Below the pieces are notes generated by a model. It ran no database searches. It saw nothing but the letters and a program-made list of their open reading frames with translations, and was not told the DNA's origin. DNA of 64,000 bases. Origin: Planctomycetota bacterium. GTDB lineage: Bacteria > Planctomycetota > JAJSAM01 > JAJVHW01. The first letter of the stretch is position 1, and every line of letters begins with the position of its first letter. This document shows positions 1 to 64,000 of this stretch, in pieces. The stretch is taken from contig CBDFJG010000004.1 of NCBI GenBank assembly GCA_965248445.1, positions 1,792,001 to 1,856,000 on the forward strand. The letters are read 5' to 3'. Made by a program: the position numbers and the translations under genes.

Positions 1-194
1 TCCAGGGCAAGGTCGGTCGCCTCGGAGTCACTGCCATGCGCAGCACCTGCCCCATGCCAGTCCTCGTAACGTTCGCCTACGTCGTCTTTCGCCCCATGAC
101 CTGCCGTATCACCGCAGCCGAAGCCGAGCGTCGAGGCCAACACAAGCGAGGCCGTCGCTAGCAGGCACCGGGCGGAGCGAGAGATGGTCGTGAT
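1..194 (-). CDS. possible lipoprotein, partial (runs off the window; start uncertain)
   Basis: Open frame just after the upstream stop reads ITTISRSARCLLATASLVLASTLGFGC..., a hydrophobic stretch ending in a lipobox-like LGFGC. No ATG or GTG precedes it. Confidence 0.3.
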   Translation of the reverse strand, partial: MTTISRSARCLLATASLVLASTLGFGCGDTAGHGAKDDVGERYEDWHGAGAAHGSDSEATDLAL

Positions 195-203
195 CTACTC
201 AGC

Positions 204-1508
204 CTACTGGTTGGTGACTTCCACCGTCTCGGATGTGGCAGAGTTGCTGTCGCGGCCGACGCGAACGCGGTACGAGTGAAGCCCGGCGGCCGCGGAGTTG
301 TCGAGAACCACGTACTCGGTGCCGGGCAGGAGAGGGCCGTCCACTTCCTCCACGAGAAGCGGAGTGCCGATGCCATCCAGGTCCCGCGTGACCACCGCTC
401 CATCCGCGACCTCGCCACTGATCGTGAACCGGATTGTGTTGGTGCCGGGGGCGGTCTCCGTGATCGACGTGATCGATACCGTACCGCTATATCCCTTCCG
501 GCTCGAAGGCGCGTACAGGCGCACCGGAGCGCCCAACAGGGCCTCGTCATCATCGTCCGTGTACGTCGTCTGGGACCGTTGAGAGTAGATGTACTCGCCG
601 AGAGTGTCGGTGAAGCTGATCTCGGCGTAGTCGTCAGCGGAAACGTCGCCTGTCCACCCGTTCGGGAAGCCCGGCGTGGTCGCTTCCGGCACCGCGAACG
701 AGAAGTCGATGTCCATGAAGTTGTCGATCCGATACGTGTATTGGACTCCGCCGCCGGTCGCGGAGGCCACCGAACTCGTGAAGCGGAGCGACACCGAAGG
801 AGGAACGTCCCACAGCACCTCACCATTGGCGTCGAATGTGAGGTTGCCCGAGGAATCCCGAGCAAGCCACCCACCCGTACGAATGTCCGTGATGAGCGCC
901 GAGATTGCGTCAGGGTCCGCTTGGGGCTCGATCAACGTCACCGAGATCGGGGCGACATCGTGGGCCGCATACCCTTGGACCTCTCCCGAGTTCGCCTCAC
1001 CCGGGTCCGCCCCCCAAGGGCTCCACCCGCCCCCGGTATTGCCGATCACCGCCTCCCACGTATTGTGGGCGCCGATGATTCTCGACGGCTCCCAGTCGGC
1101 CTCCGCGTTCGCTTCGGAGGACATGAATTTCCTCCCACCAGGGCCAGTGCCACCCGTCTGCACATGCGTGAACTTGCTAGTGGCGCCGATCTTTCCGCAG
1201 AAGGGCGTCTTCGTCCATGCGCGGATGTAGTAGTTCTCGATGTACTCCTTGCCCGCGCTGTCCGTGTGCGTCCGCCCACTAGCCGAAGTCTCGGCCTTCA
1301 CGAAGATCCCGCTTGCCTTCTTCGGAAGAGCGTTTGAATTCGGGCCCTTGTGGGTGGACCACGTCACCGTAGACGTCGAGAAACTCCCCCCGGTCGTAAC
1401 GTTGCCGGCGCCGGAGAAGATCAGGGGCGGGTCGAATCGCATGTCCGCCATCGCGAGGGAACACGCCGCTCCGACGCCGATCACCAGAACCAGAGTCCGT
1501 GTACTCAT
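204..1508 (-). CDS. secreted beta-rich hypothetical protein with a possible Fn3/Ig-like C-terminus
   Basis: ATG at 1508 follows GGGGAGG. Signal peptide MSTRTLVLVIGVGAACSLAMA, Gly/Ser/Thr-rich body, C-terminal YVVLDNSAAAGLHSYRVRV. Confidence 0.7.
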   Translation of the reverse strand: MSTRTLVLVIGVGAACSLAMADMRFDPPLIFSGAGNVTTGGSFSTSTVTWSTHKGPNSNALPKKASGIFVKAETSASGRTHTDSAGKEYIENYYIRAWTKTPFCGKIGATSKFTHVQTGGTGPGGRKFMSSEANAEADWEPSRIIGAHNTWEAVIGNTGGGWSPWGADPGEANSGEVQGYAAHDVAPISVTLIEPQADPDAISALITDIRTGGWLARDSSGNLTFDANGEVLWDVPPSVSLRFTSSVASATGGGVQYTYRIDNFMDIDFSFAVPEATTPGFPNGWTGDVSADDYAEISFTDTLGEYIYSQRSQTTYTDDDDEALLGAPVRLYAPSSRKGYSGTVSITSITETAPGTNTIRFTISGEVADGAVVTRDLDGIGTPLLVEEVDGPLLPGTEYVVLDNSAAAGLHSYRVRVGRDSNSATSETVEVTNQ

Positions 1509-1629
1509 CTCGTTCCTCCCCAGGCCGCTCCTTCCGAGCGATCCAAGTCTACGCGCATCGAAGACCACAACTCCGCTCCAGGCGAGGGTACCACCCTGTT
1601 TCAAGGGGTTCGAGAGCAATCGGCAACAC

Positions 1630-3298
1630 CCCGAATCGTTCACCAGCCGGGAATCTGAGCGGGCCGTCGTCTGTCTAAGTGCTCGTACTCGCTAGTACTT
1701 GCACCGACAGGAGCGCCGGCCCGATGACGACAGACTGTAGCCCGCAGGGGACCCTCTTCGCGGGCATCTGTGGACGCACCGCGGTGACGCGCTTCGACGC
1801 CGGTACCGTGACGAGCGACGGGGGCGTGCTGCTGCTCGAGCGGGTCGATCGTCGCATCGATCTGCTCTCGCGGTTTGCGCGCTGCTTCGGGGACCACCGG
1901 GACCCGCGTCGGGTCGAGCACACGGTCGGCCAGATGCTGCGTCAGCGGGTCTTCGGGCTGTGCGCGGGCTACGAGGATCTGGTGGACCACGACCATGTCG
2001 GCAAGGACCCGCTGTTTGCCGCGGCGTGCGGCAAGCGCGAGGGTGCTCTGGCCACGCACCCGACGCTCTCGCGGCTCGAGACCACGCAGCTCGGCGCCAC
2101 GGCACAGACGCGCTACGCCAAGATCGAGATGGACCAGGAGCGCGTGGACAGCGTGCTCAGCGACGTCTTCTGCGAGGCCATGGGGCCGGAGGATCCGGGC
2201 CTGCTCGTGCTGGACCTGGACCACTCCGACGTGCGGCTGCACGGCCGGCAGGAGGGCCGCTTCTTCCACGGCTACTACGGGCACTACTGCTACCTGCCGC
2301 TGTACGTCTTCTGCGGCGAGCACCTCTTGCTCGCTCGGCTCCAGACCGCTGACAGAGATCCCGCGCGCGGAGTCGTGGACGAGCTCCGTGCGCTGGTCTT
2401 ACGTCTGCGGCGCCGCTGGCCCCGGGCCAAGGTGCTCGTGCGCGCAGACTCGGGCTTTTGCCGCGAGGAGCTGATGGCCTGGTGCGAGGCCGCCGGCCAC
2501 TTCTACCTGCTGGGCATGGCGCGCAATGAGCGCCTTGAGCGACACGTCGAAGACGCGCTCGATGAGGCCGCAGCCCGTGCCGTGCAGACCGGCCGAGCAG
2601 CCCGGGTCTTTCGCGACTTTGCCTGGACCACGCTGGGGAGCTGGAGCCAGAGGCGTCGCGTGGTCGCCAAGGCCGAGCACCTGCCGGGCGGCAAGCGCAA
2701 TCCCCGCTTCGTGGTGACCAATCTGCCGCCTCGTAGCTGGAGCAGCAAGCGTCTCTACGAGCAGCTCTACTGCGCCCGGGGCGAGGCGGAGAATCGCATC
2801 AAGGAGCAGCAGCTCGAGCTCTTCGGCACCCGTCTGTCGGTGCACACGATGCAGGGCAACGCCGTGCGGATGGCCATGTCGGCCATGGCCTACGTCCTGA
2901 CCTGTGCGCTGCGACGCATCGGTCTCGCCGGCACCGAGATGGCGCGTGCGCAAGCCGGCACGATCCGCCTGCGGCTGCTCAAGATCGGCGCGCTCGTGCG
3001 GATCACGACGCGCCGGATCTGGGTCTCGATGTCCTCGTCGTGGCCCTGGCAGCACGTCTTCGAGCGCTGCGCGCAACGACTGCTGGCATCCCCGAAGCCG
3101 ACCTGACGTCCCGCCGCGCCGTCCGCCACACCACCGCCCGGCCTACGGTCTGCCCACACCGCAGAATCCGCGCCGTTTCGGCCGCTCACTCGCGTTGCCC
3201 TTGTGGCAACGACGACAGCATCCGCCCTCGCCTGGCCAAGATCTGACCCTGTGGACTCCGAAAGCACCGTCATCGCGACGTCTCGTGAACAGATGCGG
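1630..3298 (+). mobile_element. IS1380-family insertion sequence, copy 1 (1669 bp)
   Basis: Near-identical to 60663..62331. Imperfect terminal IRs CCCGAATCGTTCAC / GTGAACAGATGCGG. Flanks ACAC and GTTA do not form a TSD. Confidence 0.9.
1724..3106 (+). CDS. IS1380-family DDE transposase
   Basis: Motifs TSDGGVLLL, GYED, HGRQEG..FHGYY..YCYLPL, VRADSGF, YCARGEAENRIKE. AGGAG RBS before ATG 1724. Confidence 0.95.
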   Translation: MTTDCSPQGTLFAGICGRTAVTRFDAGTVTSDGGVLLLERVDRRIDLLSRFARCFGDHRDPRRVEHTVGQMLRQRVFGLCAGYEDLVDHDHVGKDPLFAAACGKREGALATHPTLSRLETTQLGATAQTRYAKIEMDQERVDSVLSDVFCEAMGPEDPGLLVLDLDHSDVRLHGRQEGRFFHGYYGHYCYLPLYVFCGEHLLLARLQTADRDPARGVVDELRALVLRLRRRWPRAKVLVRADSGFCREELMAWCEAAGHFYLLGMARNERLERHVEDALDEAAARAVQTGRAARVFRDFAWTTLGSWSQRRRVVAKAEHLPGGKRNPRFVVTNLPPRSWSSKRLYEQLYCARGEAENRIKEQQLELFGTRLSVHTMQGNAVRMAMSAMAYVLTCALRRIGLAGTEMARAQAGTIRLRLLKIGALVRITTRRIWVSMSSSWPWQHVFERCAQRLLASPKPT

Positions 3299-3405
3299 GT
3301 TACGCCCTGCACCCGTGACTCAGATCCCCCGTGCTGCAACGCGCTTGGCGGCGTCACGACGCGCCTGGGTGTCCGAGTCGCGTCGAGGATGTTCTAATTC
3401 CCGAC

Positions 3406-5364
3406 GTGGAACTACTCCTCGTCTTGGTGATCGCCCTCGCCGCGCTCTTCGCGCTTGGCGTCAATCGTCGCAGCGTGGGCGCGCGCTCGGCACCGCTCGC
3501 GCTGGCTGCACTTACGGTCGCGGGACTCGCCGCCTCTGCGTGGGCGTGGTACGCGCGACCGATCTCGGCGGGCGGCGAACGAGACCCCTTGACCGCCGAG
3601 CGCCCACTCGTCACTCGCAGCGACGGATACGTGTCGTCGACCGCCTGCCGCGCCTGCCACCCGCAGGAGTACGCGACGTGGCAGAAGAGCTTCCACCGGA
3701 CCATGACGCAGGTGGTCACCCCCAACACACTCGTCTCCAACTGGGACGGGGTGACGCTGACCCACCGCGGCAAGGACTACCACCTGTCGCGGAAGGGCGA
3801 GCAGTTTTGGGTCGACATGGTCGATCCGGAGTGGGACCCGGGCAGCCTCTTTGGCGGCAAACCGCGGGCGAGCGGAAACATGACACGCCGCGTGCAGAAG
3901 CGCGTCGTCATGTCCACCGGTTCGCACCATCAGCAGGTGTACTGGATCACTGCCGGCGAGGGTCGCAAGGTGCACCTCTTCCAGTTCACGTGGCTCATCG
4001 TGGAGCAGCGTTGGGTGCCGTACGAGAACACGTTCTTGAACGCGGACGTCGAGCACGAGCAGACCGAGGTCTGGAACGCCAGCTGCGTCCTGTGCCATGC
4101 GACCCACGGCAAGATGCGCCCCGCGCGAGGCAGCAATCGCCGCTTCGACACACACGTCGCCGAGTTTGGGATCGCGTGCGAGGCGTGCCACGGCCCCGGC
4201 GAGAACCACGTCGCACGCCACTCGGAGCCAATCGCGCGTTACGCCGCGCGGAGCGACGGGGAGCCCGACCCGACCATTGTGAACCCCGTCAACCTGACAG
4301 GCGACGTGTCGTCGCACGCCTGCGCGCAGTGCCACAGCATCTTCGAGCCAAAGGGACGGGAGCTCGCTGCACGCGTCTCGACGGAGGGCATGGTCTACCG
4401 ACCGGGCGACGACCTGCGCGACACCCGCAACTTCTTCATCCGCTCTTCGGACCCGGACGAAGTCACCGCCGAGACACCCGCTGTCCGCCGCGCACTCGAC
4501 CAATCTTTCTGGCGCGACGGCATGCTGCGTGTCGCCGGCCGCGACTTCCACGGGCTCGAAGCATCCCCGTGTTTCGAGGGTGGTGAGTTCACGTGCTTCT
4601 CGTGCCACTCGATGCACTCGTACGAAGACGCCAGCGATCAGCTCGCGCCCGGAATGGACGGCGACGAGGCCTGCCTGCAGTGTCACGAGGACATGCGGAA
4701 GCGCATCACCGAGCACACCCACCACGCAACGGGTTCCGGCGGCAGCGCCTGCATGAACTGCCACATGCCCTACACGACGTACGGCCTGCTCACCGCCATC
4801 CGCAGCCATACGATCTCGGTCCCCAACGTCCGCGAGTCACAAACACACGAACGACCCAACGCCTGCAACCTCTGCCACCTCGACCAGTCCCTTGAGTGGA
4901 CCCGCGAGCACCTGACCGAGTGGTTTGACACGCCGCAGGACGCCATCGTTGCGACCGAGGACAAACAGCGTTCGGCCGCGCTCGTCTGGCTGCTGCGAGG
5001 CAACGCCGGGCAGCGCGCCCTCACCGCATGGGCAGCGGGCTGGAAACCGGCCCACGAGGCGTCGGGCACCGACTGGCAAGCGCCGTTCCTCGGGTACGCG
5101 TTAGAAGACCCGTATGCGGCCGTCCGCTTCATCGCGCACCGCTCTCTCCGCTCGCTCCCGGGATACGGCGACTTCGAGTACGGCTACGTGGACCCGCCCG
5201 CAGAGCGCAGCGCAACCGCGCAACGTGCGCGCGAGCAGTGGAACGCGGTTCCCTCGCGCGGCAGCCCCACGCTGCTGCTCGATCAAGACGGCACACTCGA
5301 CAGCGACGCGATCCTCGACGTCATCCGGCGTCGTGACGAACGACATATGTTTCTGGCGGAGTGA
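3406..5364 (+). CDS. membrane-anchored octaheme c-type cytochrome
   Basis: Eight CxxCH motifs (CRACH, CVLCH, CEACH, CAQCH, CFSCH, CLQCH, CMNCH, CNLCH) and two N-terminal hydrophobic segments. Start uncertain. Confidence 0.85.
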   Translation: MELLLVLVIALAALFALGVNRRSVGARSAPLALAALTVAGLAASAWAWYARPISAGGERDPLTAERPLVTRSDGYVSSTACRACHPQEYATWQKSFHRTMTQVVTPNTLVSNWDGVTLTHRGKDYHLSRKGEQFWVDMVDPEWDPGSLFGGKPRASGNMTRRVQKRVVMSTGSHHQQVYWITAGEGRKVHLFQFTWLIVEQRWVPYENTFLNADVEHEQTEVWNASCVLCHATHGKMRPARGSNRRFDTHVAEFGIACEACHGPGENHVARHSEPIARYAARSDGEPDPTIVNPVNLTGDVSSHACAQCHSIFEPKGRELAARVSTEGMVYRPGDDLRDTRNFFIRSSDPDEVTAETPAVRRALDQSFWRDGMLRVAGRDFHGLEASPCFEGGEFTCFSCHSMHSYEDASDQLAPGMDGDEACLQCHEDMRKRITEHTHHATGSGGSACMNCHMPYTTYGLLTAIRSHTISVPNVRESQTHERPNACNLCHLDQSLEWTREHLTEWFDTPQDAIVATEDKQRSAALVWLLRGNAGQRALTAWAAGWKPAHEASGTDWQAPFLGYALEDPYAAVRFIAHRSLRSLPGYGDFEYGYVDPPAERSATAQRAREQWNAVPSRGSPTLLLDQDGTLDSDAILDVIRRRDERHMFLAE

Positions 5365-5368
5365 ACCG

Positions 5369-5797
5369 ATGTCAGCCGAGTCTCCCGAACGCGATCTCTC
5401 TGCGCGCCACGTCCGCATCGGCTGGTGGGCGGTGTTTGTGTTCATCGTCCTCGGCGCCGTCCTCGAGGGTCTGCATGCCTTCAAGGCGTCGCTCTACGTT
5501 GATCTCGCCAACGAGTCGCGCCGACTCATGTGGACCCTCGCCCACGCTCACGGCACGCTGCTCGGGCTCCTGCACTTCGCGTTCGCGGTAACCGTCCGCT
5601 GGCTCCCGGACTGGTCACCGGGCCCACGGACCACTGCGTCGCGTGCACTCACGGCCGCCACCGTCCTCCTCCCGGGAGGTTTCTTCCTCGGCGGACTCAT
5701 CATCCACGGCGGCGACCCCGGCATCGGCATCGCCCTCGTCCCAGTCGGCGCAGTCCTCCTCGCGATCGCAGCGTTCTGCGCGGCGCGGGCAAGGTGA
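5369..5797 (+). CDS. small 4-TM membrane protein with His motif
   Basis: Starts 4 nt after the cytochrome stop. Four hydrophobic helices and WTLAHAHGTLLG. Confidence 0.75.
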   Translation: MSAESPERDLSARHVRIGWWAVFVFIVLGAVLEGLHAFKASLYVDLANESRRLMWTLAHAHGTLLGLLHFAFAVTVRWLPDWSPGPRTTASRALTAATVLLPGGFFLGGLIIHGGDPGIGIALVPVGAVLLAIAAFCAARAR

Positions 5798-5939
5798 CAG
5801 CGATTACGCCCGACGGAACCCCGTCGCCGCTGAGCGGGGGCGATCGGGCGTGCTCCGGTGGCACGCCCGCGCCGCTGCGGGAGCCGTCGCAGCAACCCGG
5901 GATCAAGGGACGATCAGTCCCCTGCTCTGACCGACTGAG

Positions 5940-6210
5940 CTACCGTTCCGACGTGTCCCAGAAGTCGCGCGGGTACAGGCGCACGAGTTCGGCATCCGGG
6001 CCCTCGGTGCGCTTCAGGTAGTCGGCCCATGCGTCGAGCTGCACCTCGGGGCCGATCACGAAGTACACCCCGCCGGGAACCGTCCTCGACGCGGTGCCAC
6101 GCCCAGCTCGCGCGGTTCTTTGACGGCGGCGGCTCGACGCGGAGGGCGACCGGACTCGCGGACACGTCCCCACCAGACGCAGCGGCCTCGGCGGCCACCG
6201 CCTCCTCGCC
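5940..6210 (-). pseudogene. probable gene remnant
   Basis: Protein-like C-terminus GGVYFVIGPEVQLDAWADYLKRTEGPDAELVRLYPRDFW with no convincing start. Lies next to an IS-like end. Confidence 0.3.
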
Positions 6211-6213
6211 TAG

Positions 6214-6300
6214 AAGGCGGGACAGTCGCAACGAAGCCCACTCTTTCGCAGCACCCTTAGAAGCGGGACACTGGCAACCAAGTCTGGTGAACGATGCCGG
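6214..6300 (-). mobile_element. IS1380-like terminal remnant
   Basis: Minus strand from 6300 reads CCGGCATCGTTCACCAG, similar to the IS left end CCCGAATCGTTCACCAG. It abuts CTAG at 6301..6304. Confidence 0.5.
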
Positions 6301-8756
6301 CTAGGCCTCGAACGCCGGTGCCATCGCGGCGGCGGTGGCTCGAAACGGGACCCACACGAGCGCGACTTCGCGGACGTACACGTCGCTCTTCTTGGGAGGG
6401 ATCTGGAGGACGTCGACGTCGAGGGTCTCGGGGTCGAAGTCCTCCTTGACCTCCTCGAGGGCTTCCTGGAACTCCTCTTCGAGTTCTTCCATGTCCTCCT
6501 GGATGCGCTCGTGCGCGTCCTCGGCGCGCGCGATGTCGGCCTTCTGTCCCGACGCGCGGGAGACGCTCTTCATCGCTGTACCGGCACGGGTCATCGCCGT
6601 CGTCTTCCTGCCAAAGATCGCTCCAAGGATCGTGCTCCCGAACGAGACGACACTGCTCATCTTCGACTGGCTGTACTGCTGCTTCTCGACCTCGATCTTG
6701 TCCTCGGCCTTCTCGACGCGTGCGTGCATGCGGTCGAGCTTCGGCTTGAACTTCTTGCGAAGCTTCTCGACAGCCAGATCGCGTGCCTCGTGTGTGGTCT
6801 CCTGCAAGCGCACGTTGAGAACTCGCCCACGGACTCGTCGCCCTCCTGCACGAGCTTGACCGCCTTGCACTGCCGGAGTTCGAGCCGTTCGTTGCGGTAC
6901 AGGTGGTCGCGCAGCGACGTCTTCCACTTCTTGAACTGCACCGCCTTCATCGCCGCAGCGGGCACGGCATCGAAGCCGGCACCTTCGACCGGAGCGTCGG
7001 AGAGCGACGGCTCTGCGGACTCGAGCCGATCCGCGTCGCCCCACGGGTCGGAGCCGACGCGCTTGCCGAGCGGCGCCAGGAGCGCGGCGTCGCGCTTGGC
7101 GCTCACCGGCGGGCGGGCGCGGTTGTACGCGATCCGCACGAGGCCGAGGAGCGCGGGGCGATAGACGATCTGGCCCGTGCCCCGACCGGCGGACAAGAAG
7201 TACTCCGGGACGCCGGGCGGGACGATGGGACGCGCTCTCTTCGCCGCCTTCTTCGGCGGCGCCGCCGCTGCGACTGCCGGCGCGGCGGCCACGGCCGCCT
7301 TGGCGACCGAGACCCTCTTGGGCTTCGCGCGGGCCTTGCGCGTCTTCATCAGCCCGCGGATCTGATCCCGCGTCAGCGGACCGGCCAGGTAGCTCAGCGC
7401 CCAGCGCGTGTGGAACATCACCGGCCGGTCCTCGTGCACGTTGTTCATCAGGAACACGCGCGAACCGAGGCCGGCGAGGGTCGCTTCCATCTTGCCGCGG
7501 TCGAACGCCTTGCCCGCTGCCGCGGAAGCGCCCTCGAGGCCCTCGATGACACGCATCTTGTCACGCTCCGTCTGCAGCCGGCCGAGGAACCACGTGCCGG
7601 CGTTCGACAGCGCCTTGTAGTCGAGATCGACCGGGTTCTGCGTCGCGAGCACCACACCGAGTCCGTACGCACGGGCCTGCTTCAGCAGCGTCAGCATCGG
7701 GAGCTTCGACGGCGGCTTGGCCGACGGCGGCAAGAAGCCGAAGACCTCGTCCATGTAGAGCAGCGCACGCAGCGAGCTGGTGCCCCGCTGCGAGCGCATC
7801 CACGACACGATCTCGTTGAGGAGGATCGTCACGAAGAACATGCGCTCGGAGTCACCGAGGTGCGCGATCGACATGACCGAGACACGCGCCTTGCCGTCGG
7901 CGGTGCGCAGCAGCTTGCCGACGTCGAGCGGCTCGCCCTTCATCCACGTCTCGAAGCCCGGCGACGCGAGCAGGTTGTTCAGCGTCATCGACAGCTCGAA
8001 CCGGTCCTCCGGCGAGAAGAACGAGTCGAGCGGGAGCACACCGATCGACTCGAACGGCGGGTTCTGGATGGCGACGATCAGCCCGGGCAGGTCGAGGCTC
8101 TCACCGGCGGTCCACTTCTTGTGGAGGATGTTCGAGAGCAGGATGTGCTCACGGCTGCGGATCGGATCGGCATCGACACCGAGCAACGCGAGCAAGCCCG
8201 AGACCGTTGCCTGCACGCGGTCGCGCATCGCATCCGTGTCGTCGCGCAGCGACTCGGACGGCGCATCGAACGAACCGAGCACCGAGACGGGCACACCCGC
8301 TGTGCTGCCGGGCGTGTAGATCGTGACCTCCGCCGCATCGCGGAACTTCTGGATACGCGAGGGCGACTGATTCCACTTGCCGAGCCCCCACTTCCAGAGT
8401 TCGGCGCGGTCCTTCGCGTACTCGGCCACGCTCATGCCCTTGCGAGATGCCGTGTCGGGGTCGACCCACGGCTCGAAGTCGTCGGGCGAGAGCTTCGGGA
8501 ACGCGAGCAGCAGGTTGCCGAGGTCGCCCTTGGGATCGATGCAGATCGCGGGGATGCCGTCGATCGCGGCCTCTTCCAGGAGCGTCACGCAGAGACCCGT
8601 CTTGCCGCTGCCCGTCATGCCGACGCAGACGGCGTGCGTCGTGAGGTCCTTCGCGTCGTAAAGCAGCGGCTGGTCTTCGTGCGTGCCCGTCTCGGGATCG
8701 TGCATCCCGCCGAGATAGAACACACCCAGCTTCTCGTAGTCAGGCCCTGCACTCAT
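6301..8756 (-). pseudogene. HerA-like (DUF87/DUF853-type) P-loop ATPase, frameshifted near 6819
   Basis: Walker A GMTGSGKT, IDPKGD, LYMDEV, LATQNPVDLDYK. The frame ending ...ESVGEF continues in another frame as NVRLQETTHEARD and a coiled coil to the stop at 6301. Confidence 0.8.
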
Positions 8757-8829
8757 CGCGTCGCTCCAGCTATTCCACCCACCGAGCCGCGCACTCTATC
8801 GCGCGTGCGAAGGGCGGAGCGAGCGACGC

Positions 8830-9225
8830 TCAGGCGGTCGTGGCCGGCGCGAGGCCGTCGAGCGCGGCGCGGACACGCTCGGCGAGCGACATCGGCGTGA
8901 ACGGCTTGGGAAGGAGGTCGCCCTCCCGGCCCTGGAGCTCGATCGTCTGGTCGGAGTAGCCGGACATGAAGAGAACCCGCAGGTCGGCGCGGCGGCCGCG
9001 CAGGTCCTCGGCTACGTCGACGCCGGAGATGCCGGGCAGACTCACGTCGGTGAGCAAGAGGTCGACGTCCGCGAGAGAGCCCTGGGCCAGCGAGAGGGCC
9101 TCTTCACCGTCCTCGGCCGCGAGGACCGTGTATCCGGCGCCCTCGAGGAGCAACGAAGCGAGCTTCCGCACCATGGGCTCGTCCTCGACGAGGAGGATCG
9201 TCTCGGTAGCTGTGCAGGCTGGCAT
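8830..9225 (-). CDS. single-domain response regulator receiver
   Basis: ILLVEDE, LLLTDV.LPG, FMSGY, KPF motifs. Confidence 0.9.
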   Translation of the reverse strand: MPACTATETILLVEDEPMVRKLASLLLEGAGYTVLAAEDGEEALSLAQGSLADVDLLLTDVSLPGISGVDVAEDLRGRRADLRVLFMSGYSDQTIELQGREGDLLPKPFTPMSLAERVRAALDGLAPATTA

Positions 9226-9304
9226 GGGTTCGTCCTCGGGCGCGAAGGGCGTTCCCCGCCGGGGGCGCTCTTCAGCCTGAGGATCGGTCGTTCCGCGTCC
9301 CGCT

Positions 9305-11800
9305 TTACCGCGGGACGCGGCCGACGACGTAGAGCGCCCTGACGCGAGCCCAGGAGAGCCTGCGGCCGCGGGGCAGCTCCCGCGGATCGAGGATGATCTC
9401 GGGCTCCTGGCCGCGCCCCGGCCCCTGTCCTCCCCCGGGAATCGGGTCGAGCTCGACGCCGAGGAACGCGCAGCCCCGCTCGACGAGCAGGTGACGGGCC
9501 AGCACGTGCGGGTCGAAGTCCCCGGCGAGGGCTCCGGGCCCCGCCTTCCGCGGCTCCATCCGGCGGATGCTCGGCCCCGCGGGGTCGAACAGCTCGCGGA
9601 AGACCGCGTTCAGCCCGCGGACGAACACGTTCTGCACGATGAAGTGGTGCCGCACTCGCTCGCTCGACACGATCGTGAACCGCTCCCGTCCCGGCCCGCC
9701 GGTCATCTCATCCAGGCGGCGCTCGAGCAGGTCTCCCTTGACGGGGTCCTGGATCATCGCGAGCACGCGTGTGTGCGGCGGGTACGGCAACTGCCCCGAC
9801 GCCTCCAGACGCGCCAGTTGCAGGCACTCGAGCGCTACGACGCCGTCGAGCGCGTCCGCGCCCCGCGTGCGCGGCAGGAACAGGACGACGTCCACCGTCG
9901 CCAGGTTGATGACGGGGTCGTGCACGAGACGCGTCGAGTCGCTCCAGTCCGCGACAGCGACGCGGACGCGCGCGGACCCCGACTCGCTCCGCACTTCGAG
10001 AAGCGTGTGATCCGCGGTCGACGACTCCTCGAACGTGACGCCGGGCAGCGAGCGGGTGAACGCGGAACGTACGTCGCGAAGCAGCACGGGGACGCGCGAC
10101 TCGTCCCGCACGAGCACATCGAAACCGACGTCGCCATAGAAGACCGTCACGTCCGTCAGGACGCGCGGGATGCGACGGCTGTCCCCGAGCACGAGCACGC
10201 GCCGAACATCGTGACCACTCGGGACGAGTTCCAGTCCGTCGAACGCCTGAGCATCCCCCGCCGGCGCGCTGTGCGGATGTGCGACGAACGAGCGTCCGAA
10301 GTCCCGCACGTCGTTCCAGCGCAGGGAGACGCCGATCACGCCGCGAACGGCGTCTGCGCGCATGCGCCCGGCGTCGTCGACCATATCCGGCGGCACGGAG
10401 TCCGGTGTTGGCGCGAGCAGCACTCGGAGATCGTCGAACTCGGCATCCGGGTCGCCGGGCGGCGCGATGAACACCCCGAGCATCCAGACGTTGTGATCGC
10501 GCGCGGCGCGGTCGTGCAGGGCCGACAGGTCGAGTGAGGTTCCGGCGGCGCCCGAGCCCAGGAACCGGGCCCGCTCAGCGGAATCGAACACGTACGAGTA
10601 GATCTCGCAGCCATCCGAGGTGAGGAGCTGGCGGTACAGCCGGTAGATGCCGGCGTTGGCCATGTTCTGGGCGATGTAGTTCCCGACGAACGACCCGGAG
10701 CCGATCACGTGGGTGCGCGCACCGCCGGCGGAGCGCGCGGCATCCAGGCTGCTCTCGTGCTCCAGGTCCGCGTACAGGTGCACTCTCGGATTGCGGTCGC
10801 GCGTCGCGAGGATCGCCGCCACCACCGCGGCGTCGGGGTCCCCCGGCTGGGTGCCGAGAATGACCACGCGCTTCGCTCGTGAGACCGCTACGCGGTCCAG
10901 GTCCTCGGCGCGCACGGGGTCGCCATGCCGGTACGAGAACGCGTCGATCGCATCGGCAACGCTGTCCGGCGGACGCTCCGTCGGACCGAGCACCGCTCCG
11001 CGGAACGCGCGCAGGTTCTTGCGGTAGATCCCCGCGAACTCGGCCAGCAGGAAGTGGCTGTGCTCGCCGAGCCCGAGGATGACGGTGTGGTCGCGCGATT
11101 GCACCGGGCGCGTTCGCGAACGGATCATGAGTTCCTCGATGGCACTCGTGCCGATGCCGACGAGGAACGAGAACAGCAGCAACCCCGCGAGCGTCAGCGC
11201 GACGGACACACCGACGACCCAGATGTGGTTCGGTTCCCGCCACAGGTTGCCGGGATCCTCGACCTGCATGAAGCTCCACCAGAAGCGGCCGAGGAAGTCG
11301 CTGGGGAAGCCGTCGGGTCCCGGCGCCTCGCCGAGTACGGCGTGCAGCACGACCGCGGCCGCGAGGCTCAGCAAGAACCCGGTGACGAGGACGAACGCGA
11401 CCTGGAAGCGGCGCTCGCGCGACATGAGGATGCGCCAGAGGTCGCGCATCATGTCGCCCCAGTAGCCGAGCAGGAGCACCAGTCGCACGAGGCGGATCAG
11501 CCGCACGTAGCGGAACCCGAACATGCGTTGCAGAGGCAGGAACGACAGCACCGCGATCAGATCGAGCACGAGCAGCACCGTCTCGCCGAAGGTCGCCTGG
11601 CCTGCGCGTACGTGTCTCACGAAGACCGCGAGACGAACGAGGAACTCGAGCCCGAAGATCCCCAGGAACCACCAGTCGAAGATGCCCTGGCGGCCTCTCA
11701 AGAACTCGAGGCCGTCGATGTCCGCGAACGCGTCGAGCGGGAGGACCGAGAGCAGGATCAGGAGCGAGAGCAGGACGCGCACGAAGTACGTCGAGAGCAC
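9305..11800 (-). CDS. 6TM ion channel: voltage-sensor-like domain, CASTOR/POLLUX-like pore, tandem RCK domains
   Basis: S4-like RYVRLIRLVRL, pore FWWSFMQVEDPGN, RCK motifs DHTVILG and RHGDP...DL..V....AKRVVIL, LLTSDGCEIY, and a second RVLVLG domain. Confidence 0.75.
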   Translation of the reverse strand: MLSTYFVRVLLSLLILLSVLPLDAFADIDGLEFLRGRQGIFDWWFLGIFGLEFLVRLAVFVRHVRAGQATFGETVLLVLDLIAVLSFLPLQRMFGFRYVRLIRLVRLVLLLGYWGDMMRDLWRILMSRERRFQVAFVLVTGFLLSLAAAVVLHAVLGEAPGPDGFPSDFLGRFWWSFMQVEDPGNLWREPNHIWVVGVSVALTLAGLLLFSFLVGIGTSAIEELMIRSRTRPVQSRDHTVILGLGEHSHFLLAEFAGIYRKNLRAFRGAVLGPTERPPDSVADAIDAFSYRHGDPVRAEDLDRVAVSRAKRVVILGTQPGDPDAAVVAAILATRDRNPRVHLYADLEHESSLDAARSAGGARTHVIGSGSFVGNYIAQNMANAGIYRLYRQLLTSDGCEIYSYVFDSAERARFLGSGAAGTSLDLSALHDRAARDHNVWMLGVFIAPPGDPDAEFDDLRVLLAPTPDSVPPDMVDDAGRMRADAVRGVIGVSLRWNDVRDFGRSFVAHPHSAPAGDAQAFDGLELVPSGHDVRRVLVLGDSRRIPRVLTDVTVFYGDVGFDVLVRDESRVPVLLRDVRSAFTRSLPGVTFEESSTADHTLLEVRSESGSARVRVAVADWSDSTRLVHDPVINLATVDVVLFLPRTRGADALDGVVALECLQLARLEASGQLPYPPHTRVLAMIQDPVKGDLLERRLDEMTGGPGRERFTIVSSERVRHHFIVQNVFVRGLNAVFRELFDPAGPSIRRMEPRKAGPGALAGDFDPHVLARHLLVERGCAFLGVELDPIPGGGQGPGRGQEPEIILDPRELPRGRRLSWARVRALYVVGRVPR

Positions 11801-11950
11801 GCGCTCGGCGCCCTCGATCGTGCGCGCCCAGCGCGACGCCCGGCCCGACCCGCGACTTCCGTCTCCCGTCCTCTATCTCGGCAGGAGGCTACGGAAGACG
11901 CCCGGGCAGTGCGTGCTATCCTATCTGCGGAGCGGAGCACACCGTCGACC

Positions 11951-12868
11951 ATGGCGAACAACACTCACCGACTGACGACGCTCGTGGTGGCGCTGGCGGC
12001 TCTACTCGCGACCGCGCCGGGTACGTCCGCCGAGCGGCTCCTGGAGTTCGATGCACGCGTGACCATGCGTCACGCGCCGACCGGCACCACCGGTCGGGTG
12101 CGTCTCTCGGGCACCCTGCGTGACAACCGTCCGGCGACGTTCGATCCGGCCGCCGACGATGTGAGCGTCCGCGTCGGTGACACGACGATCTTTGCGCTTC
12201 CGCCTGCCGCGGAGCGCGGGAAAGTGCGCCGCGTGCGGCGGGGTAAGTGGCGCTATCGCGGGCCGCGCAGTGAGGGTCGCCCACGGCTGGTGGTCAACCT
12301 GAGGCGAGCGACGGTCAAGTTGCGCGTGCGCAGAGCGGATCTCAACGCGTTCGACCGTGACGCGCACACCCCCACCGATGTCGTCGTCGATCTCCGCCGC
12401 ATGACGTATCGATCCAGCGGAGAGATGTTCCCCGCGCGGCGCGGCCTCGCGTTCGCAGCGTCCGGCGGGGTGCCAGGTCTTCCACCGACCTTCGTGTTCG
12501 CCGGCAGGCTCGGCCTCTCGTTCCAGCAACTCGAAGCGAAGCAATCGATCGTCATCCGGACTGCGGCGGATTGGGCCGCCTTGTTCGAGTCGATACCGGA
12601 TCAACCACCGCAGATCGACTTCGCCGAGGACATGGTCCTCGTCTCTCCGCCCGGCTGCGCAGGCCGGGGATCCGAGTTGCCGGTCGTGAGTCACAACCAA
12701 TGGTTCGGGCTCAACGTGCGGTGGCGCCACACGGCGGACTCGTGCGTCGCTCCGCTCGAATTGCCATCGCCGCCCCCGAGCGACGTCCTCGCCGTGTGGG
12801 TGCGTGCGTGTCCCGGCACGATCAACTTCCAGATCTCGCCCAGCAACGTGATCGAGGTGAACAGATGA
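11951..12868 (+). CDS. secreted protein with PrcB-C-terminal-like domain (paralog 1)
   Basis: Signal peptide from ATG 11951. VIRTAADWAALF...PQIDFAEDMVLV. Confidence 0.7.
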   Translation: MANNTHRLTTLVVALAALLATAPGTSAERLLEFDARVTMRHAPTGTTGRVRLSGTLRDNRPATFDPAADDVSVRVGDTTIFALPPAAERGKVRRVRRGKWRYRGPRSEGRPRLVVNLRRATVKLRVRRADLNAFDRDAHTPTDVVVDLRRMTYRSSGEMFPARRGLAFAASGGVPGLPPTFVFAGRLGLSFQQLEAKQSIVIRTAADWAALFESIPDQPPQIDFAEDMVLVSPPGCAGRGSELPVVSHNQWFGLNVRWRHTADSCVAPLELPSPPPSDVLAVWVRACPGTINFQISPSNVIEVNR

Positions 12869-13800
12869 ATCGCACGCGCATCCTGTTCGCAGCATTGGCC
12901 GCGGCGTTGCTCGCGCTGCCGGCAACGGCGGCCGACGGGCCGCAACTGACCGTCGACAAGCTCGTGATCCGCGCGCCGGCGCCGAAGGGCGATTCCGCGG
13001 CGAACCACAAGATCGTGATCCGCGGGCAGTTCGACATCGACTCCAGCATCGAGAACGACGTGCAGGAGCAGGATGTCGTCATCACCGTGGACGGCGTCGA
13101 TGTCTTCGCGCTGCGCGGCACGGAGGACCGTGACCGGTTCAAAGAGAGCAAGCCGCTGCGCTGGCGCTTCCGCGGCCGGCGGTCGGCGGGACGCCCGCGC
13201 CTCAAGCTGGACCTCTCCACGCGCACGTTCAAGCTGAAGGCGCGCGGACTGGATCTGACCCCGATCGCCGACGGGACACACACCGACATCGAGGTGACGC
13301 TCCAGCTCGGCGAGACGGTCTGGTTCGGGCTCGTGAACATCGCGCGCAAGGGGAAGAAGCTCAAGCTGGCGCCGCGAACGACGCCGCCACCCGACGACGA
13401 CGGCGGAGGCGGCGGCAGGGGCGACGCGCCGTTGCGCGTCACGCCGATCGTCTCGGGGTACTCCTTCAGCGCGCTGAGCGCGGAGAACGTCGTCATCCGC
13501 ACCGAACGCGAGTGGGCCGCGCTGTGGTCACGGGTCGGGGAGCGGGGCGCCGCGCCGCGTATCGACTTCACGACCGAGATGGTCGTCGCCGTCTCGCTGG
13601 GCCCGCGCCCCACCCCGGCTCATTCGGTCGCCATCGACAGCGCCACGGCGACGAGCGAGGGTGTCGCGGTCGCCTTCACCGAGACGGTGCGCACGCGTGG
13701 CGTGTTCCCGACGGTGATCGTGTCGCCCTACTCAATCGCGCGCACTCCAATACGCAGCGGCCGCGTCACGTTCTCAGGGCGCCTCGTTCGAGTACCGTAG
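12865..13800 (+). CDS. secreted protein with PrcB-C-terminal-like domain (paralog 2)
   Basis: ATGA overlap with the previous gene, signal peptide, VIRTEREWAALW...PRIDFTTEMVVAVSLGPRPT. Confidence 0.8.
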   Translation: MNRTRILFAALAAALLALPATAADGPQLTVDKLVIRAPAPKGDSAANHKIVIRGQFDIDSSIENDVQEQDVVITVDGVDVFALRGTEDRDRFKESKPLRWRFRGRRSAGRPRLKLDLSTRTFKLKARGLDLTPIADGTHTDIEVTLQLGETVWFGLVNIARKGKKLKLAPRTTPPPDDDGGGGGRGDAPLRVTPIVSGYSFSALSAENVVIRTEREWAALWSRVGERGAAPRIDFTTEMVVAVSLGPRPTPAHSVAIDSATATSEGVAVAFTETVRTRGVFPTVIVSPYSIARTPIRSGRVTFSGRLVRVP

Positions 13801-13808
13801 GAGGCCGG

Positions 13809-14720
13809 ATGACCGAGAAGCACATCGCCCTGCTGACCGCGACTGCCGCGCTGTGTCTCACCGCGGCGTTGGCCTCCGTCGCCGTGACGGCACCCGACGG
13901 TCCCGCGCTCTGGGTGGACAAGCTCGTCCTGAGGACGCCCGCCCCCCGAGCCGGGTCCGCGCCGGATCACCGCGTCACGCTGCGTGGCGAGCTGGAGCTC
14001 GGTCCGCCAGCCGACTACGACCTGAGGTCGCAGGACGTCGTGCTGACCGTCGGCGGGATCGAGGTGCTCGCGCTCCGCGGCGCGGAGCGCGAGGGTCTGC
14101 GCGAGGTGCGACCGCTGCGCTGGCGCTACCGGGGTCCGCGTGACGCGGGGCGCCCGCGTCTCCTCCTCGACTTCGCCACGGGCACGTTCCGGCTGAAGGC
14201 GCGCGCGCTCGACCTCTCGGCGCTCGGCGACGACGCCGCGATCCAACTGGCGCTGCGGGTCGACACGACGACATGGTGCGGACACGCCGACGTCGAGCGA
14301 ACAGCCCGCCGCATCAAGCTGATCCGCCCGCCACCCGCCGAGCAACTGCCGCGCGCCGGAGTCGATGACGGCCCGCACTACTCCCCGTCAGCGATCACCG
14401 AGAACACGGTCGTCAGGAGCGACGAGGAGTGGGCTGCGATGTGGGCACGACTCGACGGCGAAGGCGAGCCACCGGCCGTCGACTTCGCGACCGAGATGGT
14501 CGTCGCCGTCGTCGTCGCTGACAAGGGCGCGAGCCTGGAGCGGTCGGTGAGGATCGATCGCGTGGTGGCGCGGGGCGACGACGTAGTCGTGAAGTACACC
14601 GAGACGTTCGACACGAGTCACCCGGTGTTCGCGCTCGCCGTCACACCGAAAGCGCTCGTGAGCGTGCCCCTGCGCACGGGACGCGTCCGATTCGATCGCC
14701 GCTTCCGTCGCATTCGCTGA
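13809..14720 (+). CDS. secreted protein with PrcB-C-terminal-like domain (paralog 3)
   Basis: GGAGG RBS, signal peptide, VVRSDEEWAAMW...PAVDFATEMVVAV. Confidence 0.8.
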   Translation: MTEKHIALLTATAALCLTAALASVAVTAPDGPALWVDKLVLRTPAPRAGSAPDHRVTLRGELELGPPADYDLRSQDVVLTVGGIEVLALRGAEREGLREVRPLRWRYRGPRDAGRPRLLLDFATGTFRLKARALDLSALGDDAAIQLALRVDTTTWCGHADVERTARRIKLIRPPPAEQLPRAGVDDGPHYSPSAITENTVVRSDEEWAAMWARLDGEGEPPAVDFATEMVVAVVVADKGASLERSVRIDRVVARGDDVVVKYTETFDTSHPVFALAVTPKALVSVPLRTGRVRFDRRFRRIR

Positions 14721-14913
14721 GCCGGATCTCGCGTCCGACGCGCGAGAACAACGGTCCCCCCGTAACGAACACAAGGAGCGCCCGGCGCTCCTCATCTCGT
14801 CCCCCGGATCCTCATCGACCCAGTGGCTCGGTCCGCGTCTCCACGGTCCCTTCCCCTCTGGGCGGTGTCGTATTCCGCAGAGGCATGCTACCGCGGGAGG
14901 GGGGGGCGTTTCC

Positions 14914-15510
14914 TCACTCAGACGGGACGAGCCGGAGCACTGCGCTGTTGATGCAGTACCGCAGCCCCGTAGGCTCGGGACCGTCCTCGAAGACGTGCCC
15001 CAGATGGCCGTCACACTTGCTGCAGACGATCTCGGTGCGGACCATCCCGGAGCTGCGGTCTGCGTGCTCGACGATGGAGGAGTCGCTGGCAGGCTTGTAG
15101 AAGGCCGGCCACCCACAACCCGAGTCGTACTTGTGGTCCGAGAGGAACAGAGCCTGACCGCAGCCCACGCACTCGTACGTGCCGGGCGTGAACACCTTGT
15201 CGTACTGGCCGGTCCAGGCCCGTTCGGTGCCCTTCTCCCGCAGCACGTAGAACTGGTCCGGCGAGAGGATGTCCCGCCACTGCTCGTTCGTCTTGGTCAC
15301 CTTCGCCTCCTCCCGGCCGTCCTGATTCGGCGCGGACTCCGAGACCGGAGTCGCGGCGCCCGGTCCCGCATTCGACTCAACTGAACTCGGATCCGCCGAT
15401 GGTGCTGTCCCGGTCTCAGGGGGCCGGCCTGTGGGTGGACCGCCCCCCGGCGACGGAGCGCATGCAGCGGCGAGCAGGGCCAGACAGGCGAGCAGGATGA
15501 CTGGACGCAT
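14914..15510 (-). CDS. msrB: peptide-methionine (R)-S-oxide reductase with lipoprotein signal
   Basis: KGTERAWTG, CVGC, KYDSGCGWPAF, HLGHVFEDGP.PTGLRYCINS. N-terminal LAAAC lipobox. Confidence 0.95.
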   Translation of the reverse strand: MRPVILLACLALLAAACAPSPGGGPPTGRPPETGTAPSADPSSVESNAGPGAATPVSESAPNQDGREEAKVTKTNEQWRDILSPDQFYVLREKGTERAWTGQYDKVFTPGTYECVGCGQALFLSDHKYDSGCGWPAFYKPASDSSIVEHADRSSGMVRTEIVCSKCDGHLGHVFEDGPEPTGLRYCINSAVLRLVPSE

Positions 15511-15663
15511 GGCGACAGATTACCTCAGACCACGTCGGTCTCACCCCGGTGCAAGCGCCGCGCAGCCTCCCAAGGAACCACTTGCGGGCGCCAGGCATTC
15601 CGTTCCCGTTACTCACGCGAATTGAACGGAATGCCAGCCCCCAACTCCCGCCACAATCCCCCC

Positions 15664-17778
15664 ATGGCCAAGCGCACGCCCCCCAAGACACGCCGGGGGA
15701 AGTCCACGCGTGCGAAGCAGAAGGCCGCCTTTGCCGCCGAGTCGTACATCAATCGCGAATTGTCGATGCTCGAGTTCAACCGGCGTGTGCTCGCGCAGGC
15801 CAGGGACGAGTCGGTCCCCCTCCTCGAGCGGCTGCGGTTCCTGACCATCTGCAGCACCAACCTCGACGAGTTCTTCGAGATCCGCGTCTCGGGCCTCAAG
15901 CAGCAGGAGCAGTACGGCGTCAAGAGCAGGCGCTTCGACGGCCTGACACCGCTGGAGTCGCTGGCACGGATCTCCAAGACCGCGCACGGACTCGTCGAGC
16001 AGCAGTACGCGCTCCTGAACGACGTGCTCATTCCCGGGCTCGCGGCCGAGGGCACGCGGGTCCTGCGGAGGGACGCATGGAGCGAGCGTGCGAAGCGGTT
16101 CGTGAAGACGTTCTTCCAGCGTGAGGTCATGCCCGTGCTCACGCCGATCGCGCTCGACCCGGCGCATCCCTTTCCGAGGGTGCTCAACAAGAGCCTGAAC
16201 TTCATCGTGAGCGTCGAGGGCACCGACGCGTTCGGGCGCGACGTCGGTCTGGCAGTGGTGCAGGTACCGCGGGCGCTGCCGCGAATGATCGCCCTGCCGA
16301 GCGGGCGGCGCGGCCGCCACGACTTCGTGATGCTCTCGTCCGTGATTCACGCGCACGTGCGCGAGCTGTTCCCCGGCATGAAGGTGCGCGGGTGCTTCCA
16401 GTTCCGGGTCACCCGCAACAGCGACCTGTGGGTGGACGAGGAAGAGGTCGAGAACCTGCTGCAGGCGCTCAAGGGCCAGCTGCCGAGCCGGCGTTACGGC
16501 GCGGCGGTCCGCCTCGAGGTCGCCGACACCTGTCCCGAAGAAGCCGCTGACCACCTGCTCCAGCAACTGCAGCTGACGCCGGACGATCTCTACCGCGTCA
16601 ACGGACCCGTCAACCTGTACCGGCTCGCGCAGTTGCACGATCTCCTAGAGCGGCCGGACCTCAAGTACCCGCCGTTCGTCGCGGGACTGCCCCGACGCCT
16701 GACGCTCGGGCGCGACATCTTCACGGTTCTGCGCATCCGCGACGTCCTGGTGCACCACCCCTACGAGTCGTTCGCCCCGGTGCTCGAGCTGATTCGTTCC
16801 GCGGCCACCGATCCCAAGGTCCTGGCGATCAAGGTCACGCTCTACCGCACACAGAGCGGATCCCCGCTCGTCGAGGCGCTCGTCGAAGCCGCGCGCAAGG
16901 GCAAGGAGGTCACGGTCCTCGTCGAACTGCGCGCCCGATTCGACGAGGCCGCGAACATCGACCTGGCAACTCGGCTCGAGGAAGTCGGCGCCAACGTCGT
17001 GTATGGAATCGTCGGTTACAAGACGCACTGCAAGATGCTGATGGTCGTTCGCCGCGAGGAGCAGCGCCTGCGGCGCTACGTCCACCTCGGGACGGGGAAC
17101 TACCACACCGGGACGGTGCGCGCGTACACGGACTTCGGCCTCCTGAGCGCGGACCTGCGGCTCGGCGAGGACGTGCACCGGCTGTTCATGCAACTCACGG
17201 GCCTTGGCAAGGTGCACAAGCTGAAGAAGCTCCTGCAGGCACCGTTCACGCTGTTCGAGACGCTGCTGCGGCTCATCGCCGACGAGCGCGACGCCGCCCT
17301 GGCCGGCAAGCCCGCGCGGATCGTCGCCAAGATGAACTCGCTGTCGGAGAGGGACATCATCGACGCGCTGTATGCAGCGTCGCAGGCGGGCGTGAAGATC
17401 GACCTGATCGTGCGCGGCATCTGCTGCCTGCGTCCCGGCGTGCCCGGGCTCTCGGAGAACATCCGCGTCCGCTCGATCGTCGGGCGGTTCCTCGAGCACA
17501 CACGGATCTTCTCGTTCCACGCCGGCGGCGAGGAGCTCGTGTACATGTCGAGCGCGGACTGGATGTCGCGCAACTTGCACCGGCGCGTCGAGACCTGCTT
17601 CCCCGTCCTCGACAAGGCCGCCAAAGCACGCGTCGTCGACGAGGGCCTCAAGACCTACCTCTCCGACAACACGCAGGCGTGGTTGCTCCAGTCGGACGGC
17701 CGCTACCGCCGAGCGAAGCCGGGCAAGTCCGCTCCGGTCGCCGCGCAGACGACGCTGCTCCAGCGCCTCGCCGAGTGA
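15664..17778 (+). CDS. ppk1: polyphosphate kinase 1
   Basis: INRELS.LEFN.RVL, NLDEFFEIRV, HHPYESF, ELRARFDE, HLGTGNY, SIVGRFLEH, SSADWM.RN. Confidence 0.97.
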   Translation: MAKRTPPKTRRGKSTRAKQKAAFAAESYINRELSMLEFNRRVLAQARDESVPLLERLRFLTICSTNLDEFFEIRVSGLKQQEQYGVKSRRFDGLTPLESLARISKTAHGLVEQQYALLNDVLIPGLAAEGTRVLRRDAWSERAKRFVKTFFQREVMPVLTPIALDPAHPFPRVLNKSLNFIVSVEGTDAFGRDVGLAVVQVPRALPRMIALPSGRRGRHDFVMLSSVIHAHVRELFPGMKVRGCFQFRVTRNSDLWVDEEEVENLLQALKGQLPSRRYGAAVRLEVADTCPEEAADHLLQQLQLTPDDLYRVNGPVNLYRLAQLHDLLERPDLKYPPFVAGLPRRLTLGRDIFTVLRIRDVLVHHPYESFAPVLELIRSAATDPKVLAIKVTLYRTQSGSPLVEALVEAARKGKEVTVLVELRARFDEAANIDLATRLEEVGANVVYGIVGYKTHCKMLMVVRREEQRLRRYVHLGTGNYHTGTVRAYTDFGLLSADLRLGEDVHRLFMQLTGLGKVHKLKKLLQAPFTLFETLLRLIADERDAALAGKPARIVAKMNSLSERDIIDALYAASQAGVKIDLIVRGICCLRPGVPGLSENIRVRSIVGRFLEHTRIFSFHAGGEELVYMSSADWMSRNLHRRVETCFPVLDKAAKARVVDEGLKTYLSDNTQAWLLQSDGRYRRAKPGKSAPVAAQTTLLQRLAE

Positions 17779-17879
17779 CCTCAGAGCGCGTCAACGTCTC
17801 GGGTGTGTCCCCGCTGCCGGTTCGTACGTCCTGATGCGGGGGCACGTGTCGCGCCCGTATACTCGCCGCGGAGAAGCTG

Positions 17880-18407
17880 ATGCACAGCACGGACACCGAG
17901 AAGTTCACGCGAGCCGACTACGCGCAGCTGCCGGAGGGATTCCCGGCATACCTGCTCGACGGTCAACTGGTTCGCGAGCCGGCTCCGACGTTCGGACACC
18001 AGGCGGTCGTCGGCGAATTGCATCTGCGTCTTGAGGCCGTCGCGCGGCACCGCGTACTGATGTCGCCGATGGACGTCGTCATCGATGACCTGAACGTGCT
18101 GCAACCGGATCTGCTCGTCTTTCGCGAAGGCGTTCGCGCGGGTCTCAGCACGCCGCCCGAGGAGATCCCGATCCTCGTGGTGGAGGTGTTGTCCCCCTCG
18201 ACGGCTCGCCGCGACCGGCGGGCGAAGACGGCGATCTACTTGCGGGCGGGCATCGCCGAGGTGTGGCTCGTGGATCCCGTGTCACGGACGATCGACGTTG
18301 TGACGCCGGTGGGCAAACGCCATCACGAGGCGGACGAAGCCGCCGTGTCGGCCGCCGTCCCAGGGCTCCGACTGATCTGGTCCGACATCGAGCGCGCACG
18401 CGCCTGA
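17880..18407 (+). CDS. Uma2/DUF820-family endonuclease-fold protein
   Basis: QPDLLV, LVVEVLSPST..RD...K...Y..AGI.E.WLVDP. Confidence 0.9.
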   Translation: MHSTDTEKFTRADYAQLPEGFPAYLLDGQLVREPAPTFGHQAVVGELHLRLEAVARHRVLMSPMDVVIDDLNVLQPDLLVFREGVRAGLSTPPEEIPILVVEVLSPSTARRDRRAKTAIYLRAGIAEVWLVDPVSRTIDVVTPVGKRHHEADEAAVSAAVPGLRLIWSDIERARA

Positions 18408-18411
18408 GTCT

Positions 18412-19947
18412 TCAGTCCAGACGAAGCTCCACACCGACCTCCGCCAGGCGCTTGGACTCCTCCTGCAGGTCATAGCGAGTCAGCGGGTGGTCGTCGAGCC
18501 AGTCGTCCGTGAACCGGATCATGAGCCCGTCCGCGAACCCCTCGACGTTCGCCGGAAGCGGCGGACGCGGATTGCGGCCGCGGTTGAGGCGCCGGCCGAT
18601 CCGGAGCAGAACGCACAGCAGCAGCGCCCGCCGCGCGCGGTCGTCGGGCAGCGACGCGAAGAGCTCCGGCAGGACCTTGCGCCGGTGGCCTCGAACGATG
18701 GCGGCAAGCATGCGCTGGTCGCCTCGGGAGAACCCCGGGAGATCCGCGTTCTCGACGAGGTACGCAGAGTGCCGCTGGTACCCCGCCCGCGCTACGGACA
18801 TCCCCGCTTCGTGAAGACTCGCGCTCCATGTGAGGAGACGCCGGTCGATCGGGTCGTCGAGGAACCACGCGCGCCGCACGTGTTCGAACAGCGCGAGCGA
18901 CGTCCGCTCGACCCGTCGCGCGTGCTCCAGGTCGACGCCGCATCGCGCGGCGAGGTCCGACACCGAGCCGTCCCGCGAATCCTCGGTACGAGGATCGCCG
19001 AGCAAGCCGAGCACGATTCCCTCGCGGATGGCGGCCTCCGACGTTTCCATCACATCGAGATCGAACGCATCGAAGACGGCCTGCAGGATGGCGACTCCGC
19101 CCGCGACCACTGGCGCACGTGTGTCGGACAGACCGTCGATCTCGAGGTGTTGGTCGTCCTTCGCAGATTGGATCGACTTGCGTACCGCGCGCAGACCGTC
19201 GTGGGTCACAGGTCCCTTCGACCAGTCGTTTGCGACGCACATGGAGCGGATCGCGAGGTTCGTGCCCGATGAGCCGATGGCCACGTTCCAGCCGAGATCC
19301 GCGAACGGACGCACCAGGGGCTCGAGTTCGAGGCGCGCAGCCAGGCGCGCCTCGGACATCGCCGACTTGGACAATCTGCCGTCACCGAAGAAGCGCCGCG
19401 TGAACGAGACGCAGCCCATGTAGAGGCTTGCGCTCGCGAGCACGTCGTGACCCTCGCCGACGATGCACTCGGTGCTGCCTCCGCCGATGTCGATCACGAG
19501 CCGGCGTTCGGGGCCCTCGTCCGCGACGTGGGAGACGTCGTGGGCAACACCCCGGTAGATCAGCCGCGCCTCCTCGTCACCCGAGACGATCTCGATCGGG
19601 TGGCCGAGGATGGTCTCGCAGGAGGAGAGGAACTCGCCGTCGTCGTCCACCTGACGGAACGTATTCGTCCCGACCGCTCGGACGTCCTCGGGCGCGAACC
19701 CGCGCAGCCTCTGCGCGAACCGTCCGAGACAAGCCTCTGCACGCTGCGCCACCGTTGTTTGGATCCCTGTTTGGATCCCGCCGCCGGCAGTCAGCCCGGT
19801 GGCGAGCCGCACGCGCTCCCTGATCCTGTCCACGATCCGAAACGCGGCGCCCTGTCGCTCGGCGACGATCAGGTGGAAGCTGTTGGAGCCGAGGTCGACC
19901 GCCGCAACGGTGCGCTCCGTGTCCGCTTGGCCGCTCGAATTCGGCAC
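18412..19947 (-). CDS. ppx: exopolyphosphatase, Ppx/GppA family
   Basis: AAVDLGSNSFHL, SGDEEARLIY.GV, IDIGGGSTE, C-terminal HD-like region (LHEAG, LPGFS). Start approximate. Confidence 0.93.
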   Translation of the reverse strand: MPNSSGQADTERTVAAVDLGSNSFHLIVAERQGAAFRIVDRIRERVRLATGLTAGGGIQTGIQTTVAQRAEACLGRFAQRLRGFAPEDVRAVGTNTFRQVDDDGEFLSSCETILGHPIEIVSGDEEARLIYRGVAHDVSHVADEGPERRLVIDIGGGSTECIVGEGHDVLASASLYMGCVSFTRRFFGDGRLSKSAMSEARLAARLELEPLVRPFADLGWNVAIGSSGTNLAIRSMCVANDWSKGPVTHDGLRAVRKSIQSAKDDQHLEIDGLSDTRAPVVAGGVAILQAVFDAFDLDVMETSEAAIREGIVLGLLGDPRTEDSRDGSVSDLAARCGVDLEHARRVERTSLALFEHVRRAWFLDDPIDRRLLTWSASLHEAGMSVARAGYQRHSAYLVENADLPGFSRGDQRMLAAIVRGHRRKVLPELFASLPDDRARRALLLCVLLRIGRRLNRGRNPRPPLPANVEGFADGLMIRFTDDWLDDHPLTRYDLQEESKRLAEVGVELRLD

Positions 19948-20128
19948 GGACCCATTGTGGCCGTGGCTCCCCCATCCCGCGTGCACCCTCCGACCGGCGT
20001 ACCCGCCCGGGGCTATCCTCGTCAATCGGCGTGCGGGGCGGCACCGCCGGCACGTCCGCAGTTCGTCGTCAGGGCCAGGTCGTCGTCAGTGCCACTTCCT
20101 TTGACGGGCGCCGGCTCATGGAGGTCAC

Positions 20129-20401
20129 ATGTCCAGTCGCACTCTCAGCGTAGCGATCCTCTCGTTCTCACTCCTGGGCATGGCAGCGTGCACGAGCCCG
20201 CTAGCCGAGGGGAACAGGGTCCGCAAGGCCGACACGACGCGTGCCCCGGGCATCGTCTACAACGGCGGCGACGCGCAGGCCCCGCACGCGGGCGCCGGCG
20301 ATGCCGCCCCGGCGGCCACCGGCACCGACGGTAGCGCGGGAGGCAGCCGCAGCGCCGGTTCCGTGCGCGAGTACGTCGAGTCATTCCCGCAGTCCAAGTA
20401 A
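20129..20401 (+). CDS. small hypothetical lipoprotein
   Basis: GGAGG RBS and signal peptide ending LLGMAAC. Confidence 0.6.
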   Translation: MSSRTLSVAILSFSLLGMAACTSPLAEGNRVRKADTTRAPGIVYNGGDAQAPHAGAGDAAPAATGTDGSAGGSRSAGSVREYVESFPQSK

Positions 20402-20435
20402 CCGCAGCCCTGCTGCTCGGCTCGCTCGGGAACCG

Positions 20436-20864
20436 TCAGATCAGAGCGCGCGCCGCGGCCACCACCGCGACGTAGCGAGCGGCCTTCCCCGTCGCCACGA
20501 GCACGAGGAACAGGCCGGTCGGTACGCGCAGCAGTCCCGCGGCGAACGTCAGCGGGTCACCCACCACCGGAAGCCACGCGAAGAGCAAGACCCAGCGGCC
20601 GCGCTTGCGCATGCAGCGCGCCGCCAGAACCAGCGCACGCCGCGACACCGGGAACCAGCGCCGGCGCCGCCAGCGTCGCGCCTCGCGGCCGAGCAGGTGG
20701 TTGAGCAGCGCACCGAGCGTGTTCCCCGCGGTGGCGACCACGACCAGAGGGACGACAGCGGCACCCTCGGCGGTGGCGAGCACGCCGAGGACGGCTTCGG
20801 ACGGCACCGGCAGGAGTGTGGCGGCGAGAAACGCGCTGCCGAACAGGGCAAGGAGTTCGCTCAC
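20436..20864 (-). CDS. YqaA-like (DedA/VTT) membrane protein
   Basis: LF.SAFLAATLLP..SEAVL, GNTLG, W.LLFAWLPVVGDPLT..AG.LR, GKAARY. Confidence 0.9.
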   Translation of the reverse strand: MSELLALFGSAFLAATLLPVPSEAVLGVLATAEGAAVVPLVVVATAGNTLGALLNHLLGREARRWRRRRWFPVSRRALVLAARCMRKRGRWVLLFAWLPVVGDPLTFAAGLLRVPTGLFLVLVATGKAARYVAVVAAARALI

Positions 20865-20982
20865 GCCGGCATTCGATCACGAGACCGCCGTCACGCCGCC
20901 CCGGAACAATTCCGGCAGGCCGTCCGTTCAGGGGGCAGCCCCAGAAGGGCGACATGCACATCGTCCGGAGGTCTCGCTGTCG

Positions 20983-21384
20983 ATGAAGAACGCTCTGCTA
21001 CCCGCCGCTTTGCTGCCCGCCGTATTGGGGGCACTCCTGCTGGCGGCGTGCGATGCGCGCACCGAGACCGCCGCCGGAACCCCATCCGGACCGGTCGCCG
21101 TGCAGACCCCTACCAAGCAGGCCCCCGCGTCACCGGCAGCGGATCTCGTGACCGTCCGGCTCGCCGTCTCCGGCATGGGTTGAGGCGGCTCCGATTCCCC
21201 GCAGGTGCGGGGTGCTCTCTCCGACGTGCCGGGCGTCGTGTCGGCGCGCGTTAGCTGCGCGACGGGTCGTGCAGTCTGCAAGGTCGAGCCGGGCACCGAC
21301 CCGGAGACGCTCGCCGCCGCAGTGGACGAGGTCGGCTTCACGACCCGCCTCATCGGCACATCCACCGGAGCCGCTGGCCAGTAA
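20983..21384 (+). CDS. lipoprotein with heavy-metal-associated (HMA) domain, probable selenoprotein (TGA at 21181..21183 = Sec67)
   Basis: RBS GGAGG and lipobox LLLAAC. Reads VRLAVSGMG-TGA-GGSDSPQVRGALSDVPGVVSARVS...LAAAVDEVGF in frame to TAA at 21382..21384. Confidence 0.8.
21184..21212 (+). promoter_or_regulatory. candidate bacterial SECIS element
   Basis: Stem CCCCGC/GCGGGG (21197..21212) with AGGT loop; 19 nt separate the TGA from the loop. Confidence 0.65.
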
Positions 21385-21432
21385 CTGACCCCGTCTGGGT
21401 GTCCGGAAGACCGGGCAGCCCGGCATCTTCAC

Positions 21433-21459
21433 GGAGGCCGCCCCGCCAGGGCGGCCTCC
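21433..21459. terminator. hairpin between convergent genes
   Basis: 11-bp stem GGAGGCCGCCC/GGGCGGCCTCC followed by TATTT. Confidence 0.6.
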
Positions 21460-21469
21460 GCCTATTTGC

Positions 21470-22489
21470 CTATTTGGCGAGCCAGGCGCCCACGCCGTCC
21501 GGCGGTGCAGGGAGCACGAGCGGAACGCAGTCCCGCGGTCGCGAGCCGTTCTCGTCGCCGAGATGGAGCGACATGCCCGGAGCGCCGAGACGGTCGACCG
21601 CGGCCCGCGCGATCCGGCCGAACGTCACGCGAGCGTTGATCTCGCCAACCGGGTGGAGCTGCAACGACCCCGCCGCGTCGCGATGCCGATACGAGTCGAC
21701 GCCGAATGGTCCTGAGTAGCCGAGACCCAGCAGCTTCTCGCCCACCCACGCCGCGCCGTCGAGCAGTACGGCGTGCGCCTGCGGATCGGATGGGAGCGGT
21801 TCGATCGCAGACACGGCGCCGCCGCCACGCAAGGTCTGCCGGTGGACCCCATCGATGCACACCCCGCCGGATTCGATGTGCGCCTCCACGCCGAACTCGG
21901 CCACGACGTCCATCCAGGGCTCGAAGACGAGAATGCCATGCGCAGCCACGAGCCGCTCGAATCGTGGGCGATCCTGATCGCGCAGTCGCAGACCGCTCCC
22001 GCGGAGCCGTGCGCGACCCGCCGTGCCGTGCGGCGCCTTGACTACCCAATGCCCGGTCGCCGATGCAGCCGCTCCGTCGGCGTCCAGGTGACGATGCAAC
22101 TCGCTCTCGTCTCGGATCGTCCGCGCGCCGGGCAGCGCACAACCGCGAGCTGTCGCCCATTCGAGTTGGGTCCGGCGATCGCCGGCACGCGCACTGGAAC
22201 GAACGCGGGTCAGATGAACCACCTCATCAGTGGCGCCCCATGCGACAGCCGGCTCGTCCGCCGATGCCGGAAGAGCACCGGACACGAACGACGCCCCGCA
22301 TCCGTCGAGTGCCGGCGCGATCCGGGCGGCGTCCACGGGTGCGCGCGTCCAGAGAGCATCCCCGGGTGCAGCCAGCACCGCCATCAGCGCGCCCAGTGCC
22401 GACAGACGCTCACGGAGCGGAGACTCGTGCGCCGGTAGGCCCGCCCATGCGCGCTCGCAGTCGAGATTGGCGATCAGGAGCGTCGCCAC
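21470..22489 (-). CDS. ATP-grasp-like hypothetical protein
   Basis: WVVKAPHGTAGR, FEPW, GYSGPFGVDS, GEINARVTFG. Confidence 0.7.
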   Translation of the reverse strand: MATLLIANLDCERAWAGLPAHESPLRERLSALGALMAVLAAPGDALWTRAPVDAARIAPALDGCGASFVSGALPASADEPAVAWGATDEVVHLTRVRSSARAGDRRTQLEWATARGCALPGARTIRDESELHRHLDADGAAASATGHWVVKAPHGTAGRARLRGSGLRLRDQDRPRFERLVAAHGILVFEPWMDVVAEFGVEAHIESGGVCIDGVHRQTLRGGGAVSAIEPLPSDPQAHAVLLDGAAWVGEKLLGLGYSGPFGVDSYRHRDAAGSLQLHPVGEINARVTFGRIARAAVDRLGAPGMSLHLGDENGSRPRDCVPLVLPAPPDGVGAWLAK

Positions 22490-22497
22490 GGCGGCGT

Positions 22498-23307
22498 CTA
22501 CCCGCGGGGCGCGCCGCCCGGAGCGGTCGGGACCTCATCGGCCAGCCGCGCGATGAACTCCTCGTCCATGCCGGCAGCGACCCGCGCCTCGCGATCGAAC
22601 GTGCGTCCGCGGGCGCGGGACGGCCCATGCGGCGGTCGCACGCCGCCGACGAACGTGTCCCAGTCCGACGTCTGCGGATCCTTGAATGCGCGCATCCAAC
22701 GCCACGCGAAGCCGACGTGCCGCACTTCGTCGTCGTGCACGCGCTCGAGCACGCGCGCGGTCTCCTCGTCACCGGCCTCTCGCGCCGCGGCGATGTGCTC
22801 GACCGAGAAGTCGAGGTTGGCGTTCTCGAACGTCAGGCCCATGGTGCAGACGAACTCGAGAGGAGTATGCATGTCCTCCACCTTCCGCCAGAAGTGACCT
22901 GAGACGGGCAGGTCGCCGAACCGCAGAGCGAGCGAGTCCAGGCGACCCGTGTACAGCCGGCAGTGGCGCTGCTCGTCCGCCATGATCGCCGCGCAGCCCC
23001 GGCGGAACGCAGCCGGGGCCGCGGGGAACGCGAGGATCGCCCACGCGAAGATCTCCGCCGCCTGCAACTCGTGGTTGGCGAGCGCGTGCAGGATGCGCGC
23101 GCGCTGCGCCGGATCGTGCATCCCCTCGGGCGGAGGGACGCGCACGTCACCGCCCGGCAGGATATCGAGCAATGGCGGGCGCACGGGCTCGGAGTACCGG
23201 GTCGGCGGGCCGGGGTCCTGATCAGTGAAGTCGTTCGGCGGCGCCTCGAGCTTGCCCTCGAGCGTCGTCGCTTCGATCACCCCTGCCGCGAACGTCCGCA
23301 GTTCCAT
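22498..23307 (-). CDS. DUF455-family ferritin-like (diiron) protein
   Basis: LHALANHELQA, DEQRH, ENANLD, HDDEVRHVGFA.RW. Confidence 0.85.
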   Translation of the reverse strand: MELRTFAAGVIEATTLEGKLEAPPNDFTDQDPGPPTRYSEPVRPPLLDILPGGDVRVPPPEGMHDPAQRARILHALANHELQAAEIFAWAILAFPAAPAAFRRGCAAIMADEQRHCRLYTGRLDSLALRFGDLPVSGHFWRKVEDMHTPLEFVCTMGLTFENANLDFSVEHIAAAREAGDEETARVLERVHDDEVRHVGFAWRWMRAFKDPQTSDWDTFVGGVRPPHGPSRARGRTFDREARVAAGMDEEFIARLADEVPTAPGGAPRG

Positions 23308-23362
23308 GGCGGAGAGGAGAACATGCCGTCCGCGCACCGCAGAGTCTCTACTGGGGGTGCGT

Positions 23363-24670
23363 TCAGGAGAGGACGTGACGCGCGGCGGCCTCGCTACGGA
23401 GCGTCTCCGCGAGCCGCGGGTAATACGCGTCGTCGAAACGCGACAGGTCATGCCCGCCGGCTGCCCAAGCCTGACCGCGACGCCACAACCGGACTCCGTG
23501 ATCGAGCGCCGCGGAGATGTCGTCTCCTGGTGGCGGCGCGTCCCGCGGGAGGAGGCGGCCTGCTGAGCCATAGTGGCACCAATGCCCGGCGGCGTTCGAG
23601 AGGTTGCGGCCCGAGACGGCGTATCGCAGGAAGCGGTCACGGGACAGACCGCCCCGCCCGCTGTCGCCACGCAACACGAGGTCCGCCCATGCATCCACGA
23701 ACGGACACCACACGCGCACCGACCGGAAAGGCTGATCCGTTGCGTTCAGGTAGAGCAAACGCCTGTCGCCGAGCAGCCGGCGTGAGTGACGGACCACGCG
23801 GTCGAGAGTCCGCAGGTCGTAGGCGACGCCATCGAGGTAGAGACCGTCGGGCGCGTACTCCTCGAGCACCCGCTCGATCTCGCGCAGCGGATCGCTCGCC
23901 CGGGTGTGCTGCGGACTGAGGTACAGAACGAGCTGCATTCCGGCTGCACGCACCCGCTGCGCGAGTTCGTCGTATCTCTCGCGATCCGCCGGCTCGTGAC
24001 GGCGGGTCCGCCAGCTCGCCCGACGGCCGGCGTAGCGACCGATGCGCGGCCGATCGGCCGGCGCGGCCGCGGCCCAGAAGTACGCGTGGAGCGCGAAGAT
24101 CCGGCAGTGGCGCGCTGCGCTGTCGATGACTTCCGGTCCCGGGTAAGCGGCGGCGGGAAACGGACGCGGCCGGCCCTCGTGTGCCAGAGGCTCGGCCATT
24201 CGCTGCGGCGAAGGAGGCCGTGGCGGGAAAAACGCCACCCACACCTCGTCGCCAGCGGTCGTTGTGCGCGGCCCCAGCGGATAGACACCGATGCCGCCAC
24301 GGCGGTCCAGAACGAGCCGGCTGCCACGTCGCCGCGCGCGGTACTCCGGCGGGAAGAGCGGCTCGACGCGTAGTTCCAACGGCTTCTCTGCCGAAAACTG
24401 CACCACGGAGTCCGGGCGCACCGTTGCGCGTACGTGTCCGAATCGCAGCTGCACCTCGTCGGTGTGGAGCTCGACGACGGGCGCCCCCGGCGCGGCGACA
24501 TGAACGCGCGCGAGTGGCCGGGAGTCCGGCAGGCGCGCGTCAACGTGCAGCACGCCGCTCCCGTCGAACCGCAGCACGGCGCCGGTAGTGGTGACCTCGA
24601 CGTCGGCGCCGCGGTGCGCAACGCGTTCCACGCGCATTCCCGGCCACGCGGGATCGGACGGCGCTACCAC
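23363..24670 (-). CDS. hypothetical protein, possible glycoside-hydrolase-like TIM barrel
   Basis: Overlaps the sugar transferase stop. AGMQLVLYLSP and PDGLYLDG motifs. Confidence 0.55.
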   Translation of the reverse strand: MVAPSDPAWPGMRVERVAHRGADVEVTTTGAVLRFDGSGVLHVDARLPDSRPLARVHVAAPGAPVVELHTDEVQLRFGHVRATVRPDSVVQFSAEKPLELRVEPLFPPEYRARRRGSRLVLDRRGGIGVYPLGPRTTTAGDEVWVAFFPPRPPSPQRMAEPLAHEGRPRPFPAAAYPGPEVIDSAARHCRIFALHAYFWAAAAPADRPRIGRYAGRRASWRTRRHEPADRERYDELAQRVRAAGMQLVLYLSPQHTRASDPLREIERVLEEYAPDGLYLDGVAYDLRTLDRVVRHSRRLLGDRRLLYLNATDQPFRSVRVWCPFVDAWADLVLRGDSGRGGLSRDRFLRYAVSGRNLSNAAGHWCHYGSAGRLLPRDAPPPGDDISAALDHGVRLWRRGQAWAAGGHDLSRFDDAYYPRLAETLRSEAAARHVLS

Positions 24671-25251
24671 CCGATCGCCCTGCCGGCGGTGCGAAGAAGG
24701 AGCGCGACGTCGCCCGCCGCGCTCCGCTGCTCAAGGTACTCTGCATCAAGCGCCAGCTTCTCGGGAAGCACGTATCGCCGATACGACGACACGGGGTCCG
24801 AACCGGCGATCAACGCGCCCTCGGTTCGCGAGAAGCGCAACTGCGCGGGTCCGGTGACGCCCGGTCGCGCCGACAGCACAAACTGCCAGCGGGGATCGCC
24901 GGCATCCACGAGTTCCGGATCCTCCGGACGCGGCCCGACGAGGCTCATCTCGCCGCGCAACACGTTGAGCAACTGCGGCCACTCGTCGACGTGCAGAGCG
25001 CGCAGGACGCGTCCGACCCGCGTCACGCGGGCATCATCGGGGACGGTCAGCGGGGGCCCGTCGGCTCCGCTGATCATCGTGCGCAGCTTGAACAGAGTGA
25101 ACGGACGAGCGTGGCGTCCGACGCGGCGGGTGCGGTGCAGGACCGAGCCGCGCGACTCAAGACGGATCGCGAGCGCGGCGATCAGGCCGAACGGCGCGAG
25201 CACGACAATCAGGAACAGGGCCAGGCCGACGTCAAGGGCGCGCTTCGTCAT
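24664..25251 (-). CDS. bacterial sugar (phosphoglycosyl) transferase
   Basis: KRALDV, FKLRTM, RVTRVGRVLR..HVDEWPQLLNVLRGEMSLVGPRPE, RPGVTG.AQ. Confidence 0.92.
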   Translation of the reverse strand: MTKRALDVGLALFLIVVLAPFGLIAALAIRLESRGSVLHRTRRVGRHARPFTLFKLRTMISGADGPPLTVPDDARVTRVGRVLRALHVDEWPQLLNVLRGEMSLVGPRPEDPELVDAGDPRWQFVLSARPGVTGPAQLRFSRTEGALIAGSDPVSSYRRYVLPEKLALDAEYLEQRSAAGDVALLLRTAGRAIGW

Positions 25252-26495
25252 CTGCGATGGCGCCGGAGGACGTCGGAGAGCGCCGCGATCACGTACTCGA
25301 CGTCCGCATCGTCCAGAGAGGGATGGATGGGCAGCGACAGCAGCCGGCGCGCGGCGTCGTGGGCGATGGGGAACGCCCTTGGCGCATGTCCGTATCGCCG
25401 GGCGTAGTGTTCGTGCTCGTGGAGGGGAACGAAGTGCACGCTCGTCTGCACGCCGTGCGACGCCAGTTCGTGCGCCACCCCATCGCGGTCGATCCCCAGC
25501 GCGGCGGTGACGAGGCGAACCGGGAACAGGTGCCATGCGGAGGAGCACCCCGCGCGCTCGACCGGCAGCTGCAGCGTGTCCAGATCCGAGAACGCCGCGA
25601 GGTACCGCGCCGCAATGGCCCGTCGGCGTGCGTGGAATGCCGGCAGTCTCGCCAGTTGCACGCGACCGATGGCCGCAGCGATGTCGGGCATGTTGAGCTT
25701 CAATCCCGGCGCGCGCACTTCGTAGCGCCAGGACCCCGGTCCCTCGCCACGATGCCAGGGGCCGTTCGAGAGACCGTGGTGTGTGTACGCGCGGGCGCGA
25801 GCGATGACGCTCTCCGGTCCGGTGAGCATGCCTCCTTCACCGGTGGTGAGGTTCTTGTTGGCGTAGAAGGAGAAGCTCGCGAGCGACCCCCCGCGCGTCC
25901 CACTGCGCGTCCCACCGATACGGCGGCCGTGGCTCTCCGCAGGCAGTGCGTGAGCCGCGTCCTCGAGCGCCAGCAGGCCGTGTTCGGCCGCCAGAGCGTC
26001 GAGGGCGTCCACGTCGGCCGGGTGGCCGGCGTAGTGAACCGGCATGAGTGCCCGCGGGGTCACGCCTTCTGCGCGCAGCCGTGCAACGGCCCGCTCGACG
26101 GCCGCGGGATCGAGGGTCAGGGTCACCGGATCGACGTCCACGAGCACGGTGCGGGCTCCGAGCACCTCCACCACGTTCGCGGTCGCGGCGAACGTGAGTG
26201 TCGGGACGAGCACGGCGTCCCCGGGACCGACACCCGAGACCGCGAGCGCCGCGAGCAGCCCGCTCGTGCAGGACGAGAGGGCCAGCGCGCTCTCCGCGCC
26301 CACGAACTCCGCGAACTCCCGCTCGAACTCCGCGGCCACCGGTCCTGTTGTCACCCAGCCCGAGCGGAGAACATCGAGCACGGCCTGCTCCTCCTCCGGA
26401 CCGAGGCACGGAGGCGCGAACGGCACGTCTCGGACGGAAGAGCCAGGCCGGACCGTGGAGCCTGGGCGGAAAGAGGCGTTCGCGCGAGGGTTCAC
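25248..26495 (-). CDS. DegT/DnrJ/EryC1/StrS nucleotide-sugar aminotransferase
   Basis: SGWVTTGP, EDAAHA, SFSFYANKNLTTGEGGM, LSLPIHP. GTGA overlap start. Confidence 0.93.
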   Translation of the reverse strand: MNPRANASFRPGSTVRPGSSVRDVPFAPPCLGPEEEQAVLDVLRSGWVTTGPVAAEFEREFAEFVGAESALALSSCTSGLLAALAVSGVGPGDAVLVPTLTFAATANVVEVLGARTVLVDVDPVTLTLDPAAVERAVARLRAEGVTPRALMPVHYAGHPADVDALDALAAEHGLLALEDAAHALPAESHGRRIGGTRSGTRGGSLASFSFYANKNLTTGEGGMLTGPESVIARARAYTHHGLSNGPWHRGEGPGSWRYEVRAPGLKLNMPDIAAAIGRVQLARLPAFHARRRAIAARYLAAFSDLDTLQLPVERAGCSSAWHLFPVRLVTAALGIDRDGVAHELASHGVQTSVHFVPLHEHEHYARRYGHAPRAFPIAHDAARRLLSLPIHPSLDDADVEYVIAALSDVLRRHRR

Positions 26496-27139
26496 GGTCT
26501 CGAAATCCACGCCAGATAGTGCGTTCGCGGAACGGCATGGCGGTGCAGCCACGGCAACGAGTCCGGGCGGAGGCGCGCGACAGCGCGCACGAGATACGGG
26601 ACAGGAGTGATCATGCGCGCGACCGTGTGCCAGCCCGGGAACAGGCGCACCAGGGCCGCGATAGGCAGGCCGCGGACCGACGGATTGAGAGGATGGAACG
26701 GGAAGTCGTAAACCAGCGCCCCACCACCGGGCCGCAGCACGCGCACGACCTCGGACGCCAGCGCCGACCGCGCTTCGTCGCCGAACACACTCGAGAACAC
26801 CGTCGAGAGCGAGCAGAGGTCGAACGTGTCGTCGCGAAACGGAAGGCGCCGGGCGTCTCCGACCGCGAATCCGCCGGGCCGGATTCGGCGGGCGCCTGCG
26901 GTGGCACGGGCGTGTGAGAGATCGATGCCGACACACCGCCGAGCGCCGGTGGCGGCGATCAGGCCGGCGAGTGAGTCTCCGTGACCGCAGCCGACGTCCA
27001 GGACCGGCCGGTTCGCGAGGTCGGTCATCCCCTGTCCGCGGAGCAACGCGCGAATGGCGCGAGTGCGGTCGTCCAAGATCGACCGATCCGCCAAGCCGAT
27101 ACGTCGGCCGGTCGGCGGAGCACGGAGAGGCATGGTCAC
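26492..27139 (-). CDS. class I SAM-dependent methyltransferase
   Basis: VLDVGCGHG, GDARRLPFRDDTFD, RVLRPGG. Confidence 0.88.
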   Translation of the reverse strand: MTMPLRAPPTGRRIGLADRSILDDRTRAIRALLRGQGMTDLANRPVLDVGCGHGDSLAGLIAATGARRCVGIDLSHARATAGARRIRPGGFAVGDARRLPFRDDTFDLCSLSTVFSSVFGDEARSALASEVVRVLRPGGGALVYDFPFHPLNPSVRGLPIAALVRLFPGWHTVARMITPVPYLVRAVARLRPDSLPWLHRHAVPRTHYLAWISRP

Positions 27140-28194
27140 GCGGTCCGAGCAACCAGGCCGCGCAGGAACCCGACCCCGTACGCGAGGTGCATCGTCATGA
27201 ACGCCGCCGCGGTCGTGCCGAGACGTGCGGCCGGACGGCGGCGCGCTGCCAAGCCACCCGCCACGAGCGCCGCGCCCGCGTAGACGCACGGGACCACGAG
27301 CGGCCACGGCGACCCGAGGAACCAACTGAGCGAGACCGAGACGACGAGCGCGACCACGAGGCCCGGCGGTGCGAGTGCGCGGAAGGACGTGAGGGCGCCC
27401 CGAGTGCGCAGCACGCGCGCTTTCCAGAGTCCGTAACCGTGGTATTGCCGGCGCAGCCCGGCGAGCGTCGATCGGCAGACGTATCGGACCAGGAGATCCG
27501 GAACGAGCACGATGCGATGTCCCGCAGCACGAAGACGATGGTTGAGTTCGTCGTCCTGGTTGCGCTCCAGTTCACAGTCGATTCCTCCCACAGTGTGGAG
27601 TGCGTCGGCGCGGTAGGCGCCGAACGCGAGGGTGTCCACGTCCCACAACTCAGGGTCTTCAGCACCGCTTTCGGACGTACCGCCGGTCCGGAAGCGCGCG
27701 CTGCCCGCGCCGAACGGGTGGGACATCGCAGCGGCCACCGACGCACCGGTCGCGCCGGCGCCGACCGTGTCGAGCGCCCCGCCGGCACACGCCGCTCCGG
27801 TCTGGACGAGGGCTTCGATGGCCCGGCACACGTAGTCCGGCGGCAGCGACGCCCGCCCATCCACACGGACGATGACGAGTCCTCTCGCGAGGCAGAGTCC
27901 CACCGCTAGCGCCGCGGCGGCGGTCCGGCCCGGGTTGTCCACGACCCGGACCTCGTGGCGCCACCCGGCGTGGATGCAGCCTGCGCTCCCACTTGAAGCG
28001 GCGATGCGCTCGACGATGGCACGCGTGCCGTCCGTGGACTGCCCGTCGAGCACGATGATCTCGAGAGCGGCGCCCGGAAGGTGCTGCGGTGCGTCCTGCT
28101 CAAGAACCGACCGCAGCGCCTCCCCGACGTGGGTCGCCTCGTTTCGGACGGGCATCAGCACCGTCACGACCGGAGCGGCGATCGGTGGTGTCAT
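27136..28194 (-). CDS. glycosyltransferase family 2 (ExoA-like)
   Basis: MPVRNE, DGQSTDGT, VRVDG, RNQDDELNHRL, C-terminal TM helices. Confidence 0.9.
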   Translation of the reverse strand: MTPPIAAPVVTVLMPVRNEATHVGEALRSVLEQDAPQHLPGAALEIIVLDGQSTDGTRAIVERIAASSGSAGCIHAGWRHEVRVVDNPGRTAAAALAVGLCLARGLVIVRVDGRASLPPDYVCRAIEALVQTGAACAGGALDTVGAGATGASVAAAMSHPFGAGSARFRTGGTSESGAEDPELWDVDTLAFGAYRADALHTVGGIDCELERNQDDELNHRLRAAGHRIVLVPDLLVRYVCRSTLAGLRRQYHGYGLWKARVLRTRGALTSFRALAPPGLVVALVVSVSLSWFLGSPWPLVVPCVYAGAALVAGGLAARRRPAARLGTTAAAFMTMHLAYGVGFLRGLVARTA

Positions 28195-28304
28195 CACGTT
28201 CAACAAAGGTTACGACGGGCGGCGACACCGATTCGCAACGCCTGTCCCCGTCTCTTGTGACACTCCCGGGCTTCCCCGGCGCCGGAGAACGCGGTCCTCT
28301 CGAT

Positions 28305-28318
28305 CCCCCCCCCCCCCC
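28305..28318. repeat. poly-C tract (C14)
   Basis: Seen directly between the divergent glycan operon and helicase. Confidence 0.9.
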
Positions 28319-28331
28319 GATCCACACCACG

Positions 28332-30395
28332 ATGGTCCGCCGACTCCTTCCCCGCCTGAACGAAGCCCAGCGAGAGGCCGTCACAACCACTGAGGGTCCC
28401 GTACTCGTGCTGGCCGGGGCCGGCACCGGCAAGACCCGGGTGGTCACGTTCCGCATCGCACACCTGCTCGAGCAGGGCATCGCGCCCGAGCACATCCTGG
28501 CGGTCACGTTCACGAACAAAGCCGCCGGCGAGATGCGTGACCGGGTTTCCGGGCTGGTGGGCGCGAAGCGTGCTCGGGCGCTGACGGTCGGGACATTCCA
28601 CGCGTTCTGCGCGCGCTCGCTTCGCAAGCACGCCCGCCTGATCGGTCTGCCGCGCGGATTCGTCATCGCCGATGCCTCTGACCAGCTCGGCGCGGTCAAG
28701 GGAGCCCTGCGCGAGCTGTGCATCCCGGAGAAGGTGATGCACCCGCGGGCGATCCATGCCCGGATCTCGCTGCTCAAGAACAGCCTGATCGGCGCGCGGG
28801 CGCACCTGGATGGAGCGGCGGACGACGAGGATGAGATCGTCGGGCGCGTGTACGTGAAGTACGAGGAGCACCTTCGCCGCTCCCGCGCCATCGACTTCGA
28901 CGACCTGCTCGTGCGGACCGTTTTCCTGCTTCGCGAGCACGACGCGGTCCTCGCCGGGTTCCGCGCGCAGTACCGCTATCTCATGGTGGATGAGTTCCAG
29001 GACACGAACGCGCCGCAGTTCGAGATCGTGCAGCGCGTGGCCGGACCACGCCGGAACCTGTGCGTCGTCGGCGACGACGACCAGTCGATCTACGGGTGGC
29101 GCGGGGCCGACGTCAGCAAGATCCTGGACTTCGGCAGGCACTTCCCGGGCGCCAAGATCGTGCGCCTCGAGATGAACTACCGCTCGACCGAGCCGATCCT
29201 CGAGGCCGCGAACCGGCTCATCTCGCACAACCCGGCACGGCACGAGAAGAAGCTGATCTCGTTCCTCGGGCGCGGCGAGCCGATCGAGACGGTCGCGTGC
29301 GACGACGAGGAGCGCGAGGCGGAAAGTGTCGTCTTCGACATCGTCGGCAAGGCCGAGCGCCGCGCCATGTCGTTCGCGCAGTTCGCCGTGCTGTTCCGAA
29401 CAGCGCCCCAGATGCGCGTGTTCGAGACCCTGCTGCGCGCGAACGACGTGCCCTACGTGCTCGTCGGCGGCATGTCGTTCTTCGACCGCAAGGAAGTGCG
29501 GGACCTGCTGGCGTTCGTCAAGCTCATGGTCAATCCTCGCGACGAGGTCGCGTTCCTGCGCGTCGTCAACGTCCCGCCTCGCGGCGTCGGGAAGACGACG
29601 ATCGACACGCTGCTCACGCGGGCGACGGAGCAGGGCACGTCGATCCCTGCCCTCCTGGACGGCGGCGCGGCACTGGAGGACCTACCGCCCGCCGGACTCG
29701 CGGCTATCCGCGAACTGCGCGCGAAGCTGAAGTCGCTCGCCGAGGCGAGACTCCCGTTGGTGGGCGTTCTGCGGCGCATGCTCGACGCCGTCGACTATGA
29801 GACGGAACTGACCCGCTGCTATCCGGACACCGAGGCGCGGCAAGCACGATCCGCTGCGATTCTCGAGTTCCTCAACATGGCGGAGAACCACACACGCCGC
29901 AACGGCAGCGGCACTCTCGGCACCTTCCTCGAGGAGATCGCGCTCTCCGCAGAGGACCGGCGGAACGACGACAAGGAACGGTCCCGGGACGCAGTCACGC
30001 TCATGACCCTCCACGCGGCGAAGGGACTCGAGTACCCGCACGTGTACCTCGTCGGCATGGAAGGGGGACTACTGCCTCACACGCGCTCGGCGGAAGAGGG
30101 AATCGAAGAGGAGCGCCGCCTCGCGTACGTGGGCGTGACCCGCGCGCAGAAGAAGCTGACTCTCTCGTACGCGAAGACACGTGCCCGATTCGGCAACCGT
30201 GTCGAGGTCTCGCCCAGCCGATTCCTGTTCGAACTCGATGGCGCCGAGCCGCCGCCGAACTGGAGACCGGTCGGCGCGCCGCGGCCGGACGCCGGCAAGA
30301 AGCCCGGGAAGAAGGGCGGGAAGGCCGGCAAGGGCCGGCGCCGCGTCCCGCCGGGGCTCCGCGACGCGCAGAGGCGCCGCCGGCAGCGTCGCTGA
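28332..30395 (+). CDS. UvrD/Rep/PcrA-family DNA helicase
   Basis: LAGAGTGKT, TFTNKAA, VDEFQDTN, VGDDDQSIYGWRGA, TLHAAKGLEY, EERRLAYVGVTRA. Confidence 0.95.
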   Translation: MVRRLLPRLNEAQREAVTTTEGPVLVLAGAGTGKTRVVTFRIAHLLEQGIAPEHILAVTFTNKAAGEMRDRVSGLVGAKRARALTVGTFHAFCARSLRKHARLIGLPRGFVIADASDQLGAVKGALRELCIPEKVMHPRAIHARISLLKNSLIGARAHLDGAADDEDEIVGRVYVKYEEHLRRSRAIDFDDLLVRTVFLLREHDAVLAGFRAQYRYLMVDEFQDTNAPQFEIVQRVAGPRRNLCVVGDDDQSIYGWRGADVSKILDFGRHFPGAKIVRLEMNYRSTEPILEAANRLISHNPARHEKKLISFLGRGEPIETVACDDEEREAESVVFDIVGKAERRAMSFAQFAVLFRTAPQMRVFETLLRANDVPYVLVGGMSFFDRKEVRDLLAFVKLMVNPRDEVAFLRVVNVPPRGVGKTTIDTLLTRATEQGTSIPALLDGGAALEDLPPAGLAAIRELRAKLKSLAEARLPLVGVLRRMLDAVDYETELTRCYPDTEARQARSAAILEFLNMAENHTRRNGSGTLGTFLEEIALSAEDRRNDDKERSRDAVTLMTLHAAKGLEYPHVYLVGMEGGLLPHTRSAEEGIEEERRLAYVGVTRAQKKLTLSYAKTRARFGNRVEVSPSRFLFELDGAEPPPNWRPVGAPRPDAGKKPGKKGGKAGKGRRRVPPGLRDAQRRRRQRR

Positions 30396-30397
30396 GC

Positions 30398-30937
30398 TCA
30401 GTCCGCGACGCGCTTCAGGCGGATCGTGAGGTTCACGGGCTCGCCCCACATCTCTCCCGCCACGCCGATGACGAGTTCGTCTACGGCGGGCCGTGCATAC
30501 GTCAGCGTCCGAGGGAAGTCGTTCTCCGGATCCTCGAAAACCACCACACGTTTCTTCGCGTCGAGTGACTTCAGCTTGAACGGCTCCTTCGCCTTGCCGA
30601 AGGGGTGCGGGACGACGTAGACGGTGCCCTCGCGTTCCACGAATCGCTCGAACTCGAACATCGCCACCTTGCCGTCGCGCATCTCCTTGGACGCGCTCAG
30701 GATCTCACCGCCCGTGGGCGTCGTGTAGACCGTCTCCCAGGTCTTGCCGTCGTCCGACGTCCCGGTCCATCGACCGGCCAGGAAATCGAGCGCGGCGATC
30801 CCGCTCTCGACTCTCTCTCCCTTCTCGGCACCGTCTCCCTTCTCGGCTCTCCTCTCGAGTGGCGGCTCGTCCTGCGCCGTCGCAAGGGCGGTAAGTGCTG
30901 CAAGGGTGAGCAAGATCATCGGGAGCAGAGCGCGCAT
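30398..30937 (-). CDS. secreted DUF6265-like protein
   Basis: Signal peptide, LDFLAGRW.G, VFEDPENDFP..LTY. Confidence 0.75.
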   Translation of the reverse strand: MRALLPMILLTLAALTALATAQDEPPLERRAEKGDGAEKGERVESGIAALDFLAGRWTGTSDDGKTWETVYTTPTGGEILSASKEMRDGKVAMFEFERFVEREGTVYVVPHPFGKAKEPFKLKSLDAKKRVVVFEDPENDFPRTLTYARPAVDELVIGVAGEMWGEPVNLTIRLKRVAD

Positions 30938-31021
30938 CTCGGACCTCCTGTCAGCCGCTTGCGGCGCCCGACCACGGGAGCGTACCGTGCCGCGGATCAC
31001 GACTCACGGAGGTAGGTACGC

Positions 31022-31411
31022 ATGGCGTGGAAAGTGACCGAGACGATGATTCTGGTCTCCGATCTCGACGCGTCGATCCATCACTACGTGGACGTGCTCG
31101 GGTTCAACCTCATCGAGAAGCAGGAGTGGGGCTTCGCGATGCTCACTCCGGACGGCGCCGCGCACGTCGGCCTCCTCGACGTCAAGAGCTCGGACTCCGA
31201 CTGGAAGCCGGGAGATCCGATGCCGCCCCCCCGCGTCGCCCTTCAGACCGACGACATCGAAGCCGAGGCCTTGCGCCTGCGGGAAGCCGGGGCCGACATC
31301 GACAACGTCGTCGGTGAGCCGGGCACGCTCCGAGCCATTGGTTTCCGGGACCGCGACGGGAACCGGTTCTTCCTGTGGGACGACGGCTCCGGCTCCCTCG
31401 CCGGCGCATGA
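31022..31411 (+). CDS. VOC/glyoxalase family protein
   Basis: VSDLDASI.HY.DVLGF and FRDRDGNRF. GGAGG RBS. Confidence 0.85.
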   Translation: MAWKVTETMILVSDLDASIHHYVDVLGFNLIEKQEWGFAMLTPDGAAHVGLLDVKSSDSDWKPGDPMPPPRVALQTDDIEAEALRLREAGADIDNVVGEPGTLRAIGFRDRDGNRFFLWDDGSGSLAGA

Positions 31412-31546
31412 CCGGGCGGCACGCGGTGCACTGGGCACACTGCGCGGGAACCCGGAATCGTCGCCAATTCATCTCCACCCCCGCTGCCCCGGCCTAGAGT
31501 TACCAGCCATTCGGGTTCTGCGCCCGCTTCCGACTCGGGAGGTCCG

Positions 31547-32992
31547 ATGGCCAACGACAAGAAGAAGAAGAAGAACGGCAACGGAGAGGACCTCAACCTC
31601 TACCACGCGTACTTGCAGCAGTTCGACCGGTCGGCGGCTGCGTTGCCGTTCTCCGACCATCTCTTGGCAAGCATCCGGGAGTGCAACAACGTCTACGAGT
31701 TCCGCTTCCCGGTACGCGTGGGCAAGAAGACCGAGGTGATCACCGGCTGGCGCGCGGAGCACAGCCATCACCGCAAGCCGCTGAAGGGCGGTATCCGGTA
31801 CGCGCTGCACGTGAGTTCTGACGAAGTGCAGGCGCTGGCGTCGCTGATGACGTTCAAGTGCGCGATCGTCAATGTGCCGTTCGGAGGCAGCAAGGGCGCC
31901 GTGCGGGTCAACCCCTACAACACGGCACCCGACGTCCTCGAGCGCATTACCCGCCGGTACACGGCCGAGTTGATCTGGAAGAACTTCATCGGTCCCGGCA
32001 TCAACGTGCCTGCCCCCGACATGGGCACGGGCGCGCGGGAGATGGCGTGGATCGCCGACACGTACGACTCGATGAACAACGGCGGAATCGACAATTTCGC
32101 CTGCGTCACCGGAAAGCCGGTGGGACAGGGCGGCGTCCAGGGGCGCGAAGAGGCGACCGGGCGCGGTGTGTACTACGGCGTGCGCGAGGCCCTGAGTCAC
32201 CCGAGTGACTGCAAGCGCCTCGGCTTGACCGTGGGCATCGAGGGCAAGGCCGTGGCCATCCAGGGCTACGGCAATGTCGGGTTCCACGCGTCGAAGATCT
32301 TCCGGAACGAAGGCAAGGCGCGAATCGTCGCGATCGGCGAGTGGAACGGCTGGTTGCACAACCCCGACGGCATCGATCTCGACGAACTGCAGAAGTTCCG
32401 CGAGGCCGAGGGGACGATGTTCGGGTTCCCGGGCGCGAAGACCCGCAAGCGCGCCGGAATGATGCTCGAGGTCGAGTGCGACGTGCTCGTGCCGGCGGCG
32501 ATCCAGAACGTCATCACTCTCGAGAACGTCGATCGCTTGCGCTGCAAGATCGTGGCGGAGGCGGCCAACGGTCCGACCACGCCGGGCGCGGAGCAGAAGC
32601 TCGTCGATCGCGGCATCATGGTGCTGCCCGACATCTACCTGAACGCGGGCGGCGTGACCGTGAGCTACTTCGAGTGGACGAAGAACATCGGTCACATTCG
32701 CTACGGCCGCATGTCGCAGCGGCTCGAAGCGATGAAGGAGTCGCGCGTGCTGCGCGCGCTGGAGGAGGCCACGGGCGGACTCCCCGAAGAGGACCGCCAG
32801 GTCCTCGGCCGCGGGTCCAGCGAGCTCGATCTCGTCCGGTCCGGTCTCGAGGGCACGATGGTCGACGCGTATCGCGAGGTCCGCGATCAGCTGAAGAGAC
32901 GCAAGCACGTGCAGGACTTGCGAACGGCCGCGTACGCCGTCGCGATCGAGAAGGTCGCCGCGAGCTACAAGAGCCTGGGTGTGTGGCCCTGA
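31547..32992 (+). CDS. gdhA: glutamate dehydrogenase (Glu/Leu/Phe/Val family)
   Basis: KGGIRY, PFGGSKG, VPAPDMGT, QGYGNVG, EAANGP, NAGGVTVSYFEW. Confidence 0.93.
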   Translation: MANDKKKKKNGNGEDLNLYHAYLQQFDRSAAALPFSDHLLASIRECNNVYEFRFPVRVGKKTEVITGWRAEHSHHRKPLKGGIRYALHVSSDEVQALASLMTFKCAIVNVPFGGSKGAVRVNPYNTAPDVLERITRRYTAELIWKNFIGPGINVPAPDMGTGAREMAWIADTYDSMNNGGIDNFACVTGKPVGQGGVQGREEATGRGVYYGVREALSHPSDCKRLGLTVGIEGKAVAIQGYGNVGFHASKIFRNEGKARIVAIGEWNGWLHNPDGIDLDELQKFREAEGTMFGFPGAKTRKRAGMMLEVECDVLVPAAIQNVITLENVDRLRCKIVAEAANGPTTPGAEQKLVDRGIMVLPDIYLNAGGVTVSYFEWTKNIGHIRYGRMSQRLEAMKESRVLRALEEATGGLPEEDRQVLGRGSSELDLVRSGLEGTMVDAYREVRDQLKRRKHVQDLRTAAYAVAIEKVAASYKSLGVWP

Positions 32993-33768
32993 TCGACCCA
33001 GCTCCCGCACTCGCGCTTGCCGTGCGCGCAGCCGAGCGCGCGGCGGAGACGCTTCTCACACACTTTCGTGACCGCGGACTCGTCGTCGAGACCAAGGCGG
33101 ACGGAACCCCCGTCAGCCGTGCCGATCGCGAGGCGGAGAACATCATCGTCTCCACCATTCGCGCCGACGCGACGTTCGGTGCATTCGACGTGCTGGGCGA
33201 AGAGAGCGGCGGGCGCGGCACGGGATCGAGACTGCGCTGGGTCATCGACCCGCTTGACGGCACGCTGTCTTACACGCACGGCTTCCCTTTCTGGGGGACG
33301 CTGATCGCGCTCGAGGACGTGCAGGACGGGACGAGCATCGTCGGCGTCGCGCACTTTCCGGCGCTCGGCTGGACCTACGCCGCCGCGCTCGGCGACGGAG
33401 CCACACGGAACGGCACTCCGATCCGTGTGACGTCCGAGACCGACCCCGGGAAGACGATCCTCGGCTGCCCGGACGACGCCACGGCGGAACTGGCCGGTCA
33501 GCTGACAGCACTCCGAGAGCTGCGGTCGGGCCACTCTCGCGTGCGCGGGTACTGGGACTGCGTGTCGCACGTCCTAGCGGCGGAAGGTGCGTTCGGGGCG
33601 GTGTTCGACGTCTGTCTCGCGCCTTGGGACCTGGCCGCGACCCGCCTCATCGTCACCGAGGCCGGCGGTGAAGTCCGCACGCGGCCCTCTGCGTACGCGG
33701 ACACGACCGACGCACTGTTGGGCGCGCCAGCGATCGTCGCTGCGCTGGCGCCGCGCCTTCGATTCTGA
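32983..33768 (+). CDS. inositol monophosphatase family (HisN-like)
   Basis: KADGTPVS.ADR, GEE, WVIDPLDGT, PWDLAA..LIV.EAGG. Confidence 0.9.
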   Translation: MALIDPAPALALAVRAAERAAETLLTHFRDRGLVVETKADGTPVSRADREAENIIVSTIRADATFGAFDVLGEESGGRGTGSRLRWVIDPLDGTLSYTHGFPFWGTLIALEDVQDGTSIVGVAHFPALGWTYAAALGDGATRNGTPIRVTSETDPGKTILGCPDDATAELAGQLTALRELRSGHSRVRGYWDCVSHVLAAEGAFGAVFDVCLAPWDLAATRLIVTEAGGEVRTRPSAYADTTDALLGAPAIVAALAPRLRF

Positions 33769-34107
33769 TCACACCTTCTTGGGCACACGAGACCGGGACC
33801 GGTTCTGCGCGGGCGGCGAGAACGCCACGTCGGCCAGCTTGGAGACGTGGCGCCGTAGCGCAACGCGACCTCGCGGCGTGATCCGCACAGTGGTGCGCGG
33901 CCGGCGGCGGACGAAGTCCTTCGTGACGGTCACGTACCCAGCGCGCTCGAGCTTGTCGAGGTGGTTCCCCAGGTTCCCCTGGGTGACGGCGAGCGCATCC
34001 TTCAGTTCCGGGAAGGTCGCAGAGCGGCACTGGATGAGCATCGCGATCACGCCGAGGCGAACCCGCGAGAGCAGAAGGCCGTCGAACTCGTACGGCGCCG
34101 AACTCAC
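33769..34107 (-). CDS. winged-helix transcriptional regulator
   Basis: RLGVIAML...TFPELK..L.VTQGNL..HL.KLE.AGYV...K.F..RRPRT. GTGA overlap. Confidence 0.85.
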   Translation of the reverse strand: MSSAPYEFDGLLLSRVRLGVIAMLIQCRSATFPELKDALAVTQGNLGNHLDKLERAGYVTVTKDFVRRRPRTTVRITPRGRVALRRHVSKLADVAFSPPAQNRSRSRVPKKV

Positions 34108-34721
34108 GCGGTTCCGCCGGCGGTGTGCGCGTGGACCCACCGCCGCACGCGCGACTCGGCCATGACGCCGGGGATCAGGAGGCCCAGTCCCATAGCCGGT
34201 CCGAGGATGTAGCCCGCGTAGTCGGCGAAGCGGAGCGCGACGAGGAACGCCACGAAGATGGCTGCGGCGCTCACGAAGAACTCGCGCCGGTAGACGACGC
34301 CGAGGCCGTACGCCATGACTGCGTACGCCAGTCCCCAGACGAGAGGGATGTGAGGTCCGGCCACCAGTTCCAGCGGTGGGCCGGCCGCCGAGAGCAGGAT
34401 GGCAGGCACGAGGGCGCCCCAGACGATCGTCACGATCTGACGGCCGACATACGTGTTCTCGGAGCGGATCCGCGGTGCGACCCGAAGCCGGACCTCCAGC
34501 ACTGTGCTCAGCACCGAACCGATGAAGAGCGCGGCCGCCATGACGGCGAACATCTCCCCCATGCGGCCACGCAACTGAAACCAGTTCGCGAGCGGGTACC
34601 ACACGAGCACCAGCGCTCCCCAGATCACGAAGTGGAACGCGTGCGGATCGACCGCCCGCTCCGTCCGCTCGAGGACATTCCGGATGTACCCCAGATCACT
34701 CTTCGCCTGCCCTCCCTGCAT
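34104..34721 (-). CDS. multi-pass membrane protein co-transcribed with the regulator
   Basis: DL.YIR.VLERT N-terminus, about 6 TM helices, GGGAGG RBS. Confidence 0.75.
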   Translation of the reverse strand: MQGGQAKSDLGYIRNVLERTERAVDPHAFHFVIWGALVLVWYPLANWFQLRGRMGEMFAVMAAALFIGSVLSTVLEVRLRVAPRIRSENTYVGRQIVTIVWGALVPAILLSAAGPPLELVAGPHIPLVWGLAYAVMAYGLGVVYRREFFVSAAAIFVAFLVALRFADYAGYILGPAMGLGLLIPGVMAESRVRRWVHAHTAGGTA

Positions 34722-34750
34722 CGACGACCTCCCGGCCTGCGGCCGCATTA

Positions 34751-34791
34751 AGTCTGTTTTTCAGACTAGTCTGCACTCTTTAACCGATCAA
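34751..34791 (-). promoter_or_regulatory. sigma70-like promoter with overlapping inverted-repeat operator
   Basis: TTGATC-17 nt-TAGTCT on the minus strand. AGTCTG-N5-CAGACT and CAGACTAGTCTG palindromes overlap the -10. Confidence 0.7.
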
Positions 34792-34816
34792 GCTCCGATT
34801 CGGTTCGGAGAACGGC

Positions 34817-35869
34817 TCAGGCCTCGTCGGACGGCATGAAGCGCTCGAACCGGCTGCGGTCGCCGGCGCTTCGGTAGGCGAACTCGCCGGGGATGATCTC
34901 CTCGCGCGCCAGCCGGTGCAGCGAGTCGTCGAGACGGTGCATGCCCTCGCTCCTTCCGGCGTGAAAGAGGGACTCGATCTTGTGCGTCGCTCCGTCGCGC
35001 ACGATCGATGCGAGTGCGGTTGAGCTGAACAGTAGTTCCGTCGCCGGAACTCGTCCGCCGCCTTCCGTCCGCGGGCAGAGGATCTGGCTCAGCACGCCGC
35101 GCAGCGATCCGCCGAGCATGGAACGGACGTGGTGTTGGTGGTCTTCGTCGAACACCTCGATGATGCGGTCGATCGTCCGGCCGGCGCTGTTGGTGTGCAG
35201 CGTCGAGAACACGAGCGTCCCGGTCTCGGCCAGCGTCAGCGCGAGCTGGATGGTCTCCCGGTCGCGCATCTCCCCCACGAGCACGAGGTCCGGATCCTGG
35301 CGCCCGGCGGACAGGAGAGCGTCGGCGAACGACTCGGAGTCCTTGCCGATCTCGCGCTGCGTGAACCACGAGTTCTTGTCCGTGTGCACGAACTCGATTG
35401 GATCCTCGATCGTCACGACGTGCCGGCCGTCCCGCTGGTTCACGAGGTCGAGCAGCGCTGCGAGTGTGGACGACTTGCCGCTGCCCGTCGGTCCGGTCAC
35501 CAACACGAGTCCGGAGCGGAGGTCGGCGAAGCGAGCGACCTCGGCCGGCACGTTCAGCTCCTCGAGCGACGGGATGCGTCGGGGGATCAACCGGAACACT
35601 GCCCCGACCCCGCCACGATGCCGGAACACATTGACTCGGAAGCGCGCGCGGTCCGGCAGCTCGTGTGCCAAGTCAACCTCGCCGTGGTCGTCGAACAGTG
35701 CGCGCTGTCTGTCGTCGAGCAGCGGCAACGCCAGCGGACCGACCTCCACCGGCACGTCGCGCAGTCGCGTCAAGTGGCCGTGCACGCGGATCTTCGGAAC
35801 GACACCGTCGATCAGGTGCAGGTCCGATCCCTCCTGCTCGATCAACTCGCCGAGGAGCGTGTTGAGCAT
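34817..35869 (-). CDS. pilT: PilT/PilU-family type IV pilus retraction ATPase
   Basis: GSDLHL, TGPTGSGKS, TIEDPIEF, RQDPD..LVGEMRD.ET, STLHTNSA. Confidence 0.9.
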   Translation of the reverse strand: MLNTLLGELIEQEGSDLHLIDGVVPKIRVHGHLTRLRDVPVEVGPLALPLLDDRQRALFDDHGEVDLAHELPDRARFRVNVFRHRGGVGAVFRLIPRRIPSLEELNVPAEVARFADLRSGLVLVTGPTGSGKSSTLAALLDLVNQRDGRHVVTIEDPIEFVHTDKNSWFTQREIGKDSESFADALLSAGRQDPDLVLVGEMRDRETIQLALTLAETGTLVFSTLHTNSAGRTIDRIIEVFDEDHQHHVRSMLGGSLRGVLSQILCPRTEGGGRVPATELLFSSTALASIVRDGATHKIESLFHAGRSEGMHRLDDSLHRLAREEIIPGEFAYRSAGDRSRFERFMPSDEA

Positions 35870-37008
35870 CACCCCGCCTCCTCGAACCGGTCCTTAGCGA
35901 TCGCATAGCTCCGCGCAGTGTCGCGACTGATCACCCCCTGCTTGACGCGCTGCAACAGGCAGGTATCGAGGTCGATCATGCCCGTACGGCGGCCCGTCTG
36001 CAGTAGCGATGGGATCTGGTGCGTGCGCTCCTCGCGGATGTGATTGGCCACTGCGAGAGTGCTGTGCAGGATCTCGTACGCGACGACACGGCGACCTCCG
36101 CCCTCGCGAGGGAGCAATCGCTGCGAGATCACGGTGCGCAGCGTGGCGGCGAGCATCGTCCGCACCTGCGCTCGCTCCCGCCCAGGAAACAGGTCGAGCA
36201 TGCGGTTGACCGTCGATATCGCACCGCGGGTGTGGAGCGTACCCAGCACGAGATGCCCGGTCTCCGCCGCGAGGATCGCCGTGCGGATCGTGTCGAGATC
36301 GCGGAGCTCCGACACCAGGATCACGTCCGGGTCCTCACGCAGCGCGGCGCGCAGCGCACCCGCAAATCCGGACGTGTGCGCGCCGAGCTGACGCTGTGTG
36401 ACGTTGGCGAGATCACTCTCGAACACGTACTCGATCGGGTCCTCGATCGTGACGACATGATCCGCGCGCGTGCGGTTCACGTGTCCGACGAGCGCAGCGA
36501 GCGTCGACGACTTGCCGCAGCCCGACGGCCCGGTCACGAGCACCAGCCCGTGCCGGTGCTCGGTGGTCTTCAGGAGTTCGTCGGGCAAATCCAGTTCCGC
36601 GATGGTCGGGATGGTCAGCGGCACGAGTTTGAGCGCCGCGCCCCAGCCGCGACGCTGATGGTGCACGTTCGCGCGCACGCGGCCGAGGTCCGGAAGCTCC
36701 ACACAGAGGTCGACGTCGTGGTCGCGGGGGAGTCCCCCGCGCTCGCACAGGTCGAGTGCGAGCCCGTCGGCCTCGCCCGGGGCCAGCTCGTGTGTCTCGA
36801 ACGGGAGGAGAGCGCCCTCCACGCGTGCGCAGGGCACGCCCCCGGCCGAAAAGTGCACGTCCGACGCCCCGGCGTCCCGCGCAACCCGCACGAACCCCGC
36901 CAGGGTCCGCTCGTCCGGTGCGGGCAGCGTCTGCGGCACCTCGGGCTCGGCGTCCGGCTCTTCTTCCGGCTCAGGCGCCGCACCGAACAACCGCTCGAGG
37001 AATGACAT
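35869..37008 (-). CDS. pilT: PilT/PilU-family ATPase
   Basis: ASDVH, TGPSGCGKS, LRAALREDPDVI, AAETGHLVLGTLHT, ANHIRE. Confidence 0.9.
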   Translation of the reverse strand: MSFLERLFGAAPEPEEEPDAEPEVPQTLPAPDERTLAGFVRVARDAGASDVHFSAGGVPCARVEGALLPFETHELAPGEADGLALDLCERGGLPRDHDVDLCVELPDLGRVRANVHHQRRGWGAALKLVPLTIPTIAELDLPDELLKTTEHRHGLVLVTGPSGCGKSSTLAALVGHVNRTRADHVVTIEDPIEYVFESDLANVTQRQLGAHTSGFAGALRAALREDPDVILVSELRDLDTIRTAILAAETGHLVLGTLHTRGAISTVNRMLDLFPGRERAQVRTMLAATLRTVISQRLLPREGGGRRVVAYEILHSTLAVANHIREERTHQIPSLLQTGRRTGMIDLDTCLLQRVKQGVISRDTARSYAIAKDRFEEAG

Positions 37009-37155
37009 GCGGAGAGAGTCTCAGAACAGCCGGGCACTAGGCGAGGAAGATGAACTGCGAACGAGGAGTGGCGCGAGGTTCGCGTAGCGAACCGAGTGAC
37101 ACCCCGCAGCGAGCCGCCTCCGTAGCGTCCGGAGGACGCGTAGGAGGGAGACATG

Positions 37156-37214
37156 CTAGTTGGAGTGTGGCATGCGGGGCGCTTCGCGCGCCCCGCATGC
37201 CACACTCCAACTAG
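37156..37214. repeat. perfect 27-bp inverted repeat (terminator or MITE-like)
   Basis: CTAGTTGGAGTGTGGCATGCGGGGCGC-TTCGC-GCGCCCCGCATGCCACACTCCAACTAG, overlapping the fadL stop. Confidence 0.85.
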
Positions 37215-38548
37215 AAGTCCATCGTGCCGCCGATGGCGATGATGTCGACCTTCGCGGCGTAGGAGCCGTCGATCGTGCTTCCCGTCGACTCCGTGACGTG
37301 CGTGTGCGCGCTGTCGACCCAGATGTGCGTGTAGCCGATGTGGAGCCGCAGATCCTCGTTGAACTGGTAGCTCGCGCCCACCGCCAGCCACGTGCGGTCC
37401 GAGCCGGGAATGCGCGGGCTGCGCGTGTGGTGCTTCGTCGGGCTCTGGTCGTAGGCCACGCCGGCGCGGAGGGTCCACTCGTCGTTGACCTCGTACTCTG
37501 CCCCCACGGCGAACTTCGTGGTGTCGTCCCACGAAAGCGGCAGGACGGAGTCGGGCTGCGCCGGGTTGTCGAACTTGATCCGCAGCGTGCGAAGCCTGCT
37601 CCAGCGCGTCCAGCTCACGTCGGCCATGATCGACAGCTTCTCGTCGATGCGGCGCCACGCGGAGATCGACGCGGTCTCGGGGAGAACCGCGCGGGCCGTG
37701 ACGTCGGTCTTGGCGAACGCGCCTGTCGCCAGGATCGGAGCGGCCTCCGGGGGTGCCACGAACTCGGCGTCTCCCTCGAGTTCATGGGAGATCTTGGACC
37801 GGAAGTGCACGCCGAATCGCGTGTCCTCGTCGTGCTCGTACAGCACGCCGACGTTGTAGCCAAAGCTGATGTCGTCACCCTGGATGTTGGCCTTGCCGTC
37901 ACTCTTCTGAGGCTTGAGCCCGAGCGCGGCCGCCGGTGCCGGGCCGAGCGCTCCCACGGCGATGGCACCGAAGTCGACCGCCTGCGTCAGCTGCGCTTCG
38001 ACGTACTGGATGTCGATGCCGAGGCCCACCGACCACTGCTCGTCGATGCGGTAGGCGACTGTGGGCTGGATGTTGATCGTCTTGAGGTCGGACGTGCCCG
38101 CGTGGTAGCGGCCGATCCACGTGCGGTTGTATTCGGTCTTCAGACCGAACGGTGTGTTGACACCCAGTCCGATGGCCCACTTGTCGTTGATCGGCATGCC
38201 GACGTAGAAGGCAGGCAGCCACGCGCCGTTGGCGACATCACCGCCCTCCGCACCGCTGAGCGGCGTGCCGAACCCATCGACCGACTTGTCGTTGTCGAAG
38301 TGGCCGGAGGCGCGGATCCAGGCGATCGCCTGGCTGGTCTGACGCTTCTTCAGCCGGGTGAGCCCCGCGGGATTGAAGAAGATCGTCTCGACGTCGTCTG
38401 CGAGCGCGGCGCCGCCGGCGAACGCGCTACCGAGTCCGCGCGCGCTCTGCTCGGCGAGTTGGAACCCGGACGCCTCGGCGTTCGCAGCGCCAAGCGCCAG
38501 CGCAGCCATGCCGATGCCCGCCACGACTGCTCGAGAGCGTGCCCTCAT
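37211..38548 (-). CDS. fadL: FadL/OmpP1-family outer-membrane long-chain fatty acid transporter
   Basis: SGFQLAEQSARGLGSAFAG, FFNPAGLT, PFGLKTEY, LRAGVAYDQSP, C-terminal F. Confidence 0.93.
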   Translation of the reverse strand: MRARSRAVVAGIGMAALALGAANAEASGFQLAEQSARGLGSAFAGGAALADDVETIFFNPAGLTRLKKRQTSQAIAWIRASGHFDNDKSVDGFGTPLSGAEGGDVANGAWLPAFYVGMPINDKWAIGLGVNTPFGLKTEYNRTWIGRYHAGTSDLKTINIQPTVAYRIDEQWSVGLGIDIQYVEAQLTQAVDFGAIAVGALGPAPAAALGLKPQKSDGKANIQGDDISFGYNVGVLYEHDEDTRFGVHFRSKISHELEGDAEFVAPPEAAPILATGAFAKTDVTARAVLPETASISAWRRIDEKLSIMADVSWTRWSRLRTLRIKFDNPAQPDSVLPLSWDDTTKFAVGAEYEVNDEWTLRAGVAYDQSPTKHHTRSPRIPGSDRTWLAVGASYQFNEDLRLHIGYTHIWVDSAHTHVTESTGSTIDGSYAAKVDIIAIGGTMDF

Positions 38549-38653
38549 TGGTGTCTCCCGGAAATGGAACACCCTCCCCGCCGCGACGTACTGTACGCAG
38601 GGGCCGCCCGGCGGGTAAAGGTCCGATGCGCGCCGCGTTGCCGTCCCGACGCG

Positions 38654-39520
38654 TCAGCGCGCGGCCGGGGGGCGGTGACTCCAGAGGGGCGAACGGGCAG
38701 CGTCGCCCACGATGCGGACCGGCTCGGCGCCCGGCACGCAGGCGTAGCCGGACAGATCGGTGACCCCCACCTCGGCCAGGGCCTCTTCGTCGAGCATCGC
38801 GCGGCCGGAGACCTCGCCGCACGGCCGGCTGACGATCGCCAGAGTCGCGTCCGCGACGACCGCGGGCTTGCGCCACATGGCAGGCGTCCCGATGCCGTGG
38901 TGGATCGTCGCCTGCGACTCGACGAGCGTGGCGGGCCAGAGCGCCGTCACCGCGATCCCGTCCGCGCGCACCTCCTGGGCCAGCCCGTGAGCGATCAGCG
39001 TCATCCCGAATTTCGAGATGCAGTACCCGACCCTTCCCGGCGACATGCCCGGATCGATGGCCGGGGAGAACACGAGGATGTGGCCCCCGCCCGCGGCACG
39101 GAGATGGGGCAGCGCCTCCCGCGAGAGGATGAACGCCGCACGGGCGTTCACGTCCATCACCAGATCGAAGCGTTTGGTGGGCGTGCTCTCCATGGTGTCC
39201 CACCAGAGAGCGCCGGCGTTGTTCACCACGATGTCGATTCGACCGAGTCCCGCGGCCGTCTGCTCGACCAGGTCTCGCAGATCGTCCTCCTTGCGGACGT
39301 TGGTGCGCACCGCAAGAGCCCGGCGCCCCAGCCCGGTGATTGCCTCGGCCGTCTCGCGGATCGATCCCGGCGTGCGTTCCTCGCTCGTGACGGTGCGCGC
39401 GGCCACCGCGACGTCCGCGCCCGCCTCCGCGAGTCTCACCGCAACGGCGCGACCGATGCCGCGGGACGCGCCCGTCACGATCGCGACGCGGCCGGTCAGA
39501 TCCGGAAGATCTTGAAGCAT
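38654..39520 (-). CDS. SDR oxidoreductase (HSDL2-like)
   Basis: TGASRGIG, NNAGA, KRFDLVMDVN.R, YCISKFGM, ALWP.T. Confidence 0.9.
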   Translation of the reverse strand: MLQDLPDLTGRVAIVTGASRGIGRAVAVRLAEAGADVAVAARTVTSEERTPGSIRETAEAITGLGRRALAVRTNVRKEDDLRDLVEQTAAGLGRIDIVVNNAGALWWDTMESTPTKRFDLVMDVNARAAFILSREALPHLRAAGGGHILVFSPAIDPGMSPGRVGYCISKFGMTLIAHGLAQEVRADGIAVTALWPATLVESQATIHHGIGTPAMWRKPAVVADATLAIVSRPCGEVSGRAMLDEEALAEVGVTDLSGYACVPGAEPVRIVGDAARSPLWSHRPPAAR

Positions 39521-39560
39521 GCGCAACAGGGTCGCCGCAACGTCACCGATGCGCCACACG

Positions 39561-40478
39561 TCATCGGGAGAGCTTGGTCAGCAGGAGCCCGAGCCATCCG
39601 TGCGCGAGTCGCAGCCGAAACGTCAGATCGCGCTTCGCAGGGAGCAGTTCGTACCCGCGTCGCGCCATCTCGTCGCCGCACACGTGCTGGATCACGGCGA
39701 GATCGCGGTCGGGCTTCGACAAGCGCTTTCGCCACTTGTCGACGCCCGCCGCGGAGACCGGACCGCCGGCCTGCGCCGCCCCCGCGTCCGTCTTGATCCC
39801 GGCGAACCCCGACTGCACGGCCATCAAGCTGGGATCGAATCGCAAGCCCAAGAACTCGGAGATCCGCTGGAGCATCGCGTCAGGATCCTGCACGAACTCC
39901 TCGTAGGAGACGCCCACGGCGTCCGGCCGATCAACGAGGCGGCCTGCCGACTCCCGCCAGAGCCGCGCGGCGGCGTACACGTTCGACGTCGCCCACGAGC
40001 AGTGCTTGAGACTCGAAGCGACGGCGCGCGGATCACGCACGAGGTGGATGAAGCGCGCCTCGGGGAAGTCCTCGAGGATCGAGTCACGCCGGAACACGTG
40101 CGGCGGCGACTTCTCGCACCACAACAGTGCGTTCGGATCTCCCGAGCCGGTGTCCTCGGAGTACCGCGAGACGGTCAGTTCGAAGATGCGCCGCCAGGTC
40201 GTCCCGTCTGCGGCGATGTCCGATCGCAGCCGCGGAAGGTCGATCGTCCAGCGTCCGATCTTCTGGTCGGCGATCCACGCATCCGCGACGGTCGCGCGAT
40301 CGCCCGGGCGGGACAAGTCGCGAGACGCCTGACGCTCCTTGAACACCCAGAAGTTCGTCTCGGGCAGGCTGATCATCCCGGGGATGCGGCCGAGCGTCAG
40401 GCTGAGCATGGTTGAACCCGAACGGGCAGCGCTCATGACGAACACGGGCGCAGACGAGGTTGCGGGTGTGTCGGACAT
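39561..40478 (-). CDS. sulfotransferase family protein
   Basis: PAPS motif ARSGSTML, WCEKSP.H, FIHLVRDPRAV..S, YEEFVQDP. Confidence 0.88.
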   Translation of the reverse strand: MSDTPATSSAPVFVMSAARSGSTMLSLTLGRIPGMISLPETNFWVFKERQASRDLSRPGDRATVADAWIADQKIGRWTIDLPRLRSDIAADGTTWRRIFELTVSRYSEDTGSGDPNALLWCEKSPPHVFRRDSILEDFPEARFIHLVRDPRAVASSLKHCSWATSNVYAAARLWRESAGRLVDRPDAVGVSYEEFVQDPDAMLQRISEFLGLRFDPSLMAVQSGFAGIKTDAGAAQAGGPVSAAGVDKWRKRLSKPDRDLAVIQHVCGDEMARRGYELLPAKRDLTFRLRLAHGWLGLLLTKLSR

Positions 40479-40534
40479 GGCTCGCGGGAGTATGCCAGAC
40501 GCGGAGTTCGCCCGGCGCGAGATCAGTGCGGGCG

Positions 40535-41326
40535 TCAGACCTGCCAGCCGTACTGGCGTCGCAACAGGTCCAGGAACTCGCTCTTCTTGTCGCCGAGCGC
40601 CCGGAACTGGTCCTTGCCGTCGTCGTGGATCAGCACCGGGGTGATGGATGCCCGCAGGTCCCAGCCCATGCGGTGGTGCGCGATGTAGCAGAGCCAAACG
40701 TCCTCGATGAACCGATACCGGTCGGGGCACTCGAGCGTGTCATCGCGGAGAAACACCGCGGTGTCCGCCACGAACCCTGCGACTCCGGTGTAGTGGGCCG
40801 GCTCGCCCGGCATGGCGCGGTCGCGATCCCAGTAGTTCCCGCCGGGACGGAAGCGCCACGACCAGTGCGATCGCATCGTGCCCGGAGTCGCCTCTCTCGT
40901 GAAGCCCGCGAGACCCCAGTCGTTCGCGAACACGACGTCGTCGTCGATGAAGATCACGAACGGCTCGTCGGGCGCAAGGCGCCGCGCGAGTCGGAAGCGT
41001 CCCTCACCGCCGATGTTCTCGTCACTGTGATGAACGCGCGTCTCGATGGTCTTCGCCGACGCGAGAATCCGGTCGATCTCGTCGCGCGCGAGCGTGTTGT
41101 TGTTCCACACGCAGAGGAGCGGCCGCTCCACCCCGCGCTGGCGCTCGAGCATGGCGATCGTGCGCGGGAGGTGCTCGATGCGCTGCCACGTGCACATCAC
41201 GACCGGAATGCGCTTCGCCTTGCCGCGCAAGAGCGTCCGCAGCCGTAGACGCAAGCCGAAGAGACGCCGCGCCGCCCAGCGCCGGGCGCGCGTCGCTAAG
41301 GTCAAGTCATCACGCGCTCCCGACAC
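40535..41326 (-). CDS. GT-A-fold glycosyltransferase-like protein
   Basis: IPVVMCTWQR, VWNNN, IFIDDDV (DxD), EDVWL. Confidence 0.7.
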   Translation of the reverse strand: MSGARDDLTLATRARRWAARRLFGLRLRLRTLLRGKAKRIPVVMCTWQRIEHLPRTIAMLERQRGVERPLLCVWNNNTLARDEIDRILASAKTIETRVHHSDENIGGEGRFRLARRLAPDEPFVIFIDDDVVFANDWGLAGFTREATPGTMRSHWSWRFRPGGNYWDRDRAMPGEPAHYTGVAGFVADTAVFLRDDTLECPDRYRFIEDVWLCYIAHHRMGWDLRASITPVLIHDDGKDQFRALGDKKSEFLDLLRRQYGWQV

Positions 41327-41405
41327 GCCGCGATCGTAGCGGCGGCCACTTGCACGCTGGCACGTGATTCGTGCTCTCCACCACAGAGCGGTGCCGGTCG
41401 AGGGA

Positions 41406-43208
41406 CTATTGGAACGGATAGCCGTCGCGGTCGATCACACTCTTGGCGAGGAGGCGTCCTTCGGCGCGGACCTCGAACGGCTCGCGGCGGGTCAACTTGC
41501 GGAGCATCGCGAGCATGCTGCGCCGTTCCTCGCCTTCGGCGCTGGCGGACAGTACCTGCCGACCGGCGGCCACGACCTGTCCGAAGCCGTGCTCGATCGC
41601 CAGACGAGCGGCGGCCCGACGGGCACGACCCTCGTTCTCGGCGAGTTCGGCCTCCGTCGCGGCTGCTCGCAGGACCGCCGTCTCCATCGCGAACGTCTGG
41701 ATGACCATGTCGGCTAGCCACGCGAGCACCTCTTGCTCCTCGGAGAGGCGCGTCAGGAACTTCTGCCCCGCCACACCGGAGCAGAAGAGCGTCATCTTGC
41801 GGGCGGCCTCCGTCGCCGCGAGTTCATGGCCGAAGGAGTCGGTCGGCTCCTCGCGCCGCGTGCGGCGGCTCATCAGTTCGTCGGTGACCTGCTTGACGGC
41901 GCCGAGAAGCGGCAACTCGCCGCCGAGCGCCCGCCGCAAGAGCGTGCCGGTCACGAGCATCCGGTTGATCTCGCTGGTGCCTTCCCAGATGCGGTTGATG
42001 CGCGCATCTCGGAACTGCCGCTCGGCGGGGTACTCCTGCACGTAGCCGTAGCCGCCGTGCACCTGAAGCATCTCGTCGACGACGAAGTCGAGCGCCTCAC
42101 TCGCGTACACCTTGTTCACGGAGCACTCGACCGACAGTTCCTTGAGTGCGGCAACAGTGGCCCGCGATGCATCGGTCTCCCCCGCGGCATACGACGCCGC
42201 GATGTGGTCGTCGATCAAACCCGCGGTGCGATAGACCATGCTCTCCGCGCAGTAGATCCGCATGGCCGCCGCGGCGAGCTTCTGCTGGATCAACGGGAAC
42301 TCGACGATCGGCCGGCCGAACTGCTGACGCTCCTGCGCGTAGCGCGTGCCGGTCTGGAGCGAGATCTTCGCGCCTCCCAGAACCGCCGGCGCGAGCTTCA
42401 GGCGCCCGATGTTCAGCACATTGAAGGCGATGCGGTGGCCCTTACCGACGTCTCCGAGCACATTCTCCGCGGGTACTGCCACGTCGGCGAACGACAGCGC
42501 GCAGGTGGACGAACCGGAGAGGCCGAGCTTCTTCTCTTCGGGCCCGACGTCGAACCCGGACGCACCCGCCTCGACGATGAACGCGGTGAACTGCTCGCCG
42601 TCCACCTTCGCGAACACGATGAACAGGTCCGCGAATCCGGCATTGGTGATGAACTGTTTCGAACCGTTCAGCAGATAAACGCCGCGCTCGTCGTCCCAAA
42701 TCGCCGTCGTGCGCGCGGACAGCGCGTCGGAGCCGCTGCCGGCCTCGGTCAGGCCATAGGCGGTGATGATCTCGCCGGTCAGGATCTTGTCGAGGTACCG
42801 GGTGCGCTGCTCATCGGTGCCGAAGTAGAGGATCGGCAGACCGCCGATGCCGGTCTGCACCATGACGGCCGGCGCGAACGACCCGCCGAGACCGACCTTC
42901 TCGGCCACGAGCATCGCCGTGCGCTTGGAGGCACCCAGGCCGCCGAGGGCTTCGGGGACGTCCACCGAGAACACTCCGAGTTCTCCCGCCGCGCGGACGA
43001 GGCCCTCGAGAACTCCGTCCTCGTGGGCGTCGATGCGGTCGTGCACGGTCAGCACGCTCTCACGCACGAACTCCTCGACCGACGCGGCGAGCATGCGCGC
43101 GTCCTCGTCGAAGTGCTCGGGCACGAACACTGTCGAGGCGTCACCCGGTCCAAGGAGGAAGGAACCGGAGACGATCGGGTTGGTGCGTTTCGCCGGGGTG
43201 GCGGTCAT
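41406..43208 (-). CDS. fadE: acyl-CoA dehydrogenase (Bacillus FadE-like)
   Basis: YGLTEAGSGSDA, NGSKQFITN, LNIGRLKL, QVHGGYGY..EYP.ER..RDARINRIWEGT.EINR. Confidence 0.92.
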   Translation of the reverse strand: MTATPAKRTNPIVSGSFLLGPGDASTVFVPEHFDEDARMLAASVEEFVRESVLTVHDRIDAHEDGVLEGLVRAAGELGVFSVDVPEALGGLGASKRTAMLVAEKVGLGGSFAPAVMVQTGIGGLPILYFGTDEQRTRYLDKILTGEIITAYGLTEAGSGSDALSARTTAIWDDERGVYLLNGSKQFITNAGFADLFIVFAKVDGEQFTAFIVEAGASGFDVGPEEKKLGLSGSSTCALSFADVAVPAENVLGDVGKGHRIAFNVLNIGRLKLAPAVLGGAKISLQTGTRYAQERQQFGRPIVEFPLIQQKLAAAAMRIYCAESMVYRTAGLIDDHIAASYAAGETDASRATVAALKELSVECSVNKVYASEALDFVVDEMLQVHGGYGYVQEYPAERQFRDARINRIWEGTSEINRMLVTGTLLRRALGGELPLLGAVKQVTDELMSRRTRREEPTDSFGHELAATEAARKMTLFCSGVAGQKFLTRLSEEQEVLAWLADMVIQTFAMETAVLRAAATEAELAENEGRARRAAARLAIEHGFGQVVAAGRQVLSASAEGEERRSMLAMLRKLTRREPFEVRAEGRLLAKSVIDRDGYPFQ

Positions 43209-43212
43209 CCGA

Positions 43213-44409
43213 TCAGCTCTCCCGCTCGAAGAGTCCGGCTGCGCCCATGCCGCCGCCGACACACATGCTCACGACGCCGAAGCGCCCGTCCCGCCGTGCC
43301 ATCTCGTGCAACAGGGTGGCGGTCAGCTTCGCGCCGGTCGCGCCGAGCGGGTGTCCCAGCGCGATTCCCCCGCCGTTCACGTTGAGTTTGTCGCGCGGGA
43401 TCACGAGTTCCCGCGCGCAGTGGACGGCCTGTGAGGCGAACGCCTCGTTGACCTCGAACAGGTCGATGTCGCCGATCGTCAGCCCGTTGCGCTCGAGGAG
43501 TGCCGGGATTGCGACTGCCGGGCCGATGCCCATCACCTCAGGAGCCACACCGACGACTACGAAGTCGCGCAGCACCCCGAGCGGGGTCATTCCTGCCTGC
43601 TCGGCACGCGCGCGGCTGGTGACCAGCGCCGCCGCCGCTCCGTCGCTCATCTGCGAGGAGTTCCCCGCCGTGACGGTGCCGCGGACGTTGAACGCCGGGC
43701 GCAGCTTCGCGAGTGCGTCGAGACTCGTGTCGGCACGCGGACCTTCGTCCGTGTCGAACGTGACACGAGTCTCCAGGGACTCGCCGCGCGGTCCTGGGCG
43801 CTTCGAGACGACGTCGAGCGCGATGATCTCATCGGCGAACTTCCCGGCCGCGATGGCCGCGAGGGCCTTCTCATGTGACTTCAGCGCAAACGCATCCTGT
43901 GTCTCGCGCGTGATCCCGTACTGCTCCGCCACGATCTCCGCTGTGTTGCCCATTCCGATGTAGGCGTGCGGCTGCTCGAGGACGAGGCGGGGGTTCGGCC
44001 GCACCTGCGCGCCGCCCATGGGCACCAGCGACATGCTCTCGGTCCCGCCGGCGAGGATCGCCGTGGCGCCGCCGGTTCGAATCCGGTCGGCGGCCTGTGC
44101 GATCGCCTGCAGACCGCTCGCGCAGAAGCGGTTGACTGTCATGCCGGGCACGGCGTGCGGGAACCCGGCACGCAGCGAGGCCATCCGCGCGACGTTCAGT
44201 CCCTGCGGTCCCTCCGGCATCGCACAGCCGAGGATGACGTCGTCGATCGCGTCCGCGTCGATGCCCGGGGCGCGTTCGAACGCAGCGATGAGAACCGCAG
44301 CGGCCATGTCGTCCGGGCGCGTCTCGCGCAGCGTTCCACGCGGCGCCTTGCCGACGGCAGTGCGCACCGCGCTGACGATGACGGCGTCGTTGGCGTTTTT
44401 GTCGGTCAT
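43213..44409 (-). CDS. fadA: acetyl-CoA C-acyltransferase (thiolase)
   Basis: NRFCASG, NEAFASQ, GGIALGHPLGATG, MCVGGGMG. Confidence 0.95.
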   Translation of the reverse strand: MTDKNANDAVIVSAVRTAVGKAPRGTLRETRPDDMAAAVLIAAFERAPGIDADAIDDVILGCAMPEGPQGLNVARMASLRAGFPHAVPGMTVNRFCASGLQAIAQAADRIRTGGATAILAGGTESMSLVPMGGAQVRPNPRLVLEQPHAYIGMGNTAEIVAEQYGITRETQDAFALKSHEKALAAIAAGKFADEIIALDVVSKRPGPRGESLETRVTFDTDEGPRADTSLDALAKLRPAFNVRGTVTAGNSSQMSDGAAAALVTSRARAEQAGMTPLGVLRDFVVVGVAPEVMGIGPAVAIPALLERNGLTIGDIDLFEVNEAFASQAVHCARELVIPRDKLNVNGGGIALGHPLGATGAKLTATLLHEMARRDGRFGVVSMCVGGGMGAAGLFERES

Positions 44410-44411
44410 CG

Positions 44412-46817
44412 TCAGTTCCTCAATGCCTTGCCGGTCTTCAGGATGTGCTCCATGCGCGCGAGCGTCTCGTCGTTGCCGCAGAGGCTCATGAACGCCTCGC
44501 GTTCGAGTTCGAGCAGATAGTCCTCGGAGACTCTCGACGACGCGCTCACCTCGCCGCCGCACAGCACCCACGCGAGCCTGTCGCCGAGCACCTTCTCGTA
44601 CGCGGTGATGAACCCGCCCAGCGCCATGTTGTGGAGGCCCGCGCGAATGGCGGCGAGACCGGGCTCCCCGACGACGCGGATGTCGGTGCGGGGCCGCGGG
44701 GCCTCGTAGCCGGCGACGTCGAGGGCCCTCACCCGCCGCTTCGCCTCGTGGATCAGCAGTTCGCCGTTGACGACAACCCCGTCCGTCGAGCGCAGGAAAC
44801 CGTAGTTCTGCGCCTCGACCGCGCTCGTCGCGACACGAGCCATGCCGACGGTCTCGAACACGCGCTGCACGTGTGGGAAGAGATCGATGTCGGCGCCACG
44901 GGGCAGCGACTCGTCGATGCGGCGGACCAGTTCCTTGCAGCCGCCGCCGGCCGGGATCACGCCGGCGCCGAGCTCAACCAGGCCGATGTACGTCTCCGCC
45001 GCAGCCACGACCGCGTCGCCGCCGAGCACGACCTCACACCCGCCGCCGAGCGTGAGCCCGCGTGGCGCCACGACCACCGGACGCTTGGCGAATCGCAGGC
45101 GGAAAGTCGCGTGCTGGAAGCGCTCGACCATCCACAGGACGTCGTCGTAGTTGTCGTCGTCGAGTTCGCTCAGGATCAGCAGGAGGTTCGCGCCCGCGCA
45201 GAAGTTCGCGGCGTCGTTGCCGACCACGAGACCACGCCAGCGCTCCTCCACCTCGTCCACCGACTTCTCGAGCATCTCGATGACGCCCGGTCCGATGGTG
45301 TTCATCTTCGTGTGGAACTCGAGGCACGCGACGTCGTCGCCGAGATCGATCAGCGTCGCGTCGGGCGATTCGAGGATCGTCTTGCCGGCGTCCTTCAGGT
45401 CCGCGAGCACGACGAAGTCGCTGTTGCGGGGTACCAGGGCCCCATCGCCCGAGGCGGCGTCGAAGAAGGACACTCGGCCCTGCTCGCGCTCGTAGAACGA
45501 CTCGCGCCCCGCGTCGAGCATCTGTTGCACGATCGGCGGCACGGAGTGCCCTTCGGCTGCCATCCGCTCGCACGTCTTGCGGACGCCGAGCGCGTCCCAC
45601 ACCTGGAACGGCCCGATCTCCCAGCCGAAACCCCAGCGCATCGCCCGGTCCACTTTCACGACGTCGTCGGCGATCTCGGGGATGCAGGAGGCGGCGTAGC
45701 GAAGTGTCGCTGAGATGTTTTCCCACAGGAACTCGCCGGCGCGGTCCTTCGCGAACACGAGCGTCTTCAGGCGCTCGGTCAGATCCTCCATGCCGCGGGC
45801 CATGCCGAGCGACGGGATGTTCACCTTGCCCTGTTCGACGTACCGGCCGTTCACCCAGTCGAACATCAGGATGACGCGCTCACCGTCCTTCTTCGACTTG
45901 CGATAGAAGCCCGCTCCCGTCTTCGCACCGAGCGCCCCGGAGTCGATCAGGCCGAGCATGAAGGGCGGCGGCACGAACAGCTCGCGGTGCGAATCGAACG
46001 GCAGGCGGTCGTACAGGTTCCTCGCGACGTGCGCGAGCGTATCCAGGCCGACGAGACCCACAGTGCGGAACGTGGCGCTCTTGGCCCGCCCCACCGCCTT
46101 TCCGGTCAGCTTGTCGATCTCCGCGACGGTGTAGCCCTTCTCCACCATCAGATGGATGGCGTGGAACACGCCGAAGACACCGATGCGGTTCGCGATGAAG
46201 TTGGGCGTGTCCTTGGCGTGCACGATTCCCTTGCCGAGCACGCGCTCGCCGAACTCGGTCATGAACGACAGCACCTCGTCCGACGTGTCCGGGCCACGCA
46301 CCAGCTCGAGCAGCTTCAGATACCGCGGTGGGTTGAAGAAGTGCGTCACGAGGAAGCGCGGGCGCAGTCCCTCGGGAAGCGCACCCGACAGCTCCTCCGC
46401 GGACAGCCCCGACGTGTTCGAGGAGAGGATGGCGTGCTCCGATACGTGCGGCGCGATCCGCTCGTAGAGCGACTTCTTGATGTCGAGGTTCTCGATGATC
46501 GCCTCGACGATCCAGTCGCAGTCCGCGAGCCGCGCGACGTCGTCGTCGAAGTTTCCGACGTCGACGAGCGCCGCCCCGCCGGGGGCGAAGAATGCGGCCG
46601 GCTTGGCGCGGGTGGCGGCCTTCAGCCCGGCGCGGGCGCGGGCGCTCGGGTCCGGGCCGTCCGACTTCAGGTCGAGCAGGAGCGTCGGGATACCGACGTT
46701 CGCGAGGTGCGCCGCGATGGCGGCCCCCATCACGCCGGAGCCGAGCACGGCTGCCCGTTCGACGCTCCGCACTCCTCCAGTCCCAGTTGACCCGGTGCCG
46801 GTCGTCGCCTCAGACAT
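44412..46817 (-). CDS. fadN: 3-hydroxyacyl-CoA dehydrogenase/enoyl-CoA hydratase (FadN-type)
   Basis: GSGVMG..IAAH.AN, SNTSG, HFFNPPRYLKLLE, FCAGANL, LGGGCE. Confidence 0.92.
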   Translation of the reverse strand: MSEATTGTGSTGTGGVRSVERAAVLGSGVMGAAIAAHLANVGIPTLLLDLKSDGPDPSARARAGLKAATRAKPAAFFAPGGAALVDVGNFDDDVARLADCDWIVEAIIENLDIKKSLYERIAPHVSEHAILSSNTSGLSAEELSGALPEGLRPRFLVTHFFNPPRYLKLLELVRGPDTSDEVLSFMTEFGERVLGKGIVHAKDTPNFIANRIGVFGVFHAIHLMVEKGYTVAEIDKLTGKAVGRAKSATFRTVGLVGLDTLAHVARNLYDRLPFDSHRELFVPPPFMLGLIDSGALGAKTGAGFYRKSKKDGERVILMFDWVNGRYVEQGKVNIPSLGMARGMEDLTERLKTLVFAKDRAGEFLWENISATLRYAASCIPEIADDVVKVDRAMRWGFGWEIGPFQVWDALGVRKTCERMAAEGHSVPPIVQQMLDAGRESFYEREQGRVSFFDAASGDGALVPRNSDFVVLADLKDAGKTILESPDATLIDLGDDVACLEFHTKMNTIGPGVIEMLEKSVDEVEERWRGLVVGNDAANFCAGANLLLILSELDDDNYDDVLWMVERFQHATFRLRFAKRPVVVAPRGLTLGGGCEVVLGGDAVVAAAETYIGLVELGAGVIPAGGGCKELVRRIDESLPRGADIDLFPHVQRVFETVGMARVATSAVEAQNYGFLRSTDGVVVNGELLIHEAKRRVRALDVAGYEAPRPRTDIRVVGEPGLAAIRAGLHNMALGGFITAYEKVLGDRLAWVLCGGEVSASSRVSEDYLLELEREAFMSLCGNDETLARMEHILKTGKALRN

Positions 46818-47485
46818 CACTTGCCCTCCGCCGCGAGGGCGCGCGTCAGCATGTCACCGACGGGCGCGACGTGTTGCATCAGATCGAGCCGCTTCTTGGC
46901 GCGCACCCAGCTCGTGACAGCCTCGTCGAGCCCCCCGAACACGACCTGGCGCGCGAGATGGACGTCGAGCGCAGCGTCGAACTCGCCGCACGACACGCCA
47001 CTCCGCACGACGCTCTCGATCACCTGGAAGTAGTCGAGCACCGTCTCGCGAATGCCCTCACGCAGCACCGGATCGGCGTCGCGCAGGTGGATCTGAAAGA
47101 CGGCCGCGAGCGCGCGGTCATCCTCGAAGAACCCGAAGTGCAACTCGACCAGGCGGCGCAGGCGAGCTGTGCCTGCGGCGGTCTCGGCGAGCGCGGGGCG
47201 GCAGCGCTCGATGTAGCCCCCGAGGTGTCGCTCCACCAGGCGGACGAGCAGGTCCTGCTTCCGCTTGACGTAGAGGTAGATCGTCCCAGTGGCGACGCCG
47301 GCGGCCGCCGCGACGTCGGCGATCGTGCTCCCGTGGTAGCCGCTCTTGGCGAACACATCCACGGCCGCGCGGAGGATGCGCCCCTCCTTGCCGTTCTTGG
47401 GAACTCCGTTCCCCTTCGCAGGGAGCGGAGCGGCCGAAGGCGCGGCGGCCTCGGGCTCGCCAGCAGGAACTGAATGAACATTCAT
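46817..47485 (-). CDS. TetR-family regulator (Bacillus FadR-like)
   Basis: HTH IADVAAAAGVATGTIYLY. First gene of the fad operon. Confidence 0.88.
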   Translation of the reverse strand: MNVHSVPAGEPEAAAPSAAPLPAKGNGVPKNGKEGRILRAAVDVFAKSGYHGSTIADVAAAAGVATGTIYLYVKRKQDLLVRLVERHLGGYIERCRPALAETAAGTARLRRLVELHFGFFEDDRALAAVFQIHLRDADPVLREGIRETVLDYFQVIESVVRSGVSCGEFDAALDVHLARQVVFGGLDEAVTSWVRAKKRLDLMQHVAPVGDMLTRALAAEGK

Positions 47486-47521
47486 TCAGTACAGTATGGG
47501 GCACGCCGGTGGCGACGTCAA
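47469..47521 (-). promoter_or_regulatory. sigma70-like promoter and FadR-box-like operator
   Basis: TTGACG-17-CATACT and palindrome ACTGAATGAACATTCATTCAGT (47469..47490). Confidence 0.8.
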
Positions 47522-48024
47522 GCAGGCTGGAGGCGGCGGCCGCCGTGAGTCCCGCGGGGCTCGCGCGGCTCGCGGTGCACCAGCCGGGTGACCGCAAAGA
47601 CGGCGCTCTGATAGACCGAGTCCGACTCGAATTCCGCCTGCGGCGCCCACACGAAGGCCGGGGGCGGCGTGTCACTCAGCCCGACGAGGGTCCCGGAGAA
47701 GAAGTAGCCGGTCTGGTCCCAAGCCGCCAGCCCATCCGGCTGCACGAACCACTCCCGGAGTGCCCCCACGAAGCGGAGGCCGGTCACGGAGGCGGCGGCC
47801 TCCTCGCGGACCTCGCGCACCGCAGCCTCCTCGGGCGTCTCGCCAGTTTCGATTCCGCCGCCGACGAGGTACAGGCCGCCGTGCAGCCCGCGTTCGCACG
47901 CCAGGCGGCCGTCGGCGTCGCGGGCGATCACGTACGCCGCGCGGCGGGGGCGGTAGACGGGTCCTCCACCCGACGCGCCGAAGACCAGCGGGTGCCAGAA
48001 CGCGCCGGAGAGCCGCCGTGGCAC
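47518..48024 (-). CDS. NUDIX hydrolase
   Basis: GGGIETGETPEEAAVREVREE Nudix box. Confidence 0.85.
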   Translation of the reverse strand: MPRRLSGAFWHPLVFGASGGGPVYRPRRAAYVIARDADGRLACERGLHGGLYLVGGGIETGETPEEAAVREVREEAAASVTGLRFVGALREWFVQPDGLAAWDQTGYFFSGTLVGLSDTPPPAFVWAPQAEFESDSVYQSAVFAVTRLVHREPREPRGTHGGRRLQPA

Positions 48025-48025
48025 T

Positions 48026-49726
48026 TCAGGACTCGCCCTTCTTCGCAATCTCCTCGTCGCGCAACGAACGGCGCAGGAGCTTCATCATCGAGGACTTCGG
48101 GAGGCTCTCGCGGAACTCGATCATCTTCGGGACCTTGTACGCAGCGAGCTGATCCTTGCAGTGCGCCATGACTTCCTCCGCGCTGCACGCCGTGTTCGGA
48201 TGCAGGACGATGTAGCTCTTCACGGTCTCCCCGCGCCGCTCGTCGGGAACGCCGATCGTACACGCCTCGAAGATCGCGGGGTGTGAGACCAGCACGCGGT
48301 CGATCTCGTCCGGGTAGATGTTGTAGCCGGACGCCAGGATCATGTCCTTCTTGCGGCCGACGATCTTGAAGTATCCGTCCTCGTCGATCTCCGCAAGGTC
48401 GCCCGTGTACATCCAGCCGTCGCGCAGTGCTTCGGCCGTCGCATCCGGCCGGCCCCAATACCCCGGCATGATCTGCGGGCCCGTGACGATCAACTCTCCG
48501 GGTTCGCCGACGCCCAACTCCGTGACGCCGTCTTCGGGAGACACGATCTTCGCGTCGGTGTTCGGCAGCGGGATGCCGATGGACCCCACCTTGCGCACTC
48601 CGTCCATCGGGTTGCAGTGAGTGCACGGAGAGCACTCCGTCATGCCGAAGCCCTCGACGATCTTGGCGCCGGTCAGCTTCTCGAACCTCTCGAGCACGTC
48701 CTTCGGCAGCGGGGCAGACCCCGAGACGCAGGCCTTCACCGACGAGACGTCCAGGTTCTCGATGCCCGGGTACTGGTTCATCGCGTTGTAGAGAGCGGGA
48801 ACGGCCGGGAGCATCGAGACGCGGTGCTTGGTCACGTTCTTGACCATCATCGGGATGTCCCGCGGATTTGGCATCACGACGATGGACGCGCCCGTCGAGA
48901 GCGGGAAGAGCATCGAGATCACGAACCCGAACACATGGAAGTAGGGCAGTGACGCGAGCGAGACTTCCTCTCCCGGATTGCACTTCGGGAGCCAAGCGAC
49001 GAGTTGCTGCACCTGGTACGACAGGTTCTTGTGCGTCAGCATGACGCCCTTGGCGGCACCGGTCGTTCCTCCGGTGTACTGGAGCAGCGCGAGGTCGTCT
49101 ATCGCCGGTTGATGCGTGTACCGCGTGGCTCCGGCCTCCGCAATCAGATCCTTGAACCCGTGCACGTTGCCACCGAGCGCGACCTTGGCGTGCAGTCCCG
49201 CGCGCTTGAGCTTGAGCGGCGCGAGCAGATTGAGTGGGAACCGTAGATAGTCGGGCACGTGCGTGATGACGTAGTGCTCGACCGGTACCTGCGAGCGCAG
49301 TGCCTTGATCGACTTCTCGTACAGCCAGCCGCCGGTGATGGCGACGTGCACCTTCGAGTCGTTCCACTGGTGCACGATCTCGCGCGGCACGTAGAGCGGG
49401 TTCGTCATGACCGCCTGCGCGCCGAGCGCGAGCGTCGCCATGGTCGCGATGACCGTCTGCGGCAGATTCGGCAGATGGATCGCGACGCGGGAGTCCCTCT
49501 GCACCCCCAAGGCGTGCAACGACGCCGCGAACGCGTCCACCATCTGGCCCAGTTCTCGATACGAGATGCGGAAGTTCAGGAAGATCAGCGCATCGCGGTC
49601 CGGAAAGGCGACGACCGATTGCCGGAAACGGTCGACGACCGTAGCGTCGTCGAAGTCGATCGAGTGGGGCACGCCCTCGTCGTAGTGCTTGAACCAGGGC
49701 CGGTCGCCGATCGCTGGGCTACTCAT
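48026..49726 (-). CDS. fadD: long-chain-fatty-acid--CoA ligase
   Basis: QYTGGTTG..KG, EGFGMTE, GWMYTGD, GRKKDMI..SG.NIYP. Confidence 0.93.
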   Translation of the reverse strand: MSSPAIGDRPWFKHYDEGVPHSIDFDDATVVDRFRQSVVAFPDRDALIFLNFRISYRELGQMVDAFAASLHALGVQRDSRVAIHLPNLPQTVIATMATLALGAQAVMTNPLYVPREIVHQWNDSKVHVAITGGWLYEKSIKALRSQVPVEHYVITHVPDYLRFPLNLLAPLKLKRAGLHAKVALGGNVHGFKDLIAEAGATRYTHQPAIDDLALLQYTGGTTGAAKGVMLTHKNLSYQVQQLVAWLPKCNPGEEVSLASLPYFHVFGFVISMLFPLSTGASIVVMPNPRDIPMMVKNVTKHRVSMLPAVPALYNAMNQYPGIENLDVSSVKACVSGSAPLPKDVLERFEKLTGAKIVEGFGMTECSPCTHCNPMDGVRKVGSIGIPLPNTDAKIVSPEDGVTELGVGEPGELIVTGPQIMPGYWGRPDATAEALRDGWMYTGDLAEIDEDGYFKIVGRKKDMILASGYNIYPDEIDRVLVSHPAIFEACTIGVPDERRGETVKSYIVLHPNTACSAEEVMAHCKDQLAAYKVPKMIEFRESLPKSSMMKLLRRSLRDEEIAKKGES

Positions 49727-49857
49727 CACGTTCACCTCGCGGCCCGGCCTCTCCCGTCCGGTCGGGGACCACGATAGCGACAGGATGGCGCCCTGCGCGA
49801 CTCGTGGTTGGCCCATTTCGGGAACACCGGCCCCGCGTGTGTACGCTGGGCGCTCCC

Positions 49858-50247
49858 ATGCGCCACGCCCTGCTGCTGCTCGCCGCCCTCTCCCTGGCTG
49901 CCTGCTCCCGGTCGCCGCCGCCGCCGCCGGGCCCGCCCGGCAAGACGGCGACGCTGATCGTCCGCAACGCAGCGCCGGCGGGCGACGTGGTGGTGATCAC
50001 CGCGAAGAAGGAGGGGCTCACGGACCTGAACCTCGAGGTCCCGGTCGCCCGGAGCGCGAATCAGGCGGCCGTCGCCGGCGCGATCTACTTCTTGATGCCC
50101 GCCGAATGGCAGCGCGCGAGCTACCTGGCGGGCGACGGCGTCGTGATCCCCGCGATCGAGGACGTTGCCGTCGACACGGGCGAGACCGGGCTGGAGATCT
50201 CGCTGACTGTGACGCCGCGCCCGCCTCCCGGCTACGAACGCGAGTAG
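49858..50247 (+). CDS. hypothetical lipoprotein
   Basis: MRHALLLLAALSLAAC lipobox and Pro linker. Confidence 0.7.
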   Translation: MRHALLLLAALSLAACSRSPPPPPGPPGKTATLIVRNAAPAGDVVVITAKKEGLTDLNLEVPVARSANQAAVAGAIYFLMPAEWQRASYLAGDGVVIPAIEDVAVDTGETGLEISLTVTPRPPPGYERE

Positions 50248-50276
50248 CACCCGCCTCGGCGCAGCCGCGAGTGCCA

Positions 50277-50519
50277 TCAGACTCCGTCGCGCCGGGCGAG
50301 CAGGTTGCGCGCTACCGACGTCATGATCGAGGCCACACCGACAAGCCCGAGCAGCGTGAGCGGCCAACCGCCGCCCAGAATCCAGCCGAGCACCAGCGCG
50401 ATGGCGAAAGCGAGCATGAGCAGCGAGGCGACGATCCAGAACCAGATGATCCGCGAGAGCGGGAGTCTGATGGGAGCCGTGGGCGGCGGGACGACCGACT
50501 CGTCGCGAGCCTCTTCCAT
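50277..50519 (-). CDS. small 2-TM membrane protein
   Basis: Abuts the peptidase stop and has two hydrophobic helices. Confidence 0.6.
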   Translation of the reverse strand: MEEARDESVVPPPTAPIRLPLSRIIWFWIVASLLMLAFAIALVLGWILGGGWPLTLLGLVGVASIMTSVARNLLARRDGV

Positions 50520-52685
50520 CTACGCCAGCGCATCTTCGAGGAAGGCGAGGATGCGCTCCTCCATGTAGATGCGATCGGCCTCGCCCCGGGGCATGTGACG
50601 CTCGTCGGGGAAGAGCAGGAGTTCGTACGGCTTGCGCGCACGGATCAGCGCGTTCACGAGGCGCGCCGTGTGCTGAAAGTGCACGTTCTCGTCGATGAGG
50701 CCGTGCACCAACAGGAGCTTGCCCCGCATCTGCTCGACGTGGTGCATCACGCTGCCCCGCTGGTAGCCGTCCGCGTTCTCCTGCGGCAGCCCCATGTAGC
50801 GCTCTGTGTAGCACGAGTCATAGCCGTCGTAGTGCGTGACGGGTGCTCCGGCGACGGCCGCCTTGAACACCTCTGGTGCGCGGGCGAGACACATGCACGA
50901 CATGTAGCCGCCGTAGCTCCAGCCATAGATCGCGACCCGATCGGGATCCGCGAGACCCTGGTCAACGCACCAGCGCACGCCGTCCACCTGATCCAGCACT
51001 TCGAGGTTGCCCATGTCGTGCTTGATCCAGCCCTCGAACGCGAGGCCGCGGCGGGCGGCGCCGCGGTTGTCGACGACGAGCACGAGATAACCCCGCCGGC
51101 GGAGAGCCTGTGCGCGCAGGTCCACCGTCACGTCCCATCCGTTCTTCACCCTCTGCGCGTGCGGACCGCCATACACGCTCACGATCAGTGGCCACGGACC
51201 TGCGCCCTGCGGCGGGCGGTAGAGAAGCGCGTCGAGCGGGATGCCGTCGCGATTCTCGATCGTGATCAGTTCGGGCGCCGTGAGCGCCATCTCTGTGACC
51301 CGCTCATCGGCAGCGTCGTGAAGCGTGCGCAGGAGGGACCCATCCGACAGGTCGCGCAAGTCGCACCGTACCGGACGGTCGCGCGCGTGGTGCCGGTCCA
51401 CGAACGTGTCGAATGCGGGCGAGACCGCCGTCATGTGCATGCCGTCGTCCGGCGTCAGACGAGTGACCTCGCCGTCGGCGAGCGGCACCCGGTAGAGATG
51501 GCACTCCGTCGCGCCGTCCTTCGTCGCCATGAAGTAGACGGCACCGCCTTCGTCCTCCTGCACGGCCTGCAGCGAGTCGACCATCCAGTCCCCGGAGGTC
51601 AGCCTGCGCACCAGTGAACCGTCGGCTGCCCTCAACTCCAGATGACGAAAACCCGTGCGTTCGGAGGCCCACAGGAAGCCGCCGGCAAGCTCGCTCTCCT
51701 CGGACTTCAGCGGCCGGAAGCAGCGGTGCAGGTTGATCCAGACGTCACTCGACTCGCGGAGCAGTTCGGTGGCCGCGCCGGTGGTGGTGTCGAACTGGAG
51801 CAGGCGCAACTCGGACTGGCGCCGGTCCATGACCTCCGCCGCGAGTCGCCCGTCCGGGAACCAATGGACGCGCGCTAGGTAGATGTCGAGGTCCGCACCG
51901 AGGTCCATCCACACCGGTTCGCCGCCCGCGGCGGGGACCACACCGAGTCGTACGTGGGCGTTCGGCGCTCCGGCGAACGGGTATCGGTGGTCCTCCTGTG
52001 CGGCGTCGCCGACGGCGTCCTTCCCCTGGTGCACGATGCGGTACGCCGGGATGTGCTTCTCGTCGACTTCGACGAATGCGATGTGCGACGAACTCGGTGA
52101 CCACCAGAATCCGCGCAGCCGCCCCATCTCCTCTTGCGCCACGAATTCCGCGAGCCCGTTGGTCACACCGCCCGCAGCAGCGCCGGTCGTGAGCGCTCGC
52201 GCGGAACCGCCCTCGGTGTGCACGACGTGCACTTCGCCACCGCGCACGAACGCGACGTGCTCGCCGTCGGGTGCGAACGTCGCGTCCATGGCGGTGCCTG
52301 CATCCGCAGAGACGAGTTCGCGCAGTTCCGCCCCACGCTCGTCGAGTAGGTACACACCACCTGCGATCGGCAGGAGGATACGGCTGCCGTCCTTGCTGAA
52401 CGCGTACGACGTCACGCCGATCGCGCGCTGGCGCAGCCGCTCGCGGCGGAGCTTCTCCTCGAGTGACAGGTCCGCCTCACCCGCGGCCGTCGGTGCCCGG
52501 GCCAGGACTTGTGTCTCCCCGCTCGCGACGTCGTGTCCGTGCAGCACCTGCGCCAGGTCGCCGTCCGGACTCGCCAGGAACGCGAGCGTCTCTCCGTCCT
52601 TTGCATACGCGTACGCAACCGGCGCCGACATCCCGGGACGCGGGAAGCGCGCGATCTGCTCGACGGGGATCTCGGGTGCGCTCAC
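50520..52685 (-). CDS. S9B dipeptidyl peptidase IV family
   Basis: VYGGP, GWSYGG, HGLIDENVH, PDERH catalytic triad and DPPIV N-terminal propeller. Confidence 0.93.
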   Translation of the reverse strand: MSAPEIPVEQIARFPRPGMSAPVAYAYAKDGETLAFLASPDGDLAQVLHGHDVASGETQVLARAPTAAGEADLSLEEKLRRERLRQRAIGVTSYAFSKDGSRILLPIAGGVYLLDERGAELRELVSADAGTAMDATFAPDGEHVAFVRGGEVHVVHTEGGSARALTTGAAAGGVTNGLAEFVAQEEMGRLRGFWWSPSSSHIAFVEVDEKHIPAYRIVHQGKDAVGDAAQEDHRYPFAGAPNAHVRLGVVPAAGGEPVWMDLGADLDIYLARVHWFPDGRLAAEVMDRRQSELRLLQFDTTTGAATELLRESSDVWINLHRCFRPLKSEESELAGGFLWASERTGFRHLELRAADGSLVRRLTSGDWMVDSLQAVQEDEGGAVYFMATKDGATECHLYRVPLADGEVTRLTPDDGMHMTAVSPAFDTFVDRHHARDRPVRCDLRDLSDGSLLRTLHDAADERVTEMALTAPELITIENRDGIPLDALLYRPPQGAGPWPLIVSVYGGPHAQRVKNGWDVTVDLRAQALRRRGYLVLVVDNRGAARRGLAFEGWIKHDMGNLEVLDQVDGVRWCVDQGLADPDRVAIYGWSYGGYMSCMCLARAPEVFKAAVAGAPVTHYDGYDSCYTERYMGLPQENADGYQRGSVMHHVEQMRGKLLLVHGLIDENVHFQHTARLVNALIRARKPYELLLFPDERHMPRGEADRIYMEERILAFLEDALA

Positions 52686-52755
52686 GGGGTGCCTCCGAGG
52701 CCGAGGCGCGGCGCGTCGTTACTCGCGTCAGTGACCGAGGCCGGCACGAACGGCA

Positions 52756-53157
52756 TCACACTCCGCCGAACGAGTACATCAGCGCGCCAGCGCCAAAACA
52801 TGCCGCGTTGAGCAGGAACACCACACCGGCTCCGATCAGGGTCACCTTCAAGAGCAGGTTGTCCTTCTTCTTCACCGCGTAGATCGCGAGCGGGATGACC
52901 GCGAGGAGCTGTGTTATCCCGATGAAGTACATCGTCGCTCCATGCAGTGGGATGAGAAGGAGTAGCGCCTGTGTCGCGGCCAGAACGGCGGCGAACGTGC
53001 CGATGCGCCCCCAGAGCGAAACCGGAGTCGCCGGACGACGCGGCAGGACCTCGTGCGGATCGTCTCCCGGCTTGCGCGGCGGAGGCGGCAGGGCTCCACG
53101 GTCGTCGACGTTCTCGAGTGGATCGTCCGGAGCGAACAGGTCGTCCCGCTCGCTCAC
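52756..53157 (-). CDS. 3-TM membrane protein
   Basis: GTGA overlap with the radical SAM stop. Three hydrophobic helices ending LLNAACFG. Confidence 0.65.
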   Translation of the reverse strand: MSERDDLFAPDDPLENVDDRGALPPPPRKPGDDPHEVLPRRPATPVSLWGRIGTFAAVLAATQALLLLIPLHGATMYFIGITQLLAVIPLAIYAVKKKDNLLLKVTLIGAGVVFLLNAACFGAGALMYSFGGV

Positions 53158-54574
53158 GCGATCGCCTCCTGCTCCCTACGCAGCGGAGCCAGCACGCGCT
53201 CCTCCAGATCGTCGCGGTAGAAGAGGTTGTACGTGTCGAACGGGATCAGCCGTCCGTCCACCGGATGCACGAAGTGGATGCAGCTCTTCTTGACGGAGCG
53301 CACGTCGAGGGCGTGTGCGTCCATGAACTGGACGATCAGCACACGAAACACGTTCTCGTAGGACAGGTTCGGCATCGCGGCGCGGGGCATGCAACAGAGC
53401 AAGTCCTTCAGGCTCTCAGCGCCACTCTCCGGCGAGTGCGCGGTCGAGAACGTCTTGAAGAGGCCCTCCTTCACGGCCTCGTCGTGCTCGAACACGATCG
53501 TGCTGCGAGCGCCGTCGAGTAACACACTCTGGTCGAGCAACCCCGTCAGCGGGATGACCTTGTCCTCGATCTTGATCGCGTACGCCATCGCCAGACAATC
53601 CGGGTGACACGGCACGGGGATGATGTCGGCCGGCGCGAAGACGTCGGTCTGCTCGAGAACGCGGGAGCGTACCTCGGTCAGCGTGAGGCGGTTCACGGCC
53701 GGGTCGTAGTTCTCGGCGCGCCCCGCGTGCTGCACGGGCTGGAGGGTGACTCCGCGAACGCACTTCCATTTGAGCGCGAAGTCGACGATCTCCCCGAGTT
53801 CGTCGTCGTTGACGCCGCGCATCACCGTCACGACGAGCGTGGTCGAGAGTCCGACGGCTTCGAGGTTCTCGAGCGCCTTCATGCGCACGTCGACAAGGTC
53901 CTCGCCACGAAGACGCTGGTGCACTTCGGCCCGCAGCGAATCCCACTGCAGGTAGATCTCGAAACCCGGCGCGTAGGCCGCCAGCCGCTCGGCGAACCCG
54001 GGGTCCTTCGCGATGCGCACGCCGTTCGTGTTGAGCATCAGGTGACGGATCGGCCGCTCCTTGGCCGCATCGAGGATCTCGAAGAACTGCGGGTGCACCG
54101 TCGGCTCGCCGCCGGAGATCTGCACGACGTCCGGCTCGCCTTCGTTGGCGACGACCGCGTCGAGCATCGCCTCGACCTCCTCGAGCGTGCGCGACTCGCT
54201 GCGCGCCCGCCCGCTGGACGCGTAGCAGATCGGGCAGTCGAGGTTGCAGCGGTCGCAGATCTCGATGATCGAGAGACAACTGTGCTGCTCGTGGTCGCTG
54301 CAGAGGCCGCAGTCGTAGGGACAGCCCCCTTGACCGGTGTGTTGAAGCGCACCGGCATCTCGGACGGCTTCAGGAACTCCTCGCGCGCCCGTCGGTAGTA
54401 GACAGCGTCGTCTGCGACGAGGACCTTCTCGAGTCCGTGGCGCGGGCAGCGCTTGTGCATGTAGACGCGGCCGTCCTGGATCACGATCTTGGCATCCACC
54501 CGCCGCAGGCACGTGGAGCAGACCGAGATCGTCAGGTCGTAGAACAGATACGGACGGACCCGCGCTTCACCCAT
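53154..54574 (-). CDS. Tes/GDGT-MAS (MJ0619)-like radical SAM protein with a 1-nt frameshift in a G5 run near 54327
   Basis: Joined frames give CSTC...KRCPRHG, NTPVK-GCPYDCGLC, CNLDCPIC, GGEPT, FMDAH.LDVR.VKKSCIH, RLIPFDTYN. Confidence 0.85.
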
Positions 54575-55313
54575 CGCGAGACTCTACCCCACGCACGAGC
54601 CGCGGTACGTCCCGTAGGTAGAACAGGAGTCCGAACACGCACGCCCACTGGATCGCCGTCAGTCCGAAGTGGTGCACGCCCGGCTTCAGGAAGTCGACTG
54701 CCAGCCGGAACGTCAGGTACGCGAACATGAACGCGCGGAATCGATCCCCCTCGCGCAAGCCGCGATACCGCAACAGCGCCAGCCCGAGCACCGCGGCGAA
54801 GACCATCTCGACGACTCGCACCGGATGCCGCGCGACGTCCTCACCCAGCACGAGTCCCCACCACGCACCGGTCGGCAGCCCGTGCGTCCCGTCCTCGATG
54901 CCCGCCGAAATGCACCCGAGCCGCCCGATGACGATGCCTACGCAGAGCGGAACGACGAACGCGTCCCCCGTCGAGCGCGTGACGCCGGAGAACCGTTTCC
55001 AGGTCTCGACCGAGATCAGCCCGCCGAGCAGGGCGCCGACGATCGTCTTACGCCCGACGATCGGCACCGGGCCCGCGAACATCCCGGCGAGCCCCTGTTC
55101 GTCGGCCAGCCAGCCGAGCAACCACGATCCGAACGCGGCCCCCACGATGGCCGCGGCGATGGACCCGAGGCGCGTGCCGAAGTCCAGCGGGTCCGCACCC
55201 TTACTGCGCGTGCGGCGGAACACCCAGAACCCGACCGCGTAGGCCGACGCCTCGAACAGCACGTGCGCACTGATCCCGATCGAACCGATCCGGAGGACGA
55301 GCGGGAACTCCAC
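54567..55313 (-). CDS. Lgt (prolipoprotein diacylglyceryl transferase)-family paralog
   Basis: IGRLGC, G.PT..WWG, RHP....E, Y..FR..VDFLK. Lacks the canonical HGG motif. Confidence 0.8.
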   Translation of the reverse strand: MEFPLVLRIGSIGISAHVLFEASAYAVGFWVFRRTRSKGADPLDFGTRLGSIAAAIVGAAFGSWLLGWLADEQGLAGMFAGPVPIVGRKTIVGALLGGLISVETWKRFSGVTRSTGDAFVVPLCVGIVIGRLGCISAGIEDGTHGLPTGAWWGLVLGEDVARHPVRVVEMVFAAVLGLALLRYRGLREGDRFRAFMFAYLTFRLAVDFLKPGVHHFGLTAIQWACVFGLLFYLRDVPRLVRGVESRDG

Positions 55314-55348
55314 CGGCCCAGGCTACGCAGGTGAGGAGTCCCGCGCGT

Positions 55349-55417
55349 TCTTCAGCCCGTCGCCCCCTCTTCAGCCCCGCAGGCCCCTCTTCAGCCCCGC
55401 AGCCTCTTCTTCAGCCC
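55349..55417. repeat. four direct repeats of TCTTCAGCCC
   Basis: Copies start at 55349, 55368, 55388 and 55408. Confidence 0.85.
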
Positions 55418-55461
55418 CACAGCTTGGGGTGCCGATGTCGAAGCGGAGCCCCTGCGCCACC

Positions 55462-56517
55462 ATGACACACGCCGTCAACTCCCCCTGGCCCTCAGCGCCC
55501 GGTCTGGTGCTGTCGGTGGACGTGCTCTCCGACGAGCCCGGCGGCCGGCGGCAGCGCCACACTACGGTGTCCTGCGGCACCGCGCTGCCGCGCGTGCAGC
55601 GGATCGCCGAGCGGTTCGGCGTGCGTCCGACGTACCTGGTGTCGTTCCAGGCCCTGGGCGAAGCGGAAGTCCGGGACGTGATCACCAACTACGCCCGCGC
55701 CGGCCGCTGCGAGATCGGCGCCCTGCTCGACCTGTCGACCAATCCGCCCTTCCTGCCGGGTGACGGTCACGACGGCGCAGTCCCATCGCAGCCCCCCACC
55801 GAGTTCGTGTCGCAGAAGCTCGTGATCCTGACGGACGTGCTGTGGCAGCGCACCGGAGTGCGGCCGGTGAGTCTGCGACTGCGCGGGCTCGGAGCCACCG
55901 GTGAGGTGCTGCGGGCGGCGGCGGAGTTCGGGTACGCGGTCGACGCGAGCATCCGCCCCGGCGAGTCGTACGTCGCGTCCGACGGGCCCGATCTTGTCGC
56001 CGCGCCGCGGCGTCCGTACCACCCCGCGATCCTCGATGCAGTACAGAGCGGCCAGGTGCCGCTCCTCGAGGCGCCGGTCTCGACGGTCAGTCCGGGCGCG
56101 ACCGACCGCCGTCTTCGAAAGCGTATCGGCCTGCGGTCGCTCACTGCGACGGGTCAGCCGATTTCACTCGATCCCACGGCGGCTCCAGTGGACCTCATGG
56201 TCGAGGCCGTCGACGCCGTGATCGCCGACGAGCAGCCGGTGATCCACTTCACGCTGCCGGCCCACGCGCTCTTCCCCGGTGCCAGCGGGCGGGCCGAGAC
56301 AGCTGATGAGGTGGATGCTCACCTTCGTGCGCTTGCCACGGTGCTCGGTCACACCGTCCGCGCCCGCAGCGCGATCGGGCGCACGCTCTGTCAACTCGCG
56401 TGGATCGACCCCGAGTGCCTACGCGGCGCGCCGCGCGAGCAGGACCTCAGCGACTCGCAGCGCAGCGGCGACGAGACCCTCGCCCGCATCTCGAGCGCCA
56501 TCGACGGCCTGCAGTAG
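55462..56517 (+). CDS. WalW-like polysaccharide deacetylase family protein (degenerate)
   Basis: LVLSVDV, GVRPTYLV, CEIGA, GVRPVS.R, GYAVDASI.P, LLEAPVS. Confidence 0.65.
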   Translation: MTHAVNSPWPSAPGLVLSVDVLSDEPGGRRQRHTTVSCGTALPRVQRIAERFGVRPTYLVSFQALGEAEVRDVITNYARAGRCEIGALLDLSTNPPFLPGDGHDGAVPSQPPTEFVSQKLVILTDVLWQRTGVRPVSLRLRGLGATGEVLRAAAEFGYAVDASIRPGESYVASDGPDLVAAPRRPYHPAILDAVQSGQVPLLEAPVSTVSPGATDRRLRKRIGLRSLTATGQPISLDPTAAPVDLMVEAVDAVIADEQPVIHFTLPAHALFPGASGRAETADEVDAHLRALATVLGHTVRARSAIGRTLCQLAWIDPECLRGAPREQDLSDSQRSGDETLARISSAIDGLQ

Positions 56518-56547
56518 CTCGCCCCCCACCGCGCGGCCGGCGAGCGG

Positions 56548-56985
56548 CTACTCGTCGCGGCTGTGCGCGCTCTCCAGGTCGATGTCGGCGTACAGTCCGC
56601 TGCCACCCACTCGTCCGTCGCGGCCGAGCGAGCGCAGCTCGAAGAGGCGATCTTCCTCGTCGGCGGCGTACACGAACGGGTGTCCCCACGCATCGGTGGG
56701 GACGGACGTAGAGTCCAAGTAGGCGTCAGGGCCGACCAACTCGTCCAGCCGAACCGGCAACTTCCTTCGCTCCAAACGGAACTGCCGGATGGCCATCTCC
56801 ACCTGAATCAGCTGCGTCTTCGTCACCTGCACGTTCGCCCGGTCCGTGTACGAACCGACGCTGCGACGCACCACGAATGCGAGCGTCGCGACCGCCCCCA
56901 CGACCAGCAGGATGCAGACGCCGAGGATCACGAACACCCGTCTGTGAGAACCGGAACCGTCCGGCTGTGTGCGTTCGTCGCTCAC
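56548..56985 (-). CDS. GspG-like type II secretion pseudopilin domain protein
   Basis: TM helix, PTDAWGHPFVY, LRSLGRDG..GG.G..ADI. Confidence 0.8.
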   Translation of the reverse strand: MSDERTQPDGSGSHRRVFVILGVCILLVVGAVATLAFVVRRSVGSYTDRANVQVTKTQLIQVEMAIRQFRLERRKLPVRLDELVGPDAYLDSTSVPTDAWGHPFVYAADEEDRLFELRSLGRDGRVGGSGLYADIDLESAHSRDE

Positions 56986-57087
56986 TGGTCCCCCTCTTCC
57001 CCACGCAGCCCCGCTTCCCCTTGCAGATGGTACAGCGCCGGAATCACCGTGCGGGAATCCCGGAATCGCCGCGCGGGAATCACAGCG

Positions 57088-57112
57088 CCCCGGACCGCAC
57101 GGCGATCCGGGG
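57088..57112 (-). terminator. hairpin downstream of the porin
   Basis: CCCCGGATCGC-CGT-GCGGTCCGGGG on the minus strand. No strong U tract. Confidence 0.45.
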
Positions 57113-57135
57113 GCTTGTTGATGTTGCGCGTGTGA

Positions 57136-58584
57136 CTAGAAGTCGATTGCGAAGCGCATCCCGAGGAGGTCGTAGTCGCCGAGATCGTCGACCTGACCCT
57201 TCGTGACGTTCAGCAGAACGCGCGTGTGCGGATTGAGGTACCAGGCCACACCCACCGTCCACTGGTCGATGTCGGGAGCCGCTCCGGCTCCACCGCTCGG
57301 GTTCCACTCGTCGTACCGCAACGCAACCTGGACCGCGCCGGTGCCGCCCCCGTCGCCGTAGTTCTTCTTCGGCGCCGTGCGTCCCCAGACGTTGTTCTTG
57401 CGGTCGTAGACGCGGCTCTCACCCGTGACGTAGTAGCCGAACGTCGCGTGCCATGCCTCGACCGTGGCGTCGCTCGGGCCGCCGTCGACATCGAAGTTCG
57501 CGCGGGCGAACTCGGTGTCCATGAAGAACGGGCCGTTCACGTACGCGGCTTCGACGTTGTAGAGCGTGCCGTCGTCGGACTCGACCCCGGGCGTCGGGCC
57601 CCGCGGCGTCCCTGTGGCACCGATCGTGCTGAAGCTGCCCGACGAGAGACGCTGGTTGCCGTGCGTGCCGAACGTGATGCTCTCGTCCGAGGGGTTGCGC
57701 AGGCTTCCGCCGACACCGAGGTGCACGAGGTGGTTGTCGTCGTCCGGGTTCTCCCAGGCAACGCCGGCGACGCGAGCGGTGTGGTTCCACTCGCCCTGGC
57801 TCGTGTTGCCACGATCGTCGCCGTACGAGTCGGAGTCGCGGAACGAACCGATGGCCCAGTTCCAGTTGCCGTCGAATGTGTTGCGCAGGCTGATGCCTGT
57901 GCTGCGATCCGGTAGGAGGTCGACGTCCATCCCGCGTTCCATGAACGTGATGAGGTTGTCGCTCGTGAGGTTCGTCATGCCGATCGGCTCGTAGTGGTGA
58001 CCGACGGTGAAGAACCCGATGCAGGGATGGTCGAGCGTCATGTAGACGTCCGTGAAGTCCGCGTCGCCGCCGGCGAAGTCGTACTCCGCCTTGAACCCCA
58101 CGTTGCCGTAGATCGTCCCGGCCATGAACAGGCGGGCACGGCGGAAGTAGGCGCCCGTGTCGAACTTCTCCTGGGTGACGGGCGGCGTGTCCTGCGCGCC
58201 CATGAAGCGCTCGATGGCGTTGTCCACGTCACCGCGGACGAAGTCGAGCTGCGTACGACCGCCGATCTTGAACTTGAAGTCGCCGTCTGCGGAGTCGGCT
58301 CGGAGGCCGCCCTTCCAGTACGTCGACATGCCGGTGTCGCCGGCGCTCAGGACGCGTTCCAGCTCGGCGATGCGCGAGACCAGCTCGCTCGATGCGCCGA
58401 CCTGAGACTTGGCTGTCAGCCGTTCGACCTGTGCCTCGAGTTCGAGCAGACGCTGCTCGAGCTGCGCCTCACGCTCGCTCGTTTCGTTCGCCAGGGCCGT
58501 CGAGCTGGTGAGGCAGAGCGCGAGGGCGCCCGCCGCGATTCCGCAAATCGCATGCGCTCTGAACCGCTTCGTTGTGGTGGTCAC
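57136..58584 (-). CDS. OprO/OprP-family phosphate-selective porin
   Basis: Signal peptide and coiled coil, KIGGRTQLD, FRRARL, ITFMER, YVTGESR.Y, WYLNPHTR, C-terminal F. Confidence 0.88.
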   Translation of the reverse strand: MTTTTKRFRAHAICGIAAGALALCLTSSTALANETSEREAQLEQRLLELEAQVERLTAKSQVGASSELVSRIAELERVLSAGDTGMSTYWKGGLRADSADGDFKFKIGGRTQLDFVRGDVDNAIERFMGAQDTPPVTQEKFDTGAYFRRARLFMAGTIYGNVGFKAEYDFAGGDADFTDVYMTLDHPCIGFFTVGHHYEPIGMTNLTSDNLITFMERGMDVDLLPDRSTGISLRNTFDGNWNWAIGSFRDSDSYGDDRGNTSQGEWNHTARVAGVAWENPDDDNHLVHLGVGGSLRNPSDESITFGTHGNQRLSSGSFSTIGATGTPRGPTPGVESDDGTLYNVEAAYVNGPFFMDTEFARANFDVDGGPSDATVEAWHATFGYYVTGESRVYDRKNNVWGRTAPKKNYGDGGGTGAVQVALRYDEWNPSGGAGAAPDIDQWTVGVAWYLNPHTRVLLNVTKGQVDDLGDYDLLGMRFAIDF

Positions 58585-58621
58585 TGCGTTCCTCCCAAGT
58601 GGCGCGCACCCTCGCCGTCTC

Positions 58622-59775
58622 GTAACCGTTCACCCCTTGACAGCGTGTGAGCCTCAGCGTGCGAGGGGCAGCGGGACCATGACGGGCGGGTCGGCGCCGG
58701 TGAGGTGCGCGGCGACCGAGTCGGCGAGGAAGTCGAAGACTTGGTCGCCACGGCGTCGCAGCGTGGCCGCGGCGGTCAACACGCGCTCGGCGAAGCGGAG
58801 TCCGCGAGCGGACTGGCTTCCGAAGGAGCCCTTGCGCCAGAGCACCGCTTTGCGGACCGCGCGCTCGGCGGCGTTGTTCGTCGGACTCACGTCCTGGGTC
58901 CGCGCATAGGTGAAGAGGGCGACCACGCGGGGGCGCAGATGGTTGGCCAGAGCCGAGTCGTCGTTCGCGATCAGTCGCTCGAGCCGTCCGCGCAGCACAG
59001 CGGCTTCGCCTTGCAGCCGGTCACGGTCGCCGTGCTCACCGAAGAGCCGGTAGCTGCGCATGACCGACTGCGCGATCATGACGCCCTTGTTGCCGAAGCG
59101 GCGATGTCCTCGCGGGCCTTCGGCCAGCGCACGGAAGGCGCGCTCGATGTGCGCCCAGCAGAGCTGGCGGCGGGCAAGTGGGTGTGACTCGTAGGCACCC
59201 ATCCGGTCGCTGATCACCGTGCCACCGAAGCGCCGCCCGATCAGCCGCCCTTTCGCCTTGGCACTGCGGCGGCGATCGATCCCGAAGGCTGTGGCGTGCT
59301 CGCTCTCCGCCGCCCACAGCCAGCACACCCGGCCCCGTTCCTTCCACGACGTCTCGTCCACGTTGGCTCGCAGCGACGTGCGGACTGCCCCGAGGGCTTC
59401 GAGGTACGACGAGTGCAGAGCGTCACTGAGCCGACGCTCACAGTCGCTGATCTTGCCCAGCGACATCTTCACACCGAAGATCTCACCGAGCAGCCGCTGC
59501 GTCTCCCGCACGCTCACGCGGTACACGCCGCGCAGCGCGCCGGCAAGTGTGGTCAGCCGCGGACCGAAGGCCCCGGTCGGCACGCCATCGGGCAGGACCG
59601 CCGTCGTGACCGCACGACAGCGCCGGCACCGCGCCTTGTGCAGCCGGTGCTCCCGCACCGTGACGAGCACGCGCGGGAGCACCGTCACCTGGTGCCGGTA
59701 CGGATCGCCGATGCCCTGCTCGAGATCGTCGTGTCCGCACGCGTCGCAGAGGTCGGGACGGTGGTCCTTGGTGAG
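58622..59775 (-). mobile_element. IS66-family (single-ORF type) element, 5'-truncated
   Basis: Terminal GTAACCGTTCAC at 58622. No matching other end was found. Confidence 0.75.
58654..59775 (-). pseudogene. IS66 transposase lacking its N-terminus
   Basis: CDACG...CRRC zinc finger, NVDETSW, SDR..AY, QLCWAHI.R, TNNAAERAVR..V.WRK.SFG.QS. In-frame stop near 59812. Confidence 0.85.
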
Positions 59776-59862
59776 GCGCGAGCACTCTCTGCGAGCCTCC
59801 CGTCTCCTACTCTAGGAATCGGCCGGGACGGGGTTGTTCAACACGCTGCTAGAGACTAGTGT

Positions 59863-60492
59863 TCACCGCGGCGCGGCTGGAAGCGCACGAGGTTTCGCAT
59901 GCCGGACCAACAACGCCTCGATCAGCCGACCGTTGTTGAATTGCAGCCGGTATTCGCTTGAGATCGACTTGCCTTCGACGTTCCAGTAGGTCCACCACTC
60001 GGACGTGCCGCGGGCGGCAACTTCGTCCGGCGTGCCAAAGGCGTCCAGTGACATGATCTCGGATGCGAATAGCCACCGCGACCGGAGATCCGCGTTCGTC
60101 TTCCACTCGGCGAGCGGTTCGAGGGCAGATACGCTCTTGGACGACATCGGCTCCGTGTCGTCGCGCGACACATGAGATGTCGTCACGCGGCTGGGTTCTC
60201 CCAACGCCGTCGGACGTCCCGTTCGGTGCCTCGCGGCGTCCGCGAGCGTCCTGGCGTTCAGCGTCTCACGAATATCACGGCGCGTTGCCGCCAAGCCTCG
60301 CTCGAGCACGCCCTCGACACGTTCAAGATGGGCGCGAGTCATGCGCATCTCCTGAGTGATTGCTCGGAGCGCGTCCGTGTCTCTGTCGGGCAGCGAGTCC
60401 AACGCCTCGCCCGTGAAGACGAGCGTGAGTACGACGCCCGCGAGCAGACAGACAGTGCCGGCTGCGGCAATCGGCAGTACGGTCTTTCCCAT
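59863..60492 (-). CDS. membrane-anchored hypothetical protein
   Basis: ATG after GGGGGAG, N-terminal TM, coiled coil, FGTPDEV...W.Y...LQFNNGRL. Confidence 0.6.
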   Translation of the reverse strand: MGKTVLPIAAAGTVCLLAGVVLTLVFTGEALDSLPDRDTDALRAITQEMRMTRAHLERVEGVLERGLAATRRDIRETLNARTLADAARHRTGRPTALGEPSRVTTSHVSRDDTEPMSSKSVSALEPLAEWKTNADLRSRWLFASEIMSLDAFGTPDEVAARGTSEWWTYWNVEGKSISSEYRLQFNNGRLIEALLVRHAKPRALPAAPR

Positions 60493-60662
60493 GGTCTCCC
60501 CCTCGCCGTGTGTGGCCCTTACTGTGACCGGAGCGGGGCGGCCTCGGGTTGATAGGCGGTCCAGTGACTGCTCCATCGTCTGAACCTGGACTCCGGAAAC
60601 GATGTCCCCCGCCTCACCGAGGTTATCGCGGCGCCGGTCGCGCCGAGCAGATTCCGACCTAG

Positions 60663-62331
60663 CCCGAATCGTTCACCAGCCGGGAATCTGAGCGGGCCGT
60701 CGTCTGTCTAAGTGCTCGTACTCGCTAGTACTTGCACCGACAGGAGCGCCGGCCCGATGACGACAGACTGTAGCCCGCAGGGGACCCTCTTCGCGGGCAT
60801 CTGTGGACGCACCGCGGTGACGCGCTTCGACGCCGGTACCGTGACGAGCGACGGGGGCGTGCTGCTGCTCGAGCGGACCGATCGTCGCATCGATCTGCTC
60901 TCGCGGTTTGCGCGCTGCTTCGGGGACCACCGGGACCCGCGTCGGGTCGAGCACACGGTCGGCCAGATGCTGCGTCAGCGGGTCTTCGGGCTGTGCGCGG
61001 GCTACGAGGATCTGGTGGACCACGACCATGTCGGCAAGGACCCGCTGTTTGCCGCGGCGTGCGGCAAGCGCGAGGGTGCTCTGGCCACGCACCCGACGCT
61101 CTCGCGGCTCGAGACCACGCAGCTCGGCGCCACGGCACAGACGCGCTACGCCAAGATCGAGATGGACCAGGAGCGCGTGGACAGCGTGCTCAGCGACGTC
61201 TTCTGCGAGGCCATGGGGCCGGAGGATCCGGGCCTGCTCGTGCTGGACCTGGACCACTCCGACGTGCGGCTGCACGGCCGGCAGGAGGGCCGCTTCTTCC
61301 ACGGCTACTACGGGCACTACTGCTACCTGCCGCTGTACGTCTTCTGCGGCGAGCACCTCTTGCTCGCTCGGCTCCAGACCGCTGACAGAGATCCCGCGCG
61401 CGGAGTCGTGGACGAGCTCCGTGCGCTGGTCTTACGTCTGCGGCGCCGCTGGCCCCGGGCCAAGGTGCTCGTGCGCGCAGACTCGGGCTTTTGCCGCGAG
61501 GAGCTGATGGCCTGGTGCGAGGCCGCCGGCCACTTCTACCTGCTGGGCATGGCGCGCAATGAGCGCCTTGAGCGACACGTCGAAGACGCGCTCGATGAGG
61601 CCGCAGCCCGTGCCGTGCAGACCGGCCGAGCAGCCCGGGTCTTTCGCGACTTTGCCTGGACCACGCTGGGGAGCTGGAGCCAGAGGCGTCGCGTGGTCGC
61701 CAAGGCCGAGCACCTGCCGGGCGGCAAGCGCAATCCCCGCTTCGTGGTGACCAATCTGCCGCCTCGTAGCTGGAGCAGCAAGCGTCTCTACGAGCAGCTC
61801 TACTGCGCCCGGGGCGAGGCGGAGAATCGCATCAAGGAGCAGCAGCTCGAGCTCTTCGGCACCCGTCTGTCGGTGCACACGATGCAGGGCAACGCCGTGC
61901 GGATGGCCATGTCGGCCATGGCCTACGTCCTGACCTGTGCGCTGCGACGCATCGGTCTCGCCGGCACCGAGATGGCGCGTGCGCAAGCCGGCACGATCCG
62001 CCTGCGGCTGCTCAAGATCGGCGCGCTCGTGCGGATCACGACGCGCCGGATCTGGGTCTCGATGTCCTCGTCGTGGCCCTGGCAGCACGTCTTCGAGCGC
62101 TGCGCGCAACGACTGCTGGCATCCCCGAAGCCGACCTGACGTCCCGCCGCGCCGTCCGCCACACCACCGCCCGGCCTACGGTCTGCCCACACCGCAGAAT
62201 CCGCGCCGTTTCGGCCGCTCACTCGCGTTGCCCTTGTGGCAACGACGACAGCATCCGCCCTCGCCTGGCCAAGATCTGACCCTGTGGACTCCGAAAGCAC
62301 CGTCATCGCGACGTCTCGTGAACAGATGCGG
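60663..62331 (+). mobile_element. IS1380-family insertion sequence, copy 2, with CTAG TSD
   Basis: CTAG at 60659..60662 and 62332..62335. Same IRs as copy 1. Confidence 0.92.
60757..62139 (+). CDS. IS1380-family DDE transposase
   Basis: Matches the copy 1 protein except ERTD for ERVD. Confidence 0.95.
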   Translation: MTTDCSPQGTLFAGICGRTAVTRFDAGTVTSDGGVLLLERTDRRIDLLSRFARCFGDHRDPRRVEHTVGQMLRQRVFGLCAGYEDLVDHDHVGKDPLFAAACGKREGALATHPTLSRLETTQLGATAQTRYAKIEMDQERVDSVLSDVFCEAMGPEDPGLLVLDLDHSDVRLHGRQEGRFFHGYYGHYCYLPLYVFCGEHLLLARLQTADRDPARGVVDELRALVLRLRRRWPRAKVLVRADSGFCREELMAWCEAAGHFYLLGMARNERLERHVEDALDEAAARAVQTGRAARVFRDFAWTTLGSWSQRRRVVAKAEHLPGGKRNPRFVVTNLPPRSWSSKRLYEQLYCARGEAENRIKEQQLELFGTRLSVHTMQGNAVRMAMSAMAYVLTCALRRIGLAGTEMARAQAGTIRLRLLKIGALVRITTRRIWVSMSSSWPWQHVFERCAQRLLASPKPT

Positions 62332-62345
62332 CTAGAGCTTCTTCT

Positions 62346-62645
62346 TCAGCGGCAGGCCGCGACCCTTCGACCCTTGCGGATCGCATTCACGCGCTTGAGC
62401 TTCTGAGCCGGTGTGAGGCCCGCCCACGGGTTCTTGCGCTTCTTGCCCGACTTCGTGAGCTTGCTCGTCTTCGCGGTCGCTCCGCGGCCACGCCTCTTGC
62501 TCGGGCGGGGCTTGCCGTCCATGAGCCCACGGAGGTCTGCAAGGGCGCCTTCGCGTCCCTCGGCTCTTGCTGTTTCGATCAGCGTCCCAAGTCGGCTGGT
62601 CAAGTCGTTGAGGAGCGAATCAGTGTTGTTCGCGATACGAGGCAT
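62346..62645 (-). CDS. small basic putative DNA-binding protein, C-terminus altered by an 8-bp duplication
   Basis: GGAG RBS, helical N-terminus, K/R-rich linker, KNPWAGLTPAQKLKRVNAIRKGR. Confidence 0.65.
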   Translation of the reverse strand: MPRIANNTDSLLNDLTSRLGTLIETARAEGREGALADLRGLMDGKPRPSKRRGRGATAKTSKLTKSGKKRKNPWAGLTPAQKLKRVNAIRKGRRVAACR

Positions 62646-63057
62646 CTCGTTCTCCAGGATGTGATGCGCTTGACGCGCTGCCCCCACCAGCATGGTGTAC
62701 CGCCAGCGCGCACCGCCCGTCGAGGTAGACAGGTAGACTTGGTGAGACGGGGGAGATCGGTTCCGGAAGTCCAGGCTCAGACGACGGAGCAGTCATTGCA
62801 CTGCCATCAACCGAGGCCACCCCCGTCACCGCGTCACCGTGCGTCGCCCGGCGACGCGGCCGAATGAATCGCGTCTCGCGTTCGTCCAATCTCCCGGATG
62901 TCCGCAACAAGTCCACCGGCTGCTCGGCCTGCACGTTCTGAGCGGCACGCGTCGGTCGCGTCCCACTCGACGAGCCGCAAGGAGCTCGCTGACTGCGCGG
63001 AGCCGCGCAAGCCGAGGCGGTGGACGCTCAGCGCCATCGCTGGCAATGCAGCGCGCG

Positions 63058-63353
63058 TGATCGCCGTGGTCTGTTGCGCGCTCAGCGCACTGTCGGCGCT
63101 CGAATGGGTGCGCTACCTCTCTGTGAACGGGTTCTATGAAGACGCGTGGTACGCCAGAGTCGGCGAGGTCGCCTGGAGCTTCAGCTGGCCGTCTCTCTTG
63201 CTCCTGTTCGGCCTCTACGTCCTCAGCCGGCGACGACCGCTGACCGAGAGGCCGACGAGCGCCGACGTGGTGAGCGAGGGAGGCGCTGTGCATCCCAGGG
63301 GCACGGTCGCAGGCTCTCGCGCGGCCCCGCTTACACTGTCGGAGTTCTGTTGA
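63058..63353 (+). CDS. possible small membrane protein (start uncertain)
   Basis: Two hydrophobic segments. Stop overlaps the nadB start. Confidence 0.35.
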
Positions 63354-64000
63354 ACGATCCCCCCCGCTTCCTCCGGCAGTTCGACACATCGCTGCTGCCG
63401 CAGATCTTCTGCGACGTGCTGGTGATCGGCACGGGGGTGGCCGGGCATCTCGCCGCGCTGGAAGCTGCTCGCCGTGGCGCCCGCGTGCTTGCGCTGACCA
63501 AGGCGTCGCCGCTCGAGAGCAACACGCTGTACGCGCAGGGCGGTGTCGCGGCGCCTCTCCATGTCGGCGACTCCGTCGAGAAGCACGTTGAGGACACGCT
63601 CCGGGCCGGCGACGGCCTCTGTCACGGGAAGTTCGTGCAGGGGGTTATCCAGGAGGCCTCGCAGGCCGTGGATCGACTTCGGGAAATCGGGGTCGTGTTC
63701 GACCAGGAGAACGGCGCGCTGTCCCTCAGCCGAGAAGGCGGTCACTCGGCGCGGCGTGTGGCCCGCGCGAACGGCGATGCGACCGGCCGCGAGATCCAAC
63801 GGGCACTGGCTGCTGCGCTGCTTGGCGAAGACGACATCCGCTCCGTGCCGGATGCGTTCGTCGTTGATCTGCTGACCGAGGACGGCGAGTGCCTCGGCGC
63901 ACTGGTGCACTACGCGGGGGAGTTGCGCGCGGTGTGGGCCGCATCGACGGTGCTCGCGTCCGGCGGCGCCGGTCGCCTGTTCCGCGAGAGCACGAATCCC
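63350..64000 (+). CDS. nadB: L-aspartate oxidase, partial (not in the ORF track)
   Basis: TTG after GGAG. DVLVIGTGVAG, SNTLYAQGGVAA, HVEDTLRAGDGLC, REGGHSARRV, GDATGREI, LASGGAGRLFRESTNP. Confidence 0.92.
   Translation, partial: MNDPPRFLRQFDTSLLPQIFCDVLVIGTGVAGHLAALEAARRGARVLALTKASPLESNTLYAQGGVAAPLHVGDSVEKHVEDTLRAGDGLCHGKFVQGVIQEASQAVDRLREIGVVFDQENGALSLSREGGHSARRVARANGDATGREIQRALAAALLGEDDIRSVPDAFVVDLLTEDGECLGALVHYAGELRAVWAASTVLASGGAGRLFRESTNP

Follow-up and report, generated by a model that had tools for sequence, protein, structure and literature searches.

The reading frame that opens at position 20983 of the window, by which we mean the whole 64,000-nucleotide stretch analysed here, runs into an in-frame TGA at codon 67, and the question was whether this codon ends a 66-residue peptide or is decoded as selenocysteine (Sec, U) within a longer protein. 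A database look-up found the 66-residue stub alone in public collections, with no entry for the read-through protein. On the + strand, the frame extends from the ATG at 20983 through the TGA at 21181–21183 to a TAA at 21382–21384, leaving 66 further codons open in frame past the TGA, and the context at codon 67 is VSGMG-U-GGSD. The analysis indicates that 20983–21384 is a real, mis-annotated selenoprotein gene, very likely with Sec in the predicted metal-binding loop. Its features are the following.

20436..20864, − strand: divergent gene for a DedA/VTT-family membrane protein, 118 bp from the start codon (PF09335)
20967..20971, + strand: Shine-Dalgarno-like GGAGG, 11 nt before the ATG (from sequence; presumed function)
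20983..21384, + strand: gene encoding, with the TGA read through, an exported HMA-fold selenoprotein of 133 residues (frame, Pfam, homologs, AlphaFold2/Foldseek)
20983..21051, + strand: lipoprotein signal peptide with lipobox L-A-A-C23, Cys codon at 21049–21051 (putative lipidation)
21052..21147, + strand: Pro/Ala/Thr-rich linker, residues 24–55 (low pLDDT and no secondary structure in the model; lengths vary among homologs)
21148..21366, + strand: HMA beta-alpha-beta-beta-alpha-beta domain, residues 56–128 (PF00403 above cut-off; AlphaFold2, Foldseek)
21181..21183, + strand: predicted Sec67 (in-frame TGA), where the G-M-x-C motif has its first Cys (Sec machinery, homologs)
21193..21195, + strand: Asp71, where the family has its second Cys, giving U-x3-D versus U-x3-C (domain comparison)
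21197..21212, + strand: candidate SECIS hairpin CCCCGC-AGGT-GCGGGG (sequence; z and family tests)
21256..21258, + strand: Cys92 in the beta2-beta3 turn, candidate relocated second thiol (Cys in 3/3 Asp forms)
21277..21279, + strand: Cys99 in strand beta3, probably a core residue (Cys in 3/3 Asp forms)

Within 20700–21600, no match to a sigma-70 promoter or to a terminator was found.

The genome, which is 92% complete, was searched with profiles, and selA, selB, and selD were each detected above cut-off, selD having its own in-frame TGA. A 96-nt tRNA-SeC(tca), typed SeC, was the sole tRNA with a TCA anticodon, so that the selA/selB/selC/selD set, for which the original prediction had proposed a search, is present in full. 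The gene prfB was also found, and TGA as a Trp codon was rejected on the strength of it and of the sole TCA-anticodon tRNA being typed SeC. A protein search gave matches in 40 of 101 genomes. At the position of codon 67, 29 loci from other genomes had TGA (10), Cys (12), no alignment there (2), or no local hit (5), and all ten TGA-form loci were leader-linker-HMA proteins. This alignment places the Sec, as had been claimed, at the first Cys position of the HMA motif.

GTDB genomes were further scanned with a DNA pattern composed of G-M-x-TGA and four fixed downstream positions, which matched at least 119 genome stretches. Among the 124 pattern matches listed, 123 continue as HMA domains and the remaining one (L080) is a chance match; the fixed positions are conserved by construction, which does not apply to the open frame, the remaining domain, or the leaders. 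By a crude test, 88 of these 123 listed matches begin with a hydrophobic leader, and 53 have a lipobox-like Cys. The labels of 80 matched loci were mostly Planctomycetota and Verrucomicrobiota, with Myxococcota, Bdellovibrionales, Poribacteria, and others also represented; those of the closest relatives suggest that the genome of the query, too, belongs to Planctomycetota. When the domain alignment was used as the query, 76 of the 401 genomes of the phylum sample matched at E 1e-12. The selA gene was found in 36 of the 36 genomes with a verified TGA form versus 289 of 401 in the phylum sample, for which the nominal chance of 8e-6 overstates the association, as kin are not independent. The latter number by itself points to frequent use of selenocysteine in the phylum. 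Past the TGA, the query and its ortholog L014 differ at 17/13/32 sites in codon positions 1/2/3, and the coding score is positive in the reading frame only. The proposal of a hidden selenoprotein is thus borne out by the TGA or Cys aligned in homologs, by conservation that continues past the TGA, and by complete Sec machinery.

An alternative view takes the TGA as a genuine stop, as Trp, or as a sequencing error, which would leave a pseudogene or a stub of 66 residues. This view draws on the stub called in databases, on Trp at the Sec position of four database homologs (P0009–P0012), and on the loss of the second Cys together with a U-free Cys paralog (L044) in the genome, but it is hardly credible when the TGA is kept in two orthologs (56–59% identity) with third-position-biased change downstream, is kept in at least 152 Sec domains, and faces the tRNA and prfB noted above. 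The Trp of P0009–P0012 apparently comes from a TGA translated as Trp. A base-call error at the TGA is excluded by conservation only. Sec decoding at codon 67 is accordingly regarded as close to certain.

A codon-based Sec screen passed 82 of 67,693 TGAs, and the TGA at 21181–21183, whose upstream half has a weak coding score (2.1), was not among them. A word-index search with the read-through protein passed none of its 443 candidates. The idea that Cys forms track Sec loss was also considered and found to be contradicted, as those genomes with exported C-x3-C forms that were checked also have selA. The genome looks selenoprotein-rich. Twelve more candidate Sec codons, picked by eye, belong to redox-type motifs such as U-x-x-C and C-x-x-U, and every one is followed by a hairpin (C4:1613192-, C3:628783-, C1:397943-, C1:614313-, C3:1771889-, C1:606506-, C4:548911-, C3:1415700-, C3:1530783+, C1:331183-, C4:366568+, and C1:471242+).

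The hairpin CCCCGC-AGGT-GCGGGG was found 3′ of the TGA as claimed, with a G-containing loop at a spacing of 19 nt. It was rejected as stand-alone evidence: its stability was near chance against dinucleotide shuffles (z −0.03 to −0.52), 21% of 200 synonymous recodings folded equally well as the native segment, and no covariation was detected in its register among 11 sequences. The recoding test was also applied to 13 other Sec candidates of the genome (selD and 12 chosen by eye from the 82 TGAs of the codon screen) and gave 0.035 or less in 4 of the 13; most Sec candidates of this genome are weak on it. Over the family, the segment after the TGA had a mean z of −1.15 relative to synonymous recodings (149 Sec domains), compared with −0.43 when 11 Cys forms were tested and −0.28 when the segment was taken 75 nt farther downstream, the p-values of these comparisons being inflated by related sequences. 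Pairing averaged over 148 domains favoured another register, +24..29 with +33..38, at a probability of just 0.24–0.39, which indicates that no single SECIS structure is shared by the family. The arms CCCCG and CGGGG are common to all three Asp forms described below. What stands of the predicted conserved SECIS-like hairpin is hence the family-wide excess stability and the arms in the Asp forms, while its register is not fixed.

The translation beyond the TGA was examined for its fold. With U read as C, the domain scored 27.9 against the Pfam HMA family PF00403 (cut-off 24.8 bits). The AlphaFold2 model, which was calculated from a 13-sequence alignment with Sec modelled as Cys, exhibited a beta-alpha-beta-beta-alpha-beta arrangement with pLDDT of at least 90 for 71 residues. 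Domains of ATP7B, HMA7, PacS, and MerP were the top Foldseek matches at an rmsd of 1.2–1.4 Å, and the structural neighbours were copper, zinc, and mercury HMA domains. The HMA-like fold that had been read in the frame up to the TAA was thereby recovered by both the profile and the model. In the latter, Cys92 is located at a hairpin turn and Cys99 in the middle of a strand. Cys92 aligns to the Phe of V-S-F in a MerP-like protein, a position that, from MerP and CopZ structures, we take to be near the metal loop; a literature search for the V-S-F Phe position of MerP found nothing. The lipobox of the original prediction is likewise present as L-A-A-C23, judged by eye, with a Cys that is invariant in 13 of 13 aligned proteins, and both lgt and lspA were found in the genome.

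At least 165 distinct domains were gathered, at least 152 of which have U at the Sec position. The residue four after U is Cys in 142, U in 4, Asp in 3, and another in 3 of the 152 Sec domains listed, numbers that are fair for Cys versus Asp and undercount U and the others, since the scan pattern allowed only C, D, Y, and G at +4. These aligned domains give U-x3-C as the family motif, which exceeds the C-x-x-C of MerP/CopZ by one residue. The second Cys, said to be missing, is indeed absent from the motif of the query, though the residue that stands in its place at the U-x3-C spacing is Asp71 and not Ser70.

Three Asp forms were found, and more may exist: the query gene, L014 (identical as a protein to L063, so that the two enter the count as one), and the metagenome locus L216. 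They are 56–59% identical, constitute a clade (support 0.89), and, as three related forms, represent one evolutionary event. All of them keep U, D, C92 (+25), and C99 (+32). Cys occupies +25 in 3/3 Asp forms, L216 having been selected for it, and in 3/149 other Sec domains listed, Phe, Met, Tyr, or Leu being found there in 132 of the 152 listed; the corresponding counts of Cys at +32 are 3/3 and 12/149. Both of the distal Cys pointed out earlier are therefore present, of which only Cys92 is unusual, and Cys99 looks like a core substitution. A metagenome scan that required Cys at +25 gave four loci, namely L216 and the U-x3-C proteins L215, L217, and L218. The last three rule out strict compensation, in which Cys92 would appear only when the second Cys is lost, and Cys92 is thus not strictly a replacement. 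The residue before Sec is Gly or Met in the Asp forms versus Thr/Ser in 125 of the 152 Sec domains listed. When the three-sequence Asp alignment was used as the query, 1 match was obtained among 54 candidates, an ordinary C-x-x-C domain, so that this query yielded no Cys-for-Sec version of the Asp form. By sequence comparison, the query is a rare Asp variant of a wide exported U-x3-C HMA family, with a probably relocated cysteine.

Other forms of the site were seen in the family. L194, L198, L185, and L226 are double-Sec U-x3-U members. Some members are tandem repeats, and in the exported proteins L210, L203, L204, L055, L060, L109, and L163, two or three U-x3-C HMA domains follow one another, which implies several Sec codons per gene. 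The second Cys is lost with no Cys at +25 in L199 (~40-220; U-A-S-S-R) and L126 (U-N-P-H-Y). In L216, the linker (960-1020) contains an additional stretch rich in Cys and acidic residues, which includes three cysteines and may be a second metal site. The U-x3-C member L108 occurs in Oceaniferula spumae, a named species with a complete genome. The genome of the query itself encodes a Cys-form lipoprotein paralog (L044, C4:~970960-971379) with the motif G-L-H-C-E-D-D-C, also of x3 spacing, and a third lipoprotein-HMA paralog (C2:495546-496430), whose motif region has no cysteine (I-H-G-L-D-A-S-D) and whose apparent counterparts in the relatives L017, L034, and L195 have C-P-x-x-C.

Several known systems resemble this protein. 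The UxxC motif of the cation-transporting ATPase E1-E2 selenoprotein lies in its HMA domain. This ATPase (TIGR01525) is listed as a heavy-metal transport protein with UxxC; it is a large membrane protein with x2 spacing, whereas the query is exported, has 133 residues and x3 spacing, and lacks a second Cys in the motif. NF041115 (UxxU_metal_bind), named ‘putative mercuric reductase’ in PMC9312934 and PMC13188914, likewise places Sec at the metal-binding loop of an HMA fold and is the second-best NCBIfam match of the query (E 2.8e-9). Its motif is listed as UxxU with two Sec, in contrast to the single Sec and U-x3-D of the query, which has in addition a lipoprotein signal and a linker. The query scores 37 against the NF041115 cut-off of 95, and the best of 65 family members scores 70.1. 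The MerT/CopZ fusion selenoprotein NF045683 shares a CopZ-like domain, and relatives match its C-terminal part; L082 and L194 are fusions in which a U-x3-C/U domain is joined to a MerT-like membrane part, and L082 scores 66 versus the cut-off of 375. The query, by contrast, stands alone without the MerT membrane part and gives no match to NF045683 at E 0.1. None of 11 full-length relatives and none of 65 further domains and fusions reach any NCBIfam cut-off.

MerP/CopZ/Atx1 (TIGR02052; PDB 1osd, 1afi, 6ff2) have the same fold (rmsd 1.1–1.6 Å) and the G-M-x-C start, and MerP is exported too. The query departs from them in that Sec and Asp replace the first and the second Cys, the loop is one residue longer, Cys stands where V-S-F has Phe, a lipid anchor is present, and there is no mer operon. 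Its M-G-U-G-G-S-D differs from the two-cysteine site M-x-C-x-x-C, and its TIGR02052 (MerP) score is 20.7 versus a cut-off of 92.55 bits. The C-x3-C HMA lipoproteins (P0038, a Flavobacterium ‘cation transporter’, and L044) share the lipobox, linker, HMA domain, and x3 spacing in a Cys form, with Cys at both motif positions unlike the query; no experimental function for exported C-x3-C HMA lipoproteins was found in the literature. Heavy-metal proteins with Sec that have already been catalogued comprise a MerT-like protein, the P-type ATPase with UxxC, NF041115 (UxxU), and NF045683. The accessible part of the table of 119 families in PMC13188914 (2026) contains no exported HMA protein of the U-x3-C type, nor was a description of such a family found in the available text of PMC9312934, PMC1976440, PMC13326102, PMC2398784, and PMC12013277, an earlier mention being possible. 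The GOS ‘MerP’ selenoprotein entries were considered as the same protein and rejected, as PMC2398784 gives a different 33-residue sequence.

We infer all functional steps for the Sec67 lipoprotein, including metal binding, for which we draw on the fold and on the MerT-like fusions of relatives. A selenolate remains ionised and binds soft metals strongly. In the proposed mechanism, the UGA would be decoded by SelB and tRNA-Sec through the hairpin 19 nt downstream, Cys23 would be lipidated by Lgt and LspA, and the flexible 32-residue linker would let the HMA domain sweep the periplasm. The Sec67 selenolate would then capture an ion, with Cys92 and perhaps Asp71 completing the site, and the metal would be buffered or passed to a membrane partner, for which the divergent DedA/VTT protein and the heavy-metal P-type ATPase of the genome are candidates. 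The Asp71 and Cys92 pattern likely rewires the predicted metal site. The whole chain, a Sec lipoprotein on a predicted periplasmic tether that captures a soft metal (Cu(I)/Ag(I) most likely, possibly Hg(II)) via Sec67 and a likely relocated thiol Cys92, is favoured with a confidence slightly above even, which covers the complete chain and not the Sec decoding by itself, graded far higher above. The original prediction of a metal-binding or redox Sec lipoprotein is thus supported as to the Sec lipoprotein, and had been made without the wide U-x3-C family to which it belongs.

The gene neighbourhood was inspected for partners. The DedA/VTT gene (PF09335) lies head to head with all three Asp forms, and no other locus was in the DedA cluster among about 100 examined; two family-level relatives carry the DedA gene but lack an HMA gene next to it. 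This link may be inherited gene order, that is, plain synteny. The genes downstream of the query are also syntenic in L214; these occupy 21470-24670 (− strand) of the window and comprise convergent genes for a DUF455 ferritin-like protein, a weakly ATP-grasp-like protein, and a 435-aa ORF. The DedA/VTT neighbour presumably resembles YqaA/COG1238. A YqaA mutant of Rhodanobacter accumulates indium according to PMC8679861, and the YqaA subfamily is otherwise little known according to PMC10127716. In the MerT-like fusions L082 and L194, the family is tied to metal transport. At C4:587201-589537 of the genome, a gene resembling those of heavy-metal P-type ATPases encodes an HMA domain of the ordinary kind (G-M-R-C-A-G-C). 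Elsewhere in the window (14914-20025), the genes are ordinary ones: msrB, whose product begins with a lipoprotein-like leader, genes for a Ppx/GppA phosphatase and a Uma2 endonuclease, and a 718-aa ORF that we take to resemble polyphosphate kinase.

The main rival to soft-metal binding is a redox role, in which Sec67 would be a nucleophile forming a selenenylsulfide with Cys92, so as to reduce or repair oxidised thiols or to scavenge periplasmic peroxide, the HMA domain serving as a scaffold. Most bacterial selenoproteins are considered redox proteins in PMC13188914, this genome contains many Sec candidates of the U-x-x-C type, and the metal-site Thr before Sec is replaced by Gly or Met in the Asp forms. 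The absence of a conserved metal operon among about 100 family loci examined points the same way, but no conserved reductant partner was found near family genes at the loci examined either, MerT-like fusions occur in the family, and nearly every structural neighbour listed is a metal chaperone or a metal-binding domain; we consider the redox role unlikely. Doubtful to a greater degree is a single-selenolate site, in which Sec67 would need no partner or would be assisted by Asp71 or by a second monomer, the role of Cys92 and Cys99 being structural: they would form a disulfide or be neutral substitutions in the core. The two Cys do occur together in 3/3 Asp forms, and L199 and L126 lose the second Cys without gaining Cys92; against this, other members have one of the two Cys (+25 or +32) without the other, and in the model a turn Cys92 and a mid-strand Cys99 would be in poor register for a mutual disulfide.

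A bolder reading combines an uncatalogued exported U-x3-C family of Planctomycetota, Verrucomicrobiota, Myxococcota, and others with an Asp branch in which Asp would have replaced the helix cysteine and a new cysteine on the beta2-beta3 turn would have assumed its role, so that the site is rebuilt as a Sec-Asp-Cys centre undescribed on the HMA fold, possibly MerB-like in catalysis and working with a DedA-type metal exporter, and we give this combination little credence. Its catalytic element taken separately, a thiol-acid-thiol triad of Sec67, Asp71, and Cys92 for the cleavage or exchange of ligands on an organometal(loid) outside the cytoplasm, recalls Cys96, Asp99, and Cys159 of MerB and the SaoL triad kept with Sec (bioRxiv 10.1101/2022.07.06.499078) and fits the Asp kept in 3/3 Asp forms, yet it is very improbable for a protein with the HMA and not the MerB fold, with x3 versus x2 spacing, with an Asp at a helix start that may be a simple cap, and in a genome (92% complete) with no MerA above cut-off and no MerT match.

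Soft-metal capture by Sec67 hence remains the preferred reading. Sec in HMA folds has been catalogued already, which limits the surprise; the exported U-x3-C HMA family was not found catalogued in the sources searched, and U-x3-D is a rare variant of it. Since gene callers stop the family at the TGA or read it as Trp, a common exported selenoprotein is missing from annotations of environmental bacteria. Labelling may be feasible in Oceaniferula spumae, as L108 resides in a named species with a complete genome. With C-x3-C, U-x3-C, U-x3-U, and, with its displaced Cys, U-x3-D all on the same small and well-understood fold, the family further provides a natural series in which the contribution of selenium to metal binding versus redox catalysis is directly testable.

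Follow-up and report, generated by a model that had tools for sequence, protein, structure and literature searches.

An Lgt-fold paralog encoded with a Tes-fold radical SAM enzyme and a small membrane protein: a candidate bacterial protein lipidation module, probably inactive in one Planctomycetota genome

A divergent paralog of Lgt and a radical SAM enzyme with the fold of the tetraether synthase Tes/GDGT-MAS are encoded side by side in bacteria, and the linkage between both genes is far beyond chance. The best reading of this module, which also includes a small membrane protein, is that it represents a variant among protein lipidation systems. It is predicted to attach a lipid to one cysteine of the small protein once that lipid has been modified by the radical SAM enzyme, a function to which we assign a probability of about 0.4. 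A role of the module as a tetraether-lipid synthase is not supported. The analysis started from a 64,000-nucleotide stretch of a Planctomycetota genome (hereafter, the window, to which all positions refer), whose own copy is probably dead.

In the window, the three genes lie on the minus strand. The Lgt-like gene overlaps the start of the radical SAM gene by 8 nt, and the stop of the latter overlaps the small membrane gene by 4 nt, in agreement with the overlapping stop and start codons reported in the original prediction. The radical SAM gene as a whole covers 54574-53154 and is split into two parts by a frameshift, so that the features are as follows:

54567..55313, minus strand: Lgt-fold paralog, 248 aa (PF01790, 44 bits; Lgt-like fold model)
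54330..54574, minus strand: radical SAM gene, N-terminal part, rubredoxin-like CxxC..CxxH domain (PF23545, 71 bits)
54325..54329, minus strand: frameshift site, a five-base run with one base fewer than in intact relatives
53154..54329, minus strand: radical SAM gene, C-terminal part, 391 aa (PF04055, 103 bits; column counts)
52756..53157, minus strand: small membrane protein, 133 aa, three predicted helices, the putative acceptor (neighbour statistics)

The C-terminal part of the radical SAM gene carries the CPYDCGLC..H cluster, the CxxxCxxC core, and an altered C-terminal domain. Four of its cysteines (C241, C312, C313, and C350) are conserved in its clade, and its sole solved relative is 7TOL (E 1e-55). 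Every motif on which the original prediction had been built was recovered: CSTC..CPRH, CPYDCGLC, CxxxCxxC, and FMDA..KSCIH..IPFD in the radical SAM gene, and KTIVGALLGG, GRLGC, and RHP in its partner. An Rfam scan of window positions 50000-60000 gave zero matches, and a search for a sigma-70-like promoter found none. Upstream of the Lgt-like gene, short imperfect repeats of ~20 bases occupy positions 55350-55420, with one additional repeat copy behind 55363 in the contigs of the sequencing runs, and a divergent ORF of 362 aa (55429-56517, plus strand) has no Pfam or NCBIfam match above cut-off. On the other side, a DPP-IV/S9 peptidase gene (50520-52685, minus strand) begins 70 bases past the small gene on the same strand; it is absent among the first downstream genes listed for relatives. 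Two transposase-like ORFs, which we take to be IS66-like (58654-59688, minus strand) and IS1380-like (60712-62139, plus strand), lie less than 7 kb from the module, and the genes at 43213-49816 (minus strand) presumably form a fatty-acid breakdown set consisting of a thiolase, a 3-hydroxyacyl-CoA dehydrogenase, a TetR-like regulator, and an acyl-CoA ligase.

The radical SAM gene measures 1421 nt, i.e., a 473-codon frame minus one base. Its PF23545 and PF04055 parts occupy different frames, with the switch at 54325-54329. The N-terminal part shares 65-73% identity with intact relatives over their residues 4-81, and its frame continues to a stop at 54038, coding there for unrelated sequence. The original prediction had taken this gene as intact; its motifs are indeed there, but the single reading frame is not. 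The frameshift is likely real, and the local copy of the module is probably inactive because of it. Contigs from all four Logan runs (depth 3.5-17.5) show zero differences from the window across the site, albeit these runs come from one sample with an unrecorded library type, possibly the source of the assembly. Relatives argue in the same direction. Of 122 stored proteins, 119 have the motif, with W (111), Y (7), or H (1) at this position and never G, so that a longer run that lost a G would be an unexpected history. A sequencing or assembly error that left the local copy intact is an unlikely explanation, which concerns the local copy alone and not the function of the module. In its favor, the site sits in a five-base run, both neighbouring genes are intact, and two to three other frame switches exist among the 119 orthologue-like matches from relatives in this assembly. 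This control detected six switches, two of them representing the radical SAM gene (sense and antisense), two representing one other site, and two representing further sites, one with low identity. The other frame switches in conserved genes of the assembly map to G000:C3:942262 and C3:1449710. Programmed frameshifting was considered and dropped, given that the gene is uninterrupted in relatives, which encode an aromatic residue at this position; to our knowledge, the five-base run matches no slippery motif. No second close copy of the radical SAM gene exists elsewhere in the genome, and the enzyme gene is also interrupted in the clade loci L030, L055, and L159.

The pairing of both enzymes was followed through 143 loci, a set from which own-genome loci, Lgt-only loci, duplicates, and one unpublished genome were left out. 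In the clade of the window's radical SAM enzyme, an Lgt-like gene is present in 81 of 98 loci, and in 70 of the 76 whose flanks reach 1.2 kb or more on both sides. Among other Tes-like proteins, it accompanies only one of 45 (L095), and none of the 32 with full flanks; in all these counts, loci are kin rather than independent. The gene neighbourhood expected to be conserved by the original prediction was thus found to be so. Named loci holding the pair span nine NCBI phyla, and intact copies of the module occur, judging by record titles, in the cultured organisms Tumebacillus flagellatus and Niallia oryzisoli. Across 301 genomes of the organism's own phylum, the enzyme is found in 33, a strong Lgt-like match in 35 (with a profile partly built from those same genomes), and both in 30, with enzyme and paralog within ~1 kb of each other in 29 of these 30. 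The seven further Lgt-like matches inspected (five strong, two weaker) all adjoin a more distant, related radical SAM gene, and six of those seven loci hold small Cys-bearing membrane ORFs. Four of five other genomes without the neighbour in the locus have the paralog elsewhere in the genome. The five genomes where the paralog is unlinked from the enzyme count against the best explanation. The pairwise identities of the Lgt-like and radical SAM proteins correlate (r 0.70, 69 pairs), which kinship alone could produce. Fusions or longer forms of the Lgt paralog were not found among 8000 candidates, a weak piece of evidence, and no fusions occur in the analysed loci, where two apparent long ORFs lie in another frame.

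The radical SAM enzymes of this clade share their architecture with Tes/GDGT-MAS (MJ0619; 7TOL, 7TOM; NF045702), including the whole fold, the rubredoxin CxxC..CxxH, the N-terminal 3Cys-1His cluster, and the CxxxCxxC core. The model of the intact relative L143, 72% identical to the C-terminal part in the window, adopts the GDGT-MAS fold along its whole length (Z 45.5, rmsd 2.7, and 409 residues aligned with 7TOM (VIA); Foldseek TM 0.78), which bears out at the fold level the Tes-like layout that had been proposed from motifs. The ligands of the rubredoxin, the N-terminal cluster, and the radical SAM core are present in 86-87 of 87 clade members. Nevertheless, the clade differs from Tes/GDGT-MAS in several respects. 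On the Tes model NF045702, the window's C-terminal part scores 241 bits and three intact clade members 246-297, never reaching the cut-off of 450, although bacterial proteins above this cut-off were found in 23 of 121 genomes. The phylogeny, through which a relationship to Tes was to be judged, sets the clade and the Tes-type proteins on opposite sides of a long branch (SH-aLRT 100), in a tree rooted on the Tes-type group with bacterial over-cut-off proteins standing in for archaeal Tes and no archaeal sequence included. The clade also holds an additional conserved CC pair, and it is encoded with an Lgt paralog. In fact, its top-scoring family model is that of TrsS (NF045646), a family that occurs with a DVU_1556-family methyltransferase and with which the clade shares the N-terminal domains. 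Its scores (273 bits for the window's C-terminal part and 300-337 for the three intact members) also stay below the cut-off of 490, and its neighbours differ from those of TrsS save in one subclade. The higher scores on TrsS than on Tes imply that a lipid substrate is not assured. TrsS appears in PMC13188914 as a radical SAM (seleno)protein, in a table row that states no function.

Further differences from Tes lie in the C-terminal domain. In GDGT-MAS, a C-terminal cluster bound by three cysteines and Met439 (PMC9433317, PMC13459092) holds the first radical as a carbon-sulfur intermediate (PMC9433317). All 22 bacterial Tes-type proteins (those above the Tes cut-off) share the cysteines of the HPxC, RC, and PFC motifs, the Met, and the equivalent of Tyr459. 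In the clade, the RC and PFC positions are S/T/A and D/E in 87 of 87 members, which extends to the whole clade the altered cysteine pattern (KSCIH, IPFD) first noticed in the window. The HPxC cysteine is kept in 20 of 87 members, the window's included, and the Met439 equivalent in 45 of 87, while that of Tyr459 is substituted throughout. The HPxC, RC, and PFC cysteines would be the ligands of the C-terminal cluster, and the clade would thus lack two of the three. It has instead its own set of conserved cysteines, namely C322 and C431 (87/87) and C393 and C394 (85/87) in L143 numbering. The lipid-pocket segment between PxP and FMD is about 35 residues shorter than in Tes-type proteins (94-97 vs 129-140 residues); in the L143 model, residues 374-399 of the pocket region have a pLDDT below 50. 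Both points weigh against the lipidation reading.

At seven loci (L213, L214, L215, L220, L221, and also L222 and L223), Lgt-like genes adjoin a sister group of radical SAM enzymes. The Tes-type C-terminal cysteines (PLPCAHPNC, KCCxH, and PFC) are kept in the first five of them, and small Cys-bearing membrane genes occur at six of the seven. If tails are coupled on a lipid bound to protein, this sister clade is where one would search first. Three window-clade enzymes (L050:3314-6529, L216:3698-6126, and L218:371-3857) have no Lgt-like neighbour and are followed by DUF547, with a DVU_1556-like methyltransferase too in L050 and L218. These three nested members have exchanged the Lgt paralog for DUF547, which counts against any lipid-only view of the clade.

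The Lgt-fold paralog of the window is related to Lgt by fold and by its PF01790 score of 44 bits (cut-off 24.9). Its structure model (pLDDT 94) has the E. coli Lgt structure 5AZB as its sole significant fold match (E 1.8e-6, TM 0.59). On the Lgt equivalog models, among them TIGR00544, it scores only 15-16 bits (cut-offs 334-558). In E. coli Lgt, His103 is the proposed base, Asn146 is essential, and Arg143, Glu202, Tyr235, and Arg239 bind the PG head group (PMC8689077). Residues were compared by aligning 71 paralogs with two canonical Lgts, the E. coli numbering being mapped by motif. A His at the position of His103 is found in none of the 71 paralogs, which have Val, Leu, Ile, Ala, or Thr there (Val92 in the window protein), while both canonical controls retain it; the absence of the catalytic HGG motif from this Lgt-like partner, read initially from a single sequence, is hence general. 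The Asn146 equivalent is Cys in 71 of 71 (Cys134 in the window, codon 54912-54914), Glu151 is not conserved, and an invariant ExxK, absent from Lgt, is present (E103/K106 in the window). By contrast, the head-group residues are kept, with Arg143 in 71, Glu202 in 64 (and Asp in 6 more), Tyr235 in 70, and Arg239 in 70 of the paralogs; the window protein retains them as R131, E169, Y199, and R203. Since both residues essential in E. coli Lgt, His103 and Asn146, are missing, the paralog may transfer nothing. A canonical Lgt (L081) is encoded elsewhere in the same genome, together with a second divergent Lgt paralog (L082:1441-2370, G000:C2; PF01790, 137 bits) in which WWGGF replaces HGG and WIGSY replaces RxGN.

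The third gene encodes a protein with a basic loop followed by a last helix that ends in Cys120 (codon 52798-52800) and a 13-residue tail. It matches no family in Pfam or NCBIfam, has one close homolog, and lies nearest to Atlas clusters without names (best 0.91); a weak profile found no further copy in its own genome. Such small proteins are hypervariable and often encoded in tandem. When the first small membrane ORF downstream of the enzyme is taken regardless of Cys content, a hydrophobic helix followed by a Cys is seen in 35 of 39, and three of the other four carry a Cys near the end. As background, the window's genome shows this pattern in 37 of its 156 small membrane ORFs, and control loci show it in one of 40. 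In a set of 47 small proteins, where the invariance of the Cys is partly circular because they were selected for it, this residue lies 13-31 residues past the last K/R, and a tail of 4-17 follows it. Its place is close to the C-terminus, past the last helix, although in several proteobacterial loci it follows the first helix rather than the last. Only one of the 47 has a canonical lipobox [LVI][ASTVI][GAS]C, as defined in PMC12462473. The geometry around the Cys resembles that of a lipoprotein signal peptide, and the charge pattern (K/R density of 0.179 before the helix and 0.002 inside it) suggests that the acceptor Cys faces the outer side of the membrane, as in those peptides. The NCBIfam family of lipo-invert tails (NF058595, cut-off 37 bits) was also considered and rejected, because it comprises tails of large Acidobacteria proteins; one of the 47 small proteins matches it at E 0.008, and none in the own genome exceeds the cut-off. 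The large NF058595 proteins at L180 and L185 (G041) end in a basic patch, a helix, and an internal Cys, which represents a similar internal signal-peptide layout in an unrelated family. No paper on these tails was found in the literature.

In the preferred lipidation mechanism, the folds, residue changes, Cys motif, linkage, and frameshift are observed, whereas the substrate, product, and binding are predicted. The cytoplasmic radical SAM enzyme would take a phospholipid chain into its GDGT-MAS-like pocket and modify it through hydrogen abstraction, but would not join tails to each other as Tes does. The Lgt paralog would then bind the altered lipid through its retained head-group residues and transfer its diacylglyceryl moiety to the small protein, namely to the Cys with which the last helix ends on the outer side. 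As the His base is missing, the invariant Cys134 may stand in for it. An acceptor without a standard lipobox would be ignored by the housekeeping Lgt, which would explain the need for a dedicated paralog. Within the original prediction, the proposal of a modified lipid anchor on a dedicated acceptor is the part that fits best. A further-reaching version, which looks rather doubtful, is that of a widespread second protein-lipidation route, where a His-less Lgt with a catalytic Cys and a Tes-fold enzyme would join lipid and protein through a new kind of covalent bond at an internal membrane Cys, for example, a radical-made thioether or a cross-linked membrane-spanning lipid anchor.

Other mechanisms have to be weighed against it. 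The radical SAM enzyme might modify the small protein directly, in the manner of a maturase—e.g., by forming a thioether between the Cys and a lipid or peptide carbon—with the paralog acting as a non-catalytic membrane scaffold. This would agree with the loss of the catalytic His and Asn from the paralog, with the hypervariable and frequently tandem small proteins, and with a clade that lacks two putative cluster ligands while keeping C322, C393, C394, and C431; moreover, GDGT-MAS already makes a carbon-sulfur intermediate (PMC9433317). It appears fairly improbable, as the positive-inside pattern would place the Cys at the outer face, away from a cytoplasmic enzyme, and the residues around it are not conserved like a core peptide. 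Quite improbable, too, is a thiol relay or metal(loid) unit, in which the cysteines of the small protein and the paralog would carry electrons, sulfur, or a small adduct from one side of the membrane to the other for a radical reaction other than lipid tailoring. The higher TrsS scores of the three intact clade members, the invariant Cys of the paralog, and the subclade that moved to DUF547 and DVU_1556-like methyltransferase neighbours would all suit a relay, but each membrane protein has one conserved Cys and no CxxC pair, and both the residues for the PG head group and the signal-peptide-like geometry are still there.

Very improbable is a function as a bacterial Tes, in which the enzyme would couple the tails of free lipids to give membrane-spanning or macrocyclic products and the paralog would supply or move these lipids. 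The whole-fold match, the nearly complete set of rubredoxin, N-terminal cluster, and core ligands, and the Tes-like C-terminal cysteines at five of seven sister loci beside Lgt paralogs speak for this possibility, as does the proposal that bacterial Tes homologs synthesize brGDGTs (PMC8941075). Against it stand scores below a cut-off that other bacterial proteins do reach, the separate branch, and the loss of the RC and PFC cysteines and the Tyr459 equivalent; it also leaves the acceptor-like small protein unexplained, and the known bacterial membrane-spanning lipid synthase is Mss (PMC13159169), to which tail coupling in bacteria is assigned (PMC13159169, PMC13274423). Cross-linking of tails by Tes chemistry, the other half of the original prediction, is therefore not upheld, also in view of the missing putative cluster cysteines and the shorter pocket region.

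With regard to described systems, lipidation by this module would resemble that of the DAG-RiPPs (PMC13056109), in which radical or oxidative tailoring of a small protein is combined with lipidation of a Cys. The DAG-RiPPs use the housekeeping Lgt, an N-terminal signal peptide, and MNIO enzymes (PMC13056109), while the module has a dedicated paralog, an internal or C-terminal Cys outside a lipobox, and a Tes-fold enzyme. A dedicated enzyme beside a non-canonical lipobox-like acceptor is also part of the non-canonical lipidation proposed for the Skillet-1 lipocone (PMC12419801), although its fold is unrelated, its acceptor is Ser, and the account of that proposal in PMC12419801 mentions no radical SAM partner. 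A literature search across the main text of open-access papers found no paper describing the pairing of an Lgt paralog with a radical SAM enzyme, and a 2026 review of lipid-modifying radical SAM enzymes never mentions Lgt. What is new here is the probably dead copy, the sister clade with Tes-type cysteines, and the subclade with changed partners.

Because of its frameshift, the window copy is a poor experimental target. The module nevertheless provides a directly testable three-gene hypothesis for non-canonical lipidation chemistry. Its meaning for the enzyme family is broader, since branched tetraether lipids serve as climate proxies and Tes homologs in bacteria are tallied as their possible producers: a large clade without the inferred catalytic site, in a different system, means that such counts of Tes homologs need to be split.
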